Origin: Anaerolineae bacterium
GTDB taxonomy: Bacteria > Chloroflexota > Anaerolineae > Aggregatilineales > J027
Assembly: GCA_019913005.1 (NCBI GenBank)
Contig: JAIOHL010000190.1
Coordinates: 4,732-68,731 of the forward strand
Length of the DNA stretch: 64,000 nt
Reading direction: 5' to 3'
The notes under the pieces were generated by a model. That model searched no databases and was not told the DNA's origin. It saw only the letters and a list, made by a program, of their open reading frames with translations. Positions 1 to 64,000 of this stretch are shown in pieces (the first letter of the stretch is position 1; every line of letters starts with the position of its first letter). The translations under genes and the position numbers were made by a program.

Positions 1-74
1 GGATGTATCTCAAGCCGGGGGTCACATGGTTTCAAGTCATCCCGTTGGACTTTCAAGGCATGACCATCGAATAA
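1..74 (+). CDS. 3' end of a gene entering from the left edge, possibly DUF3048 (YerB-like) C-terminus
   Basis: Frame from nt 3 reads MYLKPGVTWFQVIPLDFQGMTIE*; LKPGxTW(F/I)xV(I/V)P resembles the DUF3048 C-terminal motif as I recall it. Confidence 0.5.
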   Translation, partial: MYLKPGVTWFQVIPLDFQGMTIE

Positions 75-105
75 GCGTTTGGGATAGTCAAGGTGTAAAG
101 GGTAT

Positions 106-918
106 ATGAAAAAAACGGCCTGCTTCATCGGATTGATTATCGTATTGTTGAGTGGTGGTCAGGTGGTCGCTCAAGCCGATGAACCGCCTGCTATCTGGCA
201 ACCCATCCCCGGCACGACATGGCAGTGGCAGCTAACCGGGGACATCAACACCGCATGGGAGGTCGAGATGTTTGACATTGACCTGTTTGATACCCCGCTA
301 GAAACCATTGACGAACTCCATGAAGCAGGCCGAATTGTGATTTGTTATTTCAGCGCAGGCAGTTTTGAAGATTGGCGACCCGATGCCAACCAATTCCCCG
401 AAAAGGTTTTGGGCAAAGACTTGGACGTCTGGCCCGGCGAACGCTGGTTGGATATTCGGCAAATTGAGGATTTAGCGCCCATCATGACGGCCCGTCTTGA
501 CCTTGCGGTTGAGAAACAATGTGATGGGGTCGAGCCGGATAACGTAGATGGCTATACCAACGAGACAGGTTTTCCATTGGACGGCGATGACCAATTGGCT
601 TATAACCTGTGGTTGGCGGAAGAAGCCCATCAACGAAATCTTTCTATCGGCCTTAAAAACGACCTCAATCAGATTGTTGATCTCGTAGAATCTTTTGATT
701 GGGCGCTGAATGAGCAGTGTTTTGAATATGATGAATGTGAACTGCTGCTGCCCTTTATTGAAGCAAATAAAGCGGTTTTTGGGGTGGAATATGTCGAGGA
801 GGGTGGTGATCCAAAAGATTACTGCCCCCTCGCTAATGAATTAGGCTTTTCATGGCTGACCAAACCCCTTGATTTAGGGGATGAGCCGCCGAGTGGATGT
901 TGGGAAGGAAATTTCTAA
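106..918 (+). CDS. Secreted endo-alpha-1,4-polygalactosaminidase (GH114-like)
   Basis: Signal peptide; motifs TWQWQL, ICYFSAGSFEDWRPD, CDGVEPDNVDGY, GLKND, NEQCFEYDEC. Confidence 0.85.
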   Translation: MKKTACFIGLIIVLLSGGQVVAQADEPPAIWQPIPGTTWQWQLTGDINTAWEVEMFDIDLFDTPLETIDELHEAGRIVICYFSAGSFEDWRPDANQFPEKVLGKDLDVWPGERWLDIRQIEDLAPIMTARLDLAVEKQCDGVEPDNVDGYTNETGFPLDGDDQLAYNLWLAEEAHQRNLSIGLKNDLNQIVDLVESFDWALNEQCFEYDECELLLPFIEANKAVFGVEYVEEGGDPKDYCPLANELGFSWLTKPLDLGDEPPSGCWEGNF

Positions 919-1626
919 TTGTCAGAGATACCCGTTATTCGGACAGCGCATTTATGTAAATCACTGCCTGTTGGGGGGCAGATGTTGGAGATTTTGAGGG
1001 ACATTACCCTTGATATTTGGCCCCAAGAGATGGTGGCGATTATCGGGCCATCGGGCAGCGGCAAAAGCACCTTGATGGGCCTGATGGGTGGTCTCGATTC
1101 AGCCACCAACGGCAAGATATATCTGAGGGGCGAGGACATTACCCTCTTGGGCGAACGTGCCCTGACTCGGATGCGAAATCAAAAAATCGGCTTTGTGTTC
1201 CAATATTTTAATCTTGTGCCAACCCTGAACGCGCTCGAAAATGTCATGCTGCCCCTGCAATATGCCCCTAATAGCCCTCGGCGGGGTCACAAAAAACGCG
1301 CTCAAGAATTATTGGAAATGCTAAATTTGGGTGAACGCATGAATCACAATGCGCGTCAGTTATCGGGTGGGGAGCAGCAGCGGGTAGCGATTGCACGGGC
1401 GCTGGCAAACAACCCCTCAATTTTGCTGTGCGATGAACCCACCGGGAATTTGGATCGGGCATCAACGGCGTTGGTAACAGAGGCCCTGTTTCAAGTGCGC
1501 GAAAATACCGGAACGACAGTGGTCGTGGTGACGCACAATCCCACATTGGCAAAACGCATGGATCGAATTATCGAACTTGTTGATGGGCAAATCGTACCCT
1601 CCCCTGCTACAATTGCCCCCCACTGA
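919..1626 (+). CDS. ABC transporter ATP-binding protein (LolD/MacB-like)
   Basis: Walker A GPSGSGKS, signature [26 protein letters not shown]; TTG start directly after upstream stop. Confidence 0.92.
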
Positions 1627-1652
1627 ACTACTCATTATGAAAGATTGGTTGA

Positions 1653-2741
1653 ATGGAAACTGAAATTTTGACAAAGCCCACTGTTGAAGTGGATGAAAAG
1701 AAACTGAAACGCCAAAAACGCGCCCGCACAACCCTGCGAATCTTTGGCAGTATCTTTGAAAAACTCCTCACCCGCACGGTGGTGACAGGACTCGAAAATA
1801 TCCCTAAACAGGGGCCTGTCTTGTTTGGGCCAAATCATTTTTCGACCTATGACGCGCTTATTTTGATGATTCATCTGCCCAAAGAAGCCCAATTTGTTGG
1901 CCCCGGCGACTTTAAACTCCTGTGGCCCGCGAATCTGGTGGTCGAAAATTTGGGCCTGATTCTGACGGATCGCGGTTCGGTAGATCGTCACAGTCTTAAG
2001 CAGATGGAAGATGTGCTAAAAAATGGCGGGATGTTGGGCTTGTTCCCCGAAGGTGGCACATGGGAGAAAGGCATTCATGATGTCAAATCTGGTGCGGCTT
2101 ATCTTTCGATGGTGACGGGTGCAACGATTGTGCCGATGTCATTGGGGGGAACGTATTGGGCATGGGACAACATCCTACGTTTAAAGCGTCCCCGTATCAC
2201 GATTCATTTTGGTGAGCCGATTCCGCCGATTCAAACCAGCGGCAACCGCAAAACCCGCCAACAGGAGTTGCAGCAGGCCAGCGAAGATTTGATGGATCGC
2301 GTTTACGCCAAACTACCACCGGAAGATCAAAAACTATATGACGATGTGCCGCGCAAACGTTACCGTGCTGAACTAGAATTCATGCCGGATACGTTTAAGC
2401 CAGAAAGTGTTCCGCCTCTATCCGGTTTGACCGAACTCATCAGCAAGCCAAATTTGTTCTATCCAATGCACCGTAATGCGAAATTGCCCTGCCGTCCCTT
2501 TGTCCAGCGCAAAGGTCAATTTACCCCTGCCCGTGAATTTCAGGTAGCGGTGTTGGCTTTGCAAGAAGGGTTTAATACGATTTTTAAAGGCTATCTGGAA
2601 TATCGGCTGGGGGACGAAAAAGCCGCGCTTATTCGACGCGATTTTGAGGAATTTTTACCCTTAATCGAACAGGCGATTAAAGCCGATGTCGCCATCAAAT
2701 TTAAACCGATTGAATGGATGATCGAAGACGGACAGCAGTAG
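1653..2741 (+). CDS. Lysophospholipid acyltransferase (PlsC family) with C-terminal extension
   Basis: HX4D motif NHFSTYD, FPEGG, KSGAAYL. Confidence 0.85.
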   Translation: METEILTKPTVEVDEKKLKRQKRARTTLRIFGSIFEKLLTRTVVTGLENIPKQGPVLFGPNHFSTYDALILMIHLPKEAQFVGPGDFKLLWPANLVVENLGLILTDRGSVDRHSLKQMEDVLKNGGMLGLFPEGGTWEKGIHDVKSGAAYLSMVTGATIVPMSLGGTYWAWDNILRLKRPRITIHFGEPIPPIQTSGNRKTRQQELQQASEDLMDRVYAKLPPEDQKLYDDVPRKRYRAELEFMPDTFKPESVPPLSGLTELISKPNLFYPMHRNAKLPCRPFVQRKGQFTPAREFQVAVLALQEGFNTIFKGYLEYRLGDEKAALIRRDFEEFLPLIEQAIKADVAIKFKPIEWMIEDGQQ

Positions 2742-2757
2742 CAGGTTCAATAAAAAT

Positions 2758-2782
2758 AATGGGTGGTCAAAAGCCACCCATT
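2758..2782. terminator. Probable bidirectional intrinsic terminator
   Basis: AATGGGTGG...CCACCCATT inverted repeat between convergent genes. Confidence 0.7.
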
Positions 2783-2786
2783 TGAT

Positions 2787-3167
2787 TTATGCCCAAGCGT
2801 CGCGGTTATGCGAATTACGGCGGATTTGGCTGTTGGCAAGTGCCGACTGCCACGATTCATAAATGGGAATAACCAGATCAGCGCCGTTTAAATAGAGCGC
2901 CTCGTAGACATGCGGTTGGGGTTTTGCCAGCGACATTTGACCTCCCTGACCTGTTACCGTACCACATGCTTCCACTAAACATCCGATGGCATAGCTGGAG
3001 ACAAAATCCACCTCTGCCAAATCAATCACGATGTTGAGACCCGGATACTCCTGAATAATGCTCCACAAGATTGGTTCAATGCCCCGACAGCCCTGTGTAT
3101 CCAGCCGACCATCAATGACAATCACCGCACTCATACTGGAAACAGCATAGTGTTTGAGAGTAGCCAT
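2787..3167 (-). CDS. STAS-domain anti-sigma factor antagonist
   Basis: IDGRLD, IVIDLAEVDFVSSYAIGCL, GGQMSL pattern typical of SpoIIAA/RsbV. Confidence 0.8.
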   Translation of the reverse strand: MATLKHYAVSSMSAVIVIDGRLDTQGCRGIEPILWSIIQEYPGLNIVIDLAEVDFVSSYAIGCLVEACGTVTGQGGQMSLAKPQPHVYEALYLNGADLVIPIYESWQSALANSQIRRNSHNRDAWA

Positions 3168-3372
3168 ATACTTTCTGGATAAAGATAATTGCGGGTACCC
3201 GATAATAGTACCGTGTACCTATATCATACACGCATTTTTCAAAAATCCATCGGTGTATTACCATAGGACTGTCAGCAAATTGTCTAAAATTACCCTAAAG
3301 TCGGTATCTGGTAAGAGTCTGGCAGGTTTTGGGTGAAAGCCGCCTTACAGATTTTTGGTCTAGGAAAAGCTA

Positions 3373-3381
3373 TGCTATACT
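3373..3381 (+). promoter_or_regulatory. Extended -10 promoter, likely giving a leaderless mRNA
   Basis: TGcTATACT ends 7 nt before ATG 3389; no Shine-Dalgarno in between. Confidence 0.55.
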
Positions 3382-3388
3382 GACCACC

Positions 3389-3691
3389 ATGAATGACCAA
3401 CCACTGGATGCTGAGTTCGCCCAAAACGCCGTTCGCTGGCAGGCATGGTTGCAAAAACATGGCCTTGATGGATTGGCGGACGCCTTAGTGGGGGCAAGTG
3501 AACCCCTTGCACCAATTGGGGCACAGTTGCTGTATGTGGCACAACCCGCGCTCAGTTTGATAGCGCCGCGTCAAGCCATTGGTCGTTGGGCCAGATTACT
3601 CGAAACACCGGGGGGACTGGCATGGCTGCGCGAACAATTAATTCCCGGTGATGCGTTGACTATGAGAGCAGAAGATTCCGATGGCGAATGA
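3389..3691 (+). CDS. Hypothetical protein, first gene of the GlmL-like operon
   Basis: ORF overlaps the next gene; ATG 3389 preferred over TTG 3329. Confidence 0.7.
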   Translation: MNDQPLDAEFAQNAVRWQAWLQKHGLDGLADALVGASEPLAPIGAQLLYVAQPALSLIAPRQAIGRWARLLETPGGLAWLREQLIPGDALTMRAEDSDGE

Positions 3692-4430
3692 AAATACCTA
3701 TTTCTGGCTCATCATTACCCTCGCATTTGTGATGACCGTCTTAAGCGGGGCCATTTCAAATCGCCGCCGCCGATTACCCACGCTGCGCCCTATCCCGGGT
3801 TATGAAGCCATGCCTCGCGCGGTGGACGAATCCATTGAAAGTGACCGCCGTCTCCATCTCTCGCCGGGTTCAGCCGCAGTCGGTCAAACGAGTACCATTA
3901 CGGCCATTGCCGCGACCAGTATTATCTATGCCCTGACCGAACGCCAATCCTTTCTTAATCGTAGCCCTTTGGTAACACTCACCGATCCGGTGACGATGGC
4001 AATGACCAATGATATTCTGCGAAAGGCGTATATGGCACGCGAAAATCTGACCGCCTATCGCAGCCGTGTCGTGTCATGGTTCCCACAAGGACAAAATTCG
4101 GTGGCGTTTGGGGCTGGGGCTGCGATACGAGCAAAAAGTATGGATACTTCCAGCCATATCATGGTGGGTGAATTTGGTCCGGAATTAGCATTTATTGGCG
4201 AGGCAAGTATGCGCTTTCGGCAAAATTTTGTCGCGGCAAGTACCAATCTCGAAGGTCAGGCCATCGCCTATGTTCAATCGGATGCACCCCTGATTGGTGA
4301 GGAAATTTTTGTCGGCAGTGCCTATCTTGAGCCACAGAGCGCCACATTTGCCGGAGGCGTCGTTGCGTTGGATGCGCTCCGTTGGGCACTTATAATTGCC
4401 ATTATTATCGCGGCTATCGTGAACGCCTAA
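3681..4430 (+). CDS. Membrane-anchored conserved protein (DUF6754-like)
   Basis: N- and C-terminal TM helices; LRPIPGYEAM...DAPLIGEEIFVGSAYL recalled from DUF6754-type proteins. Confidence 0.6.
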   Translation: MANENTYFWLIITLAFVMTVLSGAISNRRRRLPTLRPIPGYEAMPRAVDESIESDRRLHLSPGSAAVGQTSTITAIAATSIIYALTERQSFLNRSPLVTLTDPVTMAMTNDILRKAYMARENLTAYRSRVVSWFPQGQNSVAFGAGAAIRAKSMDTSSHIMVGEFGPELAFIGEASMRFRQNFVAASTNLEGQAIAYVQSDAPLIGEEIFVGSAYLEPQSATFAGGVVALDALRWALIIAIIIAAIVNA

Positions 4431-4446
4431 TAAAGGAAAAACCGCT

Positions 4447-5127
4447 GTGCAGGCAGATCGGAAAACACGAAGACGACGGCGTTTGAAATTAGGAAATGCG
4501 GTGAATGCCACGCTGGTTTTGGCGTTGGGATTTACCACGATGGTTGGATTGATCTCCCCAGCCGATTCAACAGTGGGCCTAACTGCTGACATCTTTTTGC
4601 AATTGGCAGGGGTGTTGGCGGCGGTGGCGGTGTTGGTGGGGGTGTCGAATTTGCTGTTTGTACATCTAGGCCGGCTGCCCCGTGTGCGAAAAGGTGGTTT
4701 TTACAGCCTTGTGGTGATTCTATCGGCGGCGGCTGTCACGGCGGTGCATGTGCTTGACCGTACCGACGCATGGGGCGGTGATTTGGAGGGCGAAAAAGTT
4801 GGCCCCCGCTTGTTTGGCGTAATACAGGTCACACTGGAATCAGCCCTTGCCGGGTTAGTGTTCTTTTTCCTTGTTTATGCCGCTTATCGGTTGATGCGCC
4901 ATCGTGTGACATGGGCCAATTTGGTCTTCCTTGCTGCCGTGTTGATTGTGCTGGTTGGCTGGCTGCCTCTCAAGGATTGGGAAGGCGCAGGCGATGTGCG
5001 GGATTGGTTGATGGAAATTCCGGTTACAGCGGGGTCACGCGGCCTGCTGATCGGGATTGGACTGGGAACGGTGACGGTTGGTGTGCGTGTTTTACTAGGT
5101 CGGGAGCGAGCGTACCGTGAGCCATAA
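4447..5127 (+). CDS. Polytopic membrane protein of unknown function
   Basis: About 6 hydrophobic segments; ends RGLLIGIGLG...RVLLGRERAY. Confidence 0.75.
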   Translation: MQADRKTRRRRRLKLGNAVNATLVLALGFTTMVGLISPADSTVGLTADIFLQLAGVLAAVAVLVGVSNLLFVHLGRLPRVRKGGFYSLVVILSAAAVTAVHVLDRTDAWGGDLEGEKVGPRLFGVIQVTLESALAGLVFFFLVYAAYRLMRHRVTWANLVFLAAVLIVLVGWLPLKDWEGAGDVRDWLMEIPVTAGSRGLLIGIGLGTVTVGVRVLLGRERAYREP

Positions 5128-5163
5128 ACTTTATGTGCCATCGGGACGACGGGAGTTATTGTC

Positions 5164-8100
5164 ATGAACGACGACCAAAACTTTAATTTTGATGATATGC
5201 CAGAGCCAAACTTTGGTACCGGTTGGCTCGATAGCAACAAGCTGCCGCCGCAGGATGAGGACAAGACCTCTCTGCCAGATTGGTTAAGTTCGGCTCCGCT
5301 GTTGCAAGATGAGTCGCAATCGTCTGCCGAAACGCCATCGGGTGCTTCCGTACCTGATTGGCTAAGTCAGACGGAATCGGATGATTTTGGCAGCACCTTT
5401 GTAGAAGAACCTGCCCAACGTAGCCCCCTTTCGACTGATGCTCTGCCAGATTGGATATCCAGCAGCGAGGCACCGGAAGAACCCAGTTTCGATTTTGAAG
5501 AACCACCCCTGTTAATTGACGAAGAGCCGGAAGTTGAAGAGAAGCCCACACCCTCGTTGGGGTTAAAGCGGCTGAGTCAGACCGCCCCGGCGGTGCAACC
5601 ACCTGAACAACCTGCTGCTCCACGTCCGGTATCTAGGCCACCAGAGCCACCGCCACCGCCCCAAATTCGCAAATTGGGGCAAAAACGGGAGTCTCAATCC
5701 CTCTCACCGGATGAGATGACATTTGACGAATGGGAACGCCAGCAACATCAAAAGGAATATGAGCAGGTACATGCCGAAGATATTGCCATGACCGAGGCTG
5801 TGCCGGATTGGTTTGTGGATAATGTCGAAATCGGTACTGCCGACAAGGACATCGCTTCTTTAGTGCTGGACTTGGAAGAAGAGGAAGTACCCTATATTCC
5901 TGAAGTGCCTCCACCTACCACTACTGGGTCACTGACCAACTACGTGCCGGATTGGTTTATGGGGTTGGAGGAACAAAATCTTGAAAACGCACCGGAGTGG
6001 GCACGGACTGTTGGGACAGATGACCTAAGTTTTGAAACATTGGTGGATGCCTCAGCTTTTGCACCACCTGAACCCGAACCGGAGCCTCAGCCCGAACTGC
6101 CCACCGCCCCAACTTTTGATGATGATGTACCCGATTGGTTCAAAGGGGTTACCACTCCATCTGCTGAGACAGGCGGGGCAGATGACTGGATGTCGGCTCT
6201 CGATTCGGCCTTAGCTGCCTCGGCAGAAGCACAGATGCCGACCACGAGCCAAGATGAAACCGATCTTGCCGCTGATATGACATTCGAGCAACCAGATTGG
6301 TTTGAACCGTCTGCCGAGACATCACCGGATGCTATGCAGACTTTTGGTGAACCGGATTGGTTTCCAATTGAGCAATCGTCAGAGGCAATGCAGGGGTTTG
6401 TTGAGACACCTGATCAGGAAGCAGGGTTCGAGCCGAGTTTCGATGAACCCGATTGGATGGCGGATGTAGCCCCAGTTGGAGCGCCGGAAACCGAGCAACC
6501 CGCACCTGTCGAAGATTTGTTTACTCTTGAGTCCCCCGCCCCCGAAGAAGACTTTTTTGCCACGATGATGGGGGCTGAGGCCGACACCTTTGCCGAAATG
6601 ATGCAAGAGGGTGAAGAAGAATTCGCATGGGATGAAGCCCCGGCGAGTTTGTTTGGAGAAGGTGGTGCTGCGACTAATCTGTTCGCACAACCTGCGGTTG
6701 AGGATGATAGCCCTGATTGGCTGCGTGAATATGAGGCCCCCGACGAACTCCCCGTCCTACAAGTGCCAGAAGAGCCGACAGTCCTGCTGTCCCGTGAGCA
6801 AGAGACTGCCCCGGAATGGCTAGGGGATATTTCAGGGGTAGATTTTGCGGGCGCGGATGATTTATTTGCGGACGTTCCCGGCAGCAAGCCCCCAGCTTTT
6901 AGCGACCAAGACCTAAAAGCGGTTTCCAGCGGCACGAGCATTGATGACCTGTTGGGTCTGTCCAAAGAATCCAATCTACCAGTAGTCGCAGGGTCAAAGG
7001 GCCTTGTTCCAGTACGCGGCAAGACGCCTACTGAAGAAGTCATGACCAGTGATCTTTTTGAGGGCATTGATGATGAACTGCTCAAGGCGTTGGATGATGC
7101 CTCTCCCAAAGCACCCCCCAAGTCTACGACGTCTGAAACTGAAGCCGTCAAAGAAGCGGTTGTCGCGGATCGCCCCGAGTGGATTGCGGATTTGCGGCCT
7201 GATGTCCCGGTCACGCTAAGTGCGGGTGGAATTAGCATCGCATTTGAGCAGCAGCGTATCAGCGATTTGCCGGACGACCTGCGACGGCTGCGTGAGAAAT
7301 CCGTTGATGTATTGAAGACCGAAGCAGGGGCCTCAGCGCAAATCTCCGACAGTGGCCCATTAGCAGGGGTAACAGGCGGATTGGGGATTGCTCCCCAAGC
7401 AACCGCCCCCGGTGAGCTAAATATGGTGACCCAATTAAGCGTCACGGATTATCAAGCCGAACGGGTTGCGCTGTTGGAAGGCATTTTGGAACTGACCGAA
7501 CAGCGGCGGCGAGCACTGGGCTTGGATGAAGACGAAGAACTGGAAGTCGCAGCAGCGGCACCATCGAAGAAACGTAAACGTACCCGCCCACATTTTGACC
7601 GTTTCCTAATTTCGATTATTTTATTGGCGGCGCTGATTGGCCCATTTTTGAGTGATGCCCTCCATGTGGCCGAAGAAGCCGACAGTAGCGGATTTACGGT
7701 GCGCCAGTCTGCTGTGCCGAAGGCAGTGAATACTATTCAACCGGGGCAGTATGTGTTGATGGCGTTTGAATATGGCCCAACCGCAGCGGGTGAATTAAAC
7801 CCGCTAGCCGAGGCTGTGCTGCGGGATATTTTAAGCCATCGTGGGATACCGATTATTCTCAGCACCAATCCACTTGGAGCGATCAATGCACGCGGGGTAG
7901 TGGAAGACCTCGCCGATGATCCGGCCCTGCTGGATGCTGTCGAACGTGATGAGCCATTGGAAACCCGCGAAGATTATTTTCTTCTGCGTTATGTCTCTGG
8001 CGGGGCGATTGGGATTCGCGGCCTGACACGCAATGAACAGGTCGGCGCGACGATTTTTGCCACTGATGCCGAGGGCGAAAAAACGGGTTTGGAATTTGAC

Positions 8101-8481
8101 ACCCTCGACGCTACTGACTTCGCACTGGTGGTTGTGATTGGCGAACGGGCGGATGATATTCGTAACTGGGCCGAACAATTTGACGTGCCGGGACTGCCCA
8201 AATATGCCTTAATGACCGCCGGAGCTGAACCGCTGGCAACGGCCTATGTTAATGGTATAGGCTATCAGGGTTATCTGGCGGGGTATCGGGACACTTATCG
8301 GTATAATCAACTGCGCAATACCCGGACTCGTGAGGTGTTTGAAGCCCCGGATGATATAGATATTCCCGACCCCGAAATTTCACAATGGCATAGCATGGCG
8401 CTGGGGGCGATGGTCGCCAGTGCATTGATTGGATTAGGTGTGGTCTTTAATCTGCTTCGCGGCCTACGGAGGCGGCGTTGA
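5164..8481 (+). CDS. Large protein: long acidic region with PDW/PEW motifs, TM helix, globular domain, C-terminal TM
   Basis: 1105-aa ORF; D/E/P-rich N-terminal region; KKRKRTR before a TM helix; domain containing AFEYGPTAAGELNP; ends TM + RRRR. Confidence 0.8.
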   Translation: MNDDQNFNFDDMPEPNFGTGWLDSNKLPPQDEDKTSLPDWLSSAPLLQDESQSSAETPSGASVPDWLSQTESDDFGSTFVEEPAQRSPLSTDALPDWISSSEAPEEPSFDFEEPPLLIDEEPEVEEKPTPSLGLKRLSQTAPAVQPPEQPAAPRPVSRPPEPPPPPQIRKLGQKRESQSLSPDEMTFDEWERQQHQKEYEQVHAEDIAMTEAVPDWFVDNVEIGTADKDIASLVLDLEEEEVPYIPEVPPPTTTGSLTNYVPDWFMGLEEQNLENAPEWARTVGTDDLSFETLVDASAFAPPEPEPEPQPELPTAPTFDDDVPDWFKGVTTPSAETGGADDWMSALDSALAASAEAQMPTTSQDETDLAADMTFEQPDWFEPSAETSPDAMQTFGEPDWFPIEQSSEAMQGFVETPDQEAGFEPSFDEPDWMADVAPVGAPETEQPAPVEDLFTLESPAPEEDFFATMMGAEADTFAEMMQEGEEEFAWDEAPASLFGEGGAATNLFAQPAVEDDSPDWLREYEAPDELPVLQVPEEPTVLLSREQETAPEWLGDISGVDFAGADDLFADVPGSKPPAFSDQDLKAVSSGTSIDDLLGLSKESNLPVVAGSKGLVPVRGKTPTEEVMTSDLFEGIDDELLKALDDASPKAPPKSTTSETEAVKEAVVADRPEWIADLRPDVPVTLSAGGISIAFEQQRISDLPDDLRRLREKSVDVLKTEAGASAQISDSGPLAGVTGGLGIAPQATAPGELNMVTQLSVTDYQAERVALLEGILELTEQRRRALGLDEDEELEVAAAAPSKKRKRTRPHFDRFLISIILLAALIGPFLSDALHVAEEADSSGFTVRQSAVPKAVNTIQPGQYVLMAFEYGPTAAGELNPLAEAVLRDILSHRGIPIILSTNPLGAINARGVVEDLADDPALLDAVERDEPLETREDYFLLRYVSGGAIGIRGLTRNEQVGATIFATDAEGEKTGLEFDTLDATDFALVVVIGERADDIRNWAEQFDVPGLPKYALMTAGAEPLATAYVNGIGYQGYLAGYRDTYRYNQLRNTRTREVFEAPDDIDIPDPEISQWHSMALGAMVASALIGLGVVFNLLRGLRRRR

Positions 8482-9152
8482 TGACGGTAGAAAACCTTGA
8501 CCTTATTGCAGGATGGGCCGGATTGGTGCTGACGCTGATGGTGTTCAGCTATTTACTGGCGGATAATTTTCTCTATCGTATCGCGGTGCATGTGTTGATT
8601 GGCACGGCGGCGGCGTACATCGCAATTGCGGCGGTAGAAGAGGTGCTGCTGCCGTGGCTGCGAGCGACGGTGTTTAGCGATGACGCTGAAACCTCTGCCA
8701 GCATTCGTGCGTTGGGGATACTACCGATTTTCTTAGGAGCATTGCTGCTGCTCAAAGCCTCACCACGATTTGCACGGATGGGCAATTTCGGCACAGTCTT
8801 TATGATCGGAATCGGCACAGGCGTGGCGTTGGTCGGCGCGGTGATTGGCACAGTCCTGCCCCTCGCCCGCGATGCCAGCAACAGCTTTGACCACGAATCG
8901 GTTTTAAATGGCGCGGTTCTGCTGGTTGGTACGCTTTGCACACTGGTTTATTTCCAATATCTCAGCCGCCGTCGCAGTGATGGTGAACCTGTCAACCGGG
9001 TGCATATTCGAACATTGCGTTTTGTTGGTCAGGGATTTGTCACCCTTACCCTCGGCGCATTATATGCCAGTGCCATTTTGACCAGCCTTTCCATTTTTAG
9101 CTCGGTCATCCAAGATCAACTCCGATTTATTCTGGATCAACTAGGAGGGTAG
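8478..9152 (+). CDS. Polytopic membrane protein of unknown function
   Basis: LTLMVFSYLLADNFLYRIA...; about 6 TM segments; overlaps upstream stop. Confidence 0.75.
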   Translation: MMTVENLDLIAGWAGLVLTLMVFSYLLADNFLYRIAVHVLIGTAAAYIAIAAVEEVLLPWLRATVFSDDAETSASIRALGILPIFLGALLLLKASPRFARMGNFGTVFMIGIGTGVALVGAVIGTVLPLARDASNSFDHESVLNGAVLLVGTLCTLVYFQYLSRRRSDGEPVNRVHIRTLRFVGQGFVTLTLGALYASAILTSLSIFSSVIQDQLRFILDQLGG

Positions 9153-9157
9153 CCGCT

Positions 9158-11221
9158 GTGATGCTAGGACAAACCTCGAACAGCGGGCGATCTATCCTTG
9201 CGATGGATTTTGGTTCCGTCAACACCCGCCTGATGATTATTGATGTGGTTGATGGTCAATATCGCATGGTCACACGCAGTCAGACCCGTACTACGATGCG
9301 GCCTCCCATTGGGGACGTGACGGTGGGGATGAGCCGCGCCATTGAAAATATCCAAGATGCGACGGGCCGGATTTTGATTGACACCGACGGCTATTTAATT
9401 CATCCCGAAAATGAAGATGGGGGCATTGATCGCGTTGTAGCGACCAGCAGTGCCAGCCGTCCACTTCGTGCGGTGTTGGCCGGGCTGATTACCGAAGTCA
9501 GCCTTGCCAGTGCCCGCCATGCCCTCAACGGGACGTATATTGAGGTTGCTGAGATTTTAAGCATTTCAGACGGACGAACCGAAGAAGAACGCATCAATGC
9601 CATCATGAAAGCCAAACCTGACCTCGTGTTTATCAGCGGGGGGACGGACGGCGGCAATCAAGATTCGGTTTTAGAATTGACCCGCGCTACTGCAATGGCC
9701 TTGATGCTGCTGCCCGATGATGAACGCCCTAATGTTTTGTATGCAGGTAATGAACTACTGGCGAATACTGTTGTGGGTATGCTGCAAGACCATGCCAGTG
9801 TATTTGTTGCCCCCAACGTGCGTCCTGCTGTCCATGAGGAAAAATTGGGCACGGCCCGCATGGAATTGGCAAACGTCTACAGCAATTTTATGACGGCCCA
9901 ACCTGTGGGTGGATTCGATCAAGTAACCTCACTTGCCAGTGAACTCAGTGGGATTGGGATTGTTCCCACCGCGCAAGGCGTCGCCAATATGGTGCGCTTT
10001 TTGGGCGAACTGCTGCAAAAAGGGAGTGCTGGGGTGCTGCACGTGGACATTGGCAGCACCACCAGTACGCTTGTCACCAGTCTTGATAAACAGGTCAATT
10101 CCACCATCCGCAGCGATTTGGGCTTGGGCCACAGCCTCTTGACCACCCTAGCGGTTTTGAATGTCGAACAGGTACTGCGCTGGCTACCTTTTCCAGCAAC
10201 CGAAGACGACCTCTGGAACTATGCCTATAACAAAATATTGATGCCCTCGACCATTCCTCAGACCATGCGTGATTTGATGATTGAACAGGCCATCGCCCGT
10301 GAGATCGTCCGCCATTTGGTCAACGGGGCACGCGCTAGTTGGCGCCACGCATCCAAAGACGGCGAGCTACCCGCTTTCCGACCCATTATTGTGGCAGGGG
10401 CAACCCTTACAGATGCGCCCCACCCCGGCATTACGGCCATGTTGATGTTAGATGCCTTCGAGCTAGAGGGGGTGCATAATCTCTATATTGACCCCTACGC
10501 CATGATCGCGCTGTTGGGGGCAATCGCCTATACTGACCCAACCGTGACCGTCCAAACCTTTGAACACAATGGCTTGGTGAATCTTGGGACAGCGTTTTGT
10601 GCGACAGGCCGGGTACGCGGACGCAGCCAACGCCCTGCCATGAAAATCCAGATTACGTTGGAAAGTGGTCGCACGGTTGAGAAAAAACTGCTCCCCGGTG
10701 AAATTTGGGCCGCACCCTTGTCCTCTGGTCAAGAGGTACAAGTCGTGGTTCGCATGGGACGCGGGATGAGGATTAATGGCAAACGTCGTATCAAACAGAC
10801 TGTAACCGCCGGGGCCGCCGGGTTGGTTTTTGATACACGGGGCCGTCCGCTCAACTTACCCGCCCTACGCCGCCGCCCTGCAATGTATGCGGAATGGTGG
10901 ACGGGTGTAACCGGACAGGTCTGGACGGGGATGCAGGAATTCTCTGAAGCCGAGCCATTGTCCGAAATGGATAAGGCTGCTCGTGAAACCCGCCGTGATC
11001 GTTTTGCCGAAGAAAAGCTGCTGCAAGAGGTCATGTTTGAAGCAGAGGCCGCCGAAGGATTTGACGAGGGTGAAATAATAGGTTCGGGTCGCGCCGCCAC
11101 TGGACGGGATCGTAAACGGGGCAAACCTGAAAAAGCCAAGAAGTCGTCGCGGCGTGGTCGTAAACAAGAAGAACCGGAAGAAACTGATGAAGCGCCGGAT
11201 ATTCTGGAAAGGCTGAGATAG
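9158..11221 (+). CDS. Glutamate mutase L (GlmL)-like actin-fold (ASKHA) protein
   Basis: Phosphate motifs ILAMDFGSVNT and LHVDIGSTTS; ATSSA, PDLVFISGGTDGGN, NVRP, VFDTRGRPL. Confidence 0.75.
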   Translation: MMLGQTSNSGRSILAMDFGSVNTRLMIIDVVDGQYRMVTRSQTRTTMRPPIGDVTVGMSRAIENIQDATGRILIDTDGYLIHPENEDGGIDRVVATSSASRPLRAVLAGLITEVSLASARHALNGTYIEVAEILSISDGRTEEERINAIMKAKPDLVFISGGTDGGNQDSVLELTRATAMALMLLPDDERPNVLYAGNELLANTVVGMLQDHASVFVAPNVRPAVHEEKLGTARMELANVYSNFMTAQPVGGFDQVTSLASELSGIGIVPTAQGVANMVRFLGELLQKGSAGVLHVDIGSTTSTLVTSLDKQVNSTIRSDLGLGHSLLTTLAVLNVEQVLRWLPFPATEDDLWNYAYNKILMPSTIPQTMRDLMIEQAIAREIVRHLVNGARASWRHASKDGELPAFRPIIVAGATLTDAPHPGITAMLMLDAFELEGVHNLYIDPYAMIALLGAIAYTDPTVTVQTFEHNGLVNLGTAFCATGRVRGRSQRPAMKIQITLESGRTVEKKLLPGEIWAAPLSSGQEVQVVVRMGRGMRINGKRRIKQTVTAGAAGLVFDTRGRPLNLPALRRRPAMYAEWWTGVTGQVWTGMQEFSEAEPLSEMDKAARETRRDRFAEEKLLQEVMFEAEAAEGFDEGEIIGSGRAATGRDRKRGKPEKAKKSSRRGRKQEEPEETDEAPDILERLR

Positions 11222-11227
11222 AGGCCG

Positions 11228-12328
11228 ATGAGATACCATCCAGAAGAACGCATTGTGCTGGAATATACCGTCATTAAACGTGACCGGACGCTGCCACCGC
11301 GGGCCTATGGTGCGGTGCGCGTTTCGCCGGGGGCCAATGTCGAAAGTAATCACATTATTGCTGAGGGCGAACTGCCACAGGATTACCGGATTATAGACGT
11401 GGCGGGGCCGCTCAATGTTGACCCCGATGATATTGAAATGCTGTCGAGTATCATGACTGTTGCACAGGGCGATTTCATCCATGCTGGACAGCCATTGGCA
11501 ACCGCCCCACGCCGTAAATATCGCAAACGTATTCCCCGTGCTCCCGTTGAAGGTGTCGTGAGCTTGGTTGAACAAGGCAATGTTATTTTGCAGACCAATC
11601 CCCAACCTGTTGCGGTTTATGCCCGTATGCAAGGCCGGGTCACGGAACTGATTGGCAATAAAGGGGCGCGGATTGAAACTGTAGGCTCACTCATTCAAGG
11701 CGCATGGGGTAACGGACGATTTTTGTTCTCGTCCTTCAGCTTTGAGCCAAAAGATGGATTGCAAAGTTTGGTCAAACAGACTAGCCTCCTAGAAAACGTG
11801 CGGGGTCGGGTCTATGTCTTGGATCGCCCTATCACAGTCGAAGATTTACGGTTGGTGGTCAAGAAAGAATTGGGTGGATTAGTCGCCCCATCCATGAGCT
11901 ATCACTTGCGCGAAACCGCGATGGCGCTTAAAGTTCCTATTATACTGACCGAAGGTTTTGGCGAGGCGCAGATGACCCGCCGTATTCATGACATGCTGCG
12001 GGAATTTGAGAACAAACGCCAAGCCGCCTTTGATGCGATTTTGCCCAATCGCTGGACGAGTGAACGACCTGAAATTGTCATTCCCTATCAGGCGTCCGGT
12101 CAAAATGCGTTTGAGCCAACCTTTGATGCAGTGTTGATCGTTGGGGCAACAGTGCGCCTGAGCCGTGCGCCACATGAAGGGCAGATTGCTACCGTAACCG
12201 ACTTGCCCGATAAGCCCCAAATCATGGAAAATGGCTTACGGGTAGCGGCGGCGCAGGTCAAGCTCCGCAATGGGCATGAAGTGTTTGTCCCACTTGCCAA
12301 TATCGAATTGCTAGGTGAGGCGAAATAG
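11228..12328 (+). CDS. Conserved hypothetical protein with hybrid-motif (lipoyl-like) segments and a C-terminal KOW/SH3-like region
   Basis: VAQGDFIHAGQPLA...RAPVEGVV; IILTEGFG; GATVRLSRAPHEGQIATV...VPLANIE. Confidence 0.65.
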   Translation: MRYHPEERIVLEYTVIKRDRTLPPRAYGAVRVSPGANVESNHIIAEGELPQDYRIIDVAGPLNVDPDDIEMLSSIMTVAQGDFIHAGQPLATAPRRKYRKRIPRAPVEGVVSLVEQGNVILQTNPQPVAVYARMQGRVTELIGNKGARIETVGSLIQGAWGNGRFLFSSFSFEPKDGLQSLVKQTSLLENVRGRVYVLDRPITVEDLRLVVKKELGGLVAPSMSYHLRETAMALKVPIILTEGFGEAQMTRRIHDMLREFENKRQAAFDAILPNRWTSERPEIVIPYQASGQNAFEPTFDAVLIVGATVRLSRAPHEGQIATVTDLPDKPQIMENGLRVAAAQVKLRNGHEVFVPLANIELLGEAK

Positions 12329-12377
12329 ACGGAATGGCAGGTGCTTGCCGAATGTTATCTAGGAGAGGAATGCATCC

Positions 12378-12995
12378 ATGAACAACTTTCCATTTGATGA
12401 CAACGCCATTGACTTGTTTGCAACTGAATCGCTGGTTGAGGACGAGAATTTTGATTTGCCGGCGGATGAGTCTAGTAATGGCATTAGTCGGCGATTTTTA
12501 ATTGCCAGCATGGTGTTGGTGATTACCATTGTGTTGGGTGTCTGTGGAATTGTATTAGCGGTGCGTGATGGAAATTCTTCTAATATCGCTGCTAGGACAA
12601 GTATCCCTTTGACCAATCAAGCTAACCAAACAGCGTTTGCTGCGACCCAGACTCGTGGGGCTATTTTGGATGCAACAGGCACGGCGGTCACAGAGCGATT
12701 GAACCGCAATGCGACCAACACGGCGATTACACGGGCCTCTGGCACTGCTTCGGCGGTTAATCATTTATTGGATGGGTCAAGAACGGCTATTGGGTTTCCG
12801 ACTATTTCACCATATCAAGAAACTGAACAGGCGAGTTACATTCAGAGCAAGACAGCAGAACGTCCATCCGTTATGCAAGCACAAATTCTGGATTTTGATG
12901 GCAATCCGGTGACAGGCATTACCATCCACATTTATCAAGATGATGGGGATGGTGAGTTTAATTTACCTAGCCCGACCTCTACAAAAGCTGGCTAG
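12378..12995 (+). CDS. Membrane-anchored Thr/Ala-rich protein; shorter paralog of the next gene
   Basis: SD AGGAG; colinear similarity to the N-terminal half of 13095-14522. Confidence 0.7.
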   Translation: MNNFPFDDNAIDLFATESLVEDENFDLPADESSNGISRRFLIASMVLVITIVLGVCGIVLAVRDGNSSNIAARTSIPLTNQANQTAFAATQTRGAILDATGTAVTERLNRNATNTAITRASGTASAVNHLLDGSRTAIGFPTISPYQETEQASYIQSKTAERPSVMQAQILDFDGNPVTGITIHIYQDDGDGEFNLPSPTSTKAG

Positions 12996-13094
12996 GTAGC
13001 AAGTGCAAATAAACAGAATAGGATACACTTGTAACCAAGATGCTGTGTAGGCAGCATCATTTAGAGATATTTTTTGAGGGGAGAGAAAAAGCCG

Positions 13095-14522
13095 ATGAGT
13101 TCTCAAGGCTTTCCGTTTGACGATGATAACGAAATTGACCCCTTTGCCGAGGATTTTGACCCATTTGAAAGCGGGTCGCTGGTAGAGGAAGAGAATTTTG
13201 ACCTTCCACCAGATGAGCAAGAGGGCGGAATCAGCCGTACATTCCTTTTTGCGGGTGGGTTTATTATCCTCGCCGTTTTGCTGGGGATTGTTGGCGTGGT
13301 CGCTTTGTTATTAGGCGACGACGGTGGCAACGAAAGTGTGTTGCTGGCAACTCAACGGGCAGGCACCAACCAAGCGATTGAAACTGCGATTGCCGCAACT
13401 ACAACCCGCCTAGCCGAAATTGACGCAACTTTGACCGTCACGACGGCGCGGCTTTTCCAAGATTCGACCAGTACGGCAATTGCGGCTTTTGATGGTACCA
13501 ATACGGCAGTGGCGGCTCAATTGGAAGGTAGTCGAACGGCGATTGCGTTTAATGCCACTCAAACGGGTGCGGCTTTGCAAACGCAGGGTGCTCAATTTGT
13601 CTTGAGCCAGACTCCCCCAACCGCAACCCCTCAGACTTTCCAAGCCCAGATTTTGGATCAAAATGGCAATCCGGTGACCGGCATTGTCATCAATATTTAT
13701 GCCGATGACGGCGATGGTGAGTTTAATCCTGCCGCCCAAGCAACCGTGGCACCCACACCTACCCGCACACCAACAGCAACCGCGACAGTTCAGCAGTTGC
13801 CACCCACCGCCACTGCTACCCCTAGCCCATCGGCGACTACGGGGTCATCTGCACCTGCCGCTCCTGCTGGAACAGAAGAAGCGGGTGATGGTGCGCCTGT
13901 TGGAGCGAAGATACAGGACGACGGCCCAAGTGTGGAAATCTTTGCACGCCGTTTGCCAAATGACCCCCAAAATGGGCCAGCGCAGGGTGGGCCAACCCCA
14001 ACTACGGGCGATGGTCAGCCGATTCAAACCATCGTAATTGGGCCAGACGGGGCATTTGAGATTCCGCCACTTGGTCCGGGGAATTATTTTCTTGATGTGG
14101 GTCTGCCACCCGGAACTTATACCTTCCGTATTGGTGAAGAACAGGTGGTGATCAATTTGGTGTCGGGGACGCAGCAACAGACGTTGAATCTGCCCAATAG
14201 CGTGAACCTGACCATCATTGTACGGGCGGTGACTGCGCCAACCGTTGTGACGCTGACCCCGACCAGCACCCCCACCCTTGATACCCGTATTCCACCATTC
14301 GATCTGACCGTAACAGCGATATTCGCTAATCAGACAGCCTCAGCCCAACCGCAGATTGTCACCAGCCCAACGATTGTTCTGCCGACGCAAATTGCCCAAA
14401 CCGGGTTGTTCAGCGATGCGGCGGAAGAAGCAACCCCCGCAGGGCTAACCCTGTTGGCAATTCTAGGTGTAGGGTTGATTGCGGTAGTTGTTGTGGTACG
14501 GAGACTGCGTTCATCCATCTAA
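13095..14522 (+). CDS. Surface protein with N-terminal TM, split CnaB/SdrD-B-like domain and LPXTG-like C-terminal signal
   Basis: QILDQNGNPVTGIVINIYADDGDGEFN and GPDGAFEIPPLGPGNY; IAQTG, spacer, TM, RRLR. Confidence 0.7.
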   Translation: MSSQGFPFDDDNEIDPFAEDFDPFESGSLVEEENFDLPPDEQEGGISRTFLFAGGFIILAVLLGIVGVVALLLGDDGGNESVLLATQRAGTNQAIETAIAATTTRLAEIDATLTVTTARLFQDSTSTAIAAFDGTNTAVAAQLEGSRTAIAFNATQTGAALQTQGAQFVLSQTPPTATPQTFQAQILDQNGNPVTGIVINIYADDGDGEFNPAAQATVAPTPTRTPTATATVQQLPPTATATPSPSATTGSSAPAAPAGTEEAGDGAPVGAKIQDDGPSVEIFARRLPNDPQNGPAQGGPTPTTGDGQPIQTIVIGPDGAFEIPPLGPGNYFLDVGLPPGTYTFRIGEEQVVINLVSGTQQQTLNLPNSVNLTIIVRAVTAPTVVTLTPTSTPTLDTRIPPFDLTVTAIFANQTASAQPQIVTSPTIVLPTQIAQTGLFSDAAEEATPAGLTLLAILGVGLIAVVVVVRRLRSSI

Positions 14523-14570
14523 AAAGCCCCGAATTTGGGGGTACAGACAAACCCCATAATTGATTATTGT

Positions 14571-14599
14571 AAAAGGTGGGCCAAGTGCCTGCCTTTTTT
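14571..14599 (+). terminator. Intrinsic terminator
   Basis: AAAAGGTGGGC...GCCTGCCTTTTTT hairpin with U-tract. Confidence 0.65.
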
Positions 14600-14631
14600 A
14601 TTGGGTCAGCATGGGTAAAGGATAAAATGCT

Positions 14632-14949
14632 ATGTTGGTGACAACCACTCCAAACATCGAGGGCCATCAAATTACCCGCTATTTGGGTATCGTGTCGGGT
14701 GAGACGATTTTGGGTGCGAATATCTTCCGCGACATCAGCGCCTCCATTACAGATATTGTTGGTGGACGCTCGACAGCCTACGAAAAATCGCTCATCGAAG
14801 CCAAAAACATCGCCCTGCGTGAAATGATGGAGCAAGCGACTGGGTTAGGAGCGAACGCCATCGTGGGGGTTGACCTCGATTTTGAAACCGTCGGTCAAGG
14901 CCGCATGTTGATGGTTAGCGCCAGTGGTACTGCGGTTGTGGTTGAATAA
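14632..14949 (+). CDS. YbjQ/UPF0145 family protein
   Basis: [39 protein letters not shown]. Confidence 0.92.
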
Positions 14950-15083
14950 GCCGGATAAAGAATTCAATACAGCCGATAATGGCTATGGATTAGTGGATAA
15001 AAGTCACTGCAAGAATGGGTTGTTGAACTGCATTAAATTGCATGGCGAAATCCTCAAAGCATTTTCAATCGGTATAGAGAAAT

Positions 15084-15137
15084 CCCGGTGTGCGATTTGA
15101 TACCAATACACACTATTTGCCCATCGCGGACACCGGG
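15084..15137 (-). terminator. Long imperfect hairpin, possible terminator
   Basis: CCCGGTGT.GCGAT...ATCGC..ACACCGGG directly after the stop of 15139-15369; weak U-tract. Confidence 0.45.
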
Positions 15138-15138
15138 C

Positions 15139-15369
15139 CTACCTCAGCCAGTCATACCCGTCTTCGATCAAAATGTCGCTATTCTCGTCTATGTTCTCTT
15201 CTGTTGAATGCTGCCCCTCTGAAACAATCCAGATTGGCGCTAGGGTTATCCACGATCTCTTCAGACGCGCATCCGTTTCGGCGCTGTCTGTTTTCTGGTC
15301 AGAACTGCGTTGTGAACCGTGTTTGCGTGCCATGGTGGGTTTACGATAAGGTTCCCGGTTGGTACTCAT
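15139..15369 (-). CDS. Small hypothetical protein
   Basis: 76-aa ORF co-oriented with neighbours; no recognisable motif. Confidence 0.35.
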   Translation of the reverse strand: MSTNREPYRKPTMARKHGSQRSSDQKTDSAETDARLKRSWITLAPIWIVSEGQHSTEENIDENSDILIEDGYDWLR

Positions 15370-15529
15370 GATTTGGGTTATCCTTTTGGCTCAGGCTGTC
15401 GAGCCATACTCGATTTATTGACTGAAAACAAATCCTCTGCATTTGGGCCGTCAGATTCATCTGAACCCCCTTGAACGAGTGAACTTGAAGCATCGAAGTC
15501 CGATAGTGGGCATAGATTTTGTTGAACAT
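15341..15529 (-). CDS. Small hypothetical protein
   Basis: Strong SD AAGGAG before ATG; 62 aa. Confidence 0.45.
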   Translation of the reverse strand: MFNKIYAHYRTSMLQVHSFKGVQMNLTAQMQRICFQSINRVWLDSLSQKDNPNHEYQPGTLS

Positions 15530-15603
15530 GGTTTCTCCTTTGTACTCTTACTGATACGATATTTACGATTTTAGGTTTTGATATTGACCTCGGTGCTTAT
15601 TCC

Positions 15604-15888
15604 CTACCGTGAACCATAAAGGCTCAATTGGGCGGGATGTGGCACTTCAAGGGTAGTATCCGATGTTAGAGGGGCTTCCACCCCCATCTCCTTGAGCGTT
15701 TCTTGGGCCGTATAGATAATGTCTTCCAACCAGCCCACCACATCTTCAGCGCTCAAATTGCTCACGGCGGCGAGAGTGTCTGTTGTCGTCGCCTCGTGCA
15801 GTCGGTCAAGTGTTGCTAATACAGTTTCGAGATGACACTCCGTCAAGCGATTTTGCAGAACCGTCAGAGATAAAATTTTTGTGTTCAT
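15604..15888 (-). CDS. Hypothetical helical protein
   Basis: AGGA SD; amphipathic sequence VVGWLEDIIYTAQETL. Confidence 0.6.
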   Translation of the reverse strand: MNTKILSLTVLQNRLTECHLETVLATLDRLHEATTTDTLAAVSNLSAEDVVGWLEDIIYTAQETLKEMGVEAPLTSDTTLEVPHPAQLSLYGSR

Positions 15889-15930
15889 AGTCGTTTTTCC
15901 TGCTCTATCAAGGTCGCACCGCAAAATAAA

Positions 15931-15985
15931 TACCGGGGTGTAGTGCCTTTGACAATTTCACTGTCTCTGGCCCCACACCCCGGTA
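15931..15985 (-). terminator. Long hairpin with U-rich tail (terminator or attenuator)
   Basis: TACCGGGGTGT...ACACCCCGGTA 11-bp outer stem followed on the minus strand by TTTATTTT. Confidence 0.6.
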
Positions 15986-16015
15986 ATTGGGTTGCTTGGC
16001 GAAGTTTCGGGTTGG

Positions 16016-16453
16016 CTAAGTTAAGATAGGTATCTTCCTAGGCCGCCCCGAAGTGTCCTCCATAGGACTCAGAGTCCACAGTGAATCAGAACCGCTGTAT
16101 TCCGTTGTTAAAATTGCAACTGCTTTATTGCCGTCTTGTAGCCTATCTTGTAGACCGACACCCATCGGGTTTTCACCCTCGGCATCCAACAAACTGGGCA
16201 ATATCTTCATCCAAGGCGCATCGGACACGACAATCGTTCCGTTCAGGTCCCAGCGATGATCGCCGGCGAGTGAGGCCTTGCCATTGAGTGCGGCATTCTG
16301 ACCGCCAAATACGGCGGCTGGCAGCACACGCACTCCACCCAGTCCGAGTTGCCGTTCGCTGCGGCTAATGGTCGCAGCACACAGCATATCGCTGGTGATA
16401 GCGGCCTCCCGCAGTGTGGCACTCATGACTTGGTCACTAAAATGGCAATACAT
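16016..16453 (-). CDS. Hypothetical protein (or structured RNA region)
   Basis: SD AGGAG before ATG; 145 aa with no recognised domain; many short hairpins. Confidence 0.45.
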   Translation of the reverse strand: MYCHFSDQVMSATLREAAITSDMLCAATISRSERQLGLGGVRVLPAAVFGGQNAALNGKASLAGDHRWDLNGTIVVSDAPWMKILPSLLDAEGENPMGVGLQDRLQDGNKAVAILTTEYSGSDSLWTLSPMEDTSGRPRKIPILT

Positions 16454-16521
16454 CTTTGACTCCTGAATGGGGTTCGCCTTTGTTTACCCCAGCTTTTGAA
16501 TTGGACGATAGATTTTACAGG

Positions 16522-16791
16522 TTAGATCGCTTTTTTCGACTGCTCCTGAGAGTTTACAACAGTTACCACGGTCTGGTCAAGCATTTGCAGGATACTGCTA
16601 CCTTTGATAAAGACCCGGCGCATTCCCGGCGGCTGCGACACTTGGAGGTATCCCTGATCAATCAATTTCTTGAGCGTGCTTAGACTGACTCCAAGCGCAT
16701 CAGCAGCTTCTTTACGAGAATAAACTGCATTGGGCTGGATGCCAGACTTGTTTTTATTACTTTGCGTTGGTTTGATAATCGCTAACGACAC
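16522..16791 (-). CDS. Excisionase-like helix-turn-helix DNA-binding protein (HTH_17)
   Basis: YSRKEAADALGVSLSTLKKLIDQGYL...RRVFI; SD GGAGGT before GTG 16791. Confidence 0.8.
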   Translation of the reverse strand: MSLAIIKPTQSNKNKSGIQPNAVYSRKEAADALGVSLSTLKKLIDQGYLQVSQPPGMRRVFIKGSSILQMLDQTVVTVVNSQEQSKKAI

Positions 16792-17071
16792 TCTTATACC
16801 TCCGACTATCTTGTCATTATATGACACTTGACACCACTCGTCAACAGGCATTATCCTCTGATAATGGATGATAAAATGGATTTTAGCCTAAAGAAAGATT
16901 TTTAGCCATTACAATAGTTCAGAGTAGCTCAAAATTGTCTTCAAATTGTATAATACAGGTTAAAATAATCTAATTGTACAAAGTGGTACAATCGCTTGAA
17001 ATCGGGTTATAATCTACTATAGAACAACATATCGAAAGTTTGTTTAGTGCGAAGATAGGAGTTGTCTGACT

Positions 17072-17617
17072 TTGCAAGGGCGGGTATTGCTTCTGAATGG
17101 AAGCACATGGGAACCTCTCTCGGTGATCAGCATACCGCGAGCCATCAACCTGCTGATTTCCGGTAAAGCGGTAGTAGTTGAGGAAACGGGGCGTTTTCTC
17201 AAAACTGTCCGCAGTCAATTCCAAATCCCATCGGTTATCGCTTTGCGGACTTACATCAATGTGCCACGCCGACAAGCTCAGTGGAGCCGTAAAGGGGTTT
17301 TAGTGCGTGACAACTACACCTGCATCTACTGTGGCATTGTGCCCGGTGAGATTTTGCAGGGCAAGATTCTGTCCAAGAGTGATATGACGGTGGATCACAT
17401 CTTACCCAAATCGCGGGGTGGTAAAGATGTATGGACGAACACGGCTTGTGCGTGTTATGTCTGCAATCATCGTAAAGGTGATCGGTTGCCCGGTGAAGCG
17501 GGTTTAAAGCTGATGTGGGAACCGCGCCGACCACGTACCAACTATCTGGTGATTGAAGTAGGTAATGGGCCAGATGCGTGGAAAAAATATATTGAATTTG
17601 GCGATACCAGTTCATAA
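17072..17617 (+). CDS. HNH endonuclease (McrA-like)
   Basis: VLLLNGSTWEPL, RDNYTCIYCG, TVDHILPKSRGG, WTNTACACYVCNHRKG. Confidence 0.92.
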   Translation: MQGRVLLLNGSTWEPLSVISIPRAINLLISGKAVVVEETGRFLKTVRSQFQIPSVIALRTYINVPRRQAQWSRKGVLVRDNYTCIYCGIVPGEILQGKILSKSDMTVDHILPKSRGGKDVWTNTACACYVCNHRKGDRLPGEAGLKLMWEPRRPRTNYLVIEVGNGPDAWKKYIEFGDTSS

Positions 17618-17798
17618 GCGCCCTCCCCACTCCGGCGCTTAGTCATGGCCCTTCGCCATTTTTCCATACGATAGTCAAAGCCCAGAACAGGGAATGGATT
17701 TGTTTTTCTCCGCTTGATTCACATTCTGTGAACGGCTATACTACGATTGATGTACCAACCACCTATAGCTGCGACTTTCCGGCTTAATTAAAGAGAGA

Positions 17799-18668
17799 TT
17801 GATGCGACGCGAACGGGTTGCGGACGACATCTATGTATTTACCAGCGAACTCTATGCACAGGTCACAGCAGGGGCCGTCATCACCCCGGCGGGTGCAATC
17901 CTGATTGACGCACTGGTATTTCCCGAAGAAGCGAAGTCCATCCGCCAATTTATCGAGAGCCGCCTGAATACGACGGTTCGTTATGTCATCAACACCCACT
18001 ATCACGCCGACCACACCTTTGGAACGTGCTTTTTTGAAAATGCAGTAGTGATTAGTCATGCCCAATGTCATGAATTGTTATTGACCAAAGGGCGTGAAAG
18101 CCTCTCGCAGACTCAACAGCAGAATCCGCGTATTTTTTCGGAAGTCGACATCCGTCTGCCACAATTGACTTTCGAAAGTGGTATGATGGAGTTACGGCTT
18201 GGGGGTAAAACTTTGCAGATGAGCCATTCCCCCGGCCACAGCATGGACTCGATTGTGGTACATATTAAAGAAGACCGAGTTTTGTTTGCTGGTGATACTT
18301 TAATGCCGATCCCCTATTTTGTAGATGGCGATTTTGATATTTTCATCGAATCCCTCAAGGGACTGCGCAATGGCGGCTATGAAAATGTTATTCAGGGACA
18401 TGGCGAGGTCATTTTGCGCGGCGAGGTCGAACGCAAAATTGAATCTGACCTAGAATATATGGATCGTATTCAAAAGCATGTCAAAATAGCCTTGACTCGC
18501 TCGAATCCAGAGGCTTATCTTAGGGCGCTGGATGTTGAACAATGTGGTAAAAGCCGGATTCCGCTGAATGGCGGAGTTCAAGAACTGCATATTGGAAATT
18601 TAATGGCATTGCTAGAACAACATACGCGCCGCGAAAATGCACTGAAGCAGGCCAACTCGGTAGGTTAG
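17799..18668 (+). CDS. MBL-fold metallo-hydrolase
   Basis: INTHYHADH, PGHS, LFAGD, GHG. Confidence 0.9.
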   Translation: MMRRERVADDIYVFTSELYAQVTAGAVITPAGAILIDALVFPEEAKSIRQFIESRLNTTVRYVINTHYHADHTFGTCFFENAVVISHAQCHELLLTKGRESLSQTQQQNPRIFSEVDIRLPQLTFESGMMELRLGGKTLQMSHSPGHSMDSIVVHIKEDRVLFAGDTLMPIPYFVDGDFDIFIESLKGLRNGGYENVIQGHGEVILRGEVERKIESDLEYMDRIQKHVKIALTRSNPEAYLRALDVEQCGKSRIPLNGGVQELHIGNLMALLEQHTRRENALKQANSVG

Positions 18669-18671
18669 AAA

Positions 18672-19901
18672 ATGGAACAAGAAAGACTCCTCAATGGTCG
18701 CTACCGCCTCGTCCAGCAGCATGGCTCGGGTGGGATGGCCGTCATTTATAAAGCCACCGACCTCGCTTTAGGCCGTACCGTCGCCGTCAAAATTCTGCGA
18801 CCCTCGCTAACCAATGACCAATCTTTTTTGGTACGCTTTCGCCAAGAAGCCCGTAATGTCGCCAACCTGACCCACCCCAACATTGTGACGGTGCATGATG
18901 TGGGGCAAGATGGCAACACGCACTATATCGTCATGGAGTTTTTGGATGGGCAAGACCTCAAAAAGCTCATTCGCTCGAATGCCCCCCTGCCAATTGAACG
19001 GGCCTTAAATCTCGCCATCCAGATATGTGCCGGAGTGGGTTATGCACATCGGGCTGGTCTTGTTCACGCCGATGTGAAGCCGCAGAATATTCTGATTCTC
19101 GACAGCGATAAAATTAAGGTCACGGACTTCGGTATCGCGCAGGCATTGGCGGCAACCAACCCACCTGAACGTCAAAAAATCGTCTGGGGTAGCCCGCATT
19201 ATTTTTCGCCGGAACAGGCGCAGGGTGAATATCCCACCCCGGCCTCGGATGTCTATTCAATAGGCGTGGTAATTTTTGAAATGCTCACAGGCCGTCTCCC
19301 ATTCATCGGGGCTGACCAGCAAGCCCTTGCAATGGCGCATATTCGAGACACACCGCCGCGCATTTCCGAACTGAATCCCCAAGTACCTACCTCGCTTGAC
19401 CATATCATCCAGAAAGTGCTGGCGAAAGAACCCTCGGCTCGTTATCGCACCGCCGATCAGCTAGGGCGTATTTTGATTGCTTACAAAGAGCAGGGACGTG
19501 AAGAAACGTCCGGGATGCCGCCTATTCAAGTCGCAAATCCGGTCATAAATCCGCCGATGGTGAATGAACCACCTCAAATGCCGAAACCTGTTACCCCCTA
19601 TCCTCAACCTGTTGCTCCGTATGCCCCGCCGCCGGGAGGAGCGTATACCACCGTGCCGTCACCCTATCAACAGGGCCTATCACAGTTTCCCACCGACGCG
19701 AATGGCTGGCCTGCTCCTGCACCCGACAGCGGCTACTATCAAGCTATTCCCGCACCCGACATTATGCGCAGCCCCGGCTACCGTTCACCCCAACCCCAGT
19801 CGTTGGATGTGGTGACGTTGCTGTTGGCTTTTGTGGCCCTCATTGCGATGACCGGGGTGGTCATTTTGTGGATTTTTGTGTGGGAAGCCTATTTTGGTTA
19901 G
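18672..19901 (+). CDS. Hanks-type Ser/Thr protein kinase with C-terminal TM anchor
   Basis: GSGGMA, VAVK, HADVKPQN, DFGIA, SPEQ, SDVYSIG; Pro-rich linker; terminal TM. Confidence 0.95.
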   Translation: MEQERLLNGRYRLVQQHGSGGMAVIYKATDLALGRTVAVKILRPSLTNDQSFLVRFRQEARNVANLTHPNIVTVHDVGQDGNTHYIVMEFLDGQDLKKLIRSNAPLPIERALNLAIQICAGVGYAHRAGLVHADVKPQNILILDSDKIKVTDFGIAQALAATNPPERQKIVWGSPHYFSPEQAQGEYPTPASDVYSIGVVIFEMLTGRLPFIGADQQALAMAHIRDTPPRISELNPQVPTSLDHIIQKVLAKEPSARYRTADQLGRILIAYKEQGREETSGMPPIQVANPVINPPMVNEPPQMPKPVTPYPQPVAPYAPPPGGAYTTVPSPYQQGLSQFPTDANGWPAPAPDSGYYQAIPAPDIMRSPGYRSPQPQSLDVVTLLLAFVALIAMTGVVILWIFVWEAYFG

Positions 19902-20104
19902 CCCTCAGAACGTCAGAATTTGCTTAGAAATCGAAGAGGGACTGTGGAGTTTGAGTCCTTCATGACGTATAATCAAGTAACGTAAGCACATCAACTCATT
20001 TCCAACCGGGAAGCCGCTTGATTTGAACGATTTATAGACCCCCACTGTATGTATCTCTATAGAATCGCTTCTTCTGTTGGGATGAAATTTGGAGGAAAGT
20101 TGCG

Positions 20105-22045
20105 GTGAAAAACCCTCGTTATCGGAATTACATTGTCTGGATGTTAGTGATTGGGATGATCTTAGCGATTGTGATTGGGGTGAGTAATAACAGTAATCGC
20201 CGCAATGAAATCACGTTGACTGAATTGGTCAATGACATCAACAATCCTACCGAACGAACCAGAATTGACTCAATTGAACGCTCGGAAACCAAGCTGAAGA
20301 TCACCTATGAAGACGATACGGTGAAAGAATCACGGGTGGACGCCAACGTCGAGAATCTTCCGCAGTTGTTAGAATCGCATGGCGCTGATCCTGATAAAGT
20401 TCAGGCGGTTAATTTTGAATACAAAGAAGGCAGTGGTCTTGGCCCTTGGTTGACCCTGTTGACTGGTCTGCTACCCCTCATCCTGATTGCGGGTTTCCTC
20501 TATTTGATGGTACGTCAAGCGCAGGGCAGCAATAATCAAGCCATGCAGTTTGGTCGCAGCCGCGCCCGTATGTTCACTGGCGACCAGTCCAATGTCACCT
20601 TTGATGATGTGGCAGGTGAGGACGAAGCCAAAGAGGAACTCAAGGAAGTGGTTGAATTCCTAAAAGAACCCGAAAAATTCATCCAATTGGGCGCTCGTAT
20701 CCCCAAAGGTGTGCTGCTGATTGGCAGCCCTGGTACTGGGAAGACCCTTTTGGCGAAGGCCGTCGCAGGTGAAGCGGGCGTGCCCTTCTTCGGCATCTCC
20801 GGTTCAGAATTTGTCGAAATGTTTGTCGGTGTGGGTGCCAGCCGTGTGCGTGACCTGTTCGATCAGGCTAAACGCCACAGCCCGTGTATCATCTTCATTG
20901 ACGAAATTGACGCGGTAGGCCGTCAGCGTGGTGCAGGTCTGGGTGGCAGTCACGACGAACGTGAACAAACCCTCAATCAAATCTTGGTCGAAATGGACGG
21001 ATTTGATACGGACACCAACATCATTATTGTGGCCGCGACCAACCGCCCCGACATTCTTGACCCCGCCTTGATGCGTCCGGGTCGTTTTGATCGCCGGGTG
21101 GTGCTGGATCGTCCCGATATGCGTGGGCGTGAAGCGATTCTCAAGGTGCATACTCGCGGCAAGCCATTGGCGGCTGACGTGGACATCACGGTCATTGCCA
21201 AATCTACCCCCGGCTTTGTCGGTGCGGATATTGCCAATCTGGTAAACGAAGCGGCGATTCTGGCGGCGCGTAAGAATAAGAAATCCATCAGCCAGCGCGA
21301 TTTCGAAGAAGCTACTGAGCGCGTGGTGCTTGGCCCTGAACGCAAGAGCCGCATCATCAGCGAACGTGAAAAACAAGTAGTGGCCTATCACGAAGCGGGC
21401 CATGCCGTTGTCGGTCATATGCTGCCCAAGTGCGACCCCGTCCGAAAGATTACGATTGTGGCGCGTGGCATGTCCGGCGGTACGACGTGGTACATGCCCG
21501 AAGAAGATTCCATGCTCAATACCCGCACTGAACTCATTCACCGTATCGCTTCGGCGTTGGGTGGACGGGCGGCTGAGGAATTGGTCTTTGGGGAAATCAC
21601 CAACGGCGCGGCCAGTGACCTTGAACACGTCACACGCATTGCCCGTACCATGATTACCCGCTGGGGCATGAGCGCCAAACTTGGCCCACGTGTGTTCGGT
21701 CAGCGTGAAGAACTCATCTTCCTCGGACGCGAAATCAGCGAACAGCGCGATTATGGTGAATCGGTAGCCCAAACGATTGACGAAGAAGTGCATGAAATCG
21801 TCACCGAACAATACCAACTGGCGATGCACGTTCTGCGTGAAAATCGCGCCAAACTCGACTTGATTGCCAACCGTCTGCTGGAAGTGGAAACGCTCGGTCA
21901 GGAAGAATTCCTTGACCTAGTGGGTGAACGCCCCAAGAGCGAACCCAGCATGTCCCTCCCATCGGCCAGCCCACGTAACATCCCGACGCCGGAACGCGGC
22001 TCGGAAATTCCGCCCAAGATGGGGACGGCGCCATCACCTGCCTAA
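20105..22045 (+). CDS. ftsH: ATP-dependent zinc metalloprotease FtsH
   Basis: Two N-terminal TM; [22 protein letters not shown]...RPGRFDR, HEAGH. Confidence 0.98.
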
Positions 22046-22080
22046 AACCATCAAGCAGTTTCTGAAGTTTGGTAAAATGA

Positions 22081-22112
22081 ATGCTCCATCCCGTTTTAGG
22101 TGGGGCATTTTT
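22081..22112 (+). terminator. Intrinsic terminator of ftsH
   Basis: ATGCTCCA...TGGGGCAT + TTTT. Confidence 0.6.
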
Positions 22113-22144
22113 AATTGGTATAGTTACAAGGAGAAAGGTAAATT

Positions 22145-22573
22145 ATGGGATACACAATTCGATACTTCACCACTTCTCCACTCGGTAGTCTTATTCCCGT
22201 ACAAGCCCAAATGATTCAGGCAGAATTTGAGGTACACCCAGCGGGGACGAACCAACTCGATATTTTTTACCACCCGGATCGTGGGCCTCTAACGGTAGAT
22301 TTGACCGATTCCACCCAAGTAACCACCCAACGCGAAATCGCCCAATTTATTGAGGCCGTCACCGAGCGGGGTGGCCCCGAACGTGACACGGTACTATCGG
22401 TTTTGGTGCAAACGCAGGCATTGGTGGCGATTGGTGTGCCGGACGATGTGCAAGAGGTTAATCCCAATGTGCTGCCCATCGTGCTGGAGATTATCGCCCA
22501 TTTGGGGGATGGCCTGTTCCATGTGCAAGGTGAGGGTTTTTACGCGGGGAACGATCTAATTTTTGAGTTATAG
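22145..22573 (+). CDS. Hypothetical protein
   Basis: AGGAG upstream; 142 aa ending DGLFHVQGEGFY. Confidence 0.65.
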   Translation: MGYTIRYFTTSPLGSLIPVQAQMIQAEFEVHPAGTNQLDIFYHPDRGPLTVDLTDSTQVTTQREIAQFIEAVTERGGPERDTVLSVLVQTQALVAIGVPDDVQEVNPNVLPIVLEIIAHLGDGLFHVQGEGFYAGNDLIFEL

Positions 22574-22596
22574 CGCCAATGGGAGGCGGCTATTCC

Positions 22597-23313
22597 ATGA
22601 GCGAATTTACATCAGGGTATCTTTTTCTAAAGCGAGATGAAGAAAAGGTTCGACAGTCTCCGCCACCCAAATTGGTCTATCCACAAGATGATAGTAGGCG
22701 TCCACTTCGAGACAAACTTTATGGGAAACTCCCCGACGAAATTCCCCATTTCTTCATTAAAACACTGAATGAGAAATGGTCGGCATTGCTGATTGATAAT
22801 ACTGGAGGCGCGACCACAGAATCTAAAAGGAGCTTAGACCAATGGATACTCGAATCTTCAAAACAGTTCCCTCTTCTGCATTTTGAGACCCATGATGAAG
22901 GTTTTGACTATCACTTGTATTCTGAAGGTATAGAGAAAGCCTCGCTCGAAATGAATATAGCGATTGAGTTCTCCGTGAGGGTTGACCTCGTTGAAGAGCG
23001 TTATCCAGACATTGAGGATCCCTATATCTTCTTTGACCAGAACCCAGAAATTAATGAAGCCCTACGATTGGAGGTTGAAAACTCGGCAGAGTATCAGGCT
23101 CATGTAGCGCAACAATATCAACACAAAAATGTCGCTGCATTTGAAGTTTTTGACGTTTCCTCTCAAGTTATTGCCGAGCTAGAACAAACCCTCTCGGTTG
23201 AATCCTATTTTGCTGATAGACTTGGGCAAGTTGAAAAATTTAAAGAAATTCTCGGCTTTCCTGAAATGAGTTGGGTGAGTTATCACTATGAGAGCCGAGA
23301 TTTACACGAGTGA
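22597..23313 (+). CDS. Hypothetical acidic protein (AT-richer gene)
   Basis: SD GGAGG; long ORF; no motif recognised. Confidence 0.6.
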   Translation: MSEFTSGYLFLKRDEEKVRQSPPPKLVYPQDDSRRPLRDKLYGKLPDEIPHFFIKTLNEKWSALLIDNTGGATTESKRSLDQWILESSKQFPLLHFETHDEGFDYHLYSEGIEKASLEMNIAIEFSVRVDLVEERYPDIEDPYIFFDQNPEINEALRLEVENSAEYQAHVAQQYQHKNVAAFEVFDVSSQVIAELEQTLSVESYFADRLGQVEKFKEILGFPEMSWVSYHYESRDLHE

Positions 23314-23380
23314 GCCAACAGGTTCTCCATAGGTGTACTACAATTGGATATTGGCCCACTTTATGCAGTGAGGCAAATGA

Positions 23381-24190
23381 ATGACACAAAAAATGTCAGA
23401 TGACAAAATCGCGCCGGTAGAAGGTGTGCCGGAAAGCGTGTTAGAGGAATATGGTCAGGAGTATTTTGAAAGCTACAACTATGCTGACCGCCCGCTCGGT
23501 AAATACAGCATGTATTGGTTTGCACGGCGCTATTATGCAGCGTTGGTGCGGCGCTATGCCCCATCGGGTGGCGGCAAATTGCTCGAACTCGGCTGTGGTT
23601 TAGGGCATCTCATTGGGCTGCTGCAAGACGACTTTGAGTGTGTCGGCATTGATTTAGCAGCCTACAGCATCGAACAGACTCGCAAAAATGCTCCCAAAGC
23701 GACGGCCATGATGATGAGCGCCGATGACCTGAGCGCCTTCGGGGATGGCGAATTTTCAGTCGTGGTCGGGTTACATCTAGTCGAGCATCTCCCTGACCCC
23801 GCCGATACCATCCGTCAAATTAATCGCATTTTGAAGGATGGCGGTTTGTGGTTGTTTGCCACGCCCAATCCCGGTTACAGCCTACGCCGTCTTAAAGACC
23901 CCAAGACCGACGCGATTGGCAAAGACCCGACTCATATCAATGTGCAACCGCCGAAACAATGGCGTGCATGGTGTGAGGCCGCGAATTTTAAAATGCTGCG
24001 GCATTTTGGGGATGGCCTGTGGGATGTGCCCTACCTGCCCTATATCCCTGCCAAAATGCAATTTGCATTGTTTGGAGGGCCAGCTTTATTTCAAGTCATG
24101 ACCCGCACCACATGGACGCCGCTGACGTTCGGGGTCAATCAAATCGGGATTGCCCGTAAACTCGGCCCCGTGAAAGGAAGTGCGGCATGA
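23381..24190 (+). CDS. Class I SAM-dependent methyltransferase
   Basis: LLELGCGLG, GID, LVEHLPDP, RILKDGG, TPN. Confidence 0.9.
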   Translation: MTQKMSDDKIAPVEGVPESVLEEYGQEYFESYNYADRPLGKYSMYWFARRYYAALVRRYAPSGGGKLLELGCGLGHLIGLLQDDFECVGIDLAAYSIEQTRKNAPKATAMMMSADDLSAFGDGEFSVVVGLHLVEHLPDPADTIRQINRILKDGGLWLFATPNPGYSLRRLKDPKTDAIGKDPTHINVQPPKQWRAWCEAANFKMLRHFGDGLWDVPYLPYIPAKMQFALFGGPALFQVMTRTTWTPLTFGVNQIGIARKLGPVKGSAA

Positions 24191-25089
24191 ACATGATGCG
24201 ACGCATGTTTTTTGGTGGATTTTTAGGCGGGACGATTTATTGGTTCTGGCGCTATTTTGCTCCTGAACATTCGGCATTGGTGTTGGGTGACAAGGTGGTG
24301 ATTGTCACCGGGGCATCTTCGGGGATTGGACGCGGTCTTGCTATGACCTTTGCCCGACGCGGGGCGAGAGTGGTGTTGGTAGCCCGTCGTGCCGAAAAAT
24401 TAGAGGTCGTCCACCGCGAAATCGAACCCTATGCTGAGGCCGTTTTAGCCATCGCCGGGGATATTTCTGATCCCGCAGTTCAGCAACAAGTCGTCCAAAA
24501 AACCAAAGATGCTTTTGGTCGGATTGATGTTTTGGTGAATAACGCGGGTATCACCGGTGGTGGCCTATTTCACGAGTTTACTCCCGAAAAAATTGATGAG
24601 ATTTTAGCCGTCAATTTGATGGCGGCGGTGCAGCTAACCCATCTGATACTTCCGACGATGCTGGCCCAACGCGAGGGCTATATTATCAACGTGGGGTCGG
24701 GTTTTGGACGTGCGCCAACACCCGGTTTTGTGGCCTATGTCGCCAGTAAATTTGGCCTATCGGGATTTTCGGATGCCCTCTCACGGGAATTGATTGGCTC
24801 AGGGGTGCGGGTGCTGCTGGTACAGCCGGGTTGGACACGCACCGAAATGCTCCCACCAGAGGTCGAAGAAGCGGTCTCCTCGTATTGGTGGTATCGGGTG
24901 GAAGACCCCGAAGTCATTGCAGAAAAAATTGCCGAGGGGTTGGTACAGGGCAGGCGCGAGATGATTTTTGGTGGACGGATGGTGCAGTTCGGGATTTTTG
25001 CTGAACGCCATTTCCCGCTGTTGATGCGTTTGTTATGGCGATGGGAATTAAATTCGCGCTGGTTGAGCCTTATTCGCAAGATAGGCTAG
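24187..25089 (+). CDS. Short-chain dehydrogenase/reductase
   Basis: TGASSGIG, NNAG, YVASK. Confidence 0.93.
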   Translation: MNMMRRMFFGGFLGGTIYWFWRYFAPEHSALVLGDKVVIVTGASSGIGRGLAMTFARRGARVVLVARRAEKLEVVHREIEPYAEAVLAIAGDISDPAVQQQVVQKTKDAFGRIDVLVNNAGITGGGLFHEFTPEKIDEILAVNLMAAVQLTHLILPTMLAQREGYIINVGSGFGRAPTPGFVAYVASKFGLSGFSDALSRELIGSGVRVLLVQPGWTRTEMLPPEVEEAVSSYWWYRVEDPEVIAEKIAEGLVQGRREMIFGGRMVQFGIFAERHFPLLMRLLWRWELNSRWLSLIRKIG

Positions 25090-25579
25090 CACGCCAACGA
25101 CTAATGAGGGCATGGGTGCTGGCAAATGCAAGTTCGGGTAACTTATCCGCCGTGAACCATGCCACTTCCTCAGCATCATCCGCCGCATAAAGCGCCCCGC
25201 CGATCATCTGCGCCTCAAATGCGATCACAATTGGGGTAGGGCTGCCATTGGGGGATGGAAAATAAAACACGTCTAGCAATCGGGTGATTGTCACCTGCAA
25301 GCCCGTTTCTTCGGAGGCCTCGCGGATGGCAGCCTCACGGGGGTCTTCGCCAGCATCCACAAATCCGCCGGGGAGTGACCATTTGCCTTTTTCGGGATTT
25401 TCGGCACGTTTGACCAACAAGACACGGTGTTCATCCACAATAAATACAATGGCGGCCACTTTGGGGTCGAGAAAATGAATATAGCCGCACCCCGAACAGG
25501 TACGGCGTATTTTTCCGAATGCTTCACGATCTTGGAGGGGTTGCCCACAGCGGACACAAAAATGGATGCCCACGCTCAT
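25070..25579 (-). CDS. NUDIX hydrolase with N-terminal zinc ribbon
   Basis: FCVRCG...CSGCG; Nudix box GGFVDAGEDPREAAIREASEETGL. Confidence 0.92.
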   Translation of the reverse strand: MSVGIHFCVRCGQPLQDREAFGKIRRTCSGCGYIHFLDPKVAAIVFIVDEHRVLLVKRAENPEKGKWSLPGGFVDAGEDPREAAIREASEETGLQVTITRLLDVFYFPSPNGSPTPIVIAFEAQMIGGALYAADDAEEVAWFTADKLPELAFASTHALISRWRASLSCE

Positions 25580-25589
25580 GTGGCCTCGA

Positions 25590-26651
25590 TTAGCGTCTAC
25601 GCCGTGTATAGGCCAATGCGAGAATCGAAGCGATTACTCCAACTAGGCCGACTACCAGCAGGACATTAATTTCAAATCCTTCATCCTCATCAGCCGGCTC
25701 GTCAAATTCAGCACGGTCAGTTTCGGGCGCTGGTTCCAAAGCAGGTTCATCAGACGGCAGAGTGGTGTCATCTGGCCTAGATTCTTCAGCGACCTTTGTG
25801 GCTGAAGTGCTAGTAGCGGCAGGGCTGGGTTGTGCCGTCGCGGTTGGCGCTGCTGCGAAAGTCATTGTCTCGGCGGTTGGATTATTCGCTGCTGACCCTG
25901 CTTGCCCACTTGTTTGAGGAATAGCTGCCGATGGATTTACGGGTGACTGGCTCGTTTGGGTCGCTGCGACATACCCTTCGTCTGTCTCGTCTTCACTGCC
26001 TGTCTGACCTAAAAGTCCAGTTGGTTGGCTTGGAGGTGGCACAGGTGCGGGGCCTTCCGCCGAATCACTTTCCTCTACTGCTCCGCTAGGCTGCTGTGTA
26101 CCCATGACATCGGATACTCCGGGAGCGCTGGATGCTGAGGCCGTGGTCCCATTTCGCATAATACTGCTCAAGTCCTGTGTGGAGGTAGACGTAGGCTTAA
26201 AAATGCCATCTTCAACTGTTTCCCCACCGACACTCGGCACTGATCCTTGGTAGGCTTCATCTGCATCCGTGTTTTGGCTGGTTGTATTGTCAAACCCTGC
26301 AAACAAACCGATAAATACCAATAAAATCGAAGCCGCAAGGGTCGCAATACTCGCCACCTGCCAACGATTAAACCGGGCTAGGTCGATGATTTTTGGGTTG
26401 TGCGAAACACTGCTACCTCCACTCATTTGAGCAAGCATCGCAGGCGTGAGGGTAAAGTCGCGCGGTGCTTTGAGGCGGGGAAGCGATTTAACCAAGTTCA
26501 CTGTGTCGCGTAAGCTATCTAGCTCAGCAAGCAGCAGTGGCTCGGTTGCCAGACGACGTTCGAGGGAAGAACGCTCTGGCGGATCGAGAGCGCCGTCGAG
26601 ATAGGCCGACAGCGCCATCAAGTCTTCCGGTGAGATACGATTAACCGACAT
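25590..26651 (-). CDS. Anti-sigma factor
   Basis: LSAYLDGAL...ERRL N-terminal domain, APRDFTLT, TM, S/T/P-rich region, C-terminal TM+RRR; downstream of an ECF sigma. Confidence 0.8.
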   Translation of the reverse strand: MSVNRISPEDLMALSAYLDGALDPPERSSLERRLATEPLLLAELDSLRDTVNLVKSLPRLKAPRDFTLTPAMLAQMSGGSSVSHNPKIIDLARFNRWQVASIATLAASILLVFIGLFAGFDNTTSQNTDADEAYQGSVPSVGGETVEDGIFKPTSTSTQDLSSIMRNGTTASASSAPGVSDVMGTQQPSGAVEESDSAEGPAPVPPPSQPTGLLGQTGSEDETDEGYVAATQTSQSPVNPSAAIPQTSGQAGSAANNPTAETMTFAAAPTATAQPSPAATSTSATKVAEESRPDDTTLPSDEPALEPAPETDRAEFDEPADEDEGFEINVLLVVGLVGVIASILALAYTRRRR

Positions 26652-26718
26652 CTAAATACTCCGGTGCGGGGTGGTTTACCTGACGCGAAACTGACATTTT
26701 CCCCACACAATCTTTCAA

Positions 26719-27345
26719 TCAGCTATTATCCTGACGATATTGATCTGGTAAAAGTTCCGCTTTTTTCCGCAGACAATCGCGTAAATTCGAGCGGGCACGG
26801 CTGAGGCGAGACTTGACTGTGCCCAATGAAATTCCGCTAATACTTGCCGCTTCCTCATAGCTATAACCTTCGACATCGGCCAATACCACGATGACCCGAT
26901 ACGAGGCACTCAGTTGTTGCAGGCAGTTTTCAATGACAGCTTGCAGTTCACTGCGCTCAACCACTCTTTCCGGCCCTTCGATGGTTGCCATAAGGGGGGC
27001 ATCATCTTCGGCATCAAAATAGAGGCCATCGCCTTCCCCTTCTATGTCATCCAAAGAAGCGGTGGGGTGTCGTTTTTTCAGGCGCAATTCGTCATAACAG
27101 GCGTTGGTGACAATCCGCATCAGCCACGACTTAAAATTATCGCCCCGGAACTGGTCAATTTTGCGATAGGCGGCAATCATCGCATTCTGCGTAACGTCTG
27201 CCGCCATGCCGTCATCTTGCAAAATGCGATAGGCGACACTGAACGCCATGTCTTGGTACATCACCACCAACCCATTAAACGCATCGAGATTGCCTTGTTG
27301 GGCAGTGGCAATCAGTATTCTTTCGTCACTTGGAAAATTAGTCAT
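26719..27345 (-). CDS. ECF RNA polymerase sigma factor
   Basis: FKSWLMRIVTNACYDELR; GYSYEEAA...GTVKSRLSRAR. Confidence 0.93.
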   Translation of the reverse strand: MTNFPSDERILIATAQQGNLDAFNGLVVMYQDMAFSVAYRILQDDGMAADVTQNAMIAAYRKIDQFRGDNFKSWLMRIVTNACYDELRLKKRHPTASLDDIEGEGDGLYFDAEDDAPLMATIEGPERVVERSELQAVIENCLQQLSASYRVIVVLADVEGYSYEEAASISGISLGTVKSRLSRARSNLRDCLRKKAELLPDQYRQDNS

Positions 27346-27373
27346 TGACAATTTTTGTTAAAATGCTTATTAT
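27345..27373 (+). promoter_or_regulatory. Sigma70 promoter of the tRNA gene
   Basis: TTGACA-17 nt-TATTAT, 13 nt upstream of the tRNA 5' end. Confidence 0.75.
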
Positions 27374-27386
27374 GGCTTATACAAGC

Positions 27387-27469
27387 GCCGGAGTGATGAA
27401 ATTTGGCAAACATGCACGACTCAAACTCGTGTGGGGAAACCCTTGTGGGTTCGATTCCCACCTCCGGCA
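27387..27469 (+). tRNA. tRNA-Leu(CAA)
   Basis: Acceptor GCCGGAG/CTCCGGC + A; anticodon stem CACGA/TCGTG, loop CT-CAA-AC; variable arm GGG-GAAA-CCC; T loop GGTTCGATTCC; CCA not encoded. Confidence 0.93.
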
Positions 27470-27474
27470 CAACG

Positions 27475-27510
27475 AAAGTCAGGTGATTTAGAAGCCTGAC
27501 TTTTATTTTT
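27475..27510 (+). terminator. Intrinsic terminator after the tRNA
   Basis: AAAGTCAGG...CCTGACTTT + TATTTTT. Confidence 0.75.
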
Positions 27511-27568
27511 TCCCCTACACACGGCATAATAGAAATAATCTCCTCAGTTCTCAAAACTATGGTGTATT

Positions 27569-28336
27569 ATGACCCGAACCTTTGAAGAAAAAAAGCGTGT
27601 ACTTGAATTATGGTCTGAAGGATACAACAAGTTACAGATTGCAAAAGGAACAGGTATTCCTAGAGGAACTGTGCGAGATTGTATTGAACAATTTGGTGAT
27701 GTTGCGACCTTAGAGCGTCGTTATGATGAAGAAAGACTTTTAAATGCGGTATTTTATGTTCAAAATGTGGCCCTCCCACAAATTCAAAAATCATATGCTT
27801 ACCTCTTAGGGTTATATTTGGGAGATGGCATGGTTTCGAAGATTCCCAAGACATATAAATTGAGAATTTTCTTGGATAGCCATTACCCAAATATCGTTAA
27901 CGGTTGTGCCCAAGCCATGCAAACCATTTTACCCACAAACAAAATTGGTATTATTAAGCAGAAGGGAAATTGGTTCGTTGTACAGTGTCATTCAAATGAT
28001 TTGCTTGATCTATTTCCGCAACATGGGCCGGGAATGAAACATTTAAGGAAAATTCAACTAGAAAGCTGGCAACAGGAAATAGTAGATAGATACCCTCTCG
28101 AATTTTTCAAAGGGTTATATCATAGTGATGGTTCTCGTACCCAAAACATTGTTAAGGGGAAGGACTATCGCCGCTATACTTTCACCAATATGTCCGAAGA
28201 TATACGCCAGATGTTCATTCACGCCTGCGAATTGTTGGGATTGCATTGGACGACGAAAACCAGCAAACGTGATATTATGATTTCGCGCCGTGAAGATGTT
28301 GCGTATTTGGACAGCGTGATTGGGCCAAAAAACTAG
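27569..28336 (+). CDS. HTH + double LAGLIDADG-motif protein (homing-endonuclease-like)
   Basis: N-terminal HTH YNKLQIAKGTGIPRGTVRD; motifs YLLGLYLGDG and FFKGLYHSDG; RYTFTNMSEDI. Confidence 0.75.
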   Translation: MTRTFEEKKRVLELWSEGYNKLQIAKGTGIPRGTVRDCIEQFGDVATLERRYDEERLLNAVFYVQNVALPQIQKSYAYLLGLYLGDGMVSKIPKTYKLRIFLDSHYPNIVNGCAQAMQTILPTNKIGIIKQKGNWFVVQCHSNDLLDLFPQHGPGMKHLRKIQLESWQQEIVDRYPLEFFKGLYHSDGSRTQNIVKGKDYRRYTFTNMSEDIRQMFIHACELLGLHWTTKTSKRDIMISRREDVAYLDSVIGPKN

Positions 28337-28348
28337 GCAAACCGACAG

Positions 28349-28750
28349 ATGCGAAATTACCTGCTCACTGGGATGATTACGATTGCTTTGGGGATTGGCG
28401 TGGGTGTCTATATTGGCTGGGTGCAATATCCGGTAGAATATCGCAACAGCTATATGTGCCAGCTTTCCGACAGCTATCAAGAAGAATATACCCTGATGGT
28501 GGCACGCGGCTATCGTGAAGATGGTGATTTAAATAAGGCGCTGGATCGTCTCCAACCCTTACGCGCAGTCGGTGTTCCAGAGTGTGATGATGGACGCAGT
28601 TATCAAATTGACAATATTCCAGAATGGGTGCAAGTATTGACCGAACGTTATATCAGTCAAGGGGCTGACCCAGCGCTTATTCGAGATTTGGTGGCGCTGG
28701 CGGAGGGCTTTGGTCGGCTCACACCCATTATGGAAAGTTTCCGTTCCTAA
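28349..28750 (+). CDS. Membrane-anchored hypothetical protein
   Basis: N-terminal TM; WxxxPV...Y..MVA..Y...GDL..A..RL domain shared with the next gene. Confidence 0.7.
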   Translation: MRNYLLTGMITIALGIGVGVYIGWVQYPVEYRNSYMCQLSDSYQEEYTLMVARGYREDGDLNKALDRLQPLRAVGVPECDDGRSYQIDNIPEWVQVLTERYISQGADPALIRDLVALAEGFGRLTPIMESFRS

Positions 28751-28774
28751 ATATCCCCAAATGTGTGAAAGTGC

Positions 28775-29737
28775 ATGTCTGAAATCAAACCCAACCTCAA
28801 AACCGAGCAACCCGATGCTGACGAAGATTTAATTTATGAGCCGGGGGTGCGCCGAAAACCTCATACGGCTGTTTATGTCGTCATTGGTATCATCGGCTTG
28901 GCAATTGGCTTGGGGGCAGGGTTGTTTTATACATGGCAAGTGGACCCAGTGATTGAGCGCAATACCGGCCCAGATAAGCTGCGCGAAGAAGACCAAATCA
29001 ACTATGTGATTGCGGTAGGGCTTGATTATGCGTATACCGGAAATTTAGACCGGGCCTATAACTTACTGGCACAAGTTGACCCCGGTGGAGATCCTTTTCA
29101 GATTGCTGCTGATGCGGTCTGCACCTTGACCCGACAAGGACGTATACAAACCAGTGCCGATATTCAAGCCATCCGTAATCTAATTGCCATTTTTCAGGGA
29201 CAGCCAGACGTACAGGCCAACTGTGATATAGGGGTTTTTAGTATTTCTAATACGCCAACACCGACCCCACAGATTACACTGCCCACCCCGACGCCAACGC
29301 TACCCCCTATCGCAACCAAGACCGCCACGCCTGAAGTACCGATCGTGCAGGAAACCATTCCCGTCGGCCCGGACGCCACCCAGCCGAGTATTGCGGGAGA
29401 GATGGAGGTAGTCCAACAGCGTCCATTTTGTGATGCCGCCAATCCGGGCATGATTGAGATTTATGTACAGGAAGAAACCAGTATCCAAATTCCGGGTGTT
29501 GCGATTGAAGTGCGTTGGGCGGGGACAGGCGGTCAACAAAGCCAAGTGTTTTATACGGGCCTGAAACCCGAAATTGGGCTTGGGTATGCCGATTTCAAGA
29601 TGGAACCCGGTGTTGCCTATATCGTGAGTCTGCCTAATTATGGCGCGACAACCGAACGACTAGAGGCACGTACTGATGGTTGTGAAAGCGGTGCGGTCAT
29701 TTCCTACGAAATTTATTTTAGAGAGACTACCGACTAA
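28775..29737 (+). CDS. Membrane-anchored hypothetical protein (paralog plus PT linker and beta-rich C-terminal domain)
   Basis: TM, TPTPTP linker, FYTGLKPEIGLGYADFKM. Confidence 0.7.
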   Translation: MSEIKPNLKTEQPDADEDLIYEPGVRRKPHTAVYVVIGIIGLAIGLGAGLFYTWQVDPVIERNTGPDKLREEDQINYVIAVGLDYAYTGNLDRAYNLLAQVDPGGDPFQIAADAVCTLTRQGRIQTSADIQAIRNLIAIFQGQPDVQANCDIGVFSISNTPTPTPQITLPTPTPTLPPIATKTATPEVPIVQETIPVGPDATQPSIAGEMEVVQQRPFCDAANPGMIEIYVQEETSIQIPGVAIEVRWAGTGGQQSQVFYTGLKPEIGLGYADFKMEPGVAYIVSLPNYGATTERLEARTDGCESGAVISYEIYFRETTD

Positions 29738-29742
29738 ACGGA

Positions 29743-31125
29743 GTGTTCATGGCAGACGGCATCTACCGATTTCCCGAAGGCTTCCTGTGGGGCACAGCCA
29801 CCGCCGCCCATCACGTGGAGGGCCATATGAACAATAGCTGGTCGCACTGGGAAGCTATGGAAACGGGCGCGGTCTTTAAAAAGCAAAAAAACGGACGGGC
29901 CTGCGAATGGTGGGATGGTCGCTGGGTCGAAGATTTTGACCGGATGCAGTATCTCGGCCATAACACCCATCGCCTGTCGGTGGAATGGAGTCGTATTCAA
30001 CCCGAACCAGATAAAATTGATGAATCCGCCCTGCAAAAATATCGTGAGATGCTGGAAGGGCTGCAAAAACGCGGGATGCGCCCAATGGTGACACTGCATC
30101 ATTTCACCAACCCGATGTGGCTGGAAAATGAAGGCGGCTGGCTGGCGAATTCGATTGTTGACCGCTTTATTAAATTTACCGAAACAGTGGTGGATGCCCT
30201 CGGTGATTTAAATGATTTCTGGTGTACGTTCAATGAGCCGATGGTTTACGCAGTGCAAGCCTATCTGGTAGCGATGTTTTACCCCGGCAAACGCAATCCC
30301 TATAAGATGTATCGCTGCGCCGAATTGATGCTGCGTGCCCATGCTGGAGCGTATGAGGTCATTAAATCGCGCTACCCGAATGCGCTGGTGGGTGTTGCCA
30401 AACATTTGCTAAAAATTGATCCCCTGCCACCCAAACCCATCAATGGAATGCCGATTAAGCTGGTGGAAAGTGTTTTCCATCGGGCATTTTTGGAGGCTAT
30501 GGTAACGGGTGAATTGCGCCTGCCTCTGCGAAAATCGGTGGTCATTCCGAATTTGGCGGGTACTTACGATTACGCGGGTCTGAATTTCTATCAGCGGTAT
30601 CGGGGTGGATTTGCGCCCCTTAGCCCCAAAACATTTTTCCTCAAACAAGTGCCGGATGATGAATCCCCACCCTCGCCGCCGATGTGGGGTGAGATTTATC
30701 CACAGGGGACATTCGAGCGTATCAACTATATTTGGAATATGATGCGGAAGCCGATTTACATTACTGAGACGGGTACACCCGATGAAGGGGATAATGTCCG
30801 CCCTTGGTATATTGCGCGGATGGTTCACAGTGTTTGGCAGGCCATCAATTTTAATGTGCCTGTGCGCGGCATTTATTATTGGACGCTGCTGGATAATTTC
30901 GAGTGGACGGCGGGTTATAACCCCCAGTTTCGTTTTGGCCTCTACGCCACCAATTTTGAAACGCAAGAACGTACCATCCGCCAAAGTGGTGAATTTTTCC
31001 GTGAGATTTCGCTGGCAAATGGGCTTTCGAGTGAGATGATACGCAAGTATGTCCCGCAGTTGGAGGAAAAATTGTTCCCCGGCGCACCCGGTCAAAAAGA
31101 GGTGAAATTACCAAGCCGAGCCTAA
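29743..31125 (+). CDS. Glycoside hydrolase family 1 (beta-glucosidase-like)
   Basis: FPEGFLWGTATAAHHVEG, RLSVEWSRIQP, TFNEP, ITETG, WTLLDNFEW. Confidence 0.95.
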   Translation: MFMADGIYRFPEGFLWGTATAAHHVEGHMNNSWSHWEAMETGAVFKKQKNGRACEWWDGRWVEDFDRMQYLGHNTHRLSVEWSRIQPEPDKIDESALQKYREMLEGLQKRGMRPMVTLHHFTNPMWLENEGGWLANSIVDRFIKFTETVVDALGDLNDFWCTFNEPMVYAVQAYLVAMFYPGKRNPYKMYRCAELMLRAHAGAYEVIKSRYPNALVGVAKHLLKIDPLPPKPINGMPIKLVESVFHRAFLEAMVTGELRLPLRKSVVIPNLAGTYDYAGLNFYQRYRGGFAPLSPKTFFLKQVPDDESPPSPPMWGEIYPQGTFERINYIWNMMRKPIYITETGTPDEGDNVRPWYIARMVHSVWQAINFNVPVRGIYYWTLLDNFEWTAGYNPQFRFGLYATNFETQERTIRQSGEFFREISLANGLSSEMIRKYVPQLEEKLFPGAPGQKEVKLPSRA

Positions 31126-31685
31126 CTGAAAATCGCTTTGAGTTCGATCACCTGACCCAATACCGCCGATTGGAAATGCTCATCTGGCCCAAAGACGCCG
31201 AGTTGAACGAATTTTTGGTCAACTAATTGCCATACTTCAATAAATTGTGCTGCCGGGTCTACCATCCAATATTCGCGTACCCCGTATTTTTCGTACAGCT
31301 TGAATTTTTTGCCACGATCCAAGCGGGCTGTGCTGGGGGATAGCACTTCAATGATAAAGTCGGGCGCTCCGTACCAATAGCCTTCGACCAATCTACAATG
31401 GTCATTTTCAGGACTAACCCAAAATAAATCGGGCTGTACTGCGTTGATTTCATCAAGGTAAACATCCATTGGGGCAAAACGAACATATCCGCCTTTTAAT
31501 AGCGGCTTTACCAAAGAAAACGTTGCCTGTAACACATCTTGATGCGGATCTTCAGGAGAAGGAGCCATAATTACCTCGCCATCAATGAGTTGCATGGGAA
31601 GCTTGGTTTCGGGCAACATCTGATATTCGGTGACGGTCATGCGTTGTGTCGTTGCGACTTCGGGCGACTTGATTTGATCTACCAT
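31122..31685 (-). CDS. Uma2 family endonuclease
   Basis: QLIDGEVIMAPSP, VQPDL, APDFIIEVLSPST, GVREYWMVDP; SD GAGGT. Confidence 0.92.
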   Translation of the reverse strand: MVDQIKSPEVATTQRMTVTEYQMLPETKLPMQLIDGEVIMAPSPEDPHQDVLQATFSLVKPLLKGGYVRFAPMDVYLDEINAVQPDLFWVSPENDHCRLVEGYWYGAPDFIIEVLSPSTARLDRGKKFKLYEKYGVREYWMVDPAAQFIEVWQLVDQKFVQLGVFGPDEHFQSAVLGQVIELKAIFS

Positions 31686-31846
31686 GATCCACCTCAAATC
31701 TTTATTTCTTTGTCTCATTATGCCACAATGAGAGTATTTATGCCGGATAATTGTAGAAGGGCGACGGGGTGGCTTTTTATGTCTTGCCGTAAATAGCACA
31801 AATGAGTTATCCTGAAAAGTGAAACGAAATTCTAACAAGGGTTATC

Positions 31847-32308
31847 ATGGCTCAAGAAACTGACCCTCAACAAAATGAACTCGCCCAAATCTTGCATCAG
31901 GCGGGTTATAAATACACGACGCCACGCCGCTTGGTGGCGGAGGTGTTGTTGGAATCGCATACCCATCTTTCTGCACCGGAAGTGGTGGATCGTGTGGCAG
32001 AGCGGGATGCCTCGATTGGACGGATGAGCGTCTATCGCACCCTCGATTTGTTCACCCGGCTCGGCCTGATTCATCCGGCGTTTCAAGGTGGGGTGAATGC
32101 GCGTTATGTGGTCATGGTTGGCGGGCATCACCATCATCTAATTTGTCAGAACTGCGGCAAGGTCATGCACTTTGATGAATGCCCCCTGCGTGATTTGACA
32201 CGCTATCTCGAAAGCCAATTTGGATTTTCGATTGAGGGTCATCTGCTAGAGTTCTTTGGCCGCTGTGCCGACTGCCGAAATCAAGAGGTAGCTGCCGTTG
32301 CTGAATGA
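31847..32308 (+). CDS. Fur family regulator (Zur-like)
   Basis: HLSAPEV, SVYRTLDLF, HHHHLICQNCG, CADC. Confidence 0.92.
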   Translation: MAQETDPQQNELAQILHQAGYKYTTPRRLVAEVLLESHTHLSAPEVVDRVAERDASIGRMSVYRTLDLFTRLGLIHPAFQGGVNARYVVMVGGHHHHLICQNCGKVMHFDECPLRDLTRYLESQFGFSIEGHLLEFFGRCADCRNQEVAAVAE

Positions 32309-33011
32309 TACTTTGCGCTGGGAAATTGTCTGCGCCGCGTGTGGTTGGGAGGCACGCCTCGAGGCCCTTGTCCCATTCAGCGAAAATGGCAGTGGCCTAA
32401 TTAATGGGCTGTGGGAGGAATATATCTGCCCCAATCATTTAGAAGTTGGCCGACGGGCAGTGTATGTCGTGGCAGAATGGGAACACGGGGTGGATGTTGA
32501 AACGGCCTATATCCGCTATTTTTCAAGCGAGACCCAAACAGTGCCTGTACCCAAATGTTCCATTTGCAAACGGACGATGCAAGGTGGACAGGTGTTGAAT
32601 CGGCTACCCTTCTACTTGCGCCCCCAACTCGAAATACATACTTGGAAACTGAAGCAGCTTGAAAATTTGCGGCGCATGGTCGCAGCCGAGCAGCAGGCCG
32701 TTCGCCAAGAGAAACAAACATCCGAACAAGCCCAATCACTGCTTGAGGCCGAAGTCTTGGCGATTCAGCGATTTTTTACCGGATTCCGGGAACAACTGGG
32801 CCTCACCACCCCAACCACGCTCTTAAACGAGGATTATTTTCCGACCTCCCTGCCCAAATGGGAGACAGCAGTCAAAGCGGCCATTGAAGAATCCGAAACG
32901 CGCTTACAGCAGCTTCAAAAACGGCAGGCCGAGGAAGCGACTAAGCCGCCAGTATCCTGCCCAAAATGCCATACCAAAAGCGTCTATCTCCGAAGCGCCA
33001 ATCTATTTTGA
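32298..33011 (+). CDS. Hypothetical zinc-binding/coiled-coil protein
   Basis: CAAC, CPNH, CSIC, CPKC with a Q/E/K-rich helical segment between the last two. Confidence 0.65.
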   Translation: MLNDTLRWEIVCAACGWEARLEALVPFSENGSGLINGLWEEYICPNHLEVGRRAVYVVAEWEHGVDVETAYIRYFSSETQTVPVPKCSICKRTMQGGQVLNRLPFYLRPQLEIHTWKLKQLENLRRMVAAEQQAVRQEKQTSEQAQSLLEAEVLAIQRFFTGFREQLGLTTPTTLLNEDYFPTSLPKWETAVKAAIEESETRLQQLQKRQAEEATKPPVSCPKCHTKSVYLRSANLF

Positions 33012-33031
33012 GTGGAAGGGACTGTGTTCCG

Positions 33032-33682
33032 ATGAGTACCCGCATTCAGATTCCAACCCATGCCGATCCACGCGAATTCTGGTCAGGTGGCACTTATGAA
33101 CTCAATTTAAGTTATGACACCCTGCGCGATAACCAATGGTCGCGTTTATTGGAGTCGTTTTGGTCAATAGATGGTGTCTATGGGCCATACGAAGATCGCT
33201 ACACCCCCGGTCAAGCCGAATCTGCCCGCACCAAAATTCGCTATCCCACCCCCACCGATACCTACAGCCAATATGGAATTGTGAGTGTGGATGAGGTGCA
33301 TTTGGGCTTTGAGGTATTAGCCACGCGCTCGATTTTTGAAGGATTTTCGGTACATCTGCCAGCGGGGATGGTGGTTACGACAGCAGCACTAGAAAATCCT
33401 AAAGTGGCGGTGCGGGTTCGGGAAGCTGTAGAGGACGCTTATCGGTTTGTGGCGCTGCGGATGTACGAAGCCATGCCATTTGTGATTGGCAGTTTTGATT
33501 TTAATGGGGAGTGTTATCTGGTAGATGAATTAGCTGCCGATGTTGCTGCCCGTGATAAATTTTTCCTATCGGGAAATTGTTTTATCCAAGACATTGCCCT
33601 GCGTAAATTGGGCCGCCATCCCGATGATTTTGAACAAGTGGCAAACGGATTACGCTGGTTGCCAGCGGGGGGAGGGGAATAG
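33032..33682 (+). CDS. Hypothetical protein
   Basis: 216-aa ORF abutting nurA. Confidence 0.65.
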   Translation: MSTRIQIPTHADPREFWSGGTYELNLSYDTLRDNQWSRLLESFWSIDGVYGPYEDRYTPGQAESARTKIRYPTPTDTYSQYGIVSVDEVHLGFEVLATRSIFEGFSVHLPAGMVVTTAALENPKVAVRVREAVEDAYRFVALRMYEAMPFVIGSFDFNGECYLVDELAADVAARDKFFLSGNCFIQDIALRKLGRHPDDFEQVANGLRWLPAGGGE

Positions 33683-34936
33683 ATGGCACTCGAATATGCC
33701 AAAGTGCTGCCCCAAGTCCAAAAGATGGGGCGTGCCCTGTCCTATAAAATGGAGGACATCAGCGAACGGGGTCAGCGGGCGTTTGATGAGTTCATGGAGT
33801 TAAATGACAACGTGGCGATTTACGAGCGCATTCAGTTGGCCCGTGACCGTGACGCTGGCTATCGTGGGGCCGCGCCGATTTCGATAGATGGTGAATTGTT
33901 GACAGGCCGCTATGAACTGCCCAAAGCTCCAGATAAAGCCACGATTGTTGCCGTAGATGGGTCGCAAATTTACCCCGATATTCACGGAGCGGCCTTTTAT
34001 TATTTGACCAATATTGGGCGTTTTACCTTTTATCATGGCGATAATCAACTGCCCCAAGAATACAGCGAACCTGTGTTGTATTATGCTGATTCGGACATCC
34101 GCGACCCACACGACCAATTAATCACCAACGCGACAGTCAATGCACGGCGCACCGTCGGTGAAATGCAGGCTTTGGCGAATGCGGCATGGAGTCACCGCGA
34201 TAACAACCAAGCAATTCTGGCGCTCTCCGATGGGCCACTGTTGTTCTGGTTGGGGCGAGATGTGCCGGAATCAAATCTGCTCGAAAAAGATTATCATGGC
34301 GCGATGGTGCATCTGCATGATACCCACACCGCCACCTTTACCCGCCATCAACACAACACCAGCCTTGCCGGATATATTGACCGCCCCACCAGCCGTTTTG
34401 TAGTCGCCCTGCTGCATCTGCTCTCGCTGAATGAGGAAGATGTGCGGCGCTCGGTGTTGCAAACCCCCGGTGATTACGAAGGGCTGGACGATCAATGGCT
34501 GTTTAAGCGGATTTTGAAGCCGGGGGAACGTTCGGCCTTGATGATTCAGCAAAGCCCCCAGAACAAAAATTATCGTAATTTGATTGGCGAAAGTCATGAG
34601 ATTGTCTATTTCTATCTGAACGTGGGACGGCATGGGAATGCCCATTTGGGCCGGGTCGAAATCCCGATGTGGGTGGCACGATCCCGTGAAGCGGTCAATG
34701 AAGTTCATGCGCTGATTATTGGGCAGTGTCAGATGATGGGGAATTATCCGTATGCGCTGACCCGTGCCGACGAAATCGCGGTCATTCGCACTCCTGAACG
34801 GGCCATGCTGGAAGAATTGATTCGCACGGAACTGCTGCGCCATAAACATGAAATCGAAGAATCCGCCAAGCTGACGGGCAAGCTGCAAACCCGTGCAGGC
34901 CGCCAATCCTTTGGACAGTTCAATAAAAAACGCTAG
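33683..34936 (+). CDS. nurA: NurA domain nuclease
   Basis: IVAVDGSQ, LSDGPL, LAGYIDRP, GRVEIPMWV, YPYALTRADEIAVI. Confidence 0.85.
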   Translation: MALEYAKVLPQVQKMGRALSYKMEDISERGQRAFDEFMELNDNVAIYERIQLARDRDAGYRGAAPISIDGELLTGRYELPKAPDKATIVAVDGSQIYPDIHGAAFYYLTNIGRFTFYHGDNQLPQEYSEPVLYYADSDIRDPHDQLITNATVNARRTVGEMQALANAAWSHRDNNQAILALSDGPLLFWLGRDVPESNLLEKDYHGAMVHLHDTHTATFTRHQHNTSLAGYIDRPTSRFVVALLHLLSLNEEDVRRSVLQTPGDYEGLDDQWLFKRILKPGERSALMIQQSPQNKNYRNLIGESHEIVYFYLNVGRHGNAHLGRVEIPMWVARSREAVNEVHALIIGQCQMMGNYPYALTRADEIAVIRTPERAMLEELIRTELLRHKHEIEESAKLTGKLQTRAGRQSFGQFNKKR

Positions 34937-34945
34937 AGGTGAACT

Positions 34946-35545
34946 ATGGAAGCATTTGAAATTGGGCATGTCTTACGGGCCAGCACCGAAGGGTTCACTT
35001 TTGGGACACGTAGCCAAGATGTGTTATATCCCACATTTGGCTCGTTTGTGCAGAGCTATAACCAGCACAGCAATGACGATTTGACCATTATCGGTGTCAT
35101 TACGTCCATCAAGATTCAGGATGACCCGTTGGTGCGGCAGTTGATTATGGCAAGTGATATGAACCCGGCGGCGGTGCGCGATCAGCGGGTGAATCGGCTT
35201 GTACCCGTCGAGATTGATGTGCTGAGTATTGCCTATGTACAGGATGCCCGGCTATTTAACAGCTTGCCACCACGCCCACCGTTAAGCCTTGATCCGGTCA
35301 TGTTGTGCAATACCGACCAGATTTATGTGATTACACAGCAAATAGACTTTTTTAGGCTGATTTTGAGTGCTGGTGGGGTGCCAAATAATATTGAATTGTT
35401 GGCGGCGACGATTCGGAGCGCGGCGGACGCACGGCCTGATGATGAGCGTTTGGAGTTTTTGGTGAATGCGGGACGCAACTTGGCAGGGTTATTGAGTAAT
35501 GATTTGCAAATGCTAAAACATGCCTTACAGTTGATACGGCCCTAA
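34946..35545 (+). CDS. HAS-barrel domain protein (stand-alone)
   Basis: IGHVLRASTEGF, PTFGSFV, LPPRPPLSLDPV; directly after nurA. Confidence 0.7.
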   Translation: MEAFEIGHVLRASTEGFTFGTRSQDVLYPTFGSFVQSYNQHSNDDLTIIGVITSIKIQDDPLVRQLIMASDMNPAAVRDQRVNRLVPVEIDVLSIAYVQDARLFNSLPPRPPLSLDPVMLCNTDQIYVITQQIDFFRLILSAGGVPNNIELLAATIRSAADARPDDERLEFLVNAGRNLAGLLSNDLQMLKHALQLIRP

Positions 35546-35713
35546 GCTAACGCTGCTGTGTGTATGGACGATGAAACGGTATGCACTTGTCAAGTGGTGT
35601 CATTTGATATAAGTGAGCGCCATAGGTGTCCGTTCGGAATGCAAAATTCTGGTATGGGCTGATTTATTTTATGATGCTCACCATTTGCATTTTCAATATT
35701 CTCAGTTTTAAGG

Positions 35714-36814
35714 CTAGCTCGTAGAGCTTGCTTGTTCATAAATGATTTTCCAGATGATAATCTGTCCATTCTCATCTGTAGTCACCAATATATCTCTGGT
35801 TGGACTCCAATCAAGCGAATCCAAGCGAGCAGGATAATCCATTGTTCCTATGAACTGACCACTAGTATTCCAAAACATTATTCCCGCAATGTAATCAATG
35901 TTACTGCCGCCCACACTTGCAATAAGTGGTTGCAATGGACTAAGGACAATGTCACTCAAATTACCGAATCTTTCAGCAGGTTCATCATATACATGAACAG
36001 TATTTGAGGAAATATCCCATGCAATCAAGCGGCAGTTCATGTACTCGCAACGCAGACCCCAAATGCCTGTTCCCTCCAAATTCCATGCAGTCCGGTAGTG
36101 GAAGTAAAAATTGTCCACACCTTCTAAGCGATAGGCTTCTTGGTAGGTCTCTGTATCCCAGACCTGCCACATATTATCTAAGCTCTCTTGGTAAACATCC
36201 GTTACCAAATCAGCAGTCAGTAAATATTTTCCGTCGGGCGACCAGCTTACAATGAAAACGTCATTTGGAGCAGGCTCAAGTTGCGTGACCAAATCTCCAT
36301 CCAATGTCCAGATTGAGGCAGTTTTTTCAGGATCATGACCATGTGCAATGGCGAGTTTAGTGCCATCAGGACTCCAAGCAATGTCAGTTCCGCGCCCCGT
36401 TCCTTCAATAATAGATAGCTCCCCATTGCTCATGTCCCAAATATGCACAAAATCCATATCATAGGCTTCATAGGTGCTTGCTAAAAGTGTCCCATCAGGA
36501 TTCCATGCTAAATAAACGTCAGTATTATCGGTGAAAAGGCCGGGGGGTTCAAAAGTGTATAGCAATTCACCTGTTTGTGCATTCCAAATCTTGATGAGCG
36601 GACATGGCTGCTTTGGCTCAACAGCGGCGATTCTACGACCATCAGGACTCCAAGTAGTTTCAGTTAGTGGAGCTTCATTGTCTATTGTCAAAACAATTTC
36701 ATATTCGAACTCTGGTTTCTGAGCTTGGATTGTTGCTGGACTAGGCACAAGTCGAATGGAAAGAGCCAAAATGAATCCAATTGCAACAAGGCATGATCTC
36801 GTTAAGATCTTCAT
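35714..36814 (-). CDS. Secreted WD40 beta-propeller protein
   Basis: Signal peptide; repeated WSPDG/WNPDG and IWD/IWN motifs; AT-richer. Confidence 0.85.
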   Translation of the reverse strand: MKILTRSCLVAIGFILALSIRLVPSPATIQAQKPEFEYEIVLTIDNEAPLTETTWSPDGRRIAAVEPKQPCPLIKIWNAQTGELLYTFEPPGLFTDNTDVYLAWNPDGTLLASTYEAYDMDFVHIWDMSNGELSIIEGTGRGTDIAWSPDGTKLAIAHGHDPEKTASIWTLDGDLVTQLEPAPNDVFIVSWSPDGKYLLTADLVTDVYQESLDNMWQVWDTETYQEAYRLEGVDNFYFHYRTAWNLEGTGIWGLRCEYMNCRLIAWDISSNTVHVYDEPAERFGNLSDIVLSPLQPLIASVGGSNIDYIAGIMFWNTSGQFIGTMDYPARLDSLDWSPTRDILVTTDENGQIIIWKIIYEQASSTS

Positions 36815-36857
36815 CTAAAGCGTCCTTCACATTATCGCTATTGGAAGGGGAGCAATA

Positions 36858-37256
36858 TTATTCTGAAAGGACGGCGGTGACCTCGATTTCGACCAAGAGG
36901 CGCGAGTCAATCAGGGCGCTCACCTCGACCATTGTTGCCGCAGGACGGATGTCGCGGAAAAATTCGCCATGCGCCTTGCCAATGGCTTCCCAATCTGCAA
37001 CGTTGATGACAAACATGCGGGTTCGCACGACATCATGCAGACTAGCCCCGGCCTCTTTTAAGGCTTTTTCGATTTTGGTGAAGATGAATTTGGTCTGTTC
37101 ATAGGGGTCAGACCCGCCGATGACATGACCCTGTTCATCAACGGCGGTTGTGCCAGCGACCTCGATGATATTGCCGATCCGCACCGCCCGTGAATAGCCG
37201 ACGATGCTTTCCCATTGCGTACCAGAGGAAACATTGATGCGGTTGGTTTTGGTCAT
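36858..37256 (-). CDS. RidA/YjgF family protein
   Basis: [38 protein letters not shown]. Confidence 0.92.
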
Positions 37257-37260
37257 GGGC

Positions 37261-37950
37261 CTATTCTTCCGAGGTTGGCCCTTCGCTGTCAGTGGGGACA
37301 TAACGTTCAATGTGATGCTTGACGGCAAACACGGCGGCCTCGGCGCGATTGGCGACATGCAGGGTGCTGAGAATCTTGCCGACGTAGTTACGGACTGTGC
37401 CTTCACCTAAATAGAGCTTTTGGGCGATTTCACGATTGGTCAGGCCGCGTGCAATCAAGGCAAGGATGTGCAGTTCACGTTCGCTGAGTTCGGCAAAGGC
37501 GGAGGCTTCTTTGATATGGGCCGCTTCACGCACTTCATTCAGCAGGCTCTTGGTGACGGCGGTATCAATGACAGCATCCCCGGCAGCAACGGCGCGGATG
37601 TCATCAATCAATTTGCCGCTGTCTACCCGTTTGAGGACATAACCGACTGCCCCGGCACGAATGGCATCCATAACGAGTTCGTCTTCGGCATAGGAGGTTA
37701 ACATGACTACTTTAATTCTTGCTTTGTTTTTCAGAATTTGCTCACAGGCCTCAATGCCAGAAATACCCCCCGGCATCCGGATGTCCATGAGCACAATGTC
37801 TGGTTCATAGGTCAGGGCAAGCTGAACGGCTTCTTCGCCACTATTGGCCTCGGCCACCACAGAGAATTCGGCTTCGTTTTCCAATAATGCTTTGAGTCCG
37901 GCCCGCACGACCGCATGATCGTCGGCGATGATGATTCGTAAATGAGACAC
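37261..37950 (-). CDS. NarL/LuxR-family response regulator
   Basis: [22 protein letters not shown]...GLTNREIA...TVRNY; GTG start with SD. Confidence 0.95.
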
Positions 37951-38090
37951 TGCGCTCTCTCCAAAACTTGTATCAAGTGCTTTTCTGCACGTAAGGAAGA
38001 TGACTACTTGCCCTATTATAGTGACAAGTACGTTTTGTAGCATTATGATAATCCGAATTGCCTACTTTTTTACAGGGAGAAGTCATCGTC

Positions 38091-39257
38091 ATGCCCACAG
38101 AACATCTATCTTCTTCACCTACTACGATAGATTTGCTGACCAGAGCCGCCAGTGATGTGATCCGGGGTTTAAGCCTGCCCCGTACACTGCAAAGCATCGC
38201 CGATGTGGTGCGCGAACTGGTGGGAGCGAAATATGCAGCGGTGGGCGTGCCTTCGGATGAAGGAGGTTTGCGAGCATTCATTACATCCGGGTTGCATCCA
38301 GCGGTGGCACGCGGAATTGAACATGAACCGGAGGGGTTGGGTTTATTGGGGGCACTGTTTGATACCGATTACCCGATTCGCCTCAATGATCTAAATGCTG
38401 ATTCACGCTCTAGCGGTTTTGTCCAAAATCACCCATTTATGAAAACTTTTCTGGGTGTGCCGATTGAAGGTCGCAATCATCAACGACTCGGCAATCTCTA
38501 TTTATGTGACCGACTGGATGGCAAGCCTTTTGACGAGGATGATGAACGGCTGGTGGTGTTTTTTGCGACGTTTGCCGCCATCGCCATCGAAAATGCTCGG
38601 CTGCATCAGCAATTACAAACCGTCGCCCTGCACCGTGAGCGGGATCGTATTGGCATGGATTTGCATGACGGGGTTATCCAAGAGATTTATGCGGTGGGCA
38701 TGAAACTGGAAATTATGCGTGGCAAAACGCATTTGACCCCCGAAGAAGAAACACGCTTTCAATCTATTGTGCAGGATTTAAACAACATCATTGAGAGCAT
38801 CCGGGGCTATATCCGCGATTTACGCCGCCCCACCGACGTACAAAGCAGCACGTTCCATCAGCAGATTGCCAACCTTGCCGAGCATTTCCGCGATTTTGCG
38901 GGGGTGGAAGTGGCCCTGTCCATTTCGGAAGAGCTACCGGCCTTAACGGATGCCCAACGGCACTCGCTTTCCCAGATTATTCGGGAAGCGCTGGCGAATG
39001 TGGCCCGTCACGCCAAAGCCTCCAGAGCCGATGTACACGTGGCCGTCGAGGATGAGGATTTGTATGTCATGGTGCATGACAACGGGATCGGGTTTAATAC
39101 GGCTGAAATCTTAAACCAAGATCATTTTGGGCTGCGTAATATGGAACAGCGGGCGAACCAACTGCGCGGTTTTATGCAGATTGAAAGTCAAGAAGGCAAA
39201 GGCACGACCATTCGGGTGGTGATTCCACTCAAACGCCCGGTTCCACCAGTGAAATAG
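38091..39257 (+). CDS. GAF-domain sensor histidine kinase (DosS/NarX-type, HisKA_3)
   Basis: GFVQNHPFMKTFLGVPI; ERDRIGMDLHD; EALANVARHA; DNGIGF; GLRNM. Confidence 0.92.
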   Translation: MPTEHLSSSPTTIDLLTRAASDVIRGLSLPRTLQSIADVVRELVGAKYAAVGVPSDEGGLRAFITSGLHPAVARGIEHEPEGLGLLGALFDTDYPIRLNDLNADSRSSGFVQNHPFMKTFLGVPIEGRNHQRLGNLYLCDRLDGKPFDEDDERLVVFFATFAAIAIENARLHQQLQTVALHRERDRIGMDLHDGVIQEIYAVGMKLEIMRGKTHLTPEEETRFQSIVQDLNNIIESIRGYIRDLRRPTDVQSSTFHQQIANLAEHFRDFAGVEVALSISEELPALTDAQRHSLSQIIREALANVARHAKASRADVHVAVEDEDLYVMVHDNGIGFNTAEILNQDHFGLRNMEQRANQLRGFMQIESQEGKGTTIRVVIPLKRPVPPVK

Positions 39258-39258
39258 A

Positions 39259-39298
39259 CCTCACCCCCAACCCCCTCTCCGACGCAGCGAGGGGGAGT
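39259..39298. repeat. REP-like palindromic element
   Basis: CCTCACCCCCAACCCCCTCTCC...GAGGGGGAG resembles the widespread CCCCTCTCC...GGAGAGGGG intergenic repeats. Confidence 0.5.
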
Positions 39299-39359
39299 AT
39301 CTCGATATTGATGGTAATTGCCAATTTCCTAATTTAGAAATTCGGATTTGACGGGTAGG

Positions 39360-39368
39360 TGCTATAAT
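39360..39368 (+). promoter_or_regulatory. Extended -10 promoter
   Basis: TGcTATAAT about 30 nt upstream of the ORF at 39398. Confidence 0.55.
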
Positions 39369-39397
39369 TGTGCATCTATCCGTTTATCGTTTGAGGC

Positions 39398-40255
39398 GTG
39401 ATTTACGTTATGACATCCCCCAAAATCCACCTGCTGGTTGCAATTCGGCTGCAATCCATTGCGCGTTACCGTGAAAATCTTAATACGGAGCCAAAATTTG
39501 CCGTCAATCTGGTGACCAGCATTGAAAAAATTCACGAGGCGCTGGCTGATAAGACGAAACGCTCGGATGTGTTGGTGGTAGATAATGGATTGGGTGATGT
39601 CCATACGCTGGTAAAAGAACTGCGCCAAAGTCATCCCCGTTTGTTGATTGTCTTGGTGGATGAAGAAGCTGATTTTGGGATGCCGGGGCGGGCTGATGAC
39701 GTTTCAACTGAGCCATTCAAAAACGATGAACTCATTAAGGTCATTAAACGCCTGTTTGAAGACCGCCGATTGGAAACATTACGAGCGGATACACTCCCCC
39801 CGGTGCGTCAATTTGCCAAATCACTGACCCGCGCCAAAGGCCCGGCCAAATCACAGGCGGCGGTGAGTGCCATTCTGGAATTGGGCTATGATTACGTGGC
39901 GTTTTATACGATTACGCCAACCGACCCACCGATGTTGACCCTTTCGGCACAAGAAGGGCCATCTTCGGTCACAAGTTTGGCCCCAAATCGCCTTGAATAC
40001 AACACCAGTTTGTTGGGATGGGTGGCGCAGAATGGGCAAAGCAAGATTGTGACGCAAGAGGATACCCCCAACCATCCCTTTATTTCCAAAGGGCGCTATG
40101 GGGTAGGGGTGGCGGTTCCAGTAGGGACGACGCTACGTTTTGGGGTGGTGTTTGCCTGCAAAGAAAAGCCGGGGGAAATTAACCCCAAAGATGTGCTGAT
40201 GCTCGAACTGATTAGCACCCAATTGGCGAGTGCGTTGGCGCGAGAAAATCGCTAG
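39398..40255 (+). CDS. Receiver-like + GAF domain protein
   Basis: SDVLVVD...IVLV...EPF receiver-like pattern; C-terminal LLGWVAQNG...VAVPV...LELISTQLASAL GAF pattern. Confidence 0.65.
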   Translation: MIYVMTSPKIHLLVAIRLQSIARYRENLNTEPKFAVNLVTSIEKIHEALADKTKRSDVLVVDNGLGDVHTLVKELRQSHPRLLIVLVDEEADFGMPGRADDVSTEPFKNDELIKVIKRLFEDRRLETLRADTLPPVRQFAKSLTRAKGPAKSQAAVSAILELGYDYVAFYTITPTDPPMLTLSAQEGPSSVTSLAPNRLEYNTSLLGWVAQNGQSKIVTQEDTPNHPFISKGRYGVGVAVPVGTTLRFGVVFACKEKPGEINPKDVLMLELISTQLASALARENR

Positions 40256-40282
40256 TCTACTCCACCAAAGGTTAGACCACAG

Positions 40283-41299
40283 ATGAATTATTATGTTGCG
40301 ATTGAAGGAGTCATCGGGGTCGGCAAGACCACGTTGGCTCGGTATCTTCAGCAGGCGCTTAATGCCGAACTGCAAATTGAGGTATTTGAAGAAAATCCAT
40401 TTTTGGCCCGTTTTTATCAAGACCGTGCGCGTTATGCCTTTCAGACACAGGTCTTTTTTCTGTTGAGCCGCTATCATCAGCAGCGCCGTTTGCATCAACT
40501 TCCCCGCCCATTAGTGAGCGATTACATTTTTGCCAAAGACCATCTATTTGCCCAATTAAACTTGGCGGATGACGAATTGGCGACGTATGAGAGTGTGTAT
40601 GAGGCGCTGGCGGAAAATATCCCCCAACCGGATTTGGTGGTATTTTTGCGGGCTGATACGCCAGTTTTGATGAGCCGCATCGCCGCACGTGACCGCTCCT
40701 ATGAACGCAACATGGATCGGCATTACATTGAAGAACTGCGGGTGGCCTATGACCGATTTTTTGCGGAGTACACCGCCGCGCCTGTGCTGGCGATTGATAC
40801 CAATCCTATTGATGTGGTGCAGGATGAAACGCAACGGGCGGAATTGATTGCGACGATTCGCGGGGTATTGGGGACAGGGCCACGTCAAGCCGCTTTGCCG
40901 GGATTGGCCGAAGAACCACCCGCCCTAGCCGAAGTAGCGAAATCTGCCGTTAGTGAGCCGAATGATTTGGATGTGCATATGACGGCGCGGCGCTTAGGTG
41001 ATTTTCAGCGGTTTCATCGGGCATTGGACAAGGCCAAGAATTTTAACCCCGATTTATTCCTGAATTTCGTCTTGCTGCAAGAGGAAATTGGTGAGATGGC
41101 GCGGGCGGTGGTGCAACATTGGAAAACGGGACAGCAAGACCGCGAACCTATCCCAAGCGAGAAATTGCGTTTGGAAATGGCGGACGTGTTGGCCTATCTA
41201 CTGAAAATTGCCAACTATACCGGGGTAGATTTAGAAACGGCCTACTTAGAAAAGATGGCGGTGAATCGTCAGCGCGTGTGGGATAGTTCGGCTGAATAA
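40283..41299 (+). CDS. Deoxynucleoside kinase fused to a MazG-like NTP pyrophosphohydrolase
   Basis: IEGVIGVGKTT, ENPFL, SDYIFAKD, RDRSYE; C-terminal LQEEIGEMA...EMADVLAYL...KMAVNRQR. Confidence 0.85.
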   Translation: MNYYVAIEGVIGVGKTTLARYLQQALNAELQIEVFEENPFLARFYQDRARYAFQTQVFFLLSRYHQQRRLHQLPRPLVSDYIFAKDHLFAQLNLADDELATYESVYEALAENIPQPDLVVFLRADTPVLMSRIAARDRSYERNMDRHYIEELRVAYDRFFAEYTAAPVLAIDTNPIDVVQDETQRAELIATIRGVLGTGPRQAALPGLAEEPPALAEVAKSAVSEPNDLDVHMTARRLGDFQRFHRALDKAKNFNPDLFLNFVLLQEEIGEMARAVVQHWKTGQQDREPIPSEKLRLEMADVLAYLLKIANYTGVDLETAYLEKMAVNRQRVWDSSAE

Positions 41300-41301
41300 T
41301 T

Positions 41302-41979
41302 ATGATGATGCAATCCAATCCATCACAAAAATGGTTTATTGCGGTGGCGGGCAATATCGGAGTCGGCAAAAGCAGCCTGACGCAATTGCTGGGCGAACGG
41401 CTCGGTTGGCAGCCATTTTTTGAGGCCGTAGACGAAAACCCCTATTTGCAGGATTTTTATGCGGATATGGCGCGGTGGAGCTTCCATTCGCAGGTCTATT
41501 TTTTGTCGCGCCGCCTGCAACATCACCGTAAACTGCTCGATCATCCGGGGCATGTCATTCAAGATCGCAGCATTTATGAGGATGCGGAGATATTTGCCAA
41601 AAATTTGGCGCTACAGGGTAAACTATCCGAACGGGATTACCGATGCTACCGCGATTTGTATGATGGGATTCGGGCATTTTTGCCGCCACCCCATTTGCTG
41701 ATCTATTTGCAGGCGCCGGTTGGGGTTTTGGCGGAACGCATTGCGATGCGTGGACGCGATTATGAACGGCAGATTTCGATTGAGTATCTGGCCCAACTGA
41801 ACCGCCTATATGATGAATGGGTGGAAACATGGACGGCCTGTCCCATTTTTGTGATTCCAGCGGCGACACTCGATTTTGTGCATCGGCCTGAAGATTTGGA
41901 ACAGGTTGCCAGCGAATTATTGGAAAGATTAGAGGCGATCCGGCTTAGAACATCCTCTAGGCGGGGAGATATGGATTGA
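41302..41979 (+). CDS. Deoxynucleoside kinase
   Basis: AGNIGVGKSS, ENPYLQDFY, QDRSIYED, RGRDYE. Confidence 0.93.
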   Translation: MMMQSNPSQKWFIAVAGNIGVGKSSLTQLLGERLGWQPFFEAVDENPYLQDFYADMARWSFHSQVYFLSRRLQHHRKLLDHPGHVIQDRSIYEDAEIFAKNLALQGKLSERDYRCYRDLYDGIRAFLPPPHLLIYLQAPVGVLAERIAMRGRDYERQISIEYLAQLNRLYDEWVETWTACPIFVIPAATLDFVHRPEDLEQVASELLERLEAIRLRTSSRRGDMD

Positions 41980-42638
41980 TGACGGTTGAACGGTCAAATG
42001 AACAGTGGTTGGCGGACTTGACGAGTGAGGATACGACGGCCCAAGCAGCCGCATTGGATGATTTGCGGGTCTATTTGCGGCGGGGGATTTTGTATTATCT
42101 GAGCCATGAACGCAGCGATCTTAGTGACCTGTCGAGCGAAGAACTGCGGCAGATGGCCGAGGATTTTGCGCAAGATGCTACGCTGCGGATTTTGGATAAC
42201 CTCGATTCGTTTCGGGGGGACAGCCGCTTTACGACTTGGGCGATGAAGATTGGGACACGCACCGCGATTAGTGAACTGCGCCGCGCCCGCTATAAAGATT
42301 TCAGTTTGGATGAATTGACCGCCGACGGAGAATTTCAATTGAAATTAGAGGGCGGGGACAACAATAGCCAGATGGTCAGCCCTGAACGCGCCACCGAACA
42401 GGTCAACGTATTGCAAATTATCCAACAGGCATTGGATGAAGTCTTGACCGAGCGCCAAAAAACCGCGTTGGAGGCCGTGACCTTACGTGGTGTTCCGATG
42501 GATATTGTGGCGGAACAAATGGGCACGAATCGCAACGCGCTTTACAAACTGTTGCATGATGCCCGCAAAAAACTACGCACCCATTTGGAAAATCAGGGCA
42601 TTGTCATGGGTTATGTGTTTAATCTGTTCCAAGAGTAG
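41976..42638 (+). CDS. ECF RNA polymerase sigma factor
   Basis: EDFAQDA, FRGDSRFTTWAMKI, NRNALYKLLHDARKKL. Confidence 0.88.
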   Translation: MMTVERSNEQWLADLTSEDTTAQAAALDDLRVYLRRGILYYLSHERSDLSDLSSEELRQMAEDFAQDATLRILDNLDSFRGDSRFTTWAMKIGTRTAISELRRARYKDFSLDELTADGEFQLKLEGGDNNSQMVSPERATEQVNVLQIIQQALDEVLTERQKTALEAVTLRGVPMDIVAEQMGTNRNALYKLLHDARKKLRTHLENQGIVMGYVFNLFQE

Positions 42639-44139
42639 TCACATCGGCTAGGGGCAGCCAAAAACCAAATGTACTGCCTTTGCTTTCGGGGCGATAAATC
42701 ACCTCACCGTCGTGCTGCTCGATGATAGATTTGACCAGACTTAGACCCAAGCCTGTCCCCGGAATGTGGGCGGTTTCCGGCGATTTGGCCCGCGAAAATG
42801 GTTTAAACAGCTTCGGACGGAATTCCTCTGGCACACCTGCCCCATTATCTTGGACTTCGGTATAGACCCGCTGATTCTCAACAAACACCTGCACTGCGAT
42901 CTTGCCACCATTCGGAGTGTATTTAATGGCGTTGGAAACGAGATTAAACAAGACTTGATGCAGACGGATGGCTTCCCCGTCTACAGTTAAAGCGGCGACT
43001 GGGCGTTCAATAGAAAGCTGGTGTTGATGATTATCCAGTTGGAGAGCCGATTGCTCTAATACCTTATCTACCAAAGACAGCCAATCAATTTTTTCGGTGT
43101 GTTGAATGCCCTTCATGCCGACCTGCTCCAAATCGGCCAATTCAGTCAACATGCCGTTCATCAATTCGTGGGATTCGGTAATCCACTGGGTCATGCCGCG
43201 TTGCGGCTCATTTAACAGTGGGCCAATGTCTTCTAGGAGAATGCCAAAATAGCCCATTGCAATTGCCAGCGGATGTTTGAGATCGTGCGAGGCCATGCGG
43301 ATGAGTTGGGATTTTAATTCGCTGAGTTCGTAATAAGGGTTGATGTCGGTGATAGCACACATGACATCTACCAGTGTGTCCTCCCCATCCAAAATGGGCG
43401 TCATGCTGTTGCGTACCCAATAGATGCGGCCCTGTTTGTGGCGAATACGATAATCGAGATTGACGACCTGTCCGGGCTGGATAGTCAGTAGGGCATTTTC
43501 AGCATTCGCCCGGTCTTCGGGTAGGATGATGTCCCAAAACAGGGCCGGATTATCAATAAATTCGTGGTTGGTGTAACCCGTCACTTTTAAACAGGATGGG
43601 CTGACAAAAACAAGGGACTTTTGAAAAAGGTTGTATTTACAGACCATATCTCCCACTGAGGACAGGATATTGTGTAGTTCATGGTGCGAAAAGTCGAGGG
43701 CTGTCCAAACGGCGCGGTCACGGATTTCATGGTGCTGTAAAGCTGTTCCAATTAACATGATACTGGGGTGATTATCGTCAAGCAGGATGGTTTTGGCCCG
43801 GATAAACAGCCAGATTTCCTCATGGTCGGGTCCATCAAATGGAAACTCGCCCTCCCAATAATCCAACTCTTTGAGCGTGTTTTGCAAATATGCCCACCAC
43901 TTACGGGTATTGGGAGAAAGGAAAATCTGTTGTGTGACGGGCTGCCCCACGACGGTTTGACGTGTTTGGTGAAATAATTCTTCGGCCCGCTGATTCCACT
44001 CCACAATTGTGCCATCATCATGGGTGTTGATTATGACATCGGGGAGTTGGTTCAGAAGATTCATACTATTGGGTACTTCCATTGATATTGTATAAGCATT
44101 CATAGATGTGCCATGTTTGGTGTGTTGATATGTTTTCAT
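42619..44139 (-). CDS. Cytoplasmic PAS-PAS sensor histidine kinase (start may be up to ~75 nt further downstream)
   Basis: Two PAS domains; ASHDLKHPL, NLVSNAIKYT, DNGAGV, GTGLGL. Confidence 0.9.
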   Translation of the reverse strand: MKTYQHTKHGTSMNAYTISMEVPNSMNLLNQLPDVIINTHDDGTIVEWNQRAEELFHQTRQTVVGQPVTQQIFLSPNTRKWWAYLQNTLKELDYWEGEFPFDGPDHEEIWLFIRAKTILLDDNHPSIMLIGTALQHHEIRDRAVWTALDFSHHELHNILSSVGDMVCKYNLFQKSLVFVSPSCLKVTGYTNHEFIDNPALFWDIILPEDRANAENALLTIQPGQVVNLDYRIRHKQGRIYWVRNSMTPILDGEDTLVDVMCAITDINPYYELSELKSQLIRMASHDLKHPLAIAMGYFGILLEDIGPLLNEPQRGMTQWITESHELMNGMLTELADLEQVGMKGIQHTEKIDWLSLVDKVLEQSALQLDNHQHQLSIERPVAALTVDGEAIRLHQVLFNLVSNAIKYTPNGGKIAVQVFVENQRVYTEVQDNGAGVPEEFRPKLFKPFSRAKSPETAHIPGTGLGLSLVKSIIEQHDGEVIYRPESKGSTFGFWLPLADVTTLGTD

Positions 44140-44398
44140 TAAAAAGGAAGAGTGCTTACAATATCAAGCTAAATATCATATTTTGGGATATTTTTCACAA
44201 AAATTAACTTCTCACCAAGACAAGGTTTTAAAGACGTTTTCCCCGTGTTAGATGGTTGTTAGAATTTGTGATGGGGGAACATTCTCATCATAGCTGAAAT
44301 TCGTTTCTCAAAATCCCCCGAAAAATTTGGGGTATTGGGAAGGGCCAAGAGGCGAGTAAAATTAAACATATCGGTTAATAGCTGGGGGAAATTTGTCA

Positions 44399-45349
44399 AT
44401 GAAATTAGAAGCACTTTTACAGGGAGTGAATGCTCCCAATCCAGAAACCCGCCTGAATGTCGTTCGCGTCTTGGGTATGGTGGAAGAAACACGGGCCTTA
44501 ACGGTGTTGGGTGAACGCTATAAGGTCGAACCCGATGCCACTGTCAAGCAGGCAATCCAATGGGCGGGGAAAAAAATCCACCAAGCCAGCCAATCGGGTT
44601 ATTCGACGATTAATGAAATCTTTCGATTTTTTGGGATTGACCGCGAGATTGCCAAGTTGGTTGACCCACGCGAAGAGGAATTGATGCGCCGGATGCAAAC
44701 CAGCATGGACAATGCCATGATTAAATCCCAACAAGATGCCGCGAGTCGCAGGATGACGACGGCGGCAGCATTGGGAGTTGGGGCGGCGTTGATCGCTGGT
44801 CCACTCACGGGAGGAATGCTGATGGGCAGCGCTATGACCGGGTCAGCTTCGGATATTGCGTCATCCAATATGGGAGGGCCACGCCGCGAGGAGCTTTCCA
44901 GCAAGCGTACCCCACCGCCCATTCCTTCGGACGTGAACATTACCATTTGGGTCAGACGGCTGCTGGAAGACCCCAACCGCGAAAATCGCAAAAATGCAGC
45001 GATTGAATTGGCGAATTTTAATAACCCGCTGGCTCTGCCGCACTTGGCAACGGCTCTGTTAAACGATATGGATCCGGTAGTGCGTGAGGCCGTCCAACAG
45101 TATGGAAAAGTGCTGTATTGGAAAATGATTTACTGGGAAATGGAACAGGACGGCACGCTTGAACAAGAATTTAAGGTGCGGGCTAAAGCAGCGGGTAAAG
45201 ATTTTGCGGAACAGGCTAAACTTAGTGAGACGGGGCCGCTTTCACCTTCTAAATCCGAGCCGCCACCGATGCCCCAAGCCAGCCACGCGGATATTGCCCA
45301 GATTTTGGCAAAGGCCGAGGCTGAACGAGCCAAACGCAAGAAACGGTAA
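44399..45349 (+). CDS. HEAT-repeat-containing protein
   Basis: RLNVVRVLG, RKNAAIELA...ALPHLATALLNDMDPVVREA; central hydrophobic Gly-rich stretch. Confidence 0.7.
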   Translation: MKLEALLQGVNAPNPETRLNVVRVLGMVEETRALTVLGERYKVEPDATVKQAIQWAGKKIHQASQSGYSTINEIFRFFGIDREIAKLVDPREEELMRRMQTSMDNAMIKSQQDAASRRMTTAAALGVGAALIAGPLTGGMLMGSAMTGSASDIASSNMGGPRREELSSKRTPPPIPSDVNITIWVRRLLEDPNRENRKNAAIELANFNNPLALPHLATALLNDMDPVVREAVQQYGKVLYWKMIYWEMEQDGTLEQEFKVRAKAAGKDFAEQAKLSETGPLSPSKSEPPPMPQASHADIAQILAKAEAERAKRKKR

Positions 45350-45431
45350 AGTCAACCACGCCCTCAGAGACTTGTCTGGTATTCGATTGGGGTGATGCTT
45401 AGGAAACCGCATGGTGATGGGGGTTTTGAGC

Positions 45432-45457
45432 ACGGACGCAACATGTTACGTCCCTAC
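45432..45457 (-). repeat. GTAG-type REP element
   Basis: Minus strand GTAG-GGACGTAACATGTTGCGTCC: GTAG followed by a hairpin. Confidence 0.55.
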
Positions 45458-45607
45458 GAAATAGACACATCTGCTTGTTCATGCGGTTTTTTACTAATGT
45501 CAGGCAAGCCTCCCCTGCCCAACGCAGTCTGTAGGGGAGGGGAAAGCAGTTGAGGAGAAATTTCGTTATTGTGCCTAAATTCACAGATCGTATTGCCCAA
45601 AACGACA

Positions 45608-45616
45608 TGCTACAAT
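45608..45616 (+). promoter_or_regulatory. Extended -10 promoter of the PGI/PMI operon
   Basis: TGcTACAAT about 50 nt upstream of ATG with SD AGGAG. Confidence 0.5.
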
Positions 45617-45665
45617 CACACGCATGTCGGTTTTTTGTCTCTATACTACCACTTAGGAGAAGCCG

Positions 45666-46736
45666 ATGAATTTGGATGATCTACAGCAAATACAGCAGTT
45701 AGACGCAACCAACATGTTGGGGCATATTGATGGCCTGCCCGAACAATTTGAAACGGCATGGGAGCACGCTCAAACCCAACTGCTGCCGACTTATTTGCCG
45801 AATATTCGCCAAGTGATTATTAGCGGGATGGGTGGCTCGGCCATTGGCGGCGATCTATTGGCTGCTGTCGCTGGTTTGACTTCGCCTATACCGATTTTGA
45901 TTATCCGGGGCTATGATTTACCCGCATGGGTGCAAGGTGAGCACACCCTCGTAATTGCCAGCAGTTTTTCTGGCAATACTGAAGAAACTCTCGCGGCTTA
46001 TGATGTAGCTAAGTCACGCGGGGCACATCTTTTGGCGCTGACGACAGGTGGTAAACTAGCCGCTAAAGCTAAACAGGATAGACAAACTCTGTGGTCATTT
46101 TCGACCAATATTGACCAGCCACGTGCAGCCATTGGCTGGTCGTTTGGGCTACTGTTGGGGTTAGCATCACGGGCGGGCTGGATGCAAAATGTTGGCCCAC
46201 AGGTTGCCGAAGCCGTTGCCAATATGAAGACCTACCGTGAAAAGTATGGGGTGAATGTTCCTGCGATGACGAATCCTGCCAAACGTCAAGCCGGGCAGTA
46301 TATGGGGCGTGTTCCGGTGTTCATCGGGGCGGGTATTTTTGAACCAGTGGCGCGGCGCTGGAAAGGGCAGCTTAACGAAAATAGCAAGAGCTTTGCGGTG
46401 CATGACCCCATCCCTGAGATGAATCATAACGCGGTGGTGGGGGTGAATTTTCCGCAGGAAGTTTTGAGTAAGCTGTCGGTCATGTTTATTGCGTCGCCCC
46501 AATATGACCACCCGCGTAATCATTTGCGGCATGACTTGACGCTGAATCTGCTGCTGCAAAATGGCATTATGATTGACCGCTTTACCCCGGCGGGCAATTC
46601 ACCGATTGCTCAGATGATGCACGCCATTCAATTTGGTGATTATCTGAGTTTTTATACCGCAATTGCTTATGGGGCTGACCCGGCGGTGATTGCGCCGATT
46701 ATGGAATTGAAACAAGCGCTTGCCGATCATCAATAA
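45666..46736 (+). CDS. Bifunctional phosphoglucose/phosphomannose isomerase
   Basis: GMGGSAIGGD, SSFSGNTEET, TTGGKL, QPRAA, RWKGQLNENSK, PEMNHN. Confidence 0.92.
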   Translation: MNLDDLQQIQQLDATNMLGHIDGLPEQFETAWEHAQTQLLPTYLPNIRQVIISGMGGSAIGGDLLAAVAGLTSPIPILIIRGYDLPAWVQGEHTLVIASSFSGNTEETLAAYDVAKSRGAHLLALTTGGKLAAKAKQDRQTLWSFSTNIDQPRAAIGWSFGLLLGLASRAGWMQNVGPQVAEAVANMKTYREKYGVNVPAMTNPAKRQAGQYMGRVPVFIGAGIFEPVARRWKGQLNENSKSFAVHDPIPEMNHNAVVGVNFPQEVLSKLSVMFIASPQYDHPRNHLRHDLTLNLLLQNGIMIDRFTPAGNSPIAQMMHAIQFGDYLSFYTAIAYGADPAVIAPIMELKQALADHQ

Positions 46737-46790
46737 ATGAGGGTCGGTTTACATCAACGTTGGTTTTATTTAAGGAGATTTGCACTGATT

Positions 46791-47903
46791 ATGACGCAGA
46801 AGCCTGACCATGTTCGTTTGTATATCCCCGGCCCCATTGAAGTGCGCAAAGAAGTGTTGGAGGCGCAAACTGAATGGATGATTGGACATCGCTCCAAAGC
46901 CTTTGCTGACCTGTATGGTCGGCTGCAACCCAAATTGCAGCAGAGTTTTTATACCCAAAATCGAGTTTTTATCTTTACATCGTCCGGCACGGGGGTGTGG
47001 GAAGCCGCATCGCGTAACTGTGTGCGTGATGAAGGACGCATCTTGCATCTAGTCTGTGGTTCATTCAGTGAACGCTGGGCCGAAGTCAGCCAACTGAATG
47101 GCAAGCAGGTAGACGTGTTGGAAGTAGAATGGGGTCTGCCGATTGTGGCTGAACAATTAGCGGATGCCCTCAAGCAGAAACATTATGACGCGGTGGCCTG
47201 TGTTTATAACGAAACCAGTTCGGGGGTGATTAACCCACTGGCGGAATATGCCAAAGTGATGGAGGGCTATCAAGACACCCTGTTTTTGGTAGACACGGTA
47301 AGCTGCTATATGGGTGCGCCGCTGTTGGTGGATGAGTGGGGTATTGATATTTGCCTAACCAGCACACAAAAAGCCTTTGGTCTGCCCCCCGGCATGGCCT
47401 TTGGTACCATTTCGCAAGCAGTGTTGGATCGCGCCAAGACGGTCAAGAATCGCGGCTATTATTTTGATCTGATCGAAATGGATAAACACCACCAAAAGAA
47501 TAACACCCCAGCTACCCCGCCTGTTTCGCTGATGTTTGCGGCGGATAAGCAGTTGAATGACATTCTGGCGGAAGGCATCCCGAATCGCATGGCCCGTCAT
47601 CAACATCTGGCGGAAATGACCCGCGCTTGGGGGACGAGTGCTGGATTTGGCCTGCTTGCACCAGAAGGCTATCGCTCACCGACACTGACCGTCTTTGAAA
47701 ATACGCTTAAGGTAGATATTAAGGCGCTCAATGGCTTTTTGCGCGGGCGGGGTATGGAAATCGCCGATGGGTATGGCAAGCTGAAGGATCGCACCTTCCG
47801 TATTGCCCACATGGGCGATATGCAACCGACACACATGGAAGAACTGTTTGCCAATATTGATGACTATCTGGCAACGAACCACAATGGAAATGGGGCGAAC
47901 TAG
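46791..47903 (+). CDS. Class V aminotransferase (serine-pyruvate/phosphoserine-type)
   Basis: IPGP, GHRS, SSGTG, NETSSG, VDTVS, STQKAFGLPPG, FRIAHMG. Confidence 0.92.
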   Translation: MTQKPDHVRLYIPGPIEVRKEVLEAQTEWMIGHRSKAFADLYGRLQPKLQQSFYTQNRVFIFTSSGTGVWEAASRNCVRDEGRILHLVCGSFSERWAEVSQLNGKQVDVLEVEWGLPIVAEQLADALKQKHYDAVACVYNETSSGVINPLAEYAKVMEGYQDTLFLVDTVSCYMGAPLLVDEWGIDICLTSTQKAFGLPPGMAFGTISQAVLDRAKTVKNRGYYFDLIEMDKHHQKNNTPATPPVSLMFAADKQLNDILAEGIPNRMARHQHLAEMTRAWGTSAGFGLLAPEGYRSPTLTVFENTLKVDIKALNGFLRGRGMEIADGYGKLKDRTFRIAHMGDMQPTHMEELFANIDDYLATNHNGNGAN

Positions 47904-48866
47904 ATGCCACACATTTTGATTCCTGATAATCTGGAAAAAATCGGCCTCAATCTTTTGACCCAAGCGCAGGGCGTGACCATTCAGGCCCCGGCCAAAATGA
48001 CGCGCGATGAGGTTTTGGCAGTAGTCGGCGATGCGGATGGCATGATTATCCGAAGCGGAACGAAGGCCAATGCGGAATTATTGCAGAAGGCCAGCAAACT
48101 CAAGGCGATTGTGCGGGCAGGGGTCGGCGTGGATAACGTTGACCTTGTAAAAGCGACTGAACTTGGTATCGCAGTCATGAATACCCCGGCTGGCAACACC
48201 GTCGCCACTGCGGAACACACGATGGCCTTGATGTTGGCGTTGGCACGGCATATCCCTAAAGCGCAAATTTCCATGCTGGAAGGGCAATGGGAGCGTAAGG
48301 CGTTCATGGGTACGGAACTGCGCGGCAAGACGCTCGGCATTATCGGGTTTGGGCGTGTCGGGCAGGCAGTGGCAAAACGCTCACTCGCGTTTGAGATGAA
48401 CGTCATTGCCTATGATCCCTATGTATCCAAACAGGTCGCGCAATCGCTCAATGTGGCGCTGTTGTCACTTGATGAATTGTTGACGCGGGCCGATTATCTG
48501 ACTCTGCACACGGTTGTAACGCCTGAGACCGAGCATCTGATTGACGCTGAGAACATCGCCAAGATGAAAGATGGGGTGCGGTTGATTAATGCGGCGCGTG
48601 GCAGTCTGGTCAATGAATACGATCTGGCTGAGGCGATCAAGAGTGGCAAAATCACTGGGGCGGCTTTGGATGTGTATACCGAAGAACCGCCGCAGAAAGA
48701 TAACCCATTGATTGGCTTGTCGGGCATTATTCATACCCCGCATCTGGGGGCCAGCACTCTTGAAGCACAAGAGGCCGTCGCCGCCGAAGCTGCTGAAATC
48801 ATGCTGGATGCGCTGCTGCGGAATGAATATCGCAATGTAGTGAATCGAGAAGTACAGGTCGGGTAA
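47904..48866 (+). CDS. serA: D-3-phosphoglycerate dehydrogenase (no ACT domain)
   Basis: RAGVGVDNVD, GFGRVG, NAARG, TPHLGAST; 320 aa. Confidence 0.85.
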   Translation: MPHILIPDNLEKIGLNLLTQAQGVTIQAPAKMTRDEVLAVVGDADGMIIRSGTKANAELLQKASKLKAIVRAGVGVDNVDLVKATELGIAVMNTPAGNTVATAEHTMALMLALARHIPKAQISMLEGQWERKAFMGTELRGKTLGIIGFGRVGQAVAKRSLAFEMNVIAYDPYVSKQVAQSLNVALLSLDELLTRADYLTLHTVVTPETEHLIDAENIAKMKDGVRLINAARGSLVNEYDLAEAIKSGKITGAALDVYTEEPPQKDNPLIGLSGIIHTPHLGASTLEAQEAVAAEAAEIMLDALLRNEYRNVVNREVQVG

Positions 48867-48894
48867 TATTTAGACAGCTACGATCTGGGGATGT

Positions 48895-48939
48895 AAAACA
48901 CCGTACTGGTGAGGGGGGACAACCAGTACGGTGTTTTTT
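48895..48939 (+). terminator. Intrinsic terminator
   Basis: AAAACACCGTACTGGT...ACCAGTACGGTGTTTTTT long perfect stem. Confidence 0.85.
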
Positions 48940-49148
48940 AGTGTCTCCAATATCAGTGACGCGCATCTCCGATATTGGCATTGATCAACGTTCCGCTACA
49001 TCTACATTCTGAATACCATGTACCGTCACAACTACCTCAGGAACGTCATGCTATCAGATTAAGGCAGATGGCTGAGTTTTGGGTAAAAGTAAGATGAATT
49101 TCCCATGAGAGAAACCTCTCATGAACGAAAACTTCTTACCCTGACAGT

Positions 49149-49919
49149 CTAGCGGATGCGGCGCAGTTGTTTTTCAAACACAACCCGCATCACCAAGCGC
49201 CCTAACTTTAGTTCATCGCCATCACGCAATACACGGACTTCTTGCGGATAGACCCGTTCGCCGTTGAGATAGGTATGGTTGACGCTGCCCATATCGGTAA
49301 TCGTAATGGCATTATCCCGATAGCGCAGGGTGGCATGAACACGCGATACCCCCCTATCCTTACCGTCGTATCTGGTCAAATCTACATCCGGCACTAACAC
49401 ACTGTCGGGGGCGGTGCGGCCCATAATCATCTCTTTGGAATCGTCCATCGCCAATTTGATCGGGTCGTGGTCATATCCCTGTACCTTGAGGATTAAATTG
49501 GACAGGCTGCCAAAGGTTGTTCCGGCGAGGCCTTCGTCTTCGACGATTAGTTGTTGTGTTCCCTGCGAAATTCCTGCTTTGACCAAGAGCGTCCCGCAGG
49601 CATAACAATAACCTGCATGGGGTGGATTTGATTTACCACATTGAGGACAGGCAATATCGTCGGTAGGCGGCTCTGGCATGGAGGACTTTGGTGGTGGGGG
49701 TGGACTAATCTTGGCATTTGGATTGGGGGGGTGATGTAAGCCTTCATTCATTTCCCATTGGCGGATGAGACCCGCGATTTGTTCGCGTTCGGCAGTGGAA
49801 ATGAGAGGGCGCAGACGTTTGAGTTCTTGTAGGGCGTGGTCAGGGGCGGCTCCCTGTCGGCGCATAAACACAAACGCCTCAAATAAGTCTTGTACTTTGT
49901 ATTCCAATGGGTTACTCAT
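49149..49919 (-). CDS. Zinc-ribbon + FHA domain protein
   Basis: CPQCG...CYACG; MGR, GVSRVHA, DMGSVNHTYLNG, LRDGDELKLG. Confidence 0.9.
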   Translation of the reverse strand: MSNPLEYKVQDLFEAFVFMRRQGAAPDHALQELKRLRPLISTAEREQIAGLIRQWEMNEGLHHPPNPNAKISPPPPPKSSMPEPPTDDIACPQCGKSNPPHAGYCYACGTLLVKAGISQGTQQLIVEDEGLAGTTFGSLSNLILKVQGYDHDPIKLAMDDSKEMIMGRTAPDSVLVPDVDLTRYDGKDRGVSRVHATLRYRDNAITITDMGSVNHTYLNGERVYPQEVRVLRDGDELKLGRLVMRVVFEKQLRRIR

Positions 49920-50181
49920 AGCTGTTTTCCAAACCTTTTCGTCCTTGAAATCCCCCTTCAAGCACTTTCAAATTGTGCGCCAAGACGGGATTAGCGTCAA
50001 GCGATTGCGGAAATTTTTCATAGGTGTAAAGAACAACTAATAGTTTCATGAAGTTTTCAAAAGACTGCAACCCAATCTCAAAGCCTGCGTATAGATGATT
50101 GAACACAATAAACAACAAACAATAAACAGGGACAATCAACACCACAACCCATAATTGTGGAACTCGGTAGAGGAGTAGTGT

Positions 50182-51033
50182 ATGAGCGACTATGATAAAA
50201 CCATTGACCCGGCAGTGCCTGTCGAAGGTGGCAATGGTGAACTCAAGCAAGATTGGAATTATCAACCCAACGATGACGGGGCGATCCCGATTCCGGTGCG
50301 AATTGGATCACGCTTAGAAGAAGCCCCACCCACAAACGAACCGCCGATGCAGGGGGTTGCCGATGATGACGCGATTGTGCGGGAATATGAGCGCAAGTAT
50401 TATCGCCAAAGCCTCTACAACGACGCGCCGATGCCCCAACCGCGTGTAGGTGACAGTCACAAACAAAAGCGGCAGTGGAATTTCCGCGACATCAATGTCA
50501 AAGCTCCACCCAAGCATCGCTATCAAACCCGTGCCATGTCGGGTGAAGTGCAGGATACGGAACGCACATGGGCCGCGATTGCGCACGCGAGCGCCCTGCT
50601 CACCATTTTGGTGGCGATTGCCGCCGCGCCGGGGGTGCTGTTGACAGTGCTCATTCCATTGGGGATTTATCTGGCCTTCCGGAACAAGTCCGAGTTTGTG
50701 GCCTTCCACGCGCTGCAAGCCTTCACGATTCAGGTGGTAGGGACAGTCGGAGCGCTGGTGCTGCTGTTGGCGGGGACGCTGGTCTTGGGGACACTCATCG
50801 CAATATCGGCGGTGTTAAGCCTTGTGCTGATTGGCATCCCATTCCTGATCTTCTTCGTCCTGCTCTTGGTCGGACTGGTGCTATTCAGCGTATTCGTCCT
50901 GCCGCTTGGTATGGTGGTCTACAGCATGATTGCTGCCGACGCCGCCTACAAGGGCCGCAACTATCGCTATCCGTATATCGCGGACTGGCTGGATGACCAA
51001 TTGAAAAACGGGATGCTTGGATCCGTGATCTAG
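50182..51033 (+). CDS. DUF4870-type membrane protein with long N-terminal extension
   Basis: ERTWAAIAHAS, FVAFHALQA, GRNYRYPYI. Confidence 0.8.
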   Translation: MSDYDKTIDPAVPVEGGNGELKQDWNYQPNDDGAIPIPVRIGSRLEEAPPTNEPPMQGVADDDAIVREYERKYYRQSLYNDAPMPQPRVGDSHKQKRQWNFRDINVKAPPKHRYQTRAMSGEVQDTERTWAAIAHASALLTILVAIAAAPGVLLTVLIPLGIYLAFRNKSEFVAFHALQAFTIQVVGTVGALVLLLAGTLVLGTLIAISAVLSLVLIGIPFLIFFVLLLVGLVLFSVFVLPLGMVVYSMIAADAAYKGRNYRYPYIADWLDDQLKNGMLGSVI

Positions 51034-51077
51034 GGAGTCTATCACCCAAGCAGTAGAACTAGAACGAGGAAACGAAG

Positions 51078-51109
51078 AACGCGCTCATTGAGGGAGGGGC
51101 GCGTTTTTT
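51078..51109 (+). terminator. Intrinsic terminator
   Basis: AACGCGCTC...GGGCGCGTTTTTT. Confidence 0.65.
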
Positions 51110-51196
51110 GTTTTAGGGGCGAACACGGGACTAAAGCCGCCGTGCTGAAATTAGCTAAAAGTTCGGTTCAGTTGTACTGTTGCAGGGTTTGAAATT

Positions 51197-51221
51197 GGGC
51201 AGGGCTAAGACCTGCCCCTAC
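51197..51221 (-). repeat. GTAG-type REP element
   Basis: Minus strand GTAG-GGGCAGGTCTTAGCCCTGCCC. Confidence 0.6.
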
Positions 51222-51257
51222 GGATGAACAGCGCTTCGCAGGGGCACGTTTTTTGTT

Positions 51258-51599
51258 TTATTTGAGGGAGAGGAAAATCACTTGTCCCTGACTTTCTTCA
51301 GCAGTCATTCGAGTATGCAGGACACGAATTCCACGCACCCAATCCCCGATAGAGGTTTTTTGCTGTTGAGCATAAACAATTCCCGCGTGTTCAACCCCTT
51401 CAGCAGCAAGGATAAGGAAATCGCTATCATAAGTGCATAAAACGCGACCTAACTCTGTGGCCCGCTGCAAATGATTTATGTCCTCATCGCCCAGTTTTTC
51501 GAGACTATGGGCAGATACCACATCAATTTTCCCCGCAGCTAATTGTTCACTAACGGCTAATTCAACGCTTTCATCAAAATAGAAACGTAATTCACTCAA
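51258..51599 (-). CDS. DUF5615 PIN-like toxin
   Basis: RFYFDES, GDEDINHL, RVLCTYDSDF, HAGIV; overlaps the DUF433 gene. Confidence 0.88.
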   Translation of the reverse strand: MSELRFYFDESVELAVSEQLAAGKIDVVSAHSLEKLGDEDINHLQRATELGRVLCTYDSDFLILAAEGVEHAGIVYAQQQKTSIGDWVRGIRVLHTRMTAEESQGQVIFLSLK

Positions 51600-51897
51600 G
51601 GCGGATTAGTTTCCCCTGATGTTCAAGTTCAGCTAAAAGAGATTCGGCTTTTGCAGAGTCTTGCCGAATTTCAGTATCAATCTCAACCTTATGCTGGTAA
51701 TAATAGGCAAGGGCGGCATAGACCTGACCTAAATCAAGGGCAAAATTGGTTGCCAATTCTTCCGGGGATAGGCCACGATAGAGATGGCTCGATATCAACG
51801 TAACGACACGAAGATTTGTGCCCTTGATGATGGGTTGTCCATCACGGATGGCTGGGTCAGATATGATGGTATCAATGGGTAAGATTGTCGCTGCCAT
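51592..51897 (-). CDS. DUF433 antitoxin
   Basis: DPAIRDGQPIIKGT.LRV, SPEELA, QVYAALAYY. Confidence 0.9.
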   Translation of the reverse strand: MAATILPIDTIISDPAIRDGQPIIKGTNLRVVTLISSHLYRGLSPEELATNFALDLGQVYAALAYYYQHKVEIDTEIRQDSAKAESLLAELEHQGKLIRLE

Positions 51898-51938
51898 AAA
51901 GTCTCCTCACATCCATTATACATTCGGAGGGTTCATTT

Positions 51939-52559
51939 TTAGGATTTCTTATTAGCGGATTCGGGAGATGTCTCCGACAGCACAGTGGCCCGGATAGATT
52001 TCATTTCGCGCACAATCAAGATGCTGTCAATCACGATAATCAAGACGGTCAAGACTGCGCCCTGCTGTGCCCATTCGGTTAAGAACGACTCCACCAAGAG
52101 GAAAAATGAGCCAAATACAATGACCACCGACGGCGCTAAGGCCCAACTATCGGGGTCAAGGTGGCGGATAATCTTGTCGTGGTGCTGTAATTTGACCAGA
52201 TGGATGACAAAAAAGGCGAGGCCAATGATGATTGGAATAATGGGCCATGCGATGTCGGTGGCTTCATTGGTGTAGTCGTTATACATCCTGACCAAATTTT
52301 CCTGCCGCGAGAGAGCCGACCCCAGCGACATCGCCAGCAACAAACAGCCCGTCACCAATGCCACTTCTACCTTGAGCCAAAAGAAATAGAGCATCAGCAG
52401 AATTCCGGCAAAAACAATCAGGACGGCATTCGGCGGGAAGGGGACATCCACATTGGTAAGCACGGGCAGCAGTGTATAGAGGATCATGCTGAGGAGAAAA
52501 ATGGTGAGTGCCAAGATAATCACTCGGCTTTCAATCTGACTGCGCGAGGCGTTTGGCAT
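51939..52559 (-). CDS. Membrane protein of unknown function
   Basis: About 6 TM segments. Confidence 0.65.
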   Translation of the reverse strand: MPNASRSQIESRVIILALTIFLLSMILYTLLPVLTNVDVPFPPNAVLIVFAGILLMLYFFWLKVEVALVTGCLLLAMSLGSALSRQENLVRMYNDYTNEATDIAWPIIPIIIGLAFFVIHLVKLQHHDKIIRHLDPDSWALAPSVVIVFGSFFLLVESFLTEWAQQGAVLTVLIIVIDSILIVREMKSIRATVLSETSPESANKKS

Positions 52560-52643
52560 AATTGCATAGCCCTGTTTGATAGCTCCAGTAATCTACTGCA
52601 TCTTACCATAGATACCAGAGATTACGCCCCTCAAAAACGGGTG

Positions 52644-52901
52644 TTAATCAGGGTTGCCAAATTTCTTCCGATAATATTCTGTCATCGTTTCGCGCACAGT
52701 GGTAGATAAATCCGTCAGGTCGGTGTCTAAACTGTCTACGAAGGTATCAAATGGATCAATCAACTCATTTGGTTGATTAGGAAGCGATTCATACAGCTCG
52801 AGTAACGATTGTAAAACCGCTTCTAGGGGGCGATTTTCACGTTGGGCAATGGCTTGCAGCCGTTCCGCTAATTCCTTTTGGATAACCAATTCAACCATCA
52901 T
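52644..52901 (-). CDS. Small antitoxin-like (ribbon-helix-helix-like) protein
   Basis: VELVIQKELAERLQAIAQRENRPLEAVL; SD GGAGG. Confidence 0.6.
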   Translation of the reverse strand: MMVELVIQKELAERLQAIAQRENRPLEAVLQSLLELYESLPNQPNELIDPFDTFVDSLDTDLTDLSTTVRETMTEYYRKKFGNPD

Positions 52902-53045
52902 ATTCCTCCGGAACACCATCTCACTAACATCATAACATAGCCATTTGAGATTTAGCCATTTATCCTGCCCCTTTGTCTAGGTGATTCTCTGGCGGGCAGG
53001 TTGTACAATAGTTCTACTTGATTGTCGGTAAATCAGAATGGGGGA

Positions 53046-55070
53046 ATGCTGCACATGGGGTTTCATGACGCGGGTTGGTGGAGACTGTTGTATATGTCGG
53101 ACGGGTCAAAACCCGAAAAATTGACATGGCCCTTGCTAAAACGGGTATTCAGTTATGCCCGTCCCTATCGCAAACAAATCGTGTGGATGCTGGTGACAAT
53201 TTTGATTTCGTCGGGGTTGGGGTTGGTGTCGCCGCTGATTTTGCGGGAATTGATTGACAACGCTCTGCCGAATGAAGATGTGGGTTTGCTGACGGCACTG
53301 GCGGCATTGTTGATGGTTGTGCCACTGGTGAATGCGACGGTATTGGTGATTCAACGCTGGCTCAATTCGGCTATTGGCGAGGGGCTGATTTTTGACTTAC
53401 GGGCGGCGCTGTTTAATCATCTGCAACGCATGTCGTTGCGATTTTTCACTAATACCAAGACGGGTGAATTGATGAGCCGCCTGAATAATGACGTGGTGGG
53501 GGCACAGCGGGCGGTTAATACGACATTGGTTAGCATCGTGACCAACACGACGATGGTGGTGGCAACGTTGATTGTGATGCTGGCATTGGAATGGCGGCTG
53601 ACGCTATTGGGCTTGATGGTTGTGCCGCTGTTTATCATCCCGGCACGGCGCATGACCCCGGTTCTCCGCAAGATTACCAAAGAGCAGATGAGCGAAAACG
53701 CCAAAATGAACGCGCTGATGAATGAAACCCTCAATATCAGTGGGGCGATGCTGGTCAAGCTGTTTGGTCGAGCGGATGATGAAGATCAGCGATTCCGTAA
53801 ACGGGCCGCCGGGGTGCGTGATGCTGGAGTAAAACAGGCCGTCAGTGGGAGTATGTTCTTCGCGTTCCTCGGCCTCATCGGGGCGGCAGGCACGGCAATT
53901 GTTTACTACATCGGTGGGAGGCTGGTGCTGGATGGGTCATTCTCGATTGGGACGATTGTGGCGTTTGCGGCCTTGCTCAGTCAATTGTATGGCCCCTTGC
54001 AGGCATTGGTGAATGCTCCGGTGGATTTTGTGACCTCCATGATTAGTTTTGAGCGCGTGTTTGAAGTGCTGGATATGCCGCTGGAAGTCGCCGAGAAACC
54101 CGACGCGGTAGCCTTACAGGATGTCAAGGGGGCGGTCACATTCGAGAAGGTCAGCTTTGATTATGATGACGCGGGGACGGTAGGCTTTTTGTCGGAAGTC
54201 GAACGGCACGGCATGGAAAGTGTCAAAAAGGTGCTGTCGGATGATGACACAGGTAAACCGAATGGCAAACCCCAAGCGAACGGCAATGGGGCTACGGAAA
54301 ATGGCAATGACCCATCCGCTGAATCCGTCGAAAAATCACAGGCCCGGACATGGGCATTAGATGGGGTGAGTTTTGAAATTCAGCCGGGGCAGTTGGTGGC
54401 ATTGGTCGGGCCGAGCGGGGCTGGCAAGACGACGATTACGTATTTGCTGCCGCGACTGTATGACCCCACCGAAGGCCAGATTTTGATTGATGGGCATGAT
54501 TTGCGCGATGTGACCCTCAAATCGCTAAGTGAGCAGATTGGCATGGTGACACAGGAAACCTATCTATTCCATGATACGCTGCGGATGAATTTGCTGTATG
54601 CCAAGCCGGATGCTACCCAAGACGAAATTGAGGCGGCGTGTCGGGCGGCGAATATCCACGATTTTATTGCAGCCTTGCCAGAGGGTTATGAAACAGTGGC
54701 GGGGGAACGCGGCTATCGGCTTAGTGGGGGCGAAAAACAACGTATTGCCATCGCACGGGTGCTGCTGAAGAATCCACGCATTTTGGTGCTGGACGAAGCG
54801 ACCTCTCATCTTGATTCGCAGTCGGAGGCGTTGATTCAAGCCGCGCTGGAAAAGGTCATGCAGGGCCGTACCAGCGTCGTCATTGCCCACCGCCTCAGTA
54901 CGATTTTGAAAGCCGATCTGATTCTGGTGATGAATCGGGGGCAGGTGGTCGAACGCGGGTCACACGCCGAACTGCTGGCAAAGGGCGGGTTGTATACCGA
55001 ACTCTATCACACCCAGTTTAATCGAGAGTATGCGCCAGAGGTTGAAGCCAACGCGGTAAGCACCGATTAA
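53046..55070 (+). CDS. ABC exporter, fused permease + ATPase
   Basis: TGELMSRLNNDV TM domain; GPSGAGKT, LSGGEKQR, LDEATS, IAHRLST. Confidence 0.95.
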   Translation: MLHMGFHDAGWWRLLYMSDGSKPEKLTWPLLKRVFSYARPYRKQIVWMLVTILISSGLGLVSPLILRELIDNALPNEDVGLLTALAALLMVVPLVNATVLVIQRWLNSAIGEGLIFDLRAALFNHLQRMSLRFFTNTKTGELMSRLNNDVVGAQRAVNTTLVSIVTNTTMVVATLIVMLALEWRLTLLGLMVVPLFIIPARRMTPVLRKITKEQMSENAKMNALMNETLNISGAMLVKLFGRADDEDQRFRKRAAGVRDAGVKQAVSGSMFFAFLGLIGAAGTAIVYYIGGRLVLDGSFSIGTIVAFAALLSQLYGPLQALVNAPVDFVTSMISFERVFEVLDMPLEVAEKPDAVALQDVKGAVTFEKVSFDYDDAGTVGFLSEVERHGMESVKKVLSDDDTGKPNGKPQANGNGATENGNDPSAESVEKSQARTWALDGVSFEIQPGQLVALVGPSGAGKTTITYLLPRLYDPTEGQILIDGHDLRDVTLKSLSEQIGMVTQETYLFHDTLRMNLLYAKPDATQDEIEAACRAANIHDFIAALPEGYETVAGERGYRLSGGEKQRIAIARVLLKNPRILVLDEATSHLDSQSEALIQAALEKVMQGRTSVVIAHRLSTILKADLILVMNRGQVVERGSHAELLAKGGLYTELYHTQFNREYAPEVEANAVSTD

Positions 55071-55094
55071 CTTTTCCCACCCTTGCCTATTGTG

Positions 55095-55124
55095 AACCCT
55101 CAGAAGGATACCCTTTTGAGGGTT
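55095..55124. terminator. Bidirectional terminator
   Basis: AACCCTCAGAAGG...CCTTTTGAGGGTT between convergent genes. Confidence 0.7.
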
Positions 55125-55127
55125 TAT

Positions 55128-56276
55128 TTATTCGGCCACTGCTCCAACGCGCCATGCCAGCGGTGTCCAGACGAGACTCACATATGGACTGTCAAGGACA
55201 AAATCTTCCATACCCTTCGCCAACTGGCTTTCACCTGCGTGCCACTGCCAGAGTAGGTCATCAGGGATATAGACTACGCTCTCCCCATCTGGTGAAATTG
55301 CGACCCGATGGTTAAAGGGTCGCATTTTATTGTCTCCTTCCAGTGGAATGACATTGCTGCCGTCAACTACCGACCAGCGAGGCTGTGGAAATGGTGGGGT
55401 GATGTCGTTATAGGGTGGGTCAATATGCACATCATAACGAACTACCAGTCCATCTGGATTGGCCGGGTTATATAGCTCTGGCAGGCCGGGCATCAATTGG
55501 TCATCCCCGGTTAATGGGTCTACGAGATGCCATACCCCTGTGGCATCGTAATAGGCGATATACGTTTTGGATTGATAGGTAATCCAAAATTGAAAGTTGG
55601 AATACTTGGGAAATGTAACGGTGTTGAGGAGTTCACCCGTCACATCGTTGTACACCTCAAATCCAGTGAAATTTTCCACCCCGATCCCCACATCTGACCA
55701 GAACACGCGCCGAATCATGGATATATCGCCGAAACCTTGTGGATTTAAATCGCTGACCAGCGCTTCAGTTTCGCCAGTTGCGAGGTTATAGGCCATCAAT
55801 CGTAACAGCCCCGTATCACTTATATATTCAGACCATGCCACCCTAGTTCCGTCAGGCGACCATGTGGGTTCAGAATGGCTGATATAATACCACTGCTCAT
55901 CCTCACTGACCGTCGCGTCTTCGGGTTGACCAGCAATACGCCTTATCTCGCCAGTATCTAGATCACAGAGTAGGACATCATTGGGAAAGTCTGCCCCGCT
56001 GCCTTCCCAGTCTCTATCAATCCAAATTTGGGCGGTTGCGAGATAGGCCACGATCCGCTGGGTAGGCGAAAGCTGCATTGCGGATTCCACCACATCGCCT
56101 TTGCAACCATCGAATTCCACCGCCTGTTCATCGGTCCACCACCACAGGTCAGAATGACCGCCTTCGCGCCATGCTTGTGATATTAAAAGCGCAGGGGTTT
56201 CCTCAGTGGCACGGACTGATAAAGATGGCATTAGGAGCGCAAAAAGGAAAACCAGTAAGGAAAGTTTTTTATTCAT
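55128..56276 (-). CDS. Secreted TolB-like beta-propeller protein
   Basis: Signal peptide; LSPT, PTWSPDG, ISPDG. Confidence 0.7.
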   Translation of the reverse strand: MNKKLSLLVFLFALLMPSLSVRATEETPALLISQAWREGGHSDLWWWTDEQAVEFDGCKGDVVESAMQLSPTQRIVAYLATAQIWIDRDWEGSGADFPNDVLLCDLDTGEIRRIAGQPEDATVSEDEQWYYISHSEPTWSPDGTRVAWSEYISDTGLLRLMAYNLATGETEALVSDLNPQGFGDISMIRRVFWSDVGIGVENFTGFEVYNDVTGELLNTVTFPKYSNFQFWITYQSKTYIAYYDATGVWHLVDPLTGDDQLMPGLPELYNPANPDGLVVRYDVHIDPPYNDITPPFPQPRWSVVDGSNVIPLEGDNKMRPFNHRVAISPDGESVVYIPDDLLWQWHAGESQLAKGMEDFVLDSPYVSLVWTPLAWRVGAVAE

Positions 56277-56396
56277 AAAAGTTCCCTCCAATCATAGCGT
56301 TATTTTCTAAAGACTGACCCTAGAGATGGATAGTTCCCTATGATTGGCCTATGCCATTTTGGTTGTTAAAAATTCAACAGCAAGGCACAGCGCAGA

Positions 56397-57407
56397 TTAA
56401 TCTTCTTCATTACAATACCCTTGCCAATTTATTGAGGTGAAACCACCAGTAGTAAATTGCAGTTCTCCATCCTCTCCACCAAAGGCCAATATATTTCCAT
56501 TAGGGCTAAAGGCCGCCGCAAAAATTGGCCTATCGGAAAGTTTGGTTTCTTCTAAAAGCTCACCTGTGTCAGTCGCCCAGATCTTCAACATTCCGTCAGT
56601 GCTAAGGCTAGACAGGCAGGCGTCATTTGTGCTGAAGAGAAGGGCGCGAATGGTACTGTATTCCCATCCTCGTGGTTGGCTATTCGTACCTTCGAGGTTA
56701 AGTACGATTTGATTCAGGGACAAATCCCATAGGCGTATCCAGCCATCTTGAGTTCCGAAAGCGATGCGCTCACCGGCTGAATCCCACGTAATTGCATAGA
56801 TACTATTCCAGCCATCATCGGTATCCGGTTCATTCATGATAGCTATTGTTTCAAGCGTTGTCGTATCCCAAACCTCAGCTCTTCCAACAACTGTTGCAAC
56901 TGCAATTTGGGTCTCGTCTGGACTCCATTGCATTTGAGTTGCACCACCAGAACGACCTGATTTGATCTTTTGATAACTTGTAGAATCCCAAATATTGAAT
57001 CTTCCGCCACTGACGGAAAAGGTAAGAATTTGTGTTCCATCAGGGTTCCATCCGACCCATGATATAGGATCGTTTATCTCAAATAAAATTGTCAGTTGCT
57101 CTCCAATACTCGAATCCCATACTCGTACTGTTCCATCAAAACCGCCCGTTAAAATTCGATTGTCAATGGGACTCCAACCAATTGTGGTAATCTCATCGGA
57201 GTGGCCTTCCAGCACCCCCAAAAGGCTATTGTTGGTAGTATCCCAGATACGCACTAGGCCATCGGTGTATCCAACTACCACTTTGCTTCCGTCAGGATTC
57301 CAAGCAATTGCACTAATCCCAGTAACATGAGGAGTCTGGGCTTTGGTTGGGTTTAATGCAACCGCCGAAAATGCTAGGCATAGCAGAATGATAAAAATTC
57401 TTTTCAT
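56397..57407 (-). CDS. Secreted WD40 repeat protein
   Basis: Signal peptide; LEGHSDEITTIGWSP...DGTVRVWD and several similar repeats. Confidence 0.9.
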   Translation of the reverse strand: MKRIFIILLCLAFSAVALNPTKAQTPHVTGISAIAWNPDGSKVVVGYTDGLVRIWDTTNNSLLGVLEGHSDEITTIGWSPIDNRILTGGFDGTVRVWDSSIGEQLTILFEINDPISWVGWNPDGTQILTFSVSGGRFNIWDSTSYQKIKSGRSGGATQMQWSPDETQIAVATVVGRAEVWDTTTLETIAIMNEPDTDDGWNSIYAITWDSAGERIAFGTQDGWIRLWDLSLNQIVLNLEGTNSQPRGWEYSTIRALLFSTNDACLSSLSTDGMLKIWATDTGELLEETKLSDRPIFAAAFSPNGNILAFGGEDGELQFTTGGFTSINWQGYCNEED

Positions 57408-57415
57408 GGTCGTTC

Positions 57416-58225
57416 TTATACATCCAGCAGCAGGGCGACATTGAGGCGATAGGCCAAGTAGAGGCTTTGCAGGAACAGCTTGATGTCACGGATGGAATGG
57501 TCGTCCCCTTGACCGATTTGCATCTGGAAGGGGTACTGCTCCAAAAGGCTTTCTCGCGCATCGGGGTTGCTAGAGAGGGCCATGATTGTGGCGGGGTCGA
57601 GGCCTTCGCGTGAAATCGCACCATAAAATAATAGCAGCATGGCGGCATGACCGGGTTGAATTGGGCCGAGCATGAAGGTCATCTCAAAAAGCGAATCGGT
57701 AGTGGCGGTGAATTCGGGAAACTGCCGCCCAAAGGTGTCCGCTGATTCAAAAAAGACACCCGCTTGATTGCGTAATTCGCGTGCCGTTTCCCCGGTATAG
57801 CCAAATTCATGGATACCCTTTTGCAGCATTAAAAATAGGACAGGATATTCCGGGCCGGGAAGCTGTTTCAACATCCACCATTCGGCTTGCTGCGAGATAG
57901 GGTAATTGATATAACCGATGCAGCCAAAGGCTTTGCCGGTGCGATTGGCGGGACACCCCACACAATATTGGTTCAGCCCATCTAATTCGGCGGCGGCATT
58001 CAGCAAAACATCGGCGGTCACGAGTTCAGTGGTTTCGGTGCCATCCGAAGCACGGCGGGTCATCTCGAAGCCGATTTCACTTTCAGGCCGATAGTCGCCT
58101 TGTTCCCGATAATATTGGACGATTTTTTGGGCGCGGTCACGTCCCTTGAGGCGCTCGATAATGCCTTCGGTGGTGAGTTCGTCTTTGGGGAGGCAAGGGA
58201 AGTTAATCGCGGTATCTACACCCAT
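57416..58225 (-). CDS. Hypothetical protein with putative metal-binding Cys motif
   Basis: FPC...CVGCPAN...FGCIGYINYPIS. Confidence 0.65.
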   Translation of the reverse strand: MGVDTAINFPCLPKDELTTEGIIERLKGRDRAQKIVQYYREQGDYRPESEIGFEMTRRASDGTETTELVTADVLLNAAAELDGLNQYCVGCPANRTGKAFGCIGYINYPISQQAEWWMLKQLPGPEYPVLFLMLQKGIHEFGYTGETARELRNQAGVFFESADTFGRQFPEFTATTDSLFEMTFMLGPIQPGHAAMLLLFYGAISREGLDPATIMALSSNPDARESLLEQYPFQMQIGQGDDHSIRDIKLFLQSLYLAYRLNVALLLDV

Positions 58226-58378
58226 TTAATTCGCTCGATTCTGTTGGGGATAATCTGTAACCATTCTAGCATTAAAACGCTCCGGCGGCTTGCTTTGGCG
58301 AGGTCAACCTTATCTCGTAGTCGGGTTGCTGAAAATGGCTATGGTTAACATTTTGAGGGGAAGTTGGTAAGCCCCATT

Positions 58379-59125
58379 TCATGCTGACCAGTCCTTTAAA
58401 AATTCCCAGACCGCTTGGATGAGTTCAGACCGATGTTGGGCATAAATATGGGATGCGCCTTGAATGGTGGCCCGGACTACATGCCCACTTGAAACGCTGC
58501 TGAAATTGTCGGCATGATAAAACGGCACCATTTCGTCTTCGGGACTGTGAACAATCAATACTGGACGGGGGGCAATCTGGCACACGGCATCGGTTGGCTG
58601 TGGCCCTTCACCCAAGCCTAAAAATTGTATGCCTAACGTGGAGGGTGTCACTCCCAATAGGAATGGTGCCGCCGCGTCCAAAAATTCACGGGACAACATT
58701 GATTCGGTGAAATCGCTAAACCCGGCGATGGACACCACCCGCTGAATACGGCTATCTTGGGCGGTGGCGAACAAGGCGGCTCGACTGCCCATGCTGTAAC
58801 CGATGACGGCCATTTTTTGCGGGTCTAGGATGACAGGCGCGTCCGGCGAGAGGGCAAAATCAAGCGCGGCGCAGGTATCGGCGATTTGACCCTCAAAACT
58901 GAAAAGCCCTCCGCTGCCCCATGTCCCGGCAAAATGCAATACCAGAACATGCCAGCCTTTGGAACGGAGAAATTGGGCAAGATCGTGGTTTTTCTCCGCA
59001 CCGGGGAGGCCGTGTAACAAGAGGGCAAACGGTGCGGGAGTGGTGGTTTCGGCGGTATAGTAAATGCCTACCAATGAATAATTGCCACAGTGGAAACGCA
59101 CCGAATGGGTATCTGCCATCGGCAT
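58379..59125 (-). CDS. Alpha/beta hydrolase
   Basis: LLHGLPG, GYSMG nucleophile elbow, DEMVP, GASH. Confidence 0.9.
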   Translation of the reverse strand: MPMADTHSVRFHCGNYSLVGIYYTAETTTPAPFALLLHGLPGAEKNHDLAQFLRSKGWHVLVLHFAGTWGSGGLFSFEGQIADTCAALDFALSPDAPVILDPQKMAVIGYSMGSRAALFATAQDSRIQRVVSIAGFSDFTESMLSREFLDAAAPFLLGVTPSTLGIQFLGLGEGPQPTDAVCQIAPRPVLIVHSPEDEMVPFYHADNFSSVSSGHVVRATIQGASHIYAQHRSELIQAVWEFLKDWSA

Positions 59126-59126
59126 T

Positions 59127-59915
59127 TTATTTCCCCTCCACAAAATGGTGCTGGGTAATCCACGTTTGTTCATGGGTCAAGGTGACGACATTAAACCCAT
59201 GTGGGGTGGCGGTGTCTGTTAGGATGTCGGTCTGGGTGGGCCAAGATTGCAGTTGCATACTGACGGCAGGGGCGCTGCTGCACAAAATCCCGTCGCGTAG
59301 GGTAGTGCTGCCCCGATGGATGTGCCCGAAAAATAGTCCCCGGATACGTTTTTGGAAACGGCTTAGAATAGCAAAGAGGGCGTCGTGATTTTCGATCATC
59401 ATGTCGGCGTCATACCAACCCACGCCTGTTTGGATAGGTAGGTGGTGCAGCACGATGACCAATGAACGAGCAGACGAAGATTGGCAGGTTTTTTCCAGCC
59501 ATGCTAATTGAGAGTCCTCCAAATATCCGGCGGGTTGGATATGCCCGAAGGAATCCAGCACGATGAAATGGAAATCGCGGACAGTAAAATCGTAATCAAG
59601 GCGACCTGTGCCTGCTGGTAAATTGGGCAGAGTTTGGCGCATGACGTCGTGGTCGTCGTGGTTGCCGCGCACGTAATAGACCGGGTATTTGAATCTGCTT
59701 AACAGACTCTGGGCCAATGGATAGGCGGCAGGGTCGGGGTCGTAGGCCACATCGCCCGTGTGCAGAATGAAATCCGGTGTAAATGGCAGGTCGTTGTTCA
59801 GATGAGCGACAAGTGCATCTAGCGCGGCGTAGGTATTGCAGCCACGCAGCACATAATCCGGCGATGGCCCGATATGGGTATCCGTCATGTGAATAAATCG
59901 TAAGGTATTGTCCAT
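59127..59915 (-). CDS. Metallophosphoesterase (CpdA/Icc-like)
   Basis: TDTH, TGD, GNHD, HH.P, GHIH. Confidence 0.9.
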   Translation of the reverse strand: MDNTLRFIHMTDTHIGPSPDYVLRGCNTYAALDALVAHLNNDLPFTPDFILHTGDVAYDPDPAAYPLAQSLLSRFKYPVYYVRGNHDDHDVMRQTLPNLPAGTGRLDYDFTVRDFHFIVLDSFGHIQPAGYLEDSQLAWLEKTCQSSSARSLVIVLHHLPIQTGVGWYDADMMIENHDALFAILSRFQKRIRGLFFGHIHRGSTTLRDGILCSSAPAVSMQLQSWPTQTDILTDTATPHGFNVVTLTHEQTWITQHHFVEGK

Positions 59916-59988
59916 AGGTTTTGGTGGAAGAAATTGAGATTATCGGCTACAGTTGGCCTATAGTAACACAAATCAGGAGAGGCACGGA

Positions 59989-60846
59989 ATGAAACGCTGG
60001 GTCATTTTGGGAATTTTGTTGCTATTGCCATTTACAGTGTGGGCCTGTTCCGATGAAGAATCCGATAATGGTGGACCAAACACATCCTCCAACAACAGCA
60101 GTGGTAACAACAATACGAATTTAGGGTATCCCGCGAAACCCGCCAATTTGACCAGCGCCACTGTGACCGACGTGATTGATGGTGACACAGTGGACTTGGA
60201 TGATGGACAGCGTGTTCGCCTGATTGGAATTAATACGCCCGAACGCGAACAACCTTTTTATGAAGAAGCCTCCAATTTTTTAAAAAGTCGGCTGGATGGT
60301 AAGCGGGTCGAGATTGAATATGACCAAGAAACCACCGACCAATATGGGCGCACGCTGGCCTATATTTGGTTGGGGGATGTGCTGATTAATCAAGAAATTT
60401 TGTCACAGGGCTTTGCCAATGCCTATTCTGTGCCGCCGAATGTGCGCTATGAACAGGTCTTTTTGCTGACCGAACAAGCGGCCCAAACCGCCGGGGTTGG
60501 CATGTGGAAGCCCGCTTCGGCCAGCGTCATTATTCGGTTTATCAGCTATGACCCGCCCGGCCCAGATGATGAGAATTTGAACGGGGAATATGTGGAATTT
60601 CAAAACAAGGGCACGGAAACAGAGGATTTGAGCGGGTTCACGTTGGAGGACGCCGCCAATAATAATTACACCTTTGGCGCCGTGACCATCGCGCCGGAAC
60701 AATCCTTGCGGCTCTATTCCGGCTGTGGTCAAGATACCTATAATGCCGTGTATTGGTGTTCTGATAATTCGGTTTGGAACAACAGCGGTGATAGTGCCAT
60801 TTTACGCGATGCGGAAGGCCTCTATATCGCGGCCTATCAATACTAA
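59989..60846 (+). CDS. Lipoprotein thermonuclease with lamin-tail domain
   Basis: Lipobox-like VWAC; VIDGDT, VRLIGINTPE, DQYGRTLAY; EYVEFQN...DLSGFTL...VWNNSGD. Confidence 0.9.
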   Translation: MKRWVILGILLLLPFTVWACSDEESDNGGPNTSSNNSSGNNNTNLGYPAKPANLTSATVTDVIDGDTVDLDDGQRVRLIGINTPEREQPFYEEASNFLKSRLDGKRVEIEYDQETTDQYGRTLAYIWLGDVLINQEILSQGFANAYSVPPNVRYEQVFLLTEQAAQTAGVGMWKPASASVIIRFISYDPPGPDDENLNGEYVEFQNKGTETEDLSGFTLEDAANNNYTFGAVTIAPEQSLRLYSGCGQDTYNAVYWCSDNSVWNNSGDSAILRDAEGLYIAAYQY

Positions 60847-62219
60847 CGACTCAGCAAAATCCGCGCACGGGCGATTTGGTGGCGCACTGCATCCGGGGAT
60901 GTACCGCCTGTCGCCTTGCGCTTGCTGACGGCGGTTGCAAAATCCAGCGCCGCGTAAACATCCTCATTAAACAGTGGCGAAATGGCTTGATAATCGCCGA
61001 GTGGCAGTTGCGATAAGGGCAATCTCTTTTCTTCGGCCTGTCGCACCACTTGACCAACGACATGATGGGCTTCTCGAAAGGCCATGCCCTGTCCGACGAG
61101 CCAATCCGCGAGTTCGGTTGCCAATAACCCTTCGTCTAGGGCATCTAACATTCGTTCGGGAATGAATTCGAGCGTATTAAGCATCCCCGCCATCACAGGC
61201 AGGAGCAAGTCGAGCGTGCGGGTGGTATCAAACAGCGGCTCTTTATCCTCCTGCAAATCCTTGTTATAGGTGCTGGGCAGGCCTTTTAGGGTGGTCAACA
61301 GACCAGTGAGATTGCCAATCATGCGACCCGCCTTGCCACGCGCCAATTCCATCGGGTCGGCATTGCGTTTTTGGGGCATGATACTTGACCCGGTACTGTA
61401 GGCGTCGGGCAGGCGGATGAAACCATAAATGGGATTGCTGTAGAGGATGACATCCTCAGCAAGGCGGCTGAGATGAAGGCCGATCATGCTGGCGACAAAG
61501 AGAAATTCGGCAATCATGTCGCGGTCAGATACGCCGTCCAGACTGTTGTGAGTAACCCCCGCAAAACCCAAATTTGCGGCAATATGTTCGCGGTCAATTG
61601 GGTAAGGCGTCCCAGCCAACGCGCTCGACCCCAATGGTGATATATTGATGCGTTTGAGGCCGTCGTTGAGGCGTTCGCGGTCACGCTGCAACATCCAGAA
61701 AAAACTCATCAGCCAATGGGCAAGGGTAATCGGCTGGGCAGGCTGCATGTGGGTGAAACCGGGCATGATGGTTTCGATATGCGGCTCGGCACGATCCACC
61801 AGCACGGTTTGGATAGTGACAAGCATCCCCTCAATTTGAGCACAGGTGTCGCGCAGCCACAGCCGGATGTCAGTGGCGATTTGGTCATTGCGACTGCGCC
61901 CAGTGTGCAGTTTGCCCGCGACAGGCCCGACAATTTCGGTTAGGCGGCGTTCGACGGCGGTGTGAATATCTTCATCACCATCGGCATAGTGGAACTGATT
62001 GGTTTCAAATTCGCCCAATATTTTTTCGAGGCCGTTTTCAATCGTTTGGGCTTCCTGCTCGGTTAAAATGCCTGCACGGGAGAGTGCCCACGCATAGGCC
62101 ACGCTGCCATGAATGTCGGCGGCATAAAGGACTTTATCGAAACTAATGGAATCTTGTAGAGCACGCATTTGGGCGTTGGGGGAATCGGCAAAACGCCCGC
62201 CCCAGAGTTTTGCATTCAT
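60843..62219 (-). CDS. argH: Argininosuccinate lyase
   Basis: LWGGRF, DEDIH, HTGRSRNDQ, GSSIMPQKRN, YNKDLQEDKE. Confidence 0.97.
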   Translation of the reverse strand: MNAKLWGGRFADSPNAQMRALQDSISFDKVLYAADIHGSVAYAWALSRAGILTEQEAQTIENGLEKILGEFETNQFHYADGDEDIHTAVERRLTEIVGPVAGKLHTGRSRNDQIATDIRLWLRDTCAQIEGMLVTIQTVLVDRAEPHIETIMPGFTHMQPAQPITLAHWLMSFFWMLQRDRERLNDGLKRINISPLGSSALAGTPYPIDREHIAANLGFAGVTHNSLDGVSDRDMIAEFLFVASMIGLHLSRLAEDVILYSNPIYGFIRLPDAYSTGSSIMPQKRNADPMELARGKAGRMIGNLTGLLTTLKGLPSTYNKDLQEDKEPLFDTTRTLDLLLPVMAGMLNTLEFIPERMLDALDEGLLATELADWLVGQGMAFREAHHVVGQVVRQAEEKRLPLSQLPLGDYQAISPLFNEDVYAALDFATAVSKRKATGGTSPDAVRHQIARARILLSR

Positions 62220-62524
62220 ATGTAATCTTCCTTTCAGATAGAGGCCTAAGCGATTTTGTTGAGATTGTAATACAACTGCAACTATGGTATAATGAAACAC
62301 TTACCTTCATCATTAATTGACTACTGTAGTTAAAAAGCTACCGCCCATCCACTCCTACTGGGCAAAGTCATTTTCAGAAACTTCTAAAAAACGTCACTAT
62401 CAGACAAAATGTGCAGATTCTTCCAGCAATAACCTCTCCTCTTTTGGCTAACGAAGTGCTTTGGAAGTTATCGGCTGTCGCTAAATCGAAACACCATATT
62501 CCCATAGATGCTGAGGAGAAGTCA

Positions 62525-62794
62525 ATGAACAAGAATAGCATGGCTCATCATTTGCTTATCGAAATGGACGGCCTTTTTCATACCAAACCTAATCCTATAA
62601 CCCTATATCTCCCACATAAACGGGCTTCTTTTCGAAAGATGGCGCAAATCTATGATACGCTTGACCAGCTTGAAATGGGAGGATATGTTCGGATTTATCT
62701 GCTTAGTCAATCGAACGTTACTAAAGGCGCACTAAGGCTTATTGGGGCTGAGTTGACTCAAGAAGGCCTAAATTATGCCTACCAGAATAAGTGA
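62525..62794 (+). CDS. Small hypothetical protein, possibly winged-helix
   Basis: SD GAGGAG before ATG 62525; LDQLEMGGYV...ELTQEG. Confidence 0.5.
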   Translation: MNKNSMAHHLLIEMDGLFHTKPNPITLYLPHKRASFRKMAQIYDTLDQLEMGGYVRIYLLSQSNVTKGALRLIGAELTQEGLNYAYQNK

Positions 62795-62850
62795 GATCCA
62801 CAGGCAAATGAGATGCTTAATCTGGGTATCTATCTCTTAGCACCCGAATC

Positions 62851-64000
62851 TCACAATTTCAGTTTTGCAAGCACCGTTTCGAGATCAATCAATTCACTTG
62901 TCTCACTGTCGCGTCGCTTCCATTCCAGCTTATCTTGGGTGCGTTTGGAGATGACCAATCGAACTGGGATGCCCAGCAGGTCGGCGTCGCCAAATTTGAC
63001 CCCGGCGGATACGTCCCGATCATCCCACAGCACTTCGATTCCAGCAGTGTTCAATTGAGCATAAACCTCAGCAGCCTGTTCTTCAACCCCTGCCAGTGAT
63101 ACCAGATGGACTTGGAAGGGGGCTACGGCGTCGGGCCAAATAATGCCCTTGTCGTCATTGTAGATTTCGACAATTGCCGCCATCGTGCGACCCAATCCAA
63201 TCCCATAACAACCCATATAATACGGCTTCTCTTTGCCGTCTTGATCTACAAAAACCGCGCCTGCCATCTTAGTCGAATAGTGATAGCCGAGTTGGAAAAT
63301 GTTGCCGACCTCGATGCCACGTTTTTCGATCAGCGGCTGACCATTGGGGGCGATGTAACTTTCTTGGGCCATCGCAATATCGGCGAGCATCGAACAGGTG
63401 AAATCACGCCCGTAATTGACATTAATCGAATCGGTGGTGTCTTCTTTCTGCCCCCCGATGAAATTTCGCACGGTAGTCAGGGAGAGGTCGCCAATATAAC
63501 GGGCCGGATGCCCCCATGAATGGACATAACCGCGCTGGGTGCCGAGGCGAATCAGGTCGTCGTCAGTGGCTTCTTCGAGTTGACCCACCGCATCAAGGGC
63601 GTGTTCCAATTTAGTTTTATTGACATCCAAATCGCCACGTAGCCCCGCGATAATTACTTCGCCTGTGCCGACATGCCGATAGACCACATTTTTGAGATAG
63701 CGCCAACGGGGTTGACCATAGTGCTTCTCATTGTCCTCCATCGTCTTGACCCATGCGGGTTGGTCAATAATCTGGAAATCCTTAATGGGTTCGTCGGGAT
63801 TGGGCAGGCTACGCTGGAATTGGGCTACATCTTCGTGGGCATACATTGAGCCGTCGGGGGTGGCGAGGAAACGACTTTCGCCAACTTCGCTTTCGACAAT
63901 AAATTCATGGCAGTATTCGCCACCAATATACCCATTGTCGGCCTCGACCATCACCGAATTGAGACCCATACGCCGGAAGATGCTGTAATAGGCCTGCGCC
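62851..64000 (-). CDS. proS: Prolyl-tRNA synthetase (5' end outside the window)
   Basis: ADNGYIGG...HEF, IEVGNIFQLG..YS, MGCYGIG..R, GIIWP, DDR...GVKFGDADLLG. Confidence 0.95.
   Translation of the reverse strand, partial: AQAYYSIFRRMGLNSVMVEADNGYIGGEYCHEFIVESEVGESRFLATPDGSMYAHEDVAQFQRSLPNPDEPIKDFQIIDQPAWVKTMEDNEKHYGQPRWRYLKNVVYRHVGTGEVIIAGLRGDLDVNKTKLEHALDAVGQLEEATDDDLIRLGTQRGYVHSWGHPARYIGDLSLTTVRNFIGGQKEDTTDSINVNYGRDFTCSMLADIAMAQESYIAPNGQPLIEKRGIEVGNIFQLGYHYSTKMAGAVFVDQDGKEKPYYMGCYGIGLGRTMAAIVEIYNDDKGIIWPDAVAPFQVHLVSLAGVEEQAAEVYAQLNTAGIEVLWDDRDVSAGVKFGDADLLGIPVRLVISKRTQDKLEWKRRDSETSELIDLETVLAKLKL

What the first reader, a model, noticed from the sequence alone, without database searches (positions are those of the whole stretch)
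3389..12328. Candidate undescribed membrane machine built around a GlmL-like actin-fold ATPase
Seen: seven co-oriented genes that overlap or are separated by at most 36 nt. They encode a small protein, a DUF6754-like TM protein, two ~6-TM proteins, a 1105-aa membrane-anchored acidic protein, a GlmL-like protein with two DxGS phosphate motifs, and a hybrid-motif/KOW-like protein. Known: GlmL (MutL of clostridial glutamate mutase operons) is thought to be an ASKHA-fold reactivating factor for B12 mutases. No mutase subunit or B12-binding gene is in this window. Inference: the ATPase has been repurposed to power or assemble a multi-subunit membrane complex, for example for export, surface-structure assembly or cell shape. 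My recollection that similar clusters recur in other phyla is unverified.
Basis: partly seen in the sequence, partly recalled or inferred. Interest (0 to 1): 0.82.

Follow-up and report, generated by a model that had tools for sequence, protein, structure and literature searches.

The report
Conserved actin-fold ATPase membrane gene cluster
Seven (really eight) tightly packed genes encode an actin/Hsp70-fold ATPase, its predicted partner protein and four membrane proteins of no known function; the set is conserved across Chloroflexota and several other bacterial phyla, is mislabelled "glutamate mutase L" in databases, and matches no described system that I could find.

Summary
In detail: seven co-oriented genes (3389-12328), gaps -11 to +36 nt, with the stated features. 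An eighth conserved gene follows (12378-12995).

The gene order is conserved in all 80 fetched Chloroflexota loci. The ATPase (g6) is in 41 of 41 genomes of the same order.

g6 belongs to Pfam MutL (PF13941) but fails all three NCBIfam GlmL-type cut-offs. It carries an extra C-terminal domain. The genome has no glutamate mutase E gene.

g6 and the hybrid-barrel/KOW protein g7 co-occur across the phylum and pass a complex prediction (0.83, best control 0.00).

In metagenome contigs, one of them Eisenbacteria-like, the layout is g1-g6-g7 followed by one to three tandem copies of the membrane module g2-g5. Named homologues come from Eisenbacteria, Zixibacteria, Poribacteria and others.

Some Chloroflexota families keep g6-g7 without the membrane module. 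In some of these, a zinc-ribbon protein next to g6 carries the same Trp-motif array that g4 bears.

RNA-library contigs cover the whole cluster.

Best reading: a modular, undescribed machine with a cytoplasmic ASKHA ATPase complex acting on or at a dedicated membrane complex. Transport is my preferred guess but is not shown. No paper was found in seven searches.

The parts
3389..3691 (+). g1: small soluble protein (100-120 aa; the ORF opens at TTG 3329, ATG at 3389) with one conserved moderately hydrophobic stretch; no family
   Evidence: 0 Pfam families. Homologue upstream of g2 in 53 of 80 Chloroflexota loci. In other-phyla contigs it sits directly upstream of g6 (24 of 80 loci).
3681..4430 (+). 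g2: DUF6754 protein with an N-terminal TM, a ~200-aa domain and a C-terminal TM. The domain is predicted to be cytoplasmic (19 Lys/Arg).
   Evidence: PF20539 E 2.3e-20. Single copy in the genome. Topology. The other-phyla form scores E 3.3e-117 to PF20539.
4447..5127 (+). g3: 6-TM membrane protein, N-terminus predicted inside, no Cys, no family
   Evidence: N-in in 59 of 62 homologues by Lys/Arg count. No consistent Pfam hit in 27 members. No PDB relative.
5164..7602 (+). g4 N-terminal region: ~810-aa acidic, Pro-rich disordered cytoplasmic tail carrying 12 P[DE]W[LFIMV] motifs
   Evidence: 12 motifs against 0.09 expected; 0 of 2000 shuffles reach 12. Only 3 frames in the 7.6-Mb genome have 3 or more motifs. 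The motif recurs in most Chloroflexota g4 homologues. 17 of 39 uncut homologues start with a CxxC..CxxC zinc ribbon.
7603..8481 (+). g4 C-terminal core: TM, ~250-aa extracytoplasmic Rossmann-like alpha/beta domain, TM. This part is conserved in all phyla.
   Evidence: Alignment A6. AF2 model pLDDT 86.2. No Foldseek match at E<=1e-3. No PDB sequence relative.
8478..9152 (+). g5: 6-TM membrane protein, N-terminus predicted outside (opposite to g3); no family
   Evidence: 79 of 80 loci. N-out in 61 of 80. No Pfam hit in 29 members. No PDB relative. Atlas 'named' search gave no usable hit.
9158..11221 (+). g6: ASKHA (actin/Hsp70-fold) ATPase of Pfam MutL, plus a ~120-aa conserved C-terminal domain and a charged tail
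   Evidence: PF13941 E 1.7e-61. Below all NCBIfam GlmL cut-offs. Single copy. Present in 41 of 41 genomes of the order. Nucleotide motifs invariant.
11228..12328 (+). g7: three-domain partner of g6 with a barrel-sandwich hybrid, an alpha/beta domain with a conserved TEGFG loop, and a KOW/SH3-like domain
   Evidence: AF2 pLDDT 90.6. Foldseek gives KOW/NusG matches only. Complex with g6 scores ipSAE 0.83 against best control 0.00. 3843 representative clusters at E<=0.001. No Pfam family above cut-off.
12378..12995 (+). g8: eighth, Chloroflexota-specific member with an acidic N-terminal tail, a juxtamembrane NRTF-like motif, a TM, and a Thr/Pro/Ala-rich ectodomain
   Evidence: An ORF of this type lies directly downstream of g7 in 66 of 70 loci that have enough sequence. 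RNA-library contigs bridge g7/g8.
13074..14522 (+). g9: longer paralogue-like protein of the g8 type, with a hydrophobic C-terminal end followed by a basic tail
   Evidence: sequence. phmmer hits in 14 of 80 loci. Membership in the system is uncertain.

Best explanation
The cluster encodes a modular, so far undescribed cell machine, not a glutamate-mutase accessory factor.

The engine is a cytoplasmic heteromer of g6 and g7, probably with the small protein g1. g6 is an ASKHA-fold ATPase with an added C-terminal domain. g7 is a hybrid-barrel / alpha-beta / KOW protein.

The engine works at the inner face of the membrane on a dedicated four-protein module:
- g2 offers a cytoplasmic DUF6754 domain.
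- g3 and g5 are two unrelated 6-TM proteins of predicted opposite orientation.
- g4 displays an extracytoplasmic alpha/beta domain.

Most likely, ATP-driven opening and closing of the ASKHA clamp is passed through g7 to the membrane module. This would drive a conformational cycle across the membrane. My preferred guess is transport or translocation of an unknown substrate.

In Chloroflexota, g4 has gained a long acidic tail with a multivalent Trp-motif array. An eighth protein, g8, was also added.

Shown:
- the genes and their conservation;
- co-occurrence and co-absence of g6 and g7;
- modular rearrangements of the gene set;
- presence of the cluster in RNA libraries;
- the non-GlmL status of g6.

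Predicted: g6-g7 binding, membrane topologies and domain folds.

Inferred: coupling of the engine to the membrane module, ATPase activity and transport.

Rough odds: a real, conserved, non-GlmL, membrane-associated ATPase system, about 0.85. The engine physically serves the membrane module, about 0.55 (the confidence figure given for this explanation). The output is transport, about 0.3.
For: (1) Conserved order. g1-g7 are colinear and on one strand in all 80 genome loci. Hits: g6 80, g5 79, g7 76, g2 61, g3 61, g1 53, g4 49. Misses lie mostly at contig ends or at the diverged g4 position.

(2) Phyletic profile in one 251-genome sample of the phylum: g6 155, g7 112, g5 72.
- Families without g6 also lack g7 and g5 (f18 0/10, f27 0/8, f30 0/8, f33 0/9).
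- The three same-class genomes lacking g7 (G126, G153, G162) also lack g6.

(3) Shuffled linkage.
- g2-g6 sit at one locus and g7 elsewhere in G256, G288 and G248.
- g1-g6-g7 is followed by 1-3 tandem g2-g5 modules in metagenome contigs. 23 loci have g2; 9 have two or more modules and 3 have three.
- One engine serving several membrane modules is the pattern of shared-ATPase transporters. That comparison is an analogy recalled by me, not a test.

(4) Complex prediction for g6 (residues 1-600) with g7.
- ipSAE 0.83 in 3 of 3 runs; best of 3 controls 0.00.
- The mark was reached by 58 of 80 solved complexes and 2 of 110 mismatched pairs.
- Runs agree in at least 94% of contacts; partner pLDDT 87.
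- My own alignments were used, so the calibration holds only roughly.
- The interface uses the most conserved stretch of g6 (357-373) and, in g7, the KOW domain and the TEGFG loop.

(5) The ATP motifs of g6 are invariant.

(6) g6 is very strongly conserved across named phyla: 71-92% identity to an Eisenbacteria-type query.

(7) Topology: g3 N-in in 59/62 and g5 N-out in 61/80.

(8) RNA-library contigs of four runs from one study cover 2500-14800. They bridge g1/g2, g3/g4, g4/g5, g5/g6, g6/g7 and g7/g8. One contig spans 7096-12682.
Against: - g6-g7 exist without any detectable membrane module in whole families: f31, f34, f19 and f37. The same holds in 5 of 5 near-complete genomes tested. The engine therefore has a function that does not need g2-g5.
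- No component resembles a known transporter, channel or motor.
- ATPase activity is inferred from motifs only.
- The RNA evidence is from assembled contigs of one study. Such contigs cannot show a single transcript or exclude DNA carry-over.
- The promoter and terminator scan found no more than chance.
- Topologies rest on a simple hydropathy and Lys/Arg count of my own.
Confidence: 0.55

Rival explanations
1. Membrane-tethered cytoskeleton or scaffold. g6, with g7 as cofactor, polymerises like FtsA, MreB or MamK at the membrane. The Trp-motif array of g4, or of the separate zinc-ribbon protein, is a multivalent tether. The membrane module links the polymer to the envelope for shape, septum or surface-layer organisation.
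For: - g6 has the ASKHA fold.
- In families without g2-g5 (f34, f37), the gene upstream of g6 encodes a zinc-ribbon protein. It has 7-10 LPxW[LM] motifs in a long disordered region and a short amphipathic basic C-terminus of the kind that tethers FtsA or MinD to membranes. The comparison with FtsA/MinD is recalled.
- The same zinc ribbon plus array forms the N-terminus of g4 in 17 of 39 homologues. The array is thus always membrane-tethered and always next to g6-g7.
- Cross-phylum identity of g6 of 71% or more is in the range I associate with cytoskeletal or chaperone proteins (recalled).
Against: - Polymerisation is untested.
- The other-phyla systems have no such arrays.
- 1-3 tandem membrane modules per engine fit a shared-energiser logic better.
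- The genome already has FtsA and two MreB genes.
- The MutL, Hydantoinase_A and reactivase relatives of g6 are, as far as I recall, not filament formers.
Confidence: 0.2
2. Soluble ATP-dependent enzyme or chaperone. g6-g7 is a two-subunit cytoplasmic enzyme or remodelling factor. It would be analogous to hydantoinase A/B-type ATP-dependent enzymes, or to ASKHA reactivases of radical enzymes. The membrane genes would be a functionally looser neighbour, for example delivering or removing its substrate.
For: - g6-g7 occur alone in many Chloroflexota families.
- g7 can be unlinked from g6. 16 of 48 metagenome loci with room upstream show no g6.
- Precomputed Pfam labels give Hydantoinase_A (PF01968) together with PF13941 for many other-phyla g6 proteins.
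- g7 has strictly conserved loops.
Against: - g5 lies directly beside g6 in essentially every genome that has it (coordinates).
- In the sample, 70 of 72 g5-positive genomes also have g6. The exceptions are G126, a weak hit at 4e-11, and G174.
- No HyuB-like or B12/radical enzyme partner was seen in the neighbourhoods.
- The hybrid-barrel Lys position of g7 is not conserved (consensus), so a biotin or lipoyl carrier role is unlikely.
Confidence: 0.15
3. Redox-driven or ion-translocating complex distantly related to Na+-NQR or Rnf. g7 would be NqrA/RnfC-like, g3/g5 NqrD/E-like (oppositely oriented 6-TM pair), and g4 NqrC-like.
For: - Weak NQRA_N and RnfC_N-type hybrid-barrel signals for g7 (atlas lead).
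- g3 and g5 are ~220-aa 6-TM proteins of predicted opposite orientation, as I recall for NqrD/NqrE.
Against: - The NQRA_N score is below cut-off (19.1 against 25).
- No Rnf-Nqr family hit appeared in 27 g3 members or 29 g5 members, even at E<=1.
- g3 has no cysteine.
- g3 and g5 are not detectably homologous.
- No flavin, Fe-S or NADH domains were found.
- An ATPase has no place in such a complex.
Confidence: 0.03
4. Genuine GlmL: an accessory or reactivating factor of a B12-dependent glutamate, ornithine or lysine mutase, as the database names say.
For: Pfam MutL membership. Source names are 'glutamate mutase L' and 'methylaspartate mutase'.
Against: - NCBIfam GlmL 105.5 bits against cut-off 475. 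Or-4 79.5 against 600. TIGR01319 63.7 against 204.
- No glmE (PF06368) in the 96% complete genome.
- No mutase was identified beside it: the g1-g7 order fills the 80 genome loci, and the recurrent other neighbours that I sent to Pfam were unrelated. I did not annotate every flanking ORF of the 179 loci examined.
- g6 has an extra conserved C-terminal domain.
Confidence: 0.01

Closest known systems
GlmL / MutL (accessory protein of clostridial glutamate mutase; Pfam PF13941, NCBIfam NF040745)
   Same: The ASKHA-fold core of g6 aligns over the whole Pfam model (residues 13-470, E 1.7e-61). Both phosphate-binding DxGS motifs are kept.
   Different: - Scores far below every curated GlmL-type cut-off.
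- ~120-aa extra C-terminal domain.
- Obligate partner g7.
- No mutase genes in the genome or neighbourhood.
- GlmL's proposed chaperone/reactivase role is recalled, not read here.
ASKHA reactivases with a small partner (diol dehydratase reactivase DdrA-DdrB, EutA) - recalled
   Same: An ASKHA ATPase working as a heteromer that uses ATP to remodel a partner protein. This is the best mechanistic analogy for 'clamp motion does work on a bound protein'.
   Different: g7 is unrelated in domain make-up to DdrB. No B12 enzyme is present. The partners here are membrane proteins. Not tested by any search.
Hydantoinase A/B-type ATP-dependent enzymes (Pfam PF01968 Hydantoinase_A)
   Same: Precomputed Pfam labels list PF01968 beside PF13941 for many other-phyla g6 proteins. 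These enzymes are also two-subunit.
   Different: No HyuB-like subunit. The window's g6 did not hit PF01968 at E<=0.1. The genomic context is membrane proteins.
Shared-ATPase transport systems (ECF transporters, Mce/YrbE systems) - recalled analogy
   Same: One cytoplasmic energiser gene set followed by one to three paralogous membrane modules with their own ectodomains.
   Different: The energiser is ASKHA-fold, not ABC. No membrane subunit matches any transporter family. No substrate-binding protein was recognised.
Na+-NQR / Rnf
   Same: Sub-threshold NqrA/RnfC-type hybrid barrel in g7. Two ~220-aa 6-TM subunits of predicted opposite orientation.
   Different: No family hits, no cofactor motifs, and an ATPase is present.
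Membrane tethers of bacterial cytoskeletal proteins (FtsA/ZipA; MamK with the acidic repetitive MamJ) - recalled
   Same: An actin-fold protein encoded beside a membrane-anchored protein with a long disordered, repetitive, acidic linker (g4 N-terminal region; zinc-ribbon array proteins).
   Different: No sequence relation. Polymerisation of g6 is unknown. The own genome keeps FtsA and MreB.

Membership tests
GlmL / methylaspartate mutase accessory protein | Matches the Pfam MutL domain | tested here: met
   PF13941 E 1.7e-61, 208.8 bits, cut-off 27
GlmL / methylaspartate mutase accessory protein | Reaches the curated equivalog or subfamily score (NF040745, NF040744, TIGR01319) | tested here: not met
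   105.5 against 475; 79.5 against 600; 63.7 against 204.05 bits
GlmL / methylaspartate mutase accessory protein | Encoded with glutamate mutase subunits (glmS/glmE) or another B12 aminomutase | tested here: not met
   PF06368 gives 0 matches in the own genome, which is 96% complete. The neighbours in 80 genome loci are g1-g5 and g7. Only glmE was searched genome-wide.
DUF6754 (PF20539) | Score above the Pfam gathering cut-off over the full model | tested here: met
   g2: 73.3 bits, profile positions 9-246 of 257. Other-phyla g2: E 3.3e-117.
Actin-like cytomotive filament proteins (FtsA, MreB, ParM, MamK) | Family HMM match | tested here: not met
   PF14450 and PF06723 hit other loci of the genome (C21, C82, C333, C312), not g6.
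Actin-like cytomotive filament proteins (FtsA, MreB, ParM, MamK) | ATP-dependent polymerisation | not testable with these tools
   Needs purified protein.
Na+-NQR / Rnf | NqrA/RnfC N-terminal domain above cut-off, and Rnf-Nqr family 6-TM subunits | tested here: not met
   NQRA_N 19.1 bits against 25. No Rnf-Nqr hit among 27 g3 and 29 g5 members at E<=1.
Na+-NQR / Rnf | Redox cofactor sites (Cys ligands in the D/E-like subunits, flavin domains) | tested here: not met
   g3 has no Cys and g5 has one. No flavin or Fe-S domain hits.
ABC / ECF-type transporters | ABC ATPase and recognised permease family inside the conserved unit | tested here: not met
   No ABC_tran hit in g1-g8. The ABC ATPase at 919-1626 is not a conserved neighbour: it co-occurs only in the near-identical locus L015.
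Hydantoinase A/B enzymes | Hydantoinase_A domain together with a HyuB partner | tested here: inconclusive
   PF01968 appears in precomputed labels of other-phyla g6 but not for the window's g6 at E<=0.1. No HyuB-like neighbour was seen.

The most novel reading that the evidence does not exclude
This is a previously unrecognised class of primary membrane machine. Its energiser is an actin/Hsp70-fold (ASKHA) ATPase heteromer (g6-g7), rather than an ABC, P-type, AAA+ or rotary ATPase. It drives a new four-subunit membrane module (DUF6754 protein, two oppositely oriented 6-TM proteins, and a bitopic ectodomain protein). The system is conserved from Chloroflexota to Eisenbacteria, Zixibacteria and Poribacteria-type lineages, and is plugged into one to three paralogous membrane modules. 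In Chloroflexota it was elaborated with a multivalent Trp-motif tether that recruits the engine to the membrane.
Probability: 0.3. Interest if true: 0.92.

Novelty: categorically new. Interest (0 to 1): 0.82.

Why it matters
If the reading holds, thousands of genomes carry a conserved, expressed multi-protein system whose every subunit lacks a characterised relative. The g7 family alone has 3843 representative clusters at 50% identity. The g6 search hit its ceiling of 8000 scored candidates. The central ATPase is systematically misnamed 'glutamate mutase L' or 'methylaspartate mutase'.

The system is near-universal in Anaerolineae-type Chloroflexota, which are abundant in bioreactors, sediments and soils. 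It also occurs in several candidate phyla known only from metagenomes.

A membrane machine energised by an ASKHA-fold ATPase would be a new principle of energy coupling at the bacterial membrane. The alternative, a new membrane-tethered actin-fold scaffold with a multivalent Trp-motif tether, would matter just as much for bacterial cell biology.

At the least, the annotation of this protein family should be corrected.

Tried and rejected
**Ideas tested and rejected**

- g3 and g5, or g2 and g4C, as duplicated paralogues.
  - hhalign on my rough alignments gave g3/g5 probability 0.6% and g2/g4 probability 30%.
  - On clean alignments, g2/g4C matched only a TM helix (probability 6%) and g3/g5 gave 0.2%. 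Rejected.
- g4 and g8 sharing an acidic FxFDD N-terminal motif. Only 2 of 39 g4 homologues have it. Rejected.
- g6 replacing FtsA or MreB. The genome has FtsA and two MreB genes. Rejected.
- Cpl-7 cell-wall-binding repeat in g7. The profile match to 5i8l (E 7.5e-8) is a 25-residue stretch against a chain that I recall as internally repeated (not checked), in a protein with no signal peptide. I treat it as spurious and did not follow it up.

**Searches that found nothing**

- g4C fold. Foldseek against PDB gave only generic Rossmann-like hits (best E 5e-3, TM about 0.25).
- g7 whole-chain fold. Only the KOW domain drives the hits. The middle domain remains unassigned.
- Atlas search for g5 among named clusters: no usable hit.
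- Promoter and terminator scan: 11 and 11 sites against 10.5 and 13.8 expected, so no operon boundaries can be drawn.
- Conserved flanking genes are housekeeping (AccA, Era-like GTPase, LpxB, PGM, GcvP) and give no functional hint.
- The 16 of 48 metagenome loci with room upstream of g7 but no g6 may be unlinked arrangements. I did not examine them further.

**Literature**

Seven searches, of which I saw listings only. No paper was opened and no supplements were seen.
- 'DUF6754': 0 papers. 'PF13941': 0. 'TIGR01319': 0.
- 'glutamate mutase L': 1 paper, unrelated (ThiC).
- 'glutamate mutase L'/'Chloroflexi', 'GlmL'/'ASKHA' and the five-term actin-like/Chloroflexota search: nothing relevant.
- The library lacks most subscription journals, so 'not in print' is limited to these searches.

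**Not done**

- Contacts between g6-g7 and g2, g1 or the Trp-motif peptides.
- Folds of g2, g3, g5 and g6.

Full report
**1. What is in the window**

The region holds seven + strand ORFs with junctions of -11, +16, +36, -4, +5 and +6 nt:

| Gene | Coordinates | Size |
|---|---|---|
| g1 | 3389-3691 (ORF opens at TTG 3329) | 100-120 aa |
| g2 | 3681-4430 | 249 aa |
| g3 | 4447-5127 | 226 aa |
| g4 | 5164-8481 | 1105 aa |
| g5 | 8478-9152 | 224 aa |
| g6 | 9158-11221 | 687 aa |
| g7 | 11228-12328 | 366 aa |

Family matches:
- g2 is DUF6754.
- g6 is MutL (PF13941, residues 13-470).
- g7 gives only sub-threshold barrel-sandwich-hybrid hits.
- g1, g3, g4 and g5 have no family.

NCBIfam scores g6 far below the curated cut-offs of GlmL (105.5 against 475), of the ornithine-pathway relative (79.5 against 600), and even of the broad TIGR01319 subfamily (63.7 against 204). 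The genome is 7.6 Mb in 365 contigs and 96% complete. It has one PF13941 gene, one DUF6754 gene and no glutamate mutase E subunit.

**2. Conservation in Chloroflexota**

- g6 has a homologue in 41 of 41 genomes of the same order, covering 24 of 24 genera.
The 80 best loci were fetched. By their record titles nearly all are Anaerolineae-type Chloroflexota. Two are labelled Pleurocapsa MAGs.
- phmmer with the window's proteins against all ORFs of these loci found g6 in 80, g5 in 79, g7 in 76, g2 and g3 in 61 each, g1 in 53 and g4 in 49. The order was always g1-g2-g3-g4-g5-g6-g7 on one strand. Misses are mostly contig ends or a diverged gene at the g4 position: 29 loci share a ~720-aa protein there.
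- Directly after g7, 66 of 70 loci with enough sequence encode a protein of one recognisable type. It has an acidic N-terminal tail, an NRTF-like juxtamembrane motif, one TM and a Thr/Pro/Ala-rich remainder. The window's 12378-12995 is of this type, so the conserved unit in this phylum has eight genes.

**3. The phylum-wide pattern**

One sample of 251 genomes was searched three times: g6 profile 155, g7 (single protein, less sensitive) 112, and g5 profile 72.

| Pattern | Families (with match / scored) |
|---|---|
| All three present | f9 16/16, f10 6/7, f24 18/18, f16 2/2 |
| g6 (and g7) but no g5 | f31 16/16 against 0/16; f34 18/18 against 0/18; f19 5/5 against 0/5; f37 4/4 against 0/4 |
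| None of the three | f18 0/10, f27 0/8, f30 0/8, f33 0/9 |

The three same-class genomes without g7 (G126, G153, G162) also lack g6.

I fetched 16 loci around distant g7 hits:
- 3 had the full cluster.
- 10 had g6-g7 adjacent without membrane genes.
- 3 had g7 alone. In those three genomes, g(1)-g2-g3-g4-g5-g6 lie together at another locus.

Five near-complete genomes of the 'g6-g7 only' type gave 0/5 for g5 and 0/5 for DUF6754.

So g6-g7 is the invariant core, and g2-g5 is a module that travels with g6 wherever it exists.

**4. Other phyla**

- A g7 profile finds named homologues in candidate division Zixibacteria and Candidatus Poribacteria. Atlas leads point to Planctomycetota and Fidelibacterota.
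- A metagenome scan with those g7 relatives returned 80 contigs. My HMMs found g6 in 42, always upstream of g7 and within 2.1 kb. They found g1 in 24 and g2-g5 in 20-23.
- The arrangement there is g1-g6-g7 followed by one to three tandem copies of g2-g3-g4-g5. Of 23 loci with g2, 9 have two or more modules and 3 have three.
- In this version g4 is only ~280 aa (TM, ectodomain, TM). g2 carries an extra N-terminal ectodomain; by eye it looks fibronectin-III-like, but Pfam gave no hit. g6 ends after its C-terminal domain (601 aa).
- The g6 of one contig is 100% identical to a protein that NCBI names from a Candidatus Eisenbacteria MAG. Homologues at 71-92% identity are named from Eisenbacteria, Zixibacteria, Coatesbacteria, Fermentibacteria, CSSED10-310 and a 'Bacillota bacterium'. 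They are annotated as glutamate mutase L or methylaspartate mutase.
- The g7 family has 3843 representative clusters at E<=0.001, of which 1330 are at E<=1e-30.

**5. The engine**

- The nucleotide-binding motifs of g6 are invariant or nearly so in 16 diverse homologues.
- No solved structure is related by sequence.
- g7 folds confidently (pLDDT 90.6) into three domains: an N-terminal barrel-sandwich hybrid, a central alpha/beta domain and a C-terminal KOW/SH3-like domain. Only the last finds matches in the PDB.
- A complex prediction of g6 (1-600) with g7 gave ipSAE 0.83 in three runs against 0.00 for the best of three controls. Runs agreed in at least 94% of contacts, and partner pLDDT was 87. 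The mark was reached by 58 of 80 solved complexes and 2 of 110 mismatched pairs. I used my own alignments, so these counts hold only roughly.
- The interface joins the best conserved stretch of g6 (357-373, also 419-422) to the KOW domain and the TEGFG loop of g7.
- This supports binding but does not prove it.

**6. The membrane module**

- By hydropathy and Lys/Arg counts, g3 is N-in (59 of 62 homologues) and g5 is N-out (61 of 80). Both have six TM segments. They are not detectably homologous.
- g2 has two TM segments around a basic, hence probably cytoplasmic, DUF6754 domain.
- The g4 core has two TM segments around an acidic domain. That domain models as a Rossmann-like alpha/beta sandwich (pLDDT 86.2) with no specific structural neighbour.
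- None of the four has a Pfam, PDB or atlas relative beyond DUF6754 itself.

**7. The Trp-motif array**

- The ~810-aa acidic N-terminal tail of g4 has 12 P[DE]W[LFIMV] motifs against 0.09 expected. None of 2000 shuffles reached 12.
- Genome-wide, only two other frames have three or more motifs. Both are TPR proteins on another contig.
- The motif recurs in most Chloroflexota g4 homologues. 17 of 39 uncut homologues begin with a zinc ribbon. Pfam supports this in 2 of 6 tested, with weaker sub-threshold hits in 2 more.
- In families that lack g2-g5, the gene just upstream of g6 in four fetched loci encodes a zinc-ribbon protein. It has a long Pro/Gln-rich region, 7-10 LPxW[LM] motifs and a short basic amphipathic C-terminus.
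- The same 'zinc ribbon + Trp array' unit is therefore either fused to the membrane protein g4 or free beside g6-g7 with what looks like its own membrane-binding tail.
- I infer that in Chloroflexota the array tethers or organises the engine at the membrane. This is untested, and the other-phyla systems lack it.

**8. Expression**

- Four RNA-library runs of one bioreactor study hold 65-94% of the sampled words of the cluster.
- Their contigs, at 99% identity or more, cover 2500-14800. They bridge the g1/g2, g3/g4, g4/g5, g5/g6, g6/g7 and g7/g8 junctions. One contig spans 7096-12682.
- Contigs cannot prove a single transcript or exclude DNA.
- The consensus promoter and terminator scan is at chance level. 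The exception is a strong bidirectional hairpin at 2758-2782, upstream of the divergent STAS gene.

**9. Interpretation**

- The system is real, ancient or widely transferred, and under strong constraint. It is not GlmL in function.
- Gene fusion and fission, shuffled linkage and co-absence tie g6, g7 and, where present, g2-g5 together.
- One engine with up to three paralogous membrane modules, each with its own ectodomains, plus a pair of oppositely oriented 6-TM proteins, suggests an energised transmembrane process. I prefer transport or translocation at roughly 0.3.
- The free-standing g6-g7 pairs and the multivalent tether keep two rivals alive: a membrane-tethered scaffold or cytoskeleton (0.2) and a soluble enzyme or chaperone (0.15).
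- Nqr/Rnf-like and true GlmL readings are contradicted by tests.

**10. Limits**

- No experiment was done.
- No engine-membrane contact was tested.
- Topologies come from a simple script.
- The taxonomy of the metagenome contigs is unknown, except through identical or near-identical named proteins.
- g7 counts from the single-protein query understate its range.
- Literature coverage is partial (seven searches of open-access papers and bioRxiv; listings only).

Noticed in passing
window 12378-12995 and 13074-14522; L083:12901-13485: The genes after g7 encode proteins with a strongly acidic N-terminal tail, an NRTF-like motif before the TM, and a Thr/Pro-rich ectodomain. At least one homologue (L083) ends in an LPxTG-like motif followed by a hydrophobic stretch and a basic tail, like a sortase signal. 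They could be cargo or a surface component of the system.
   Followed up: partly
L199 (G000:C32) 6042-10943 (-) and 3384-5972 (-): These are the only other proteins of the genome with 3 or more P[DE]W[LFIMV] motifs. They are two adjacent TPR-domain proteins (1633 aa with 12 motifs, 862 aa with 5) with very acidic repetitive regions. They may share the motif's unknown binding partner.
   Followed up: partly
L099:5639-7126, L100:12469-14256(-), L103:12773-14839(-), L109:12469-14385(-): These zinc-ribbon proteins upstream of g6 share, besides the Trp motifs, a conserved internal segment (around 'NMRVPSRPR') and a basic amphipathic C-terminal end. Neither was analysed further.
   Followed up: no
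window 106-3167: The upstream genes are a GH114 glycoside hydrolase (106-918), an ABC ATPase (919-1626), an acyltransferase (1653-2741) and a divergent STAS-domain protein (2787-3167, - strand). A strong bidirectional terminator-like hairpin lies at 2758-2782. Beyond the near-identical locus L015, they are not conserved next to the cluster.
   Followed up: partly
L030, L048: Two contigs carrying the Chloroflexota-type cluster are deposited as 'uncultured Pleurocapsa sp.' MAGs. This is probably a binning or labelling error rather than a cyanobacterial occurrence.
   Followed up: no
G108:C1:840229-841029, G228:C103 and C62, G091:C375: Some Chloroflexota genomes hold a second, shorter (455-486 aa) PF13941-type protein that matches only the N-terminal part of the g6 profile. 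These may be true GlmL-like paralogues. Their neighbourhoods were not examined.
   Followed up: no
window 11228-12328 (g7 profile positions 148-172): There is a short profile match (E 7.5e-8) to the Cpl-7 lysozyme cell-wall-binding repeat (PDB 5i8l). I judged it spurious because it is short and, as I recall, repeated in the target. It was not examined residue by residue.
   Followed up: no
window 14632-14949: A YbjQ-family protein (PF01906, E 1.2e-39) lies just after g9. No link to the cluster was seen.
   Followed up: no
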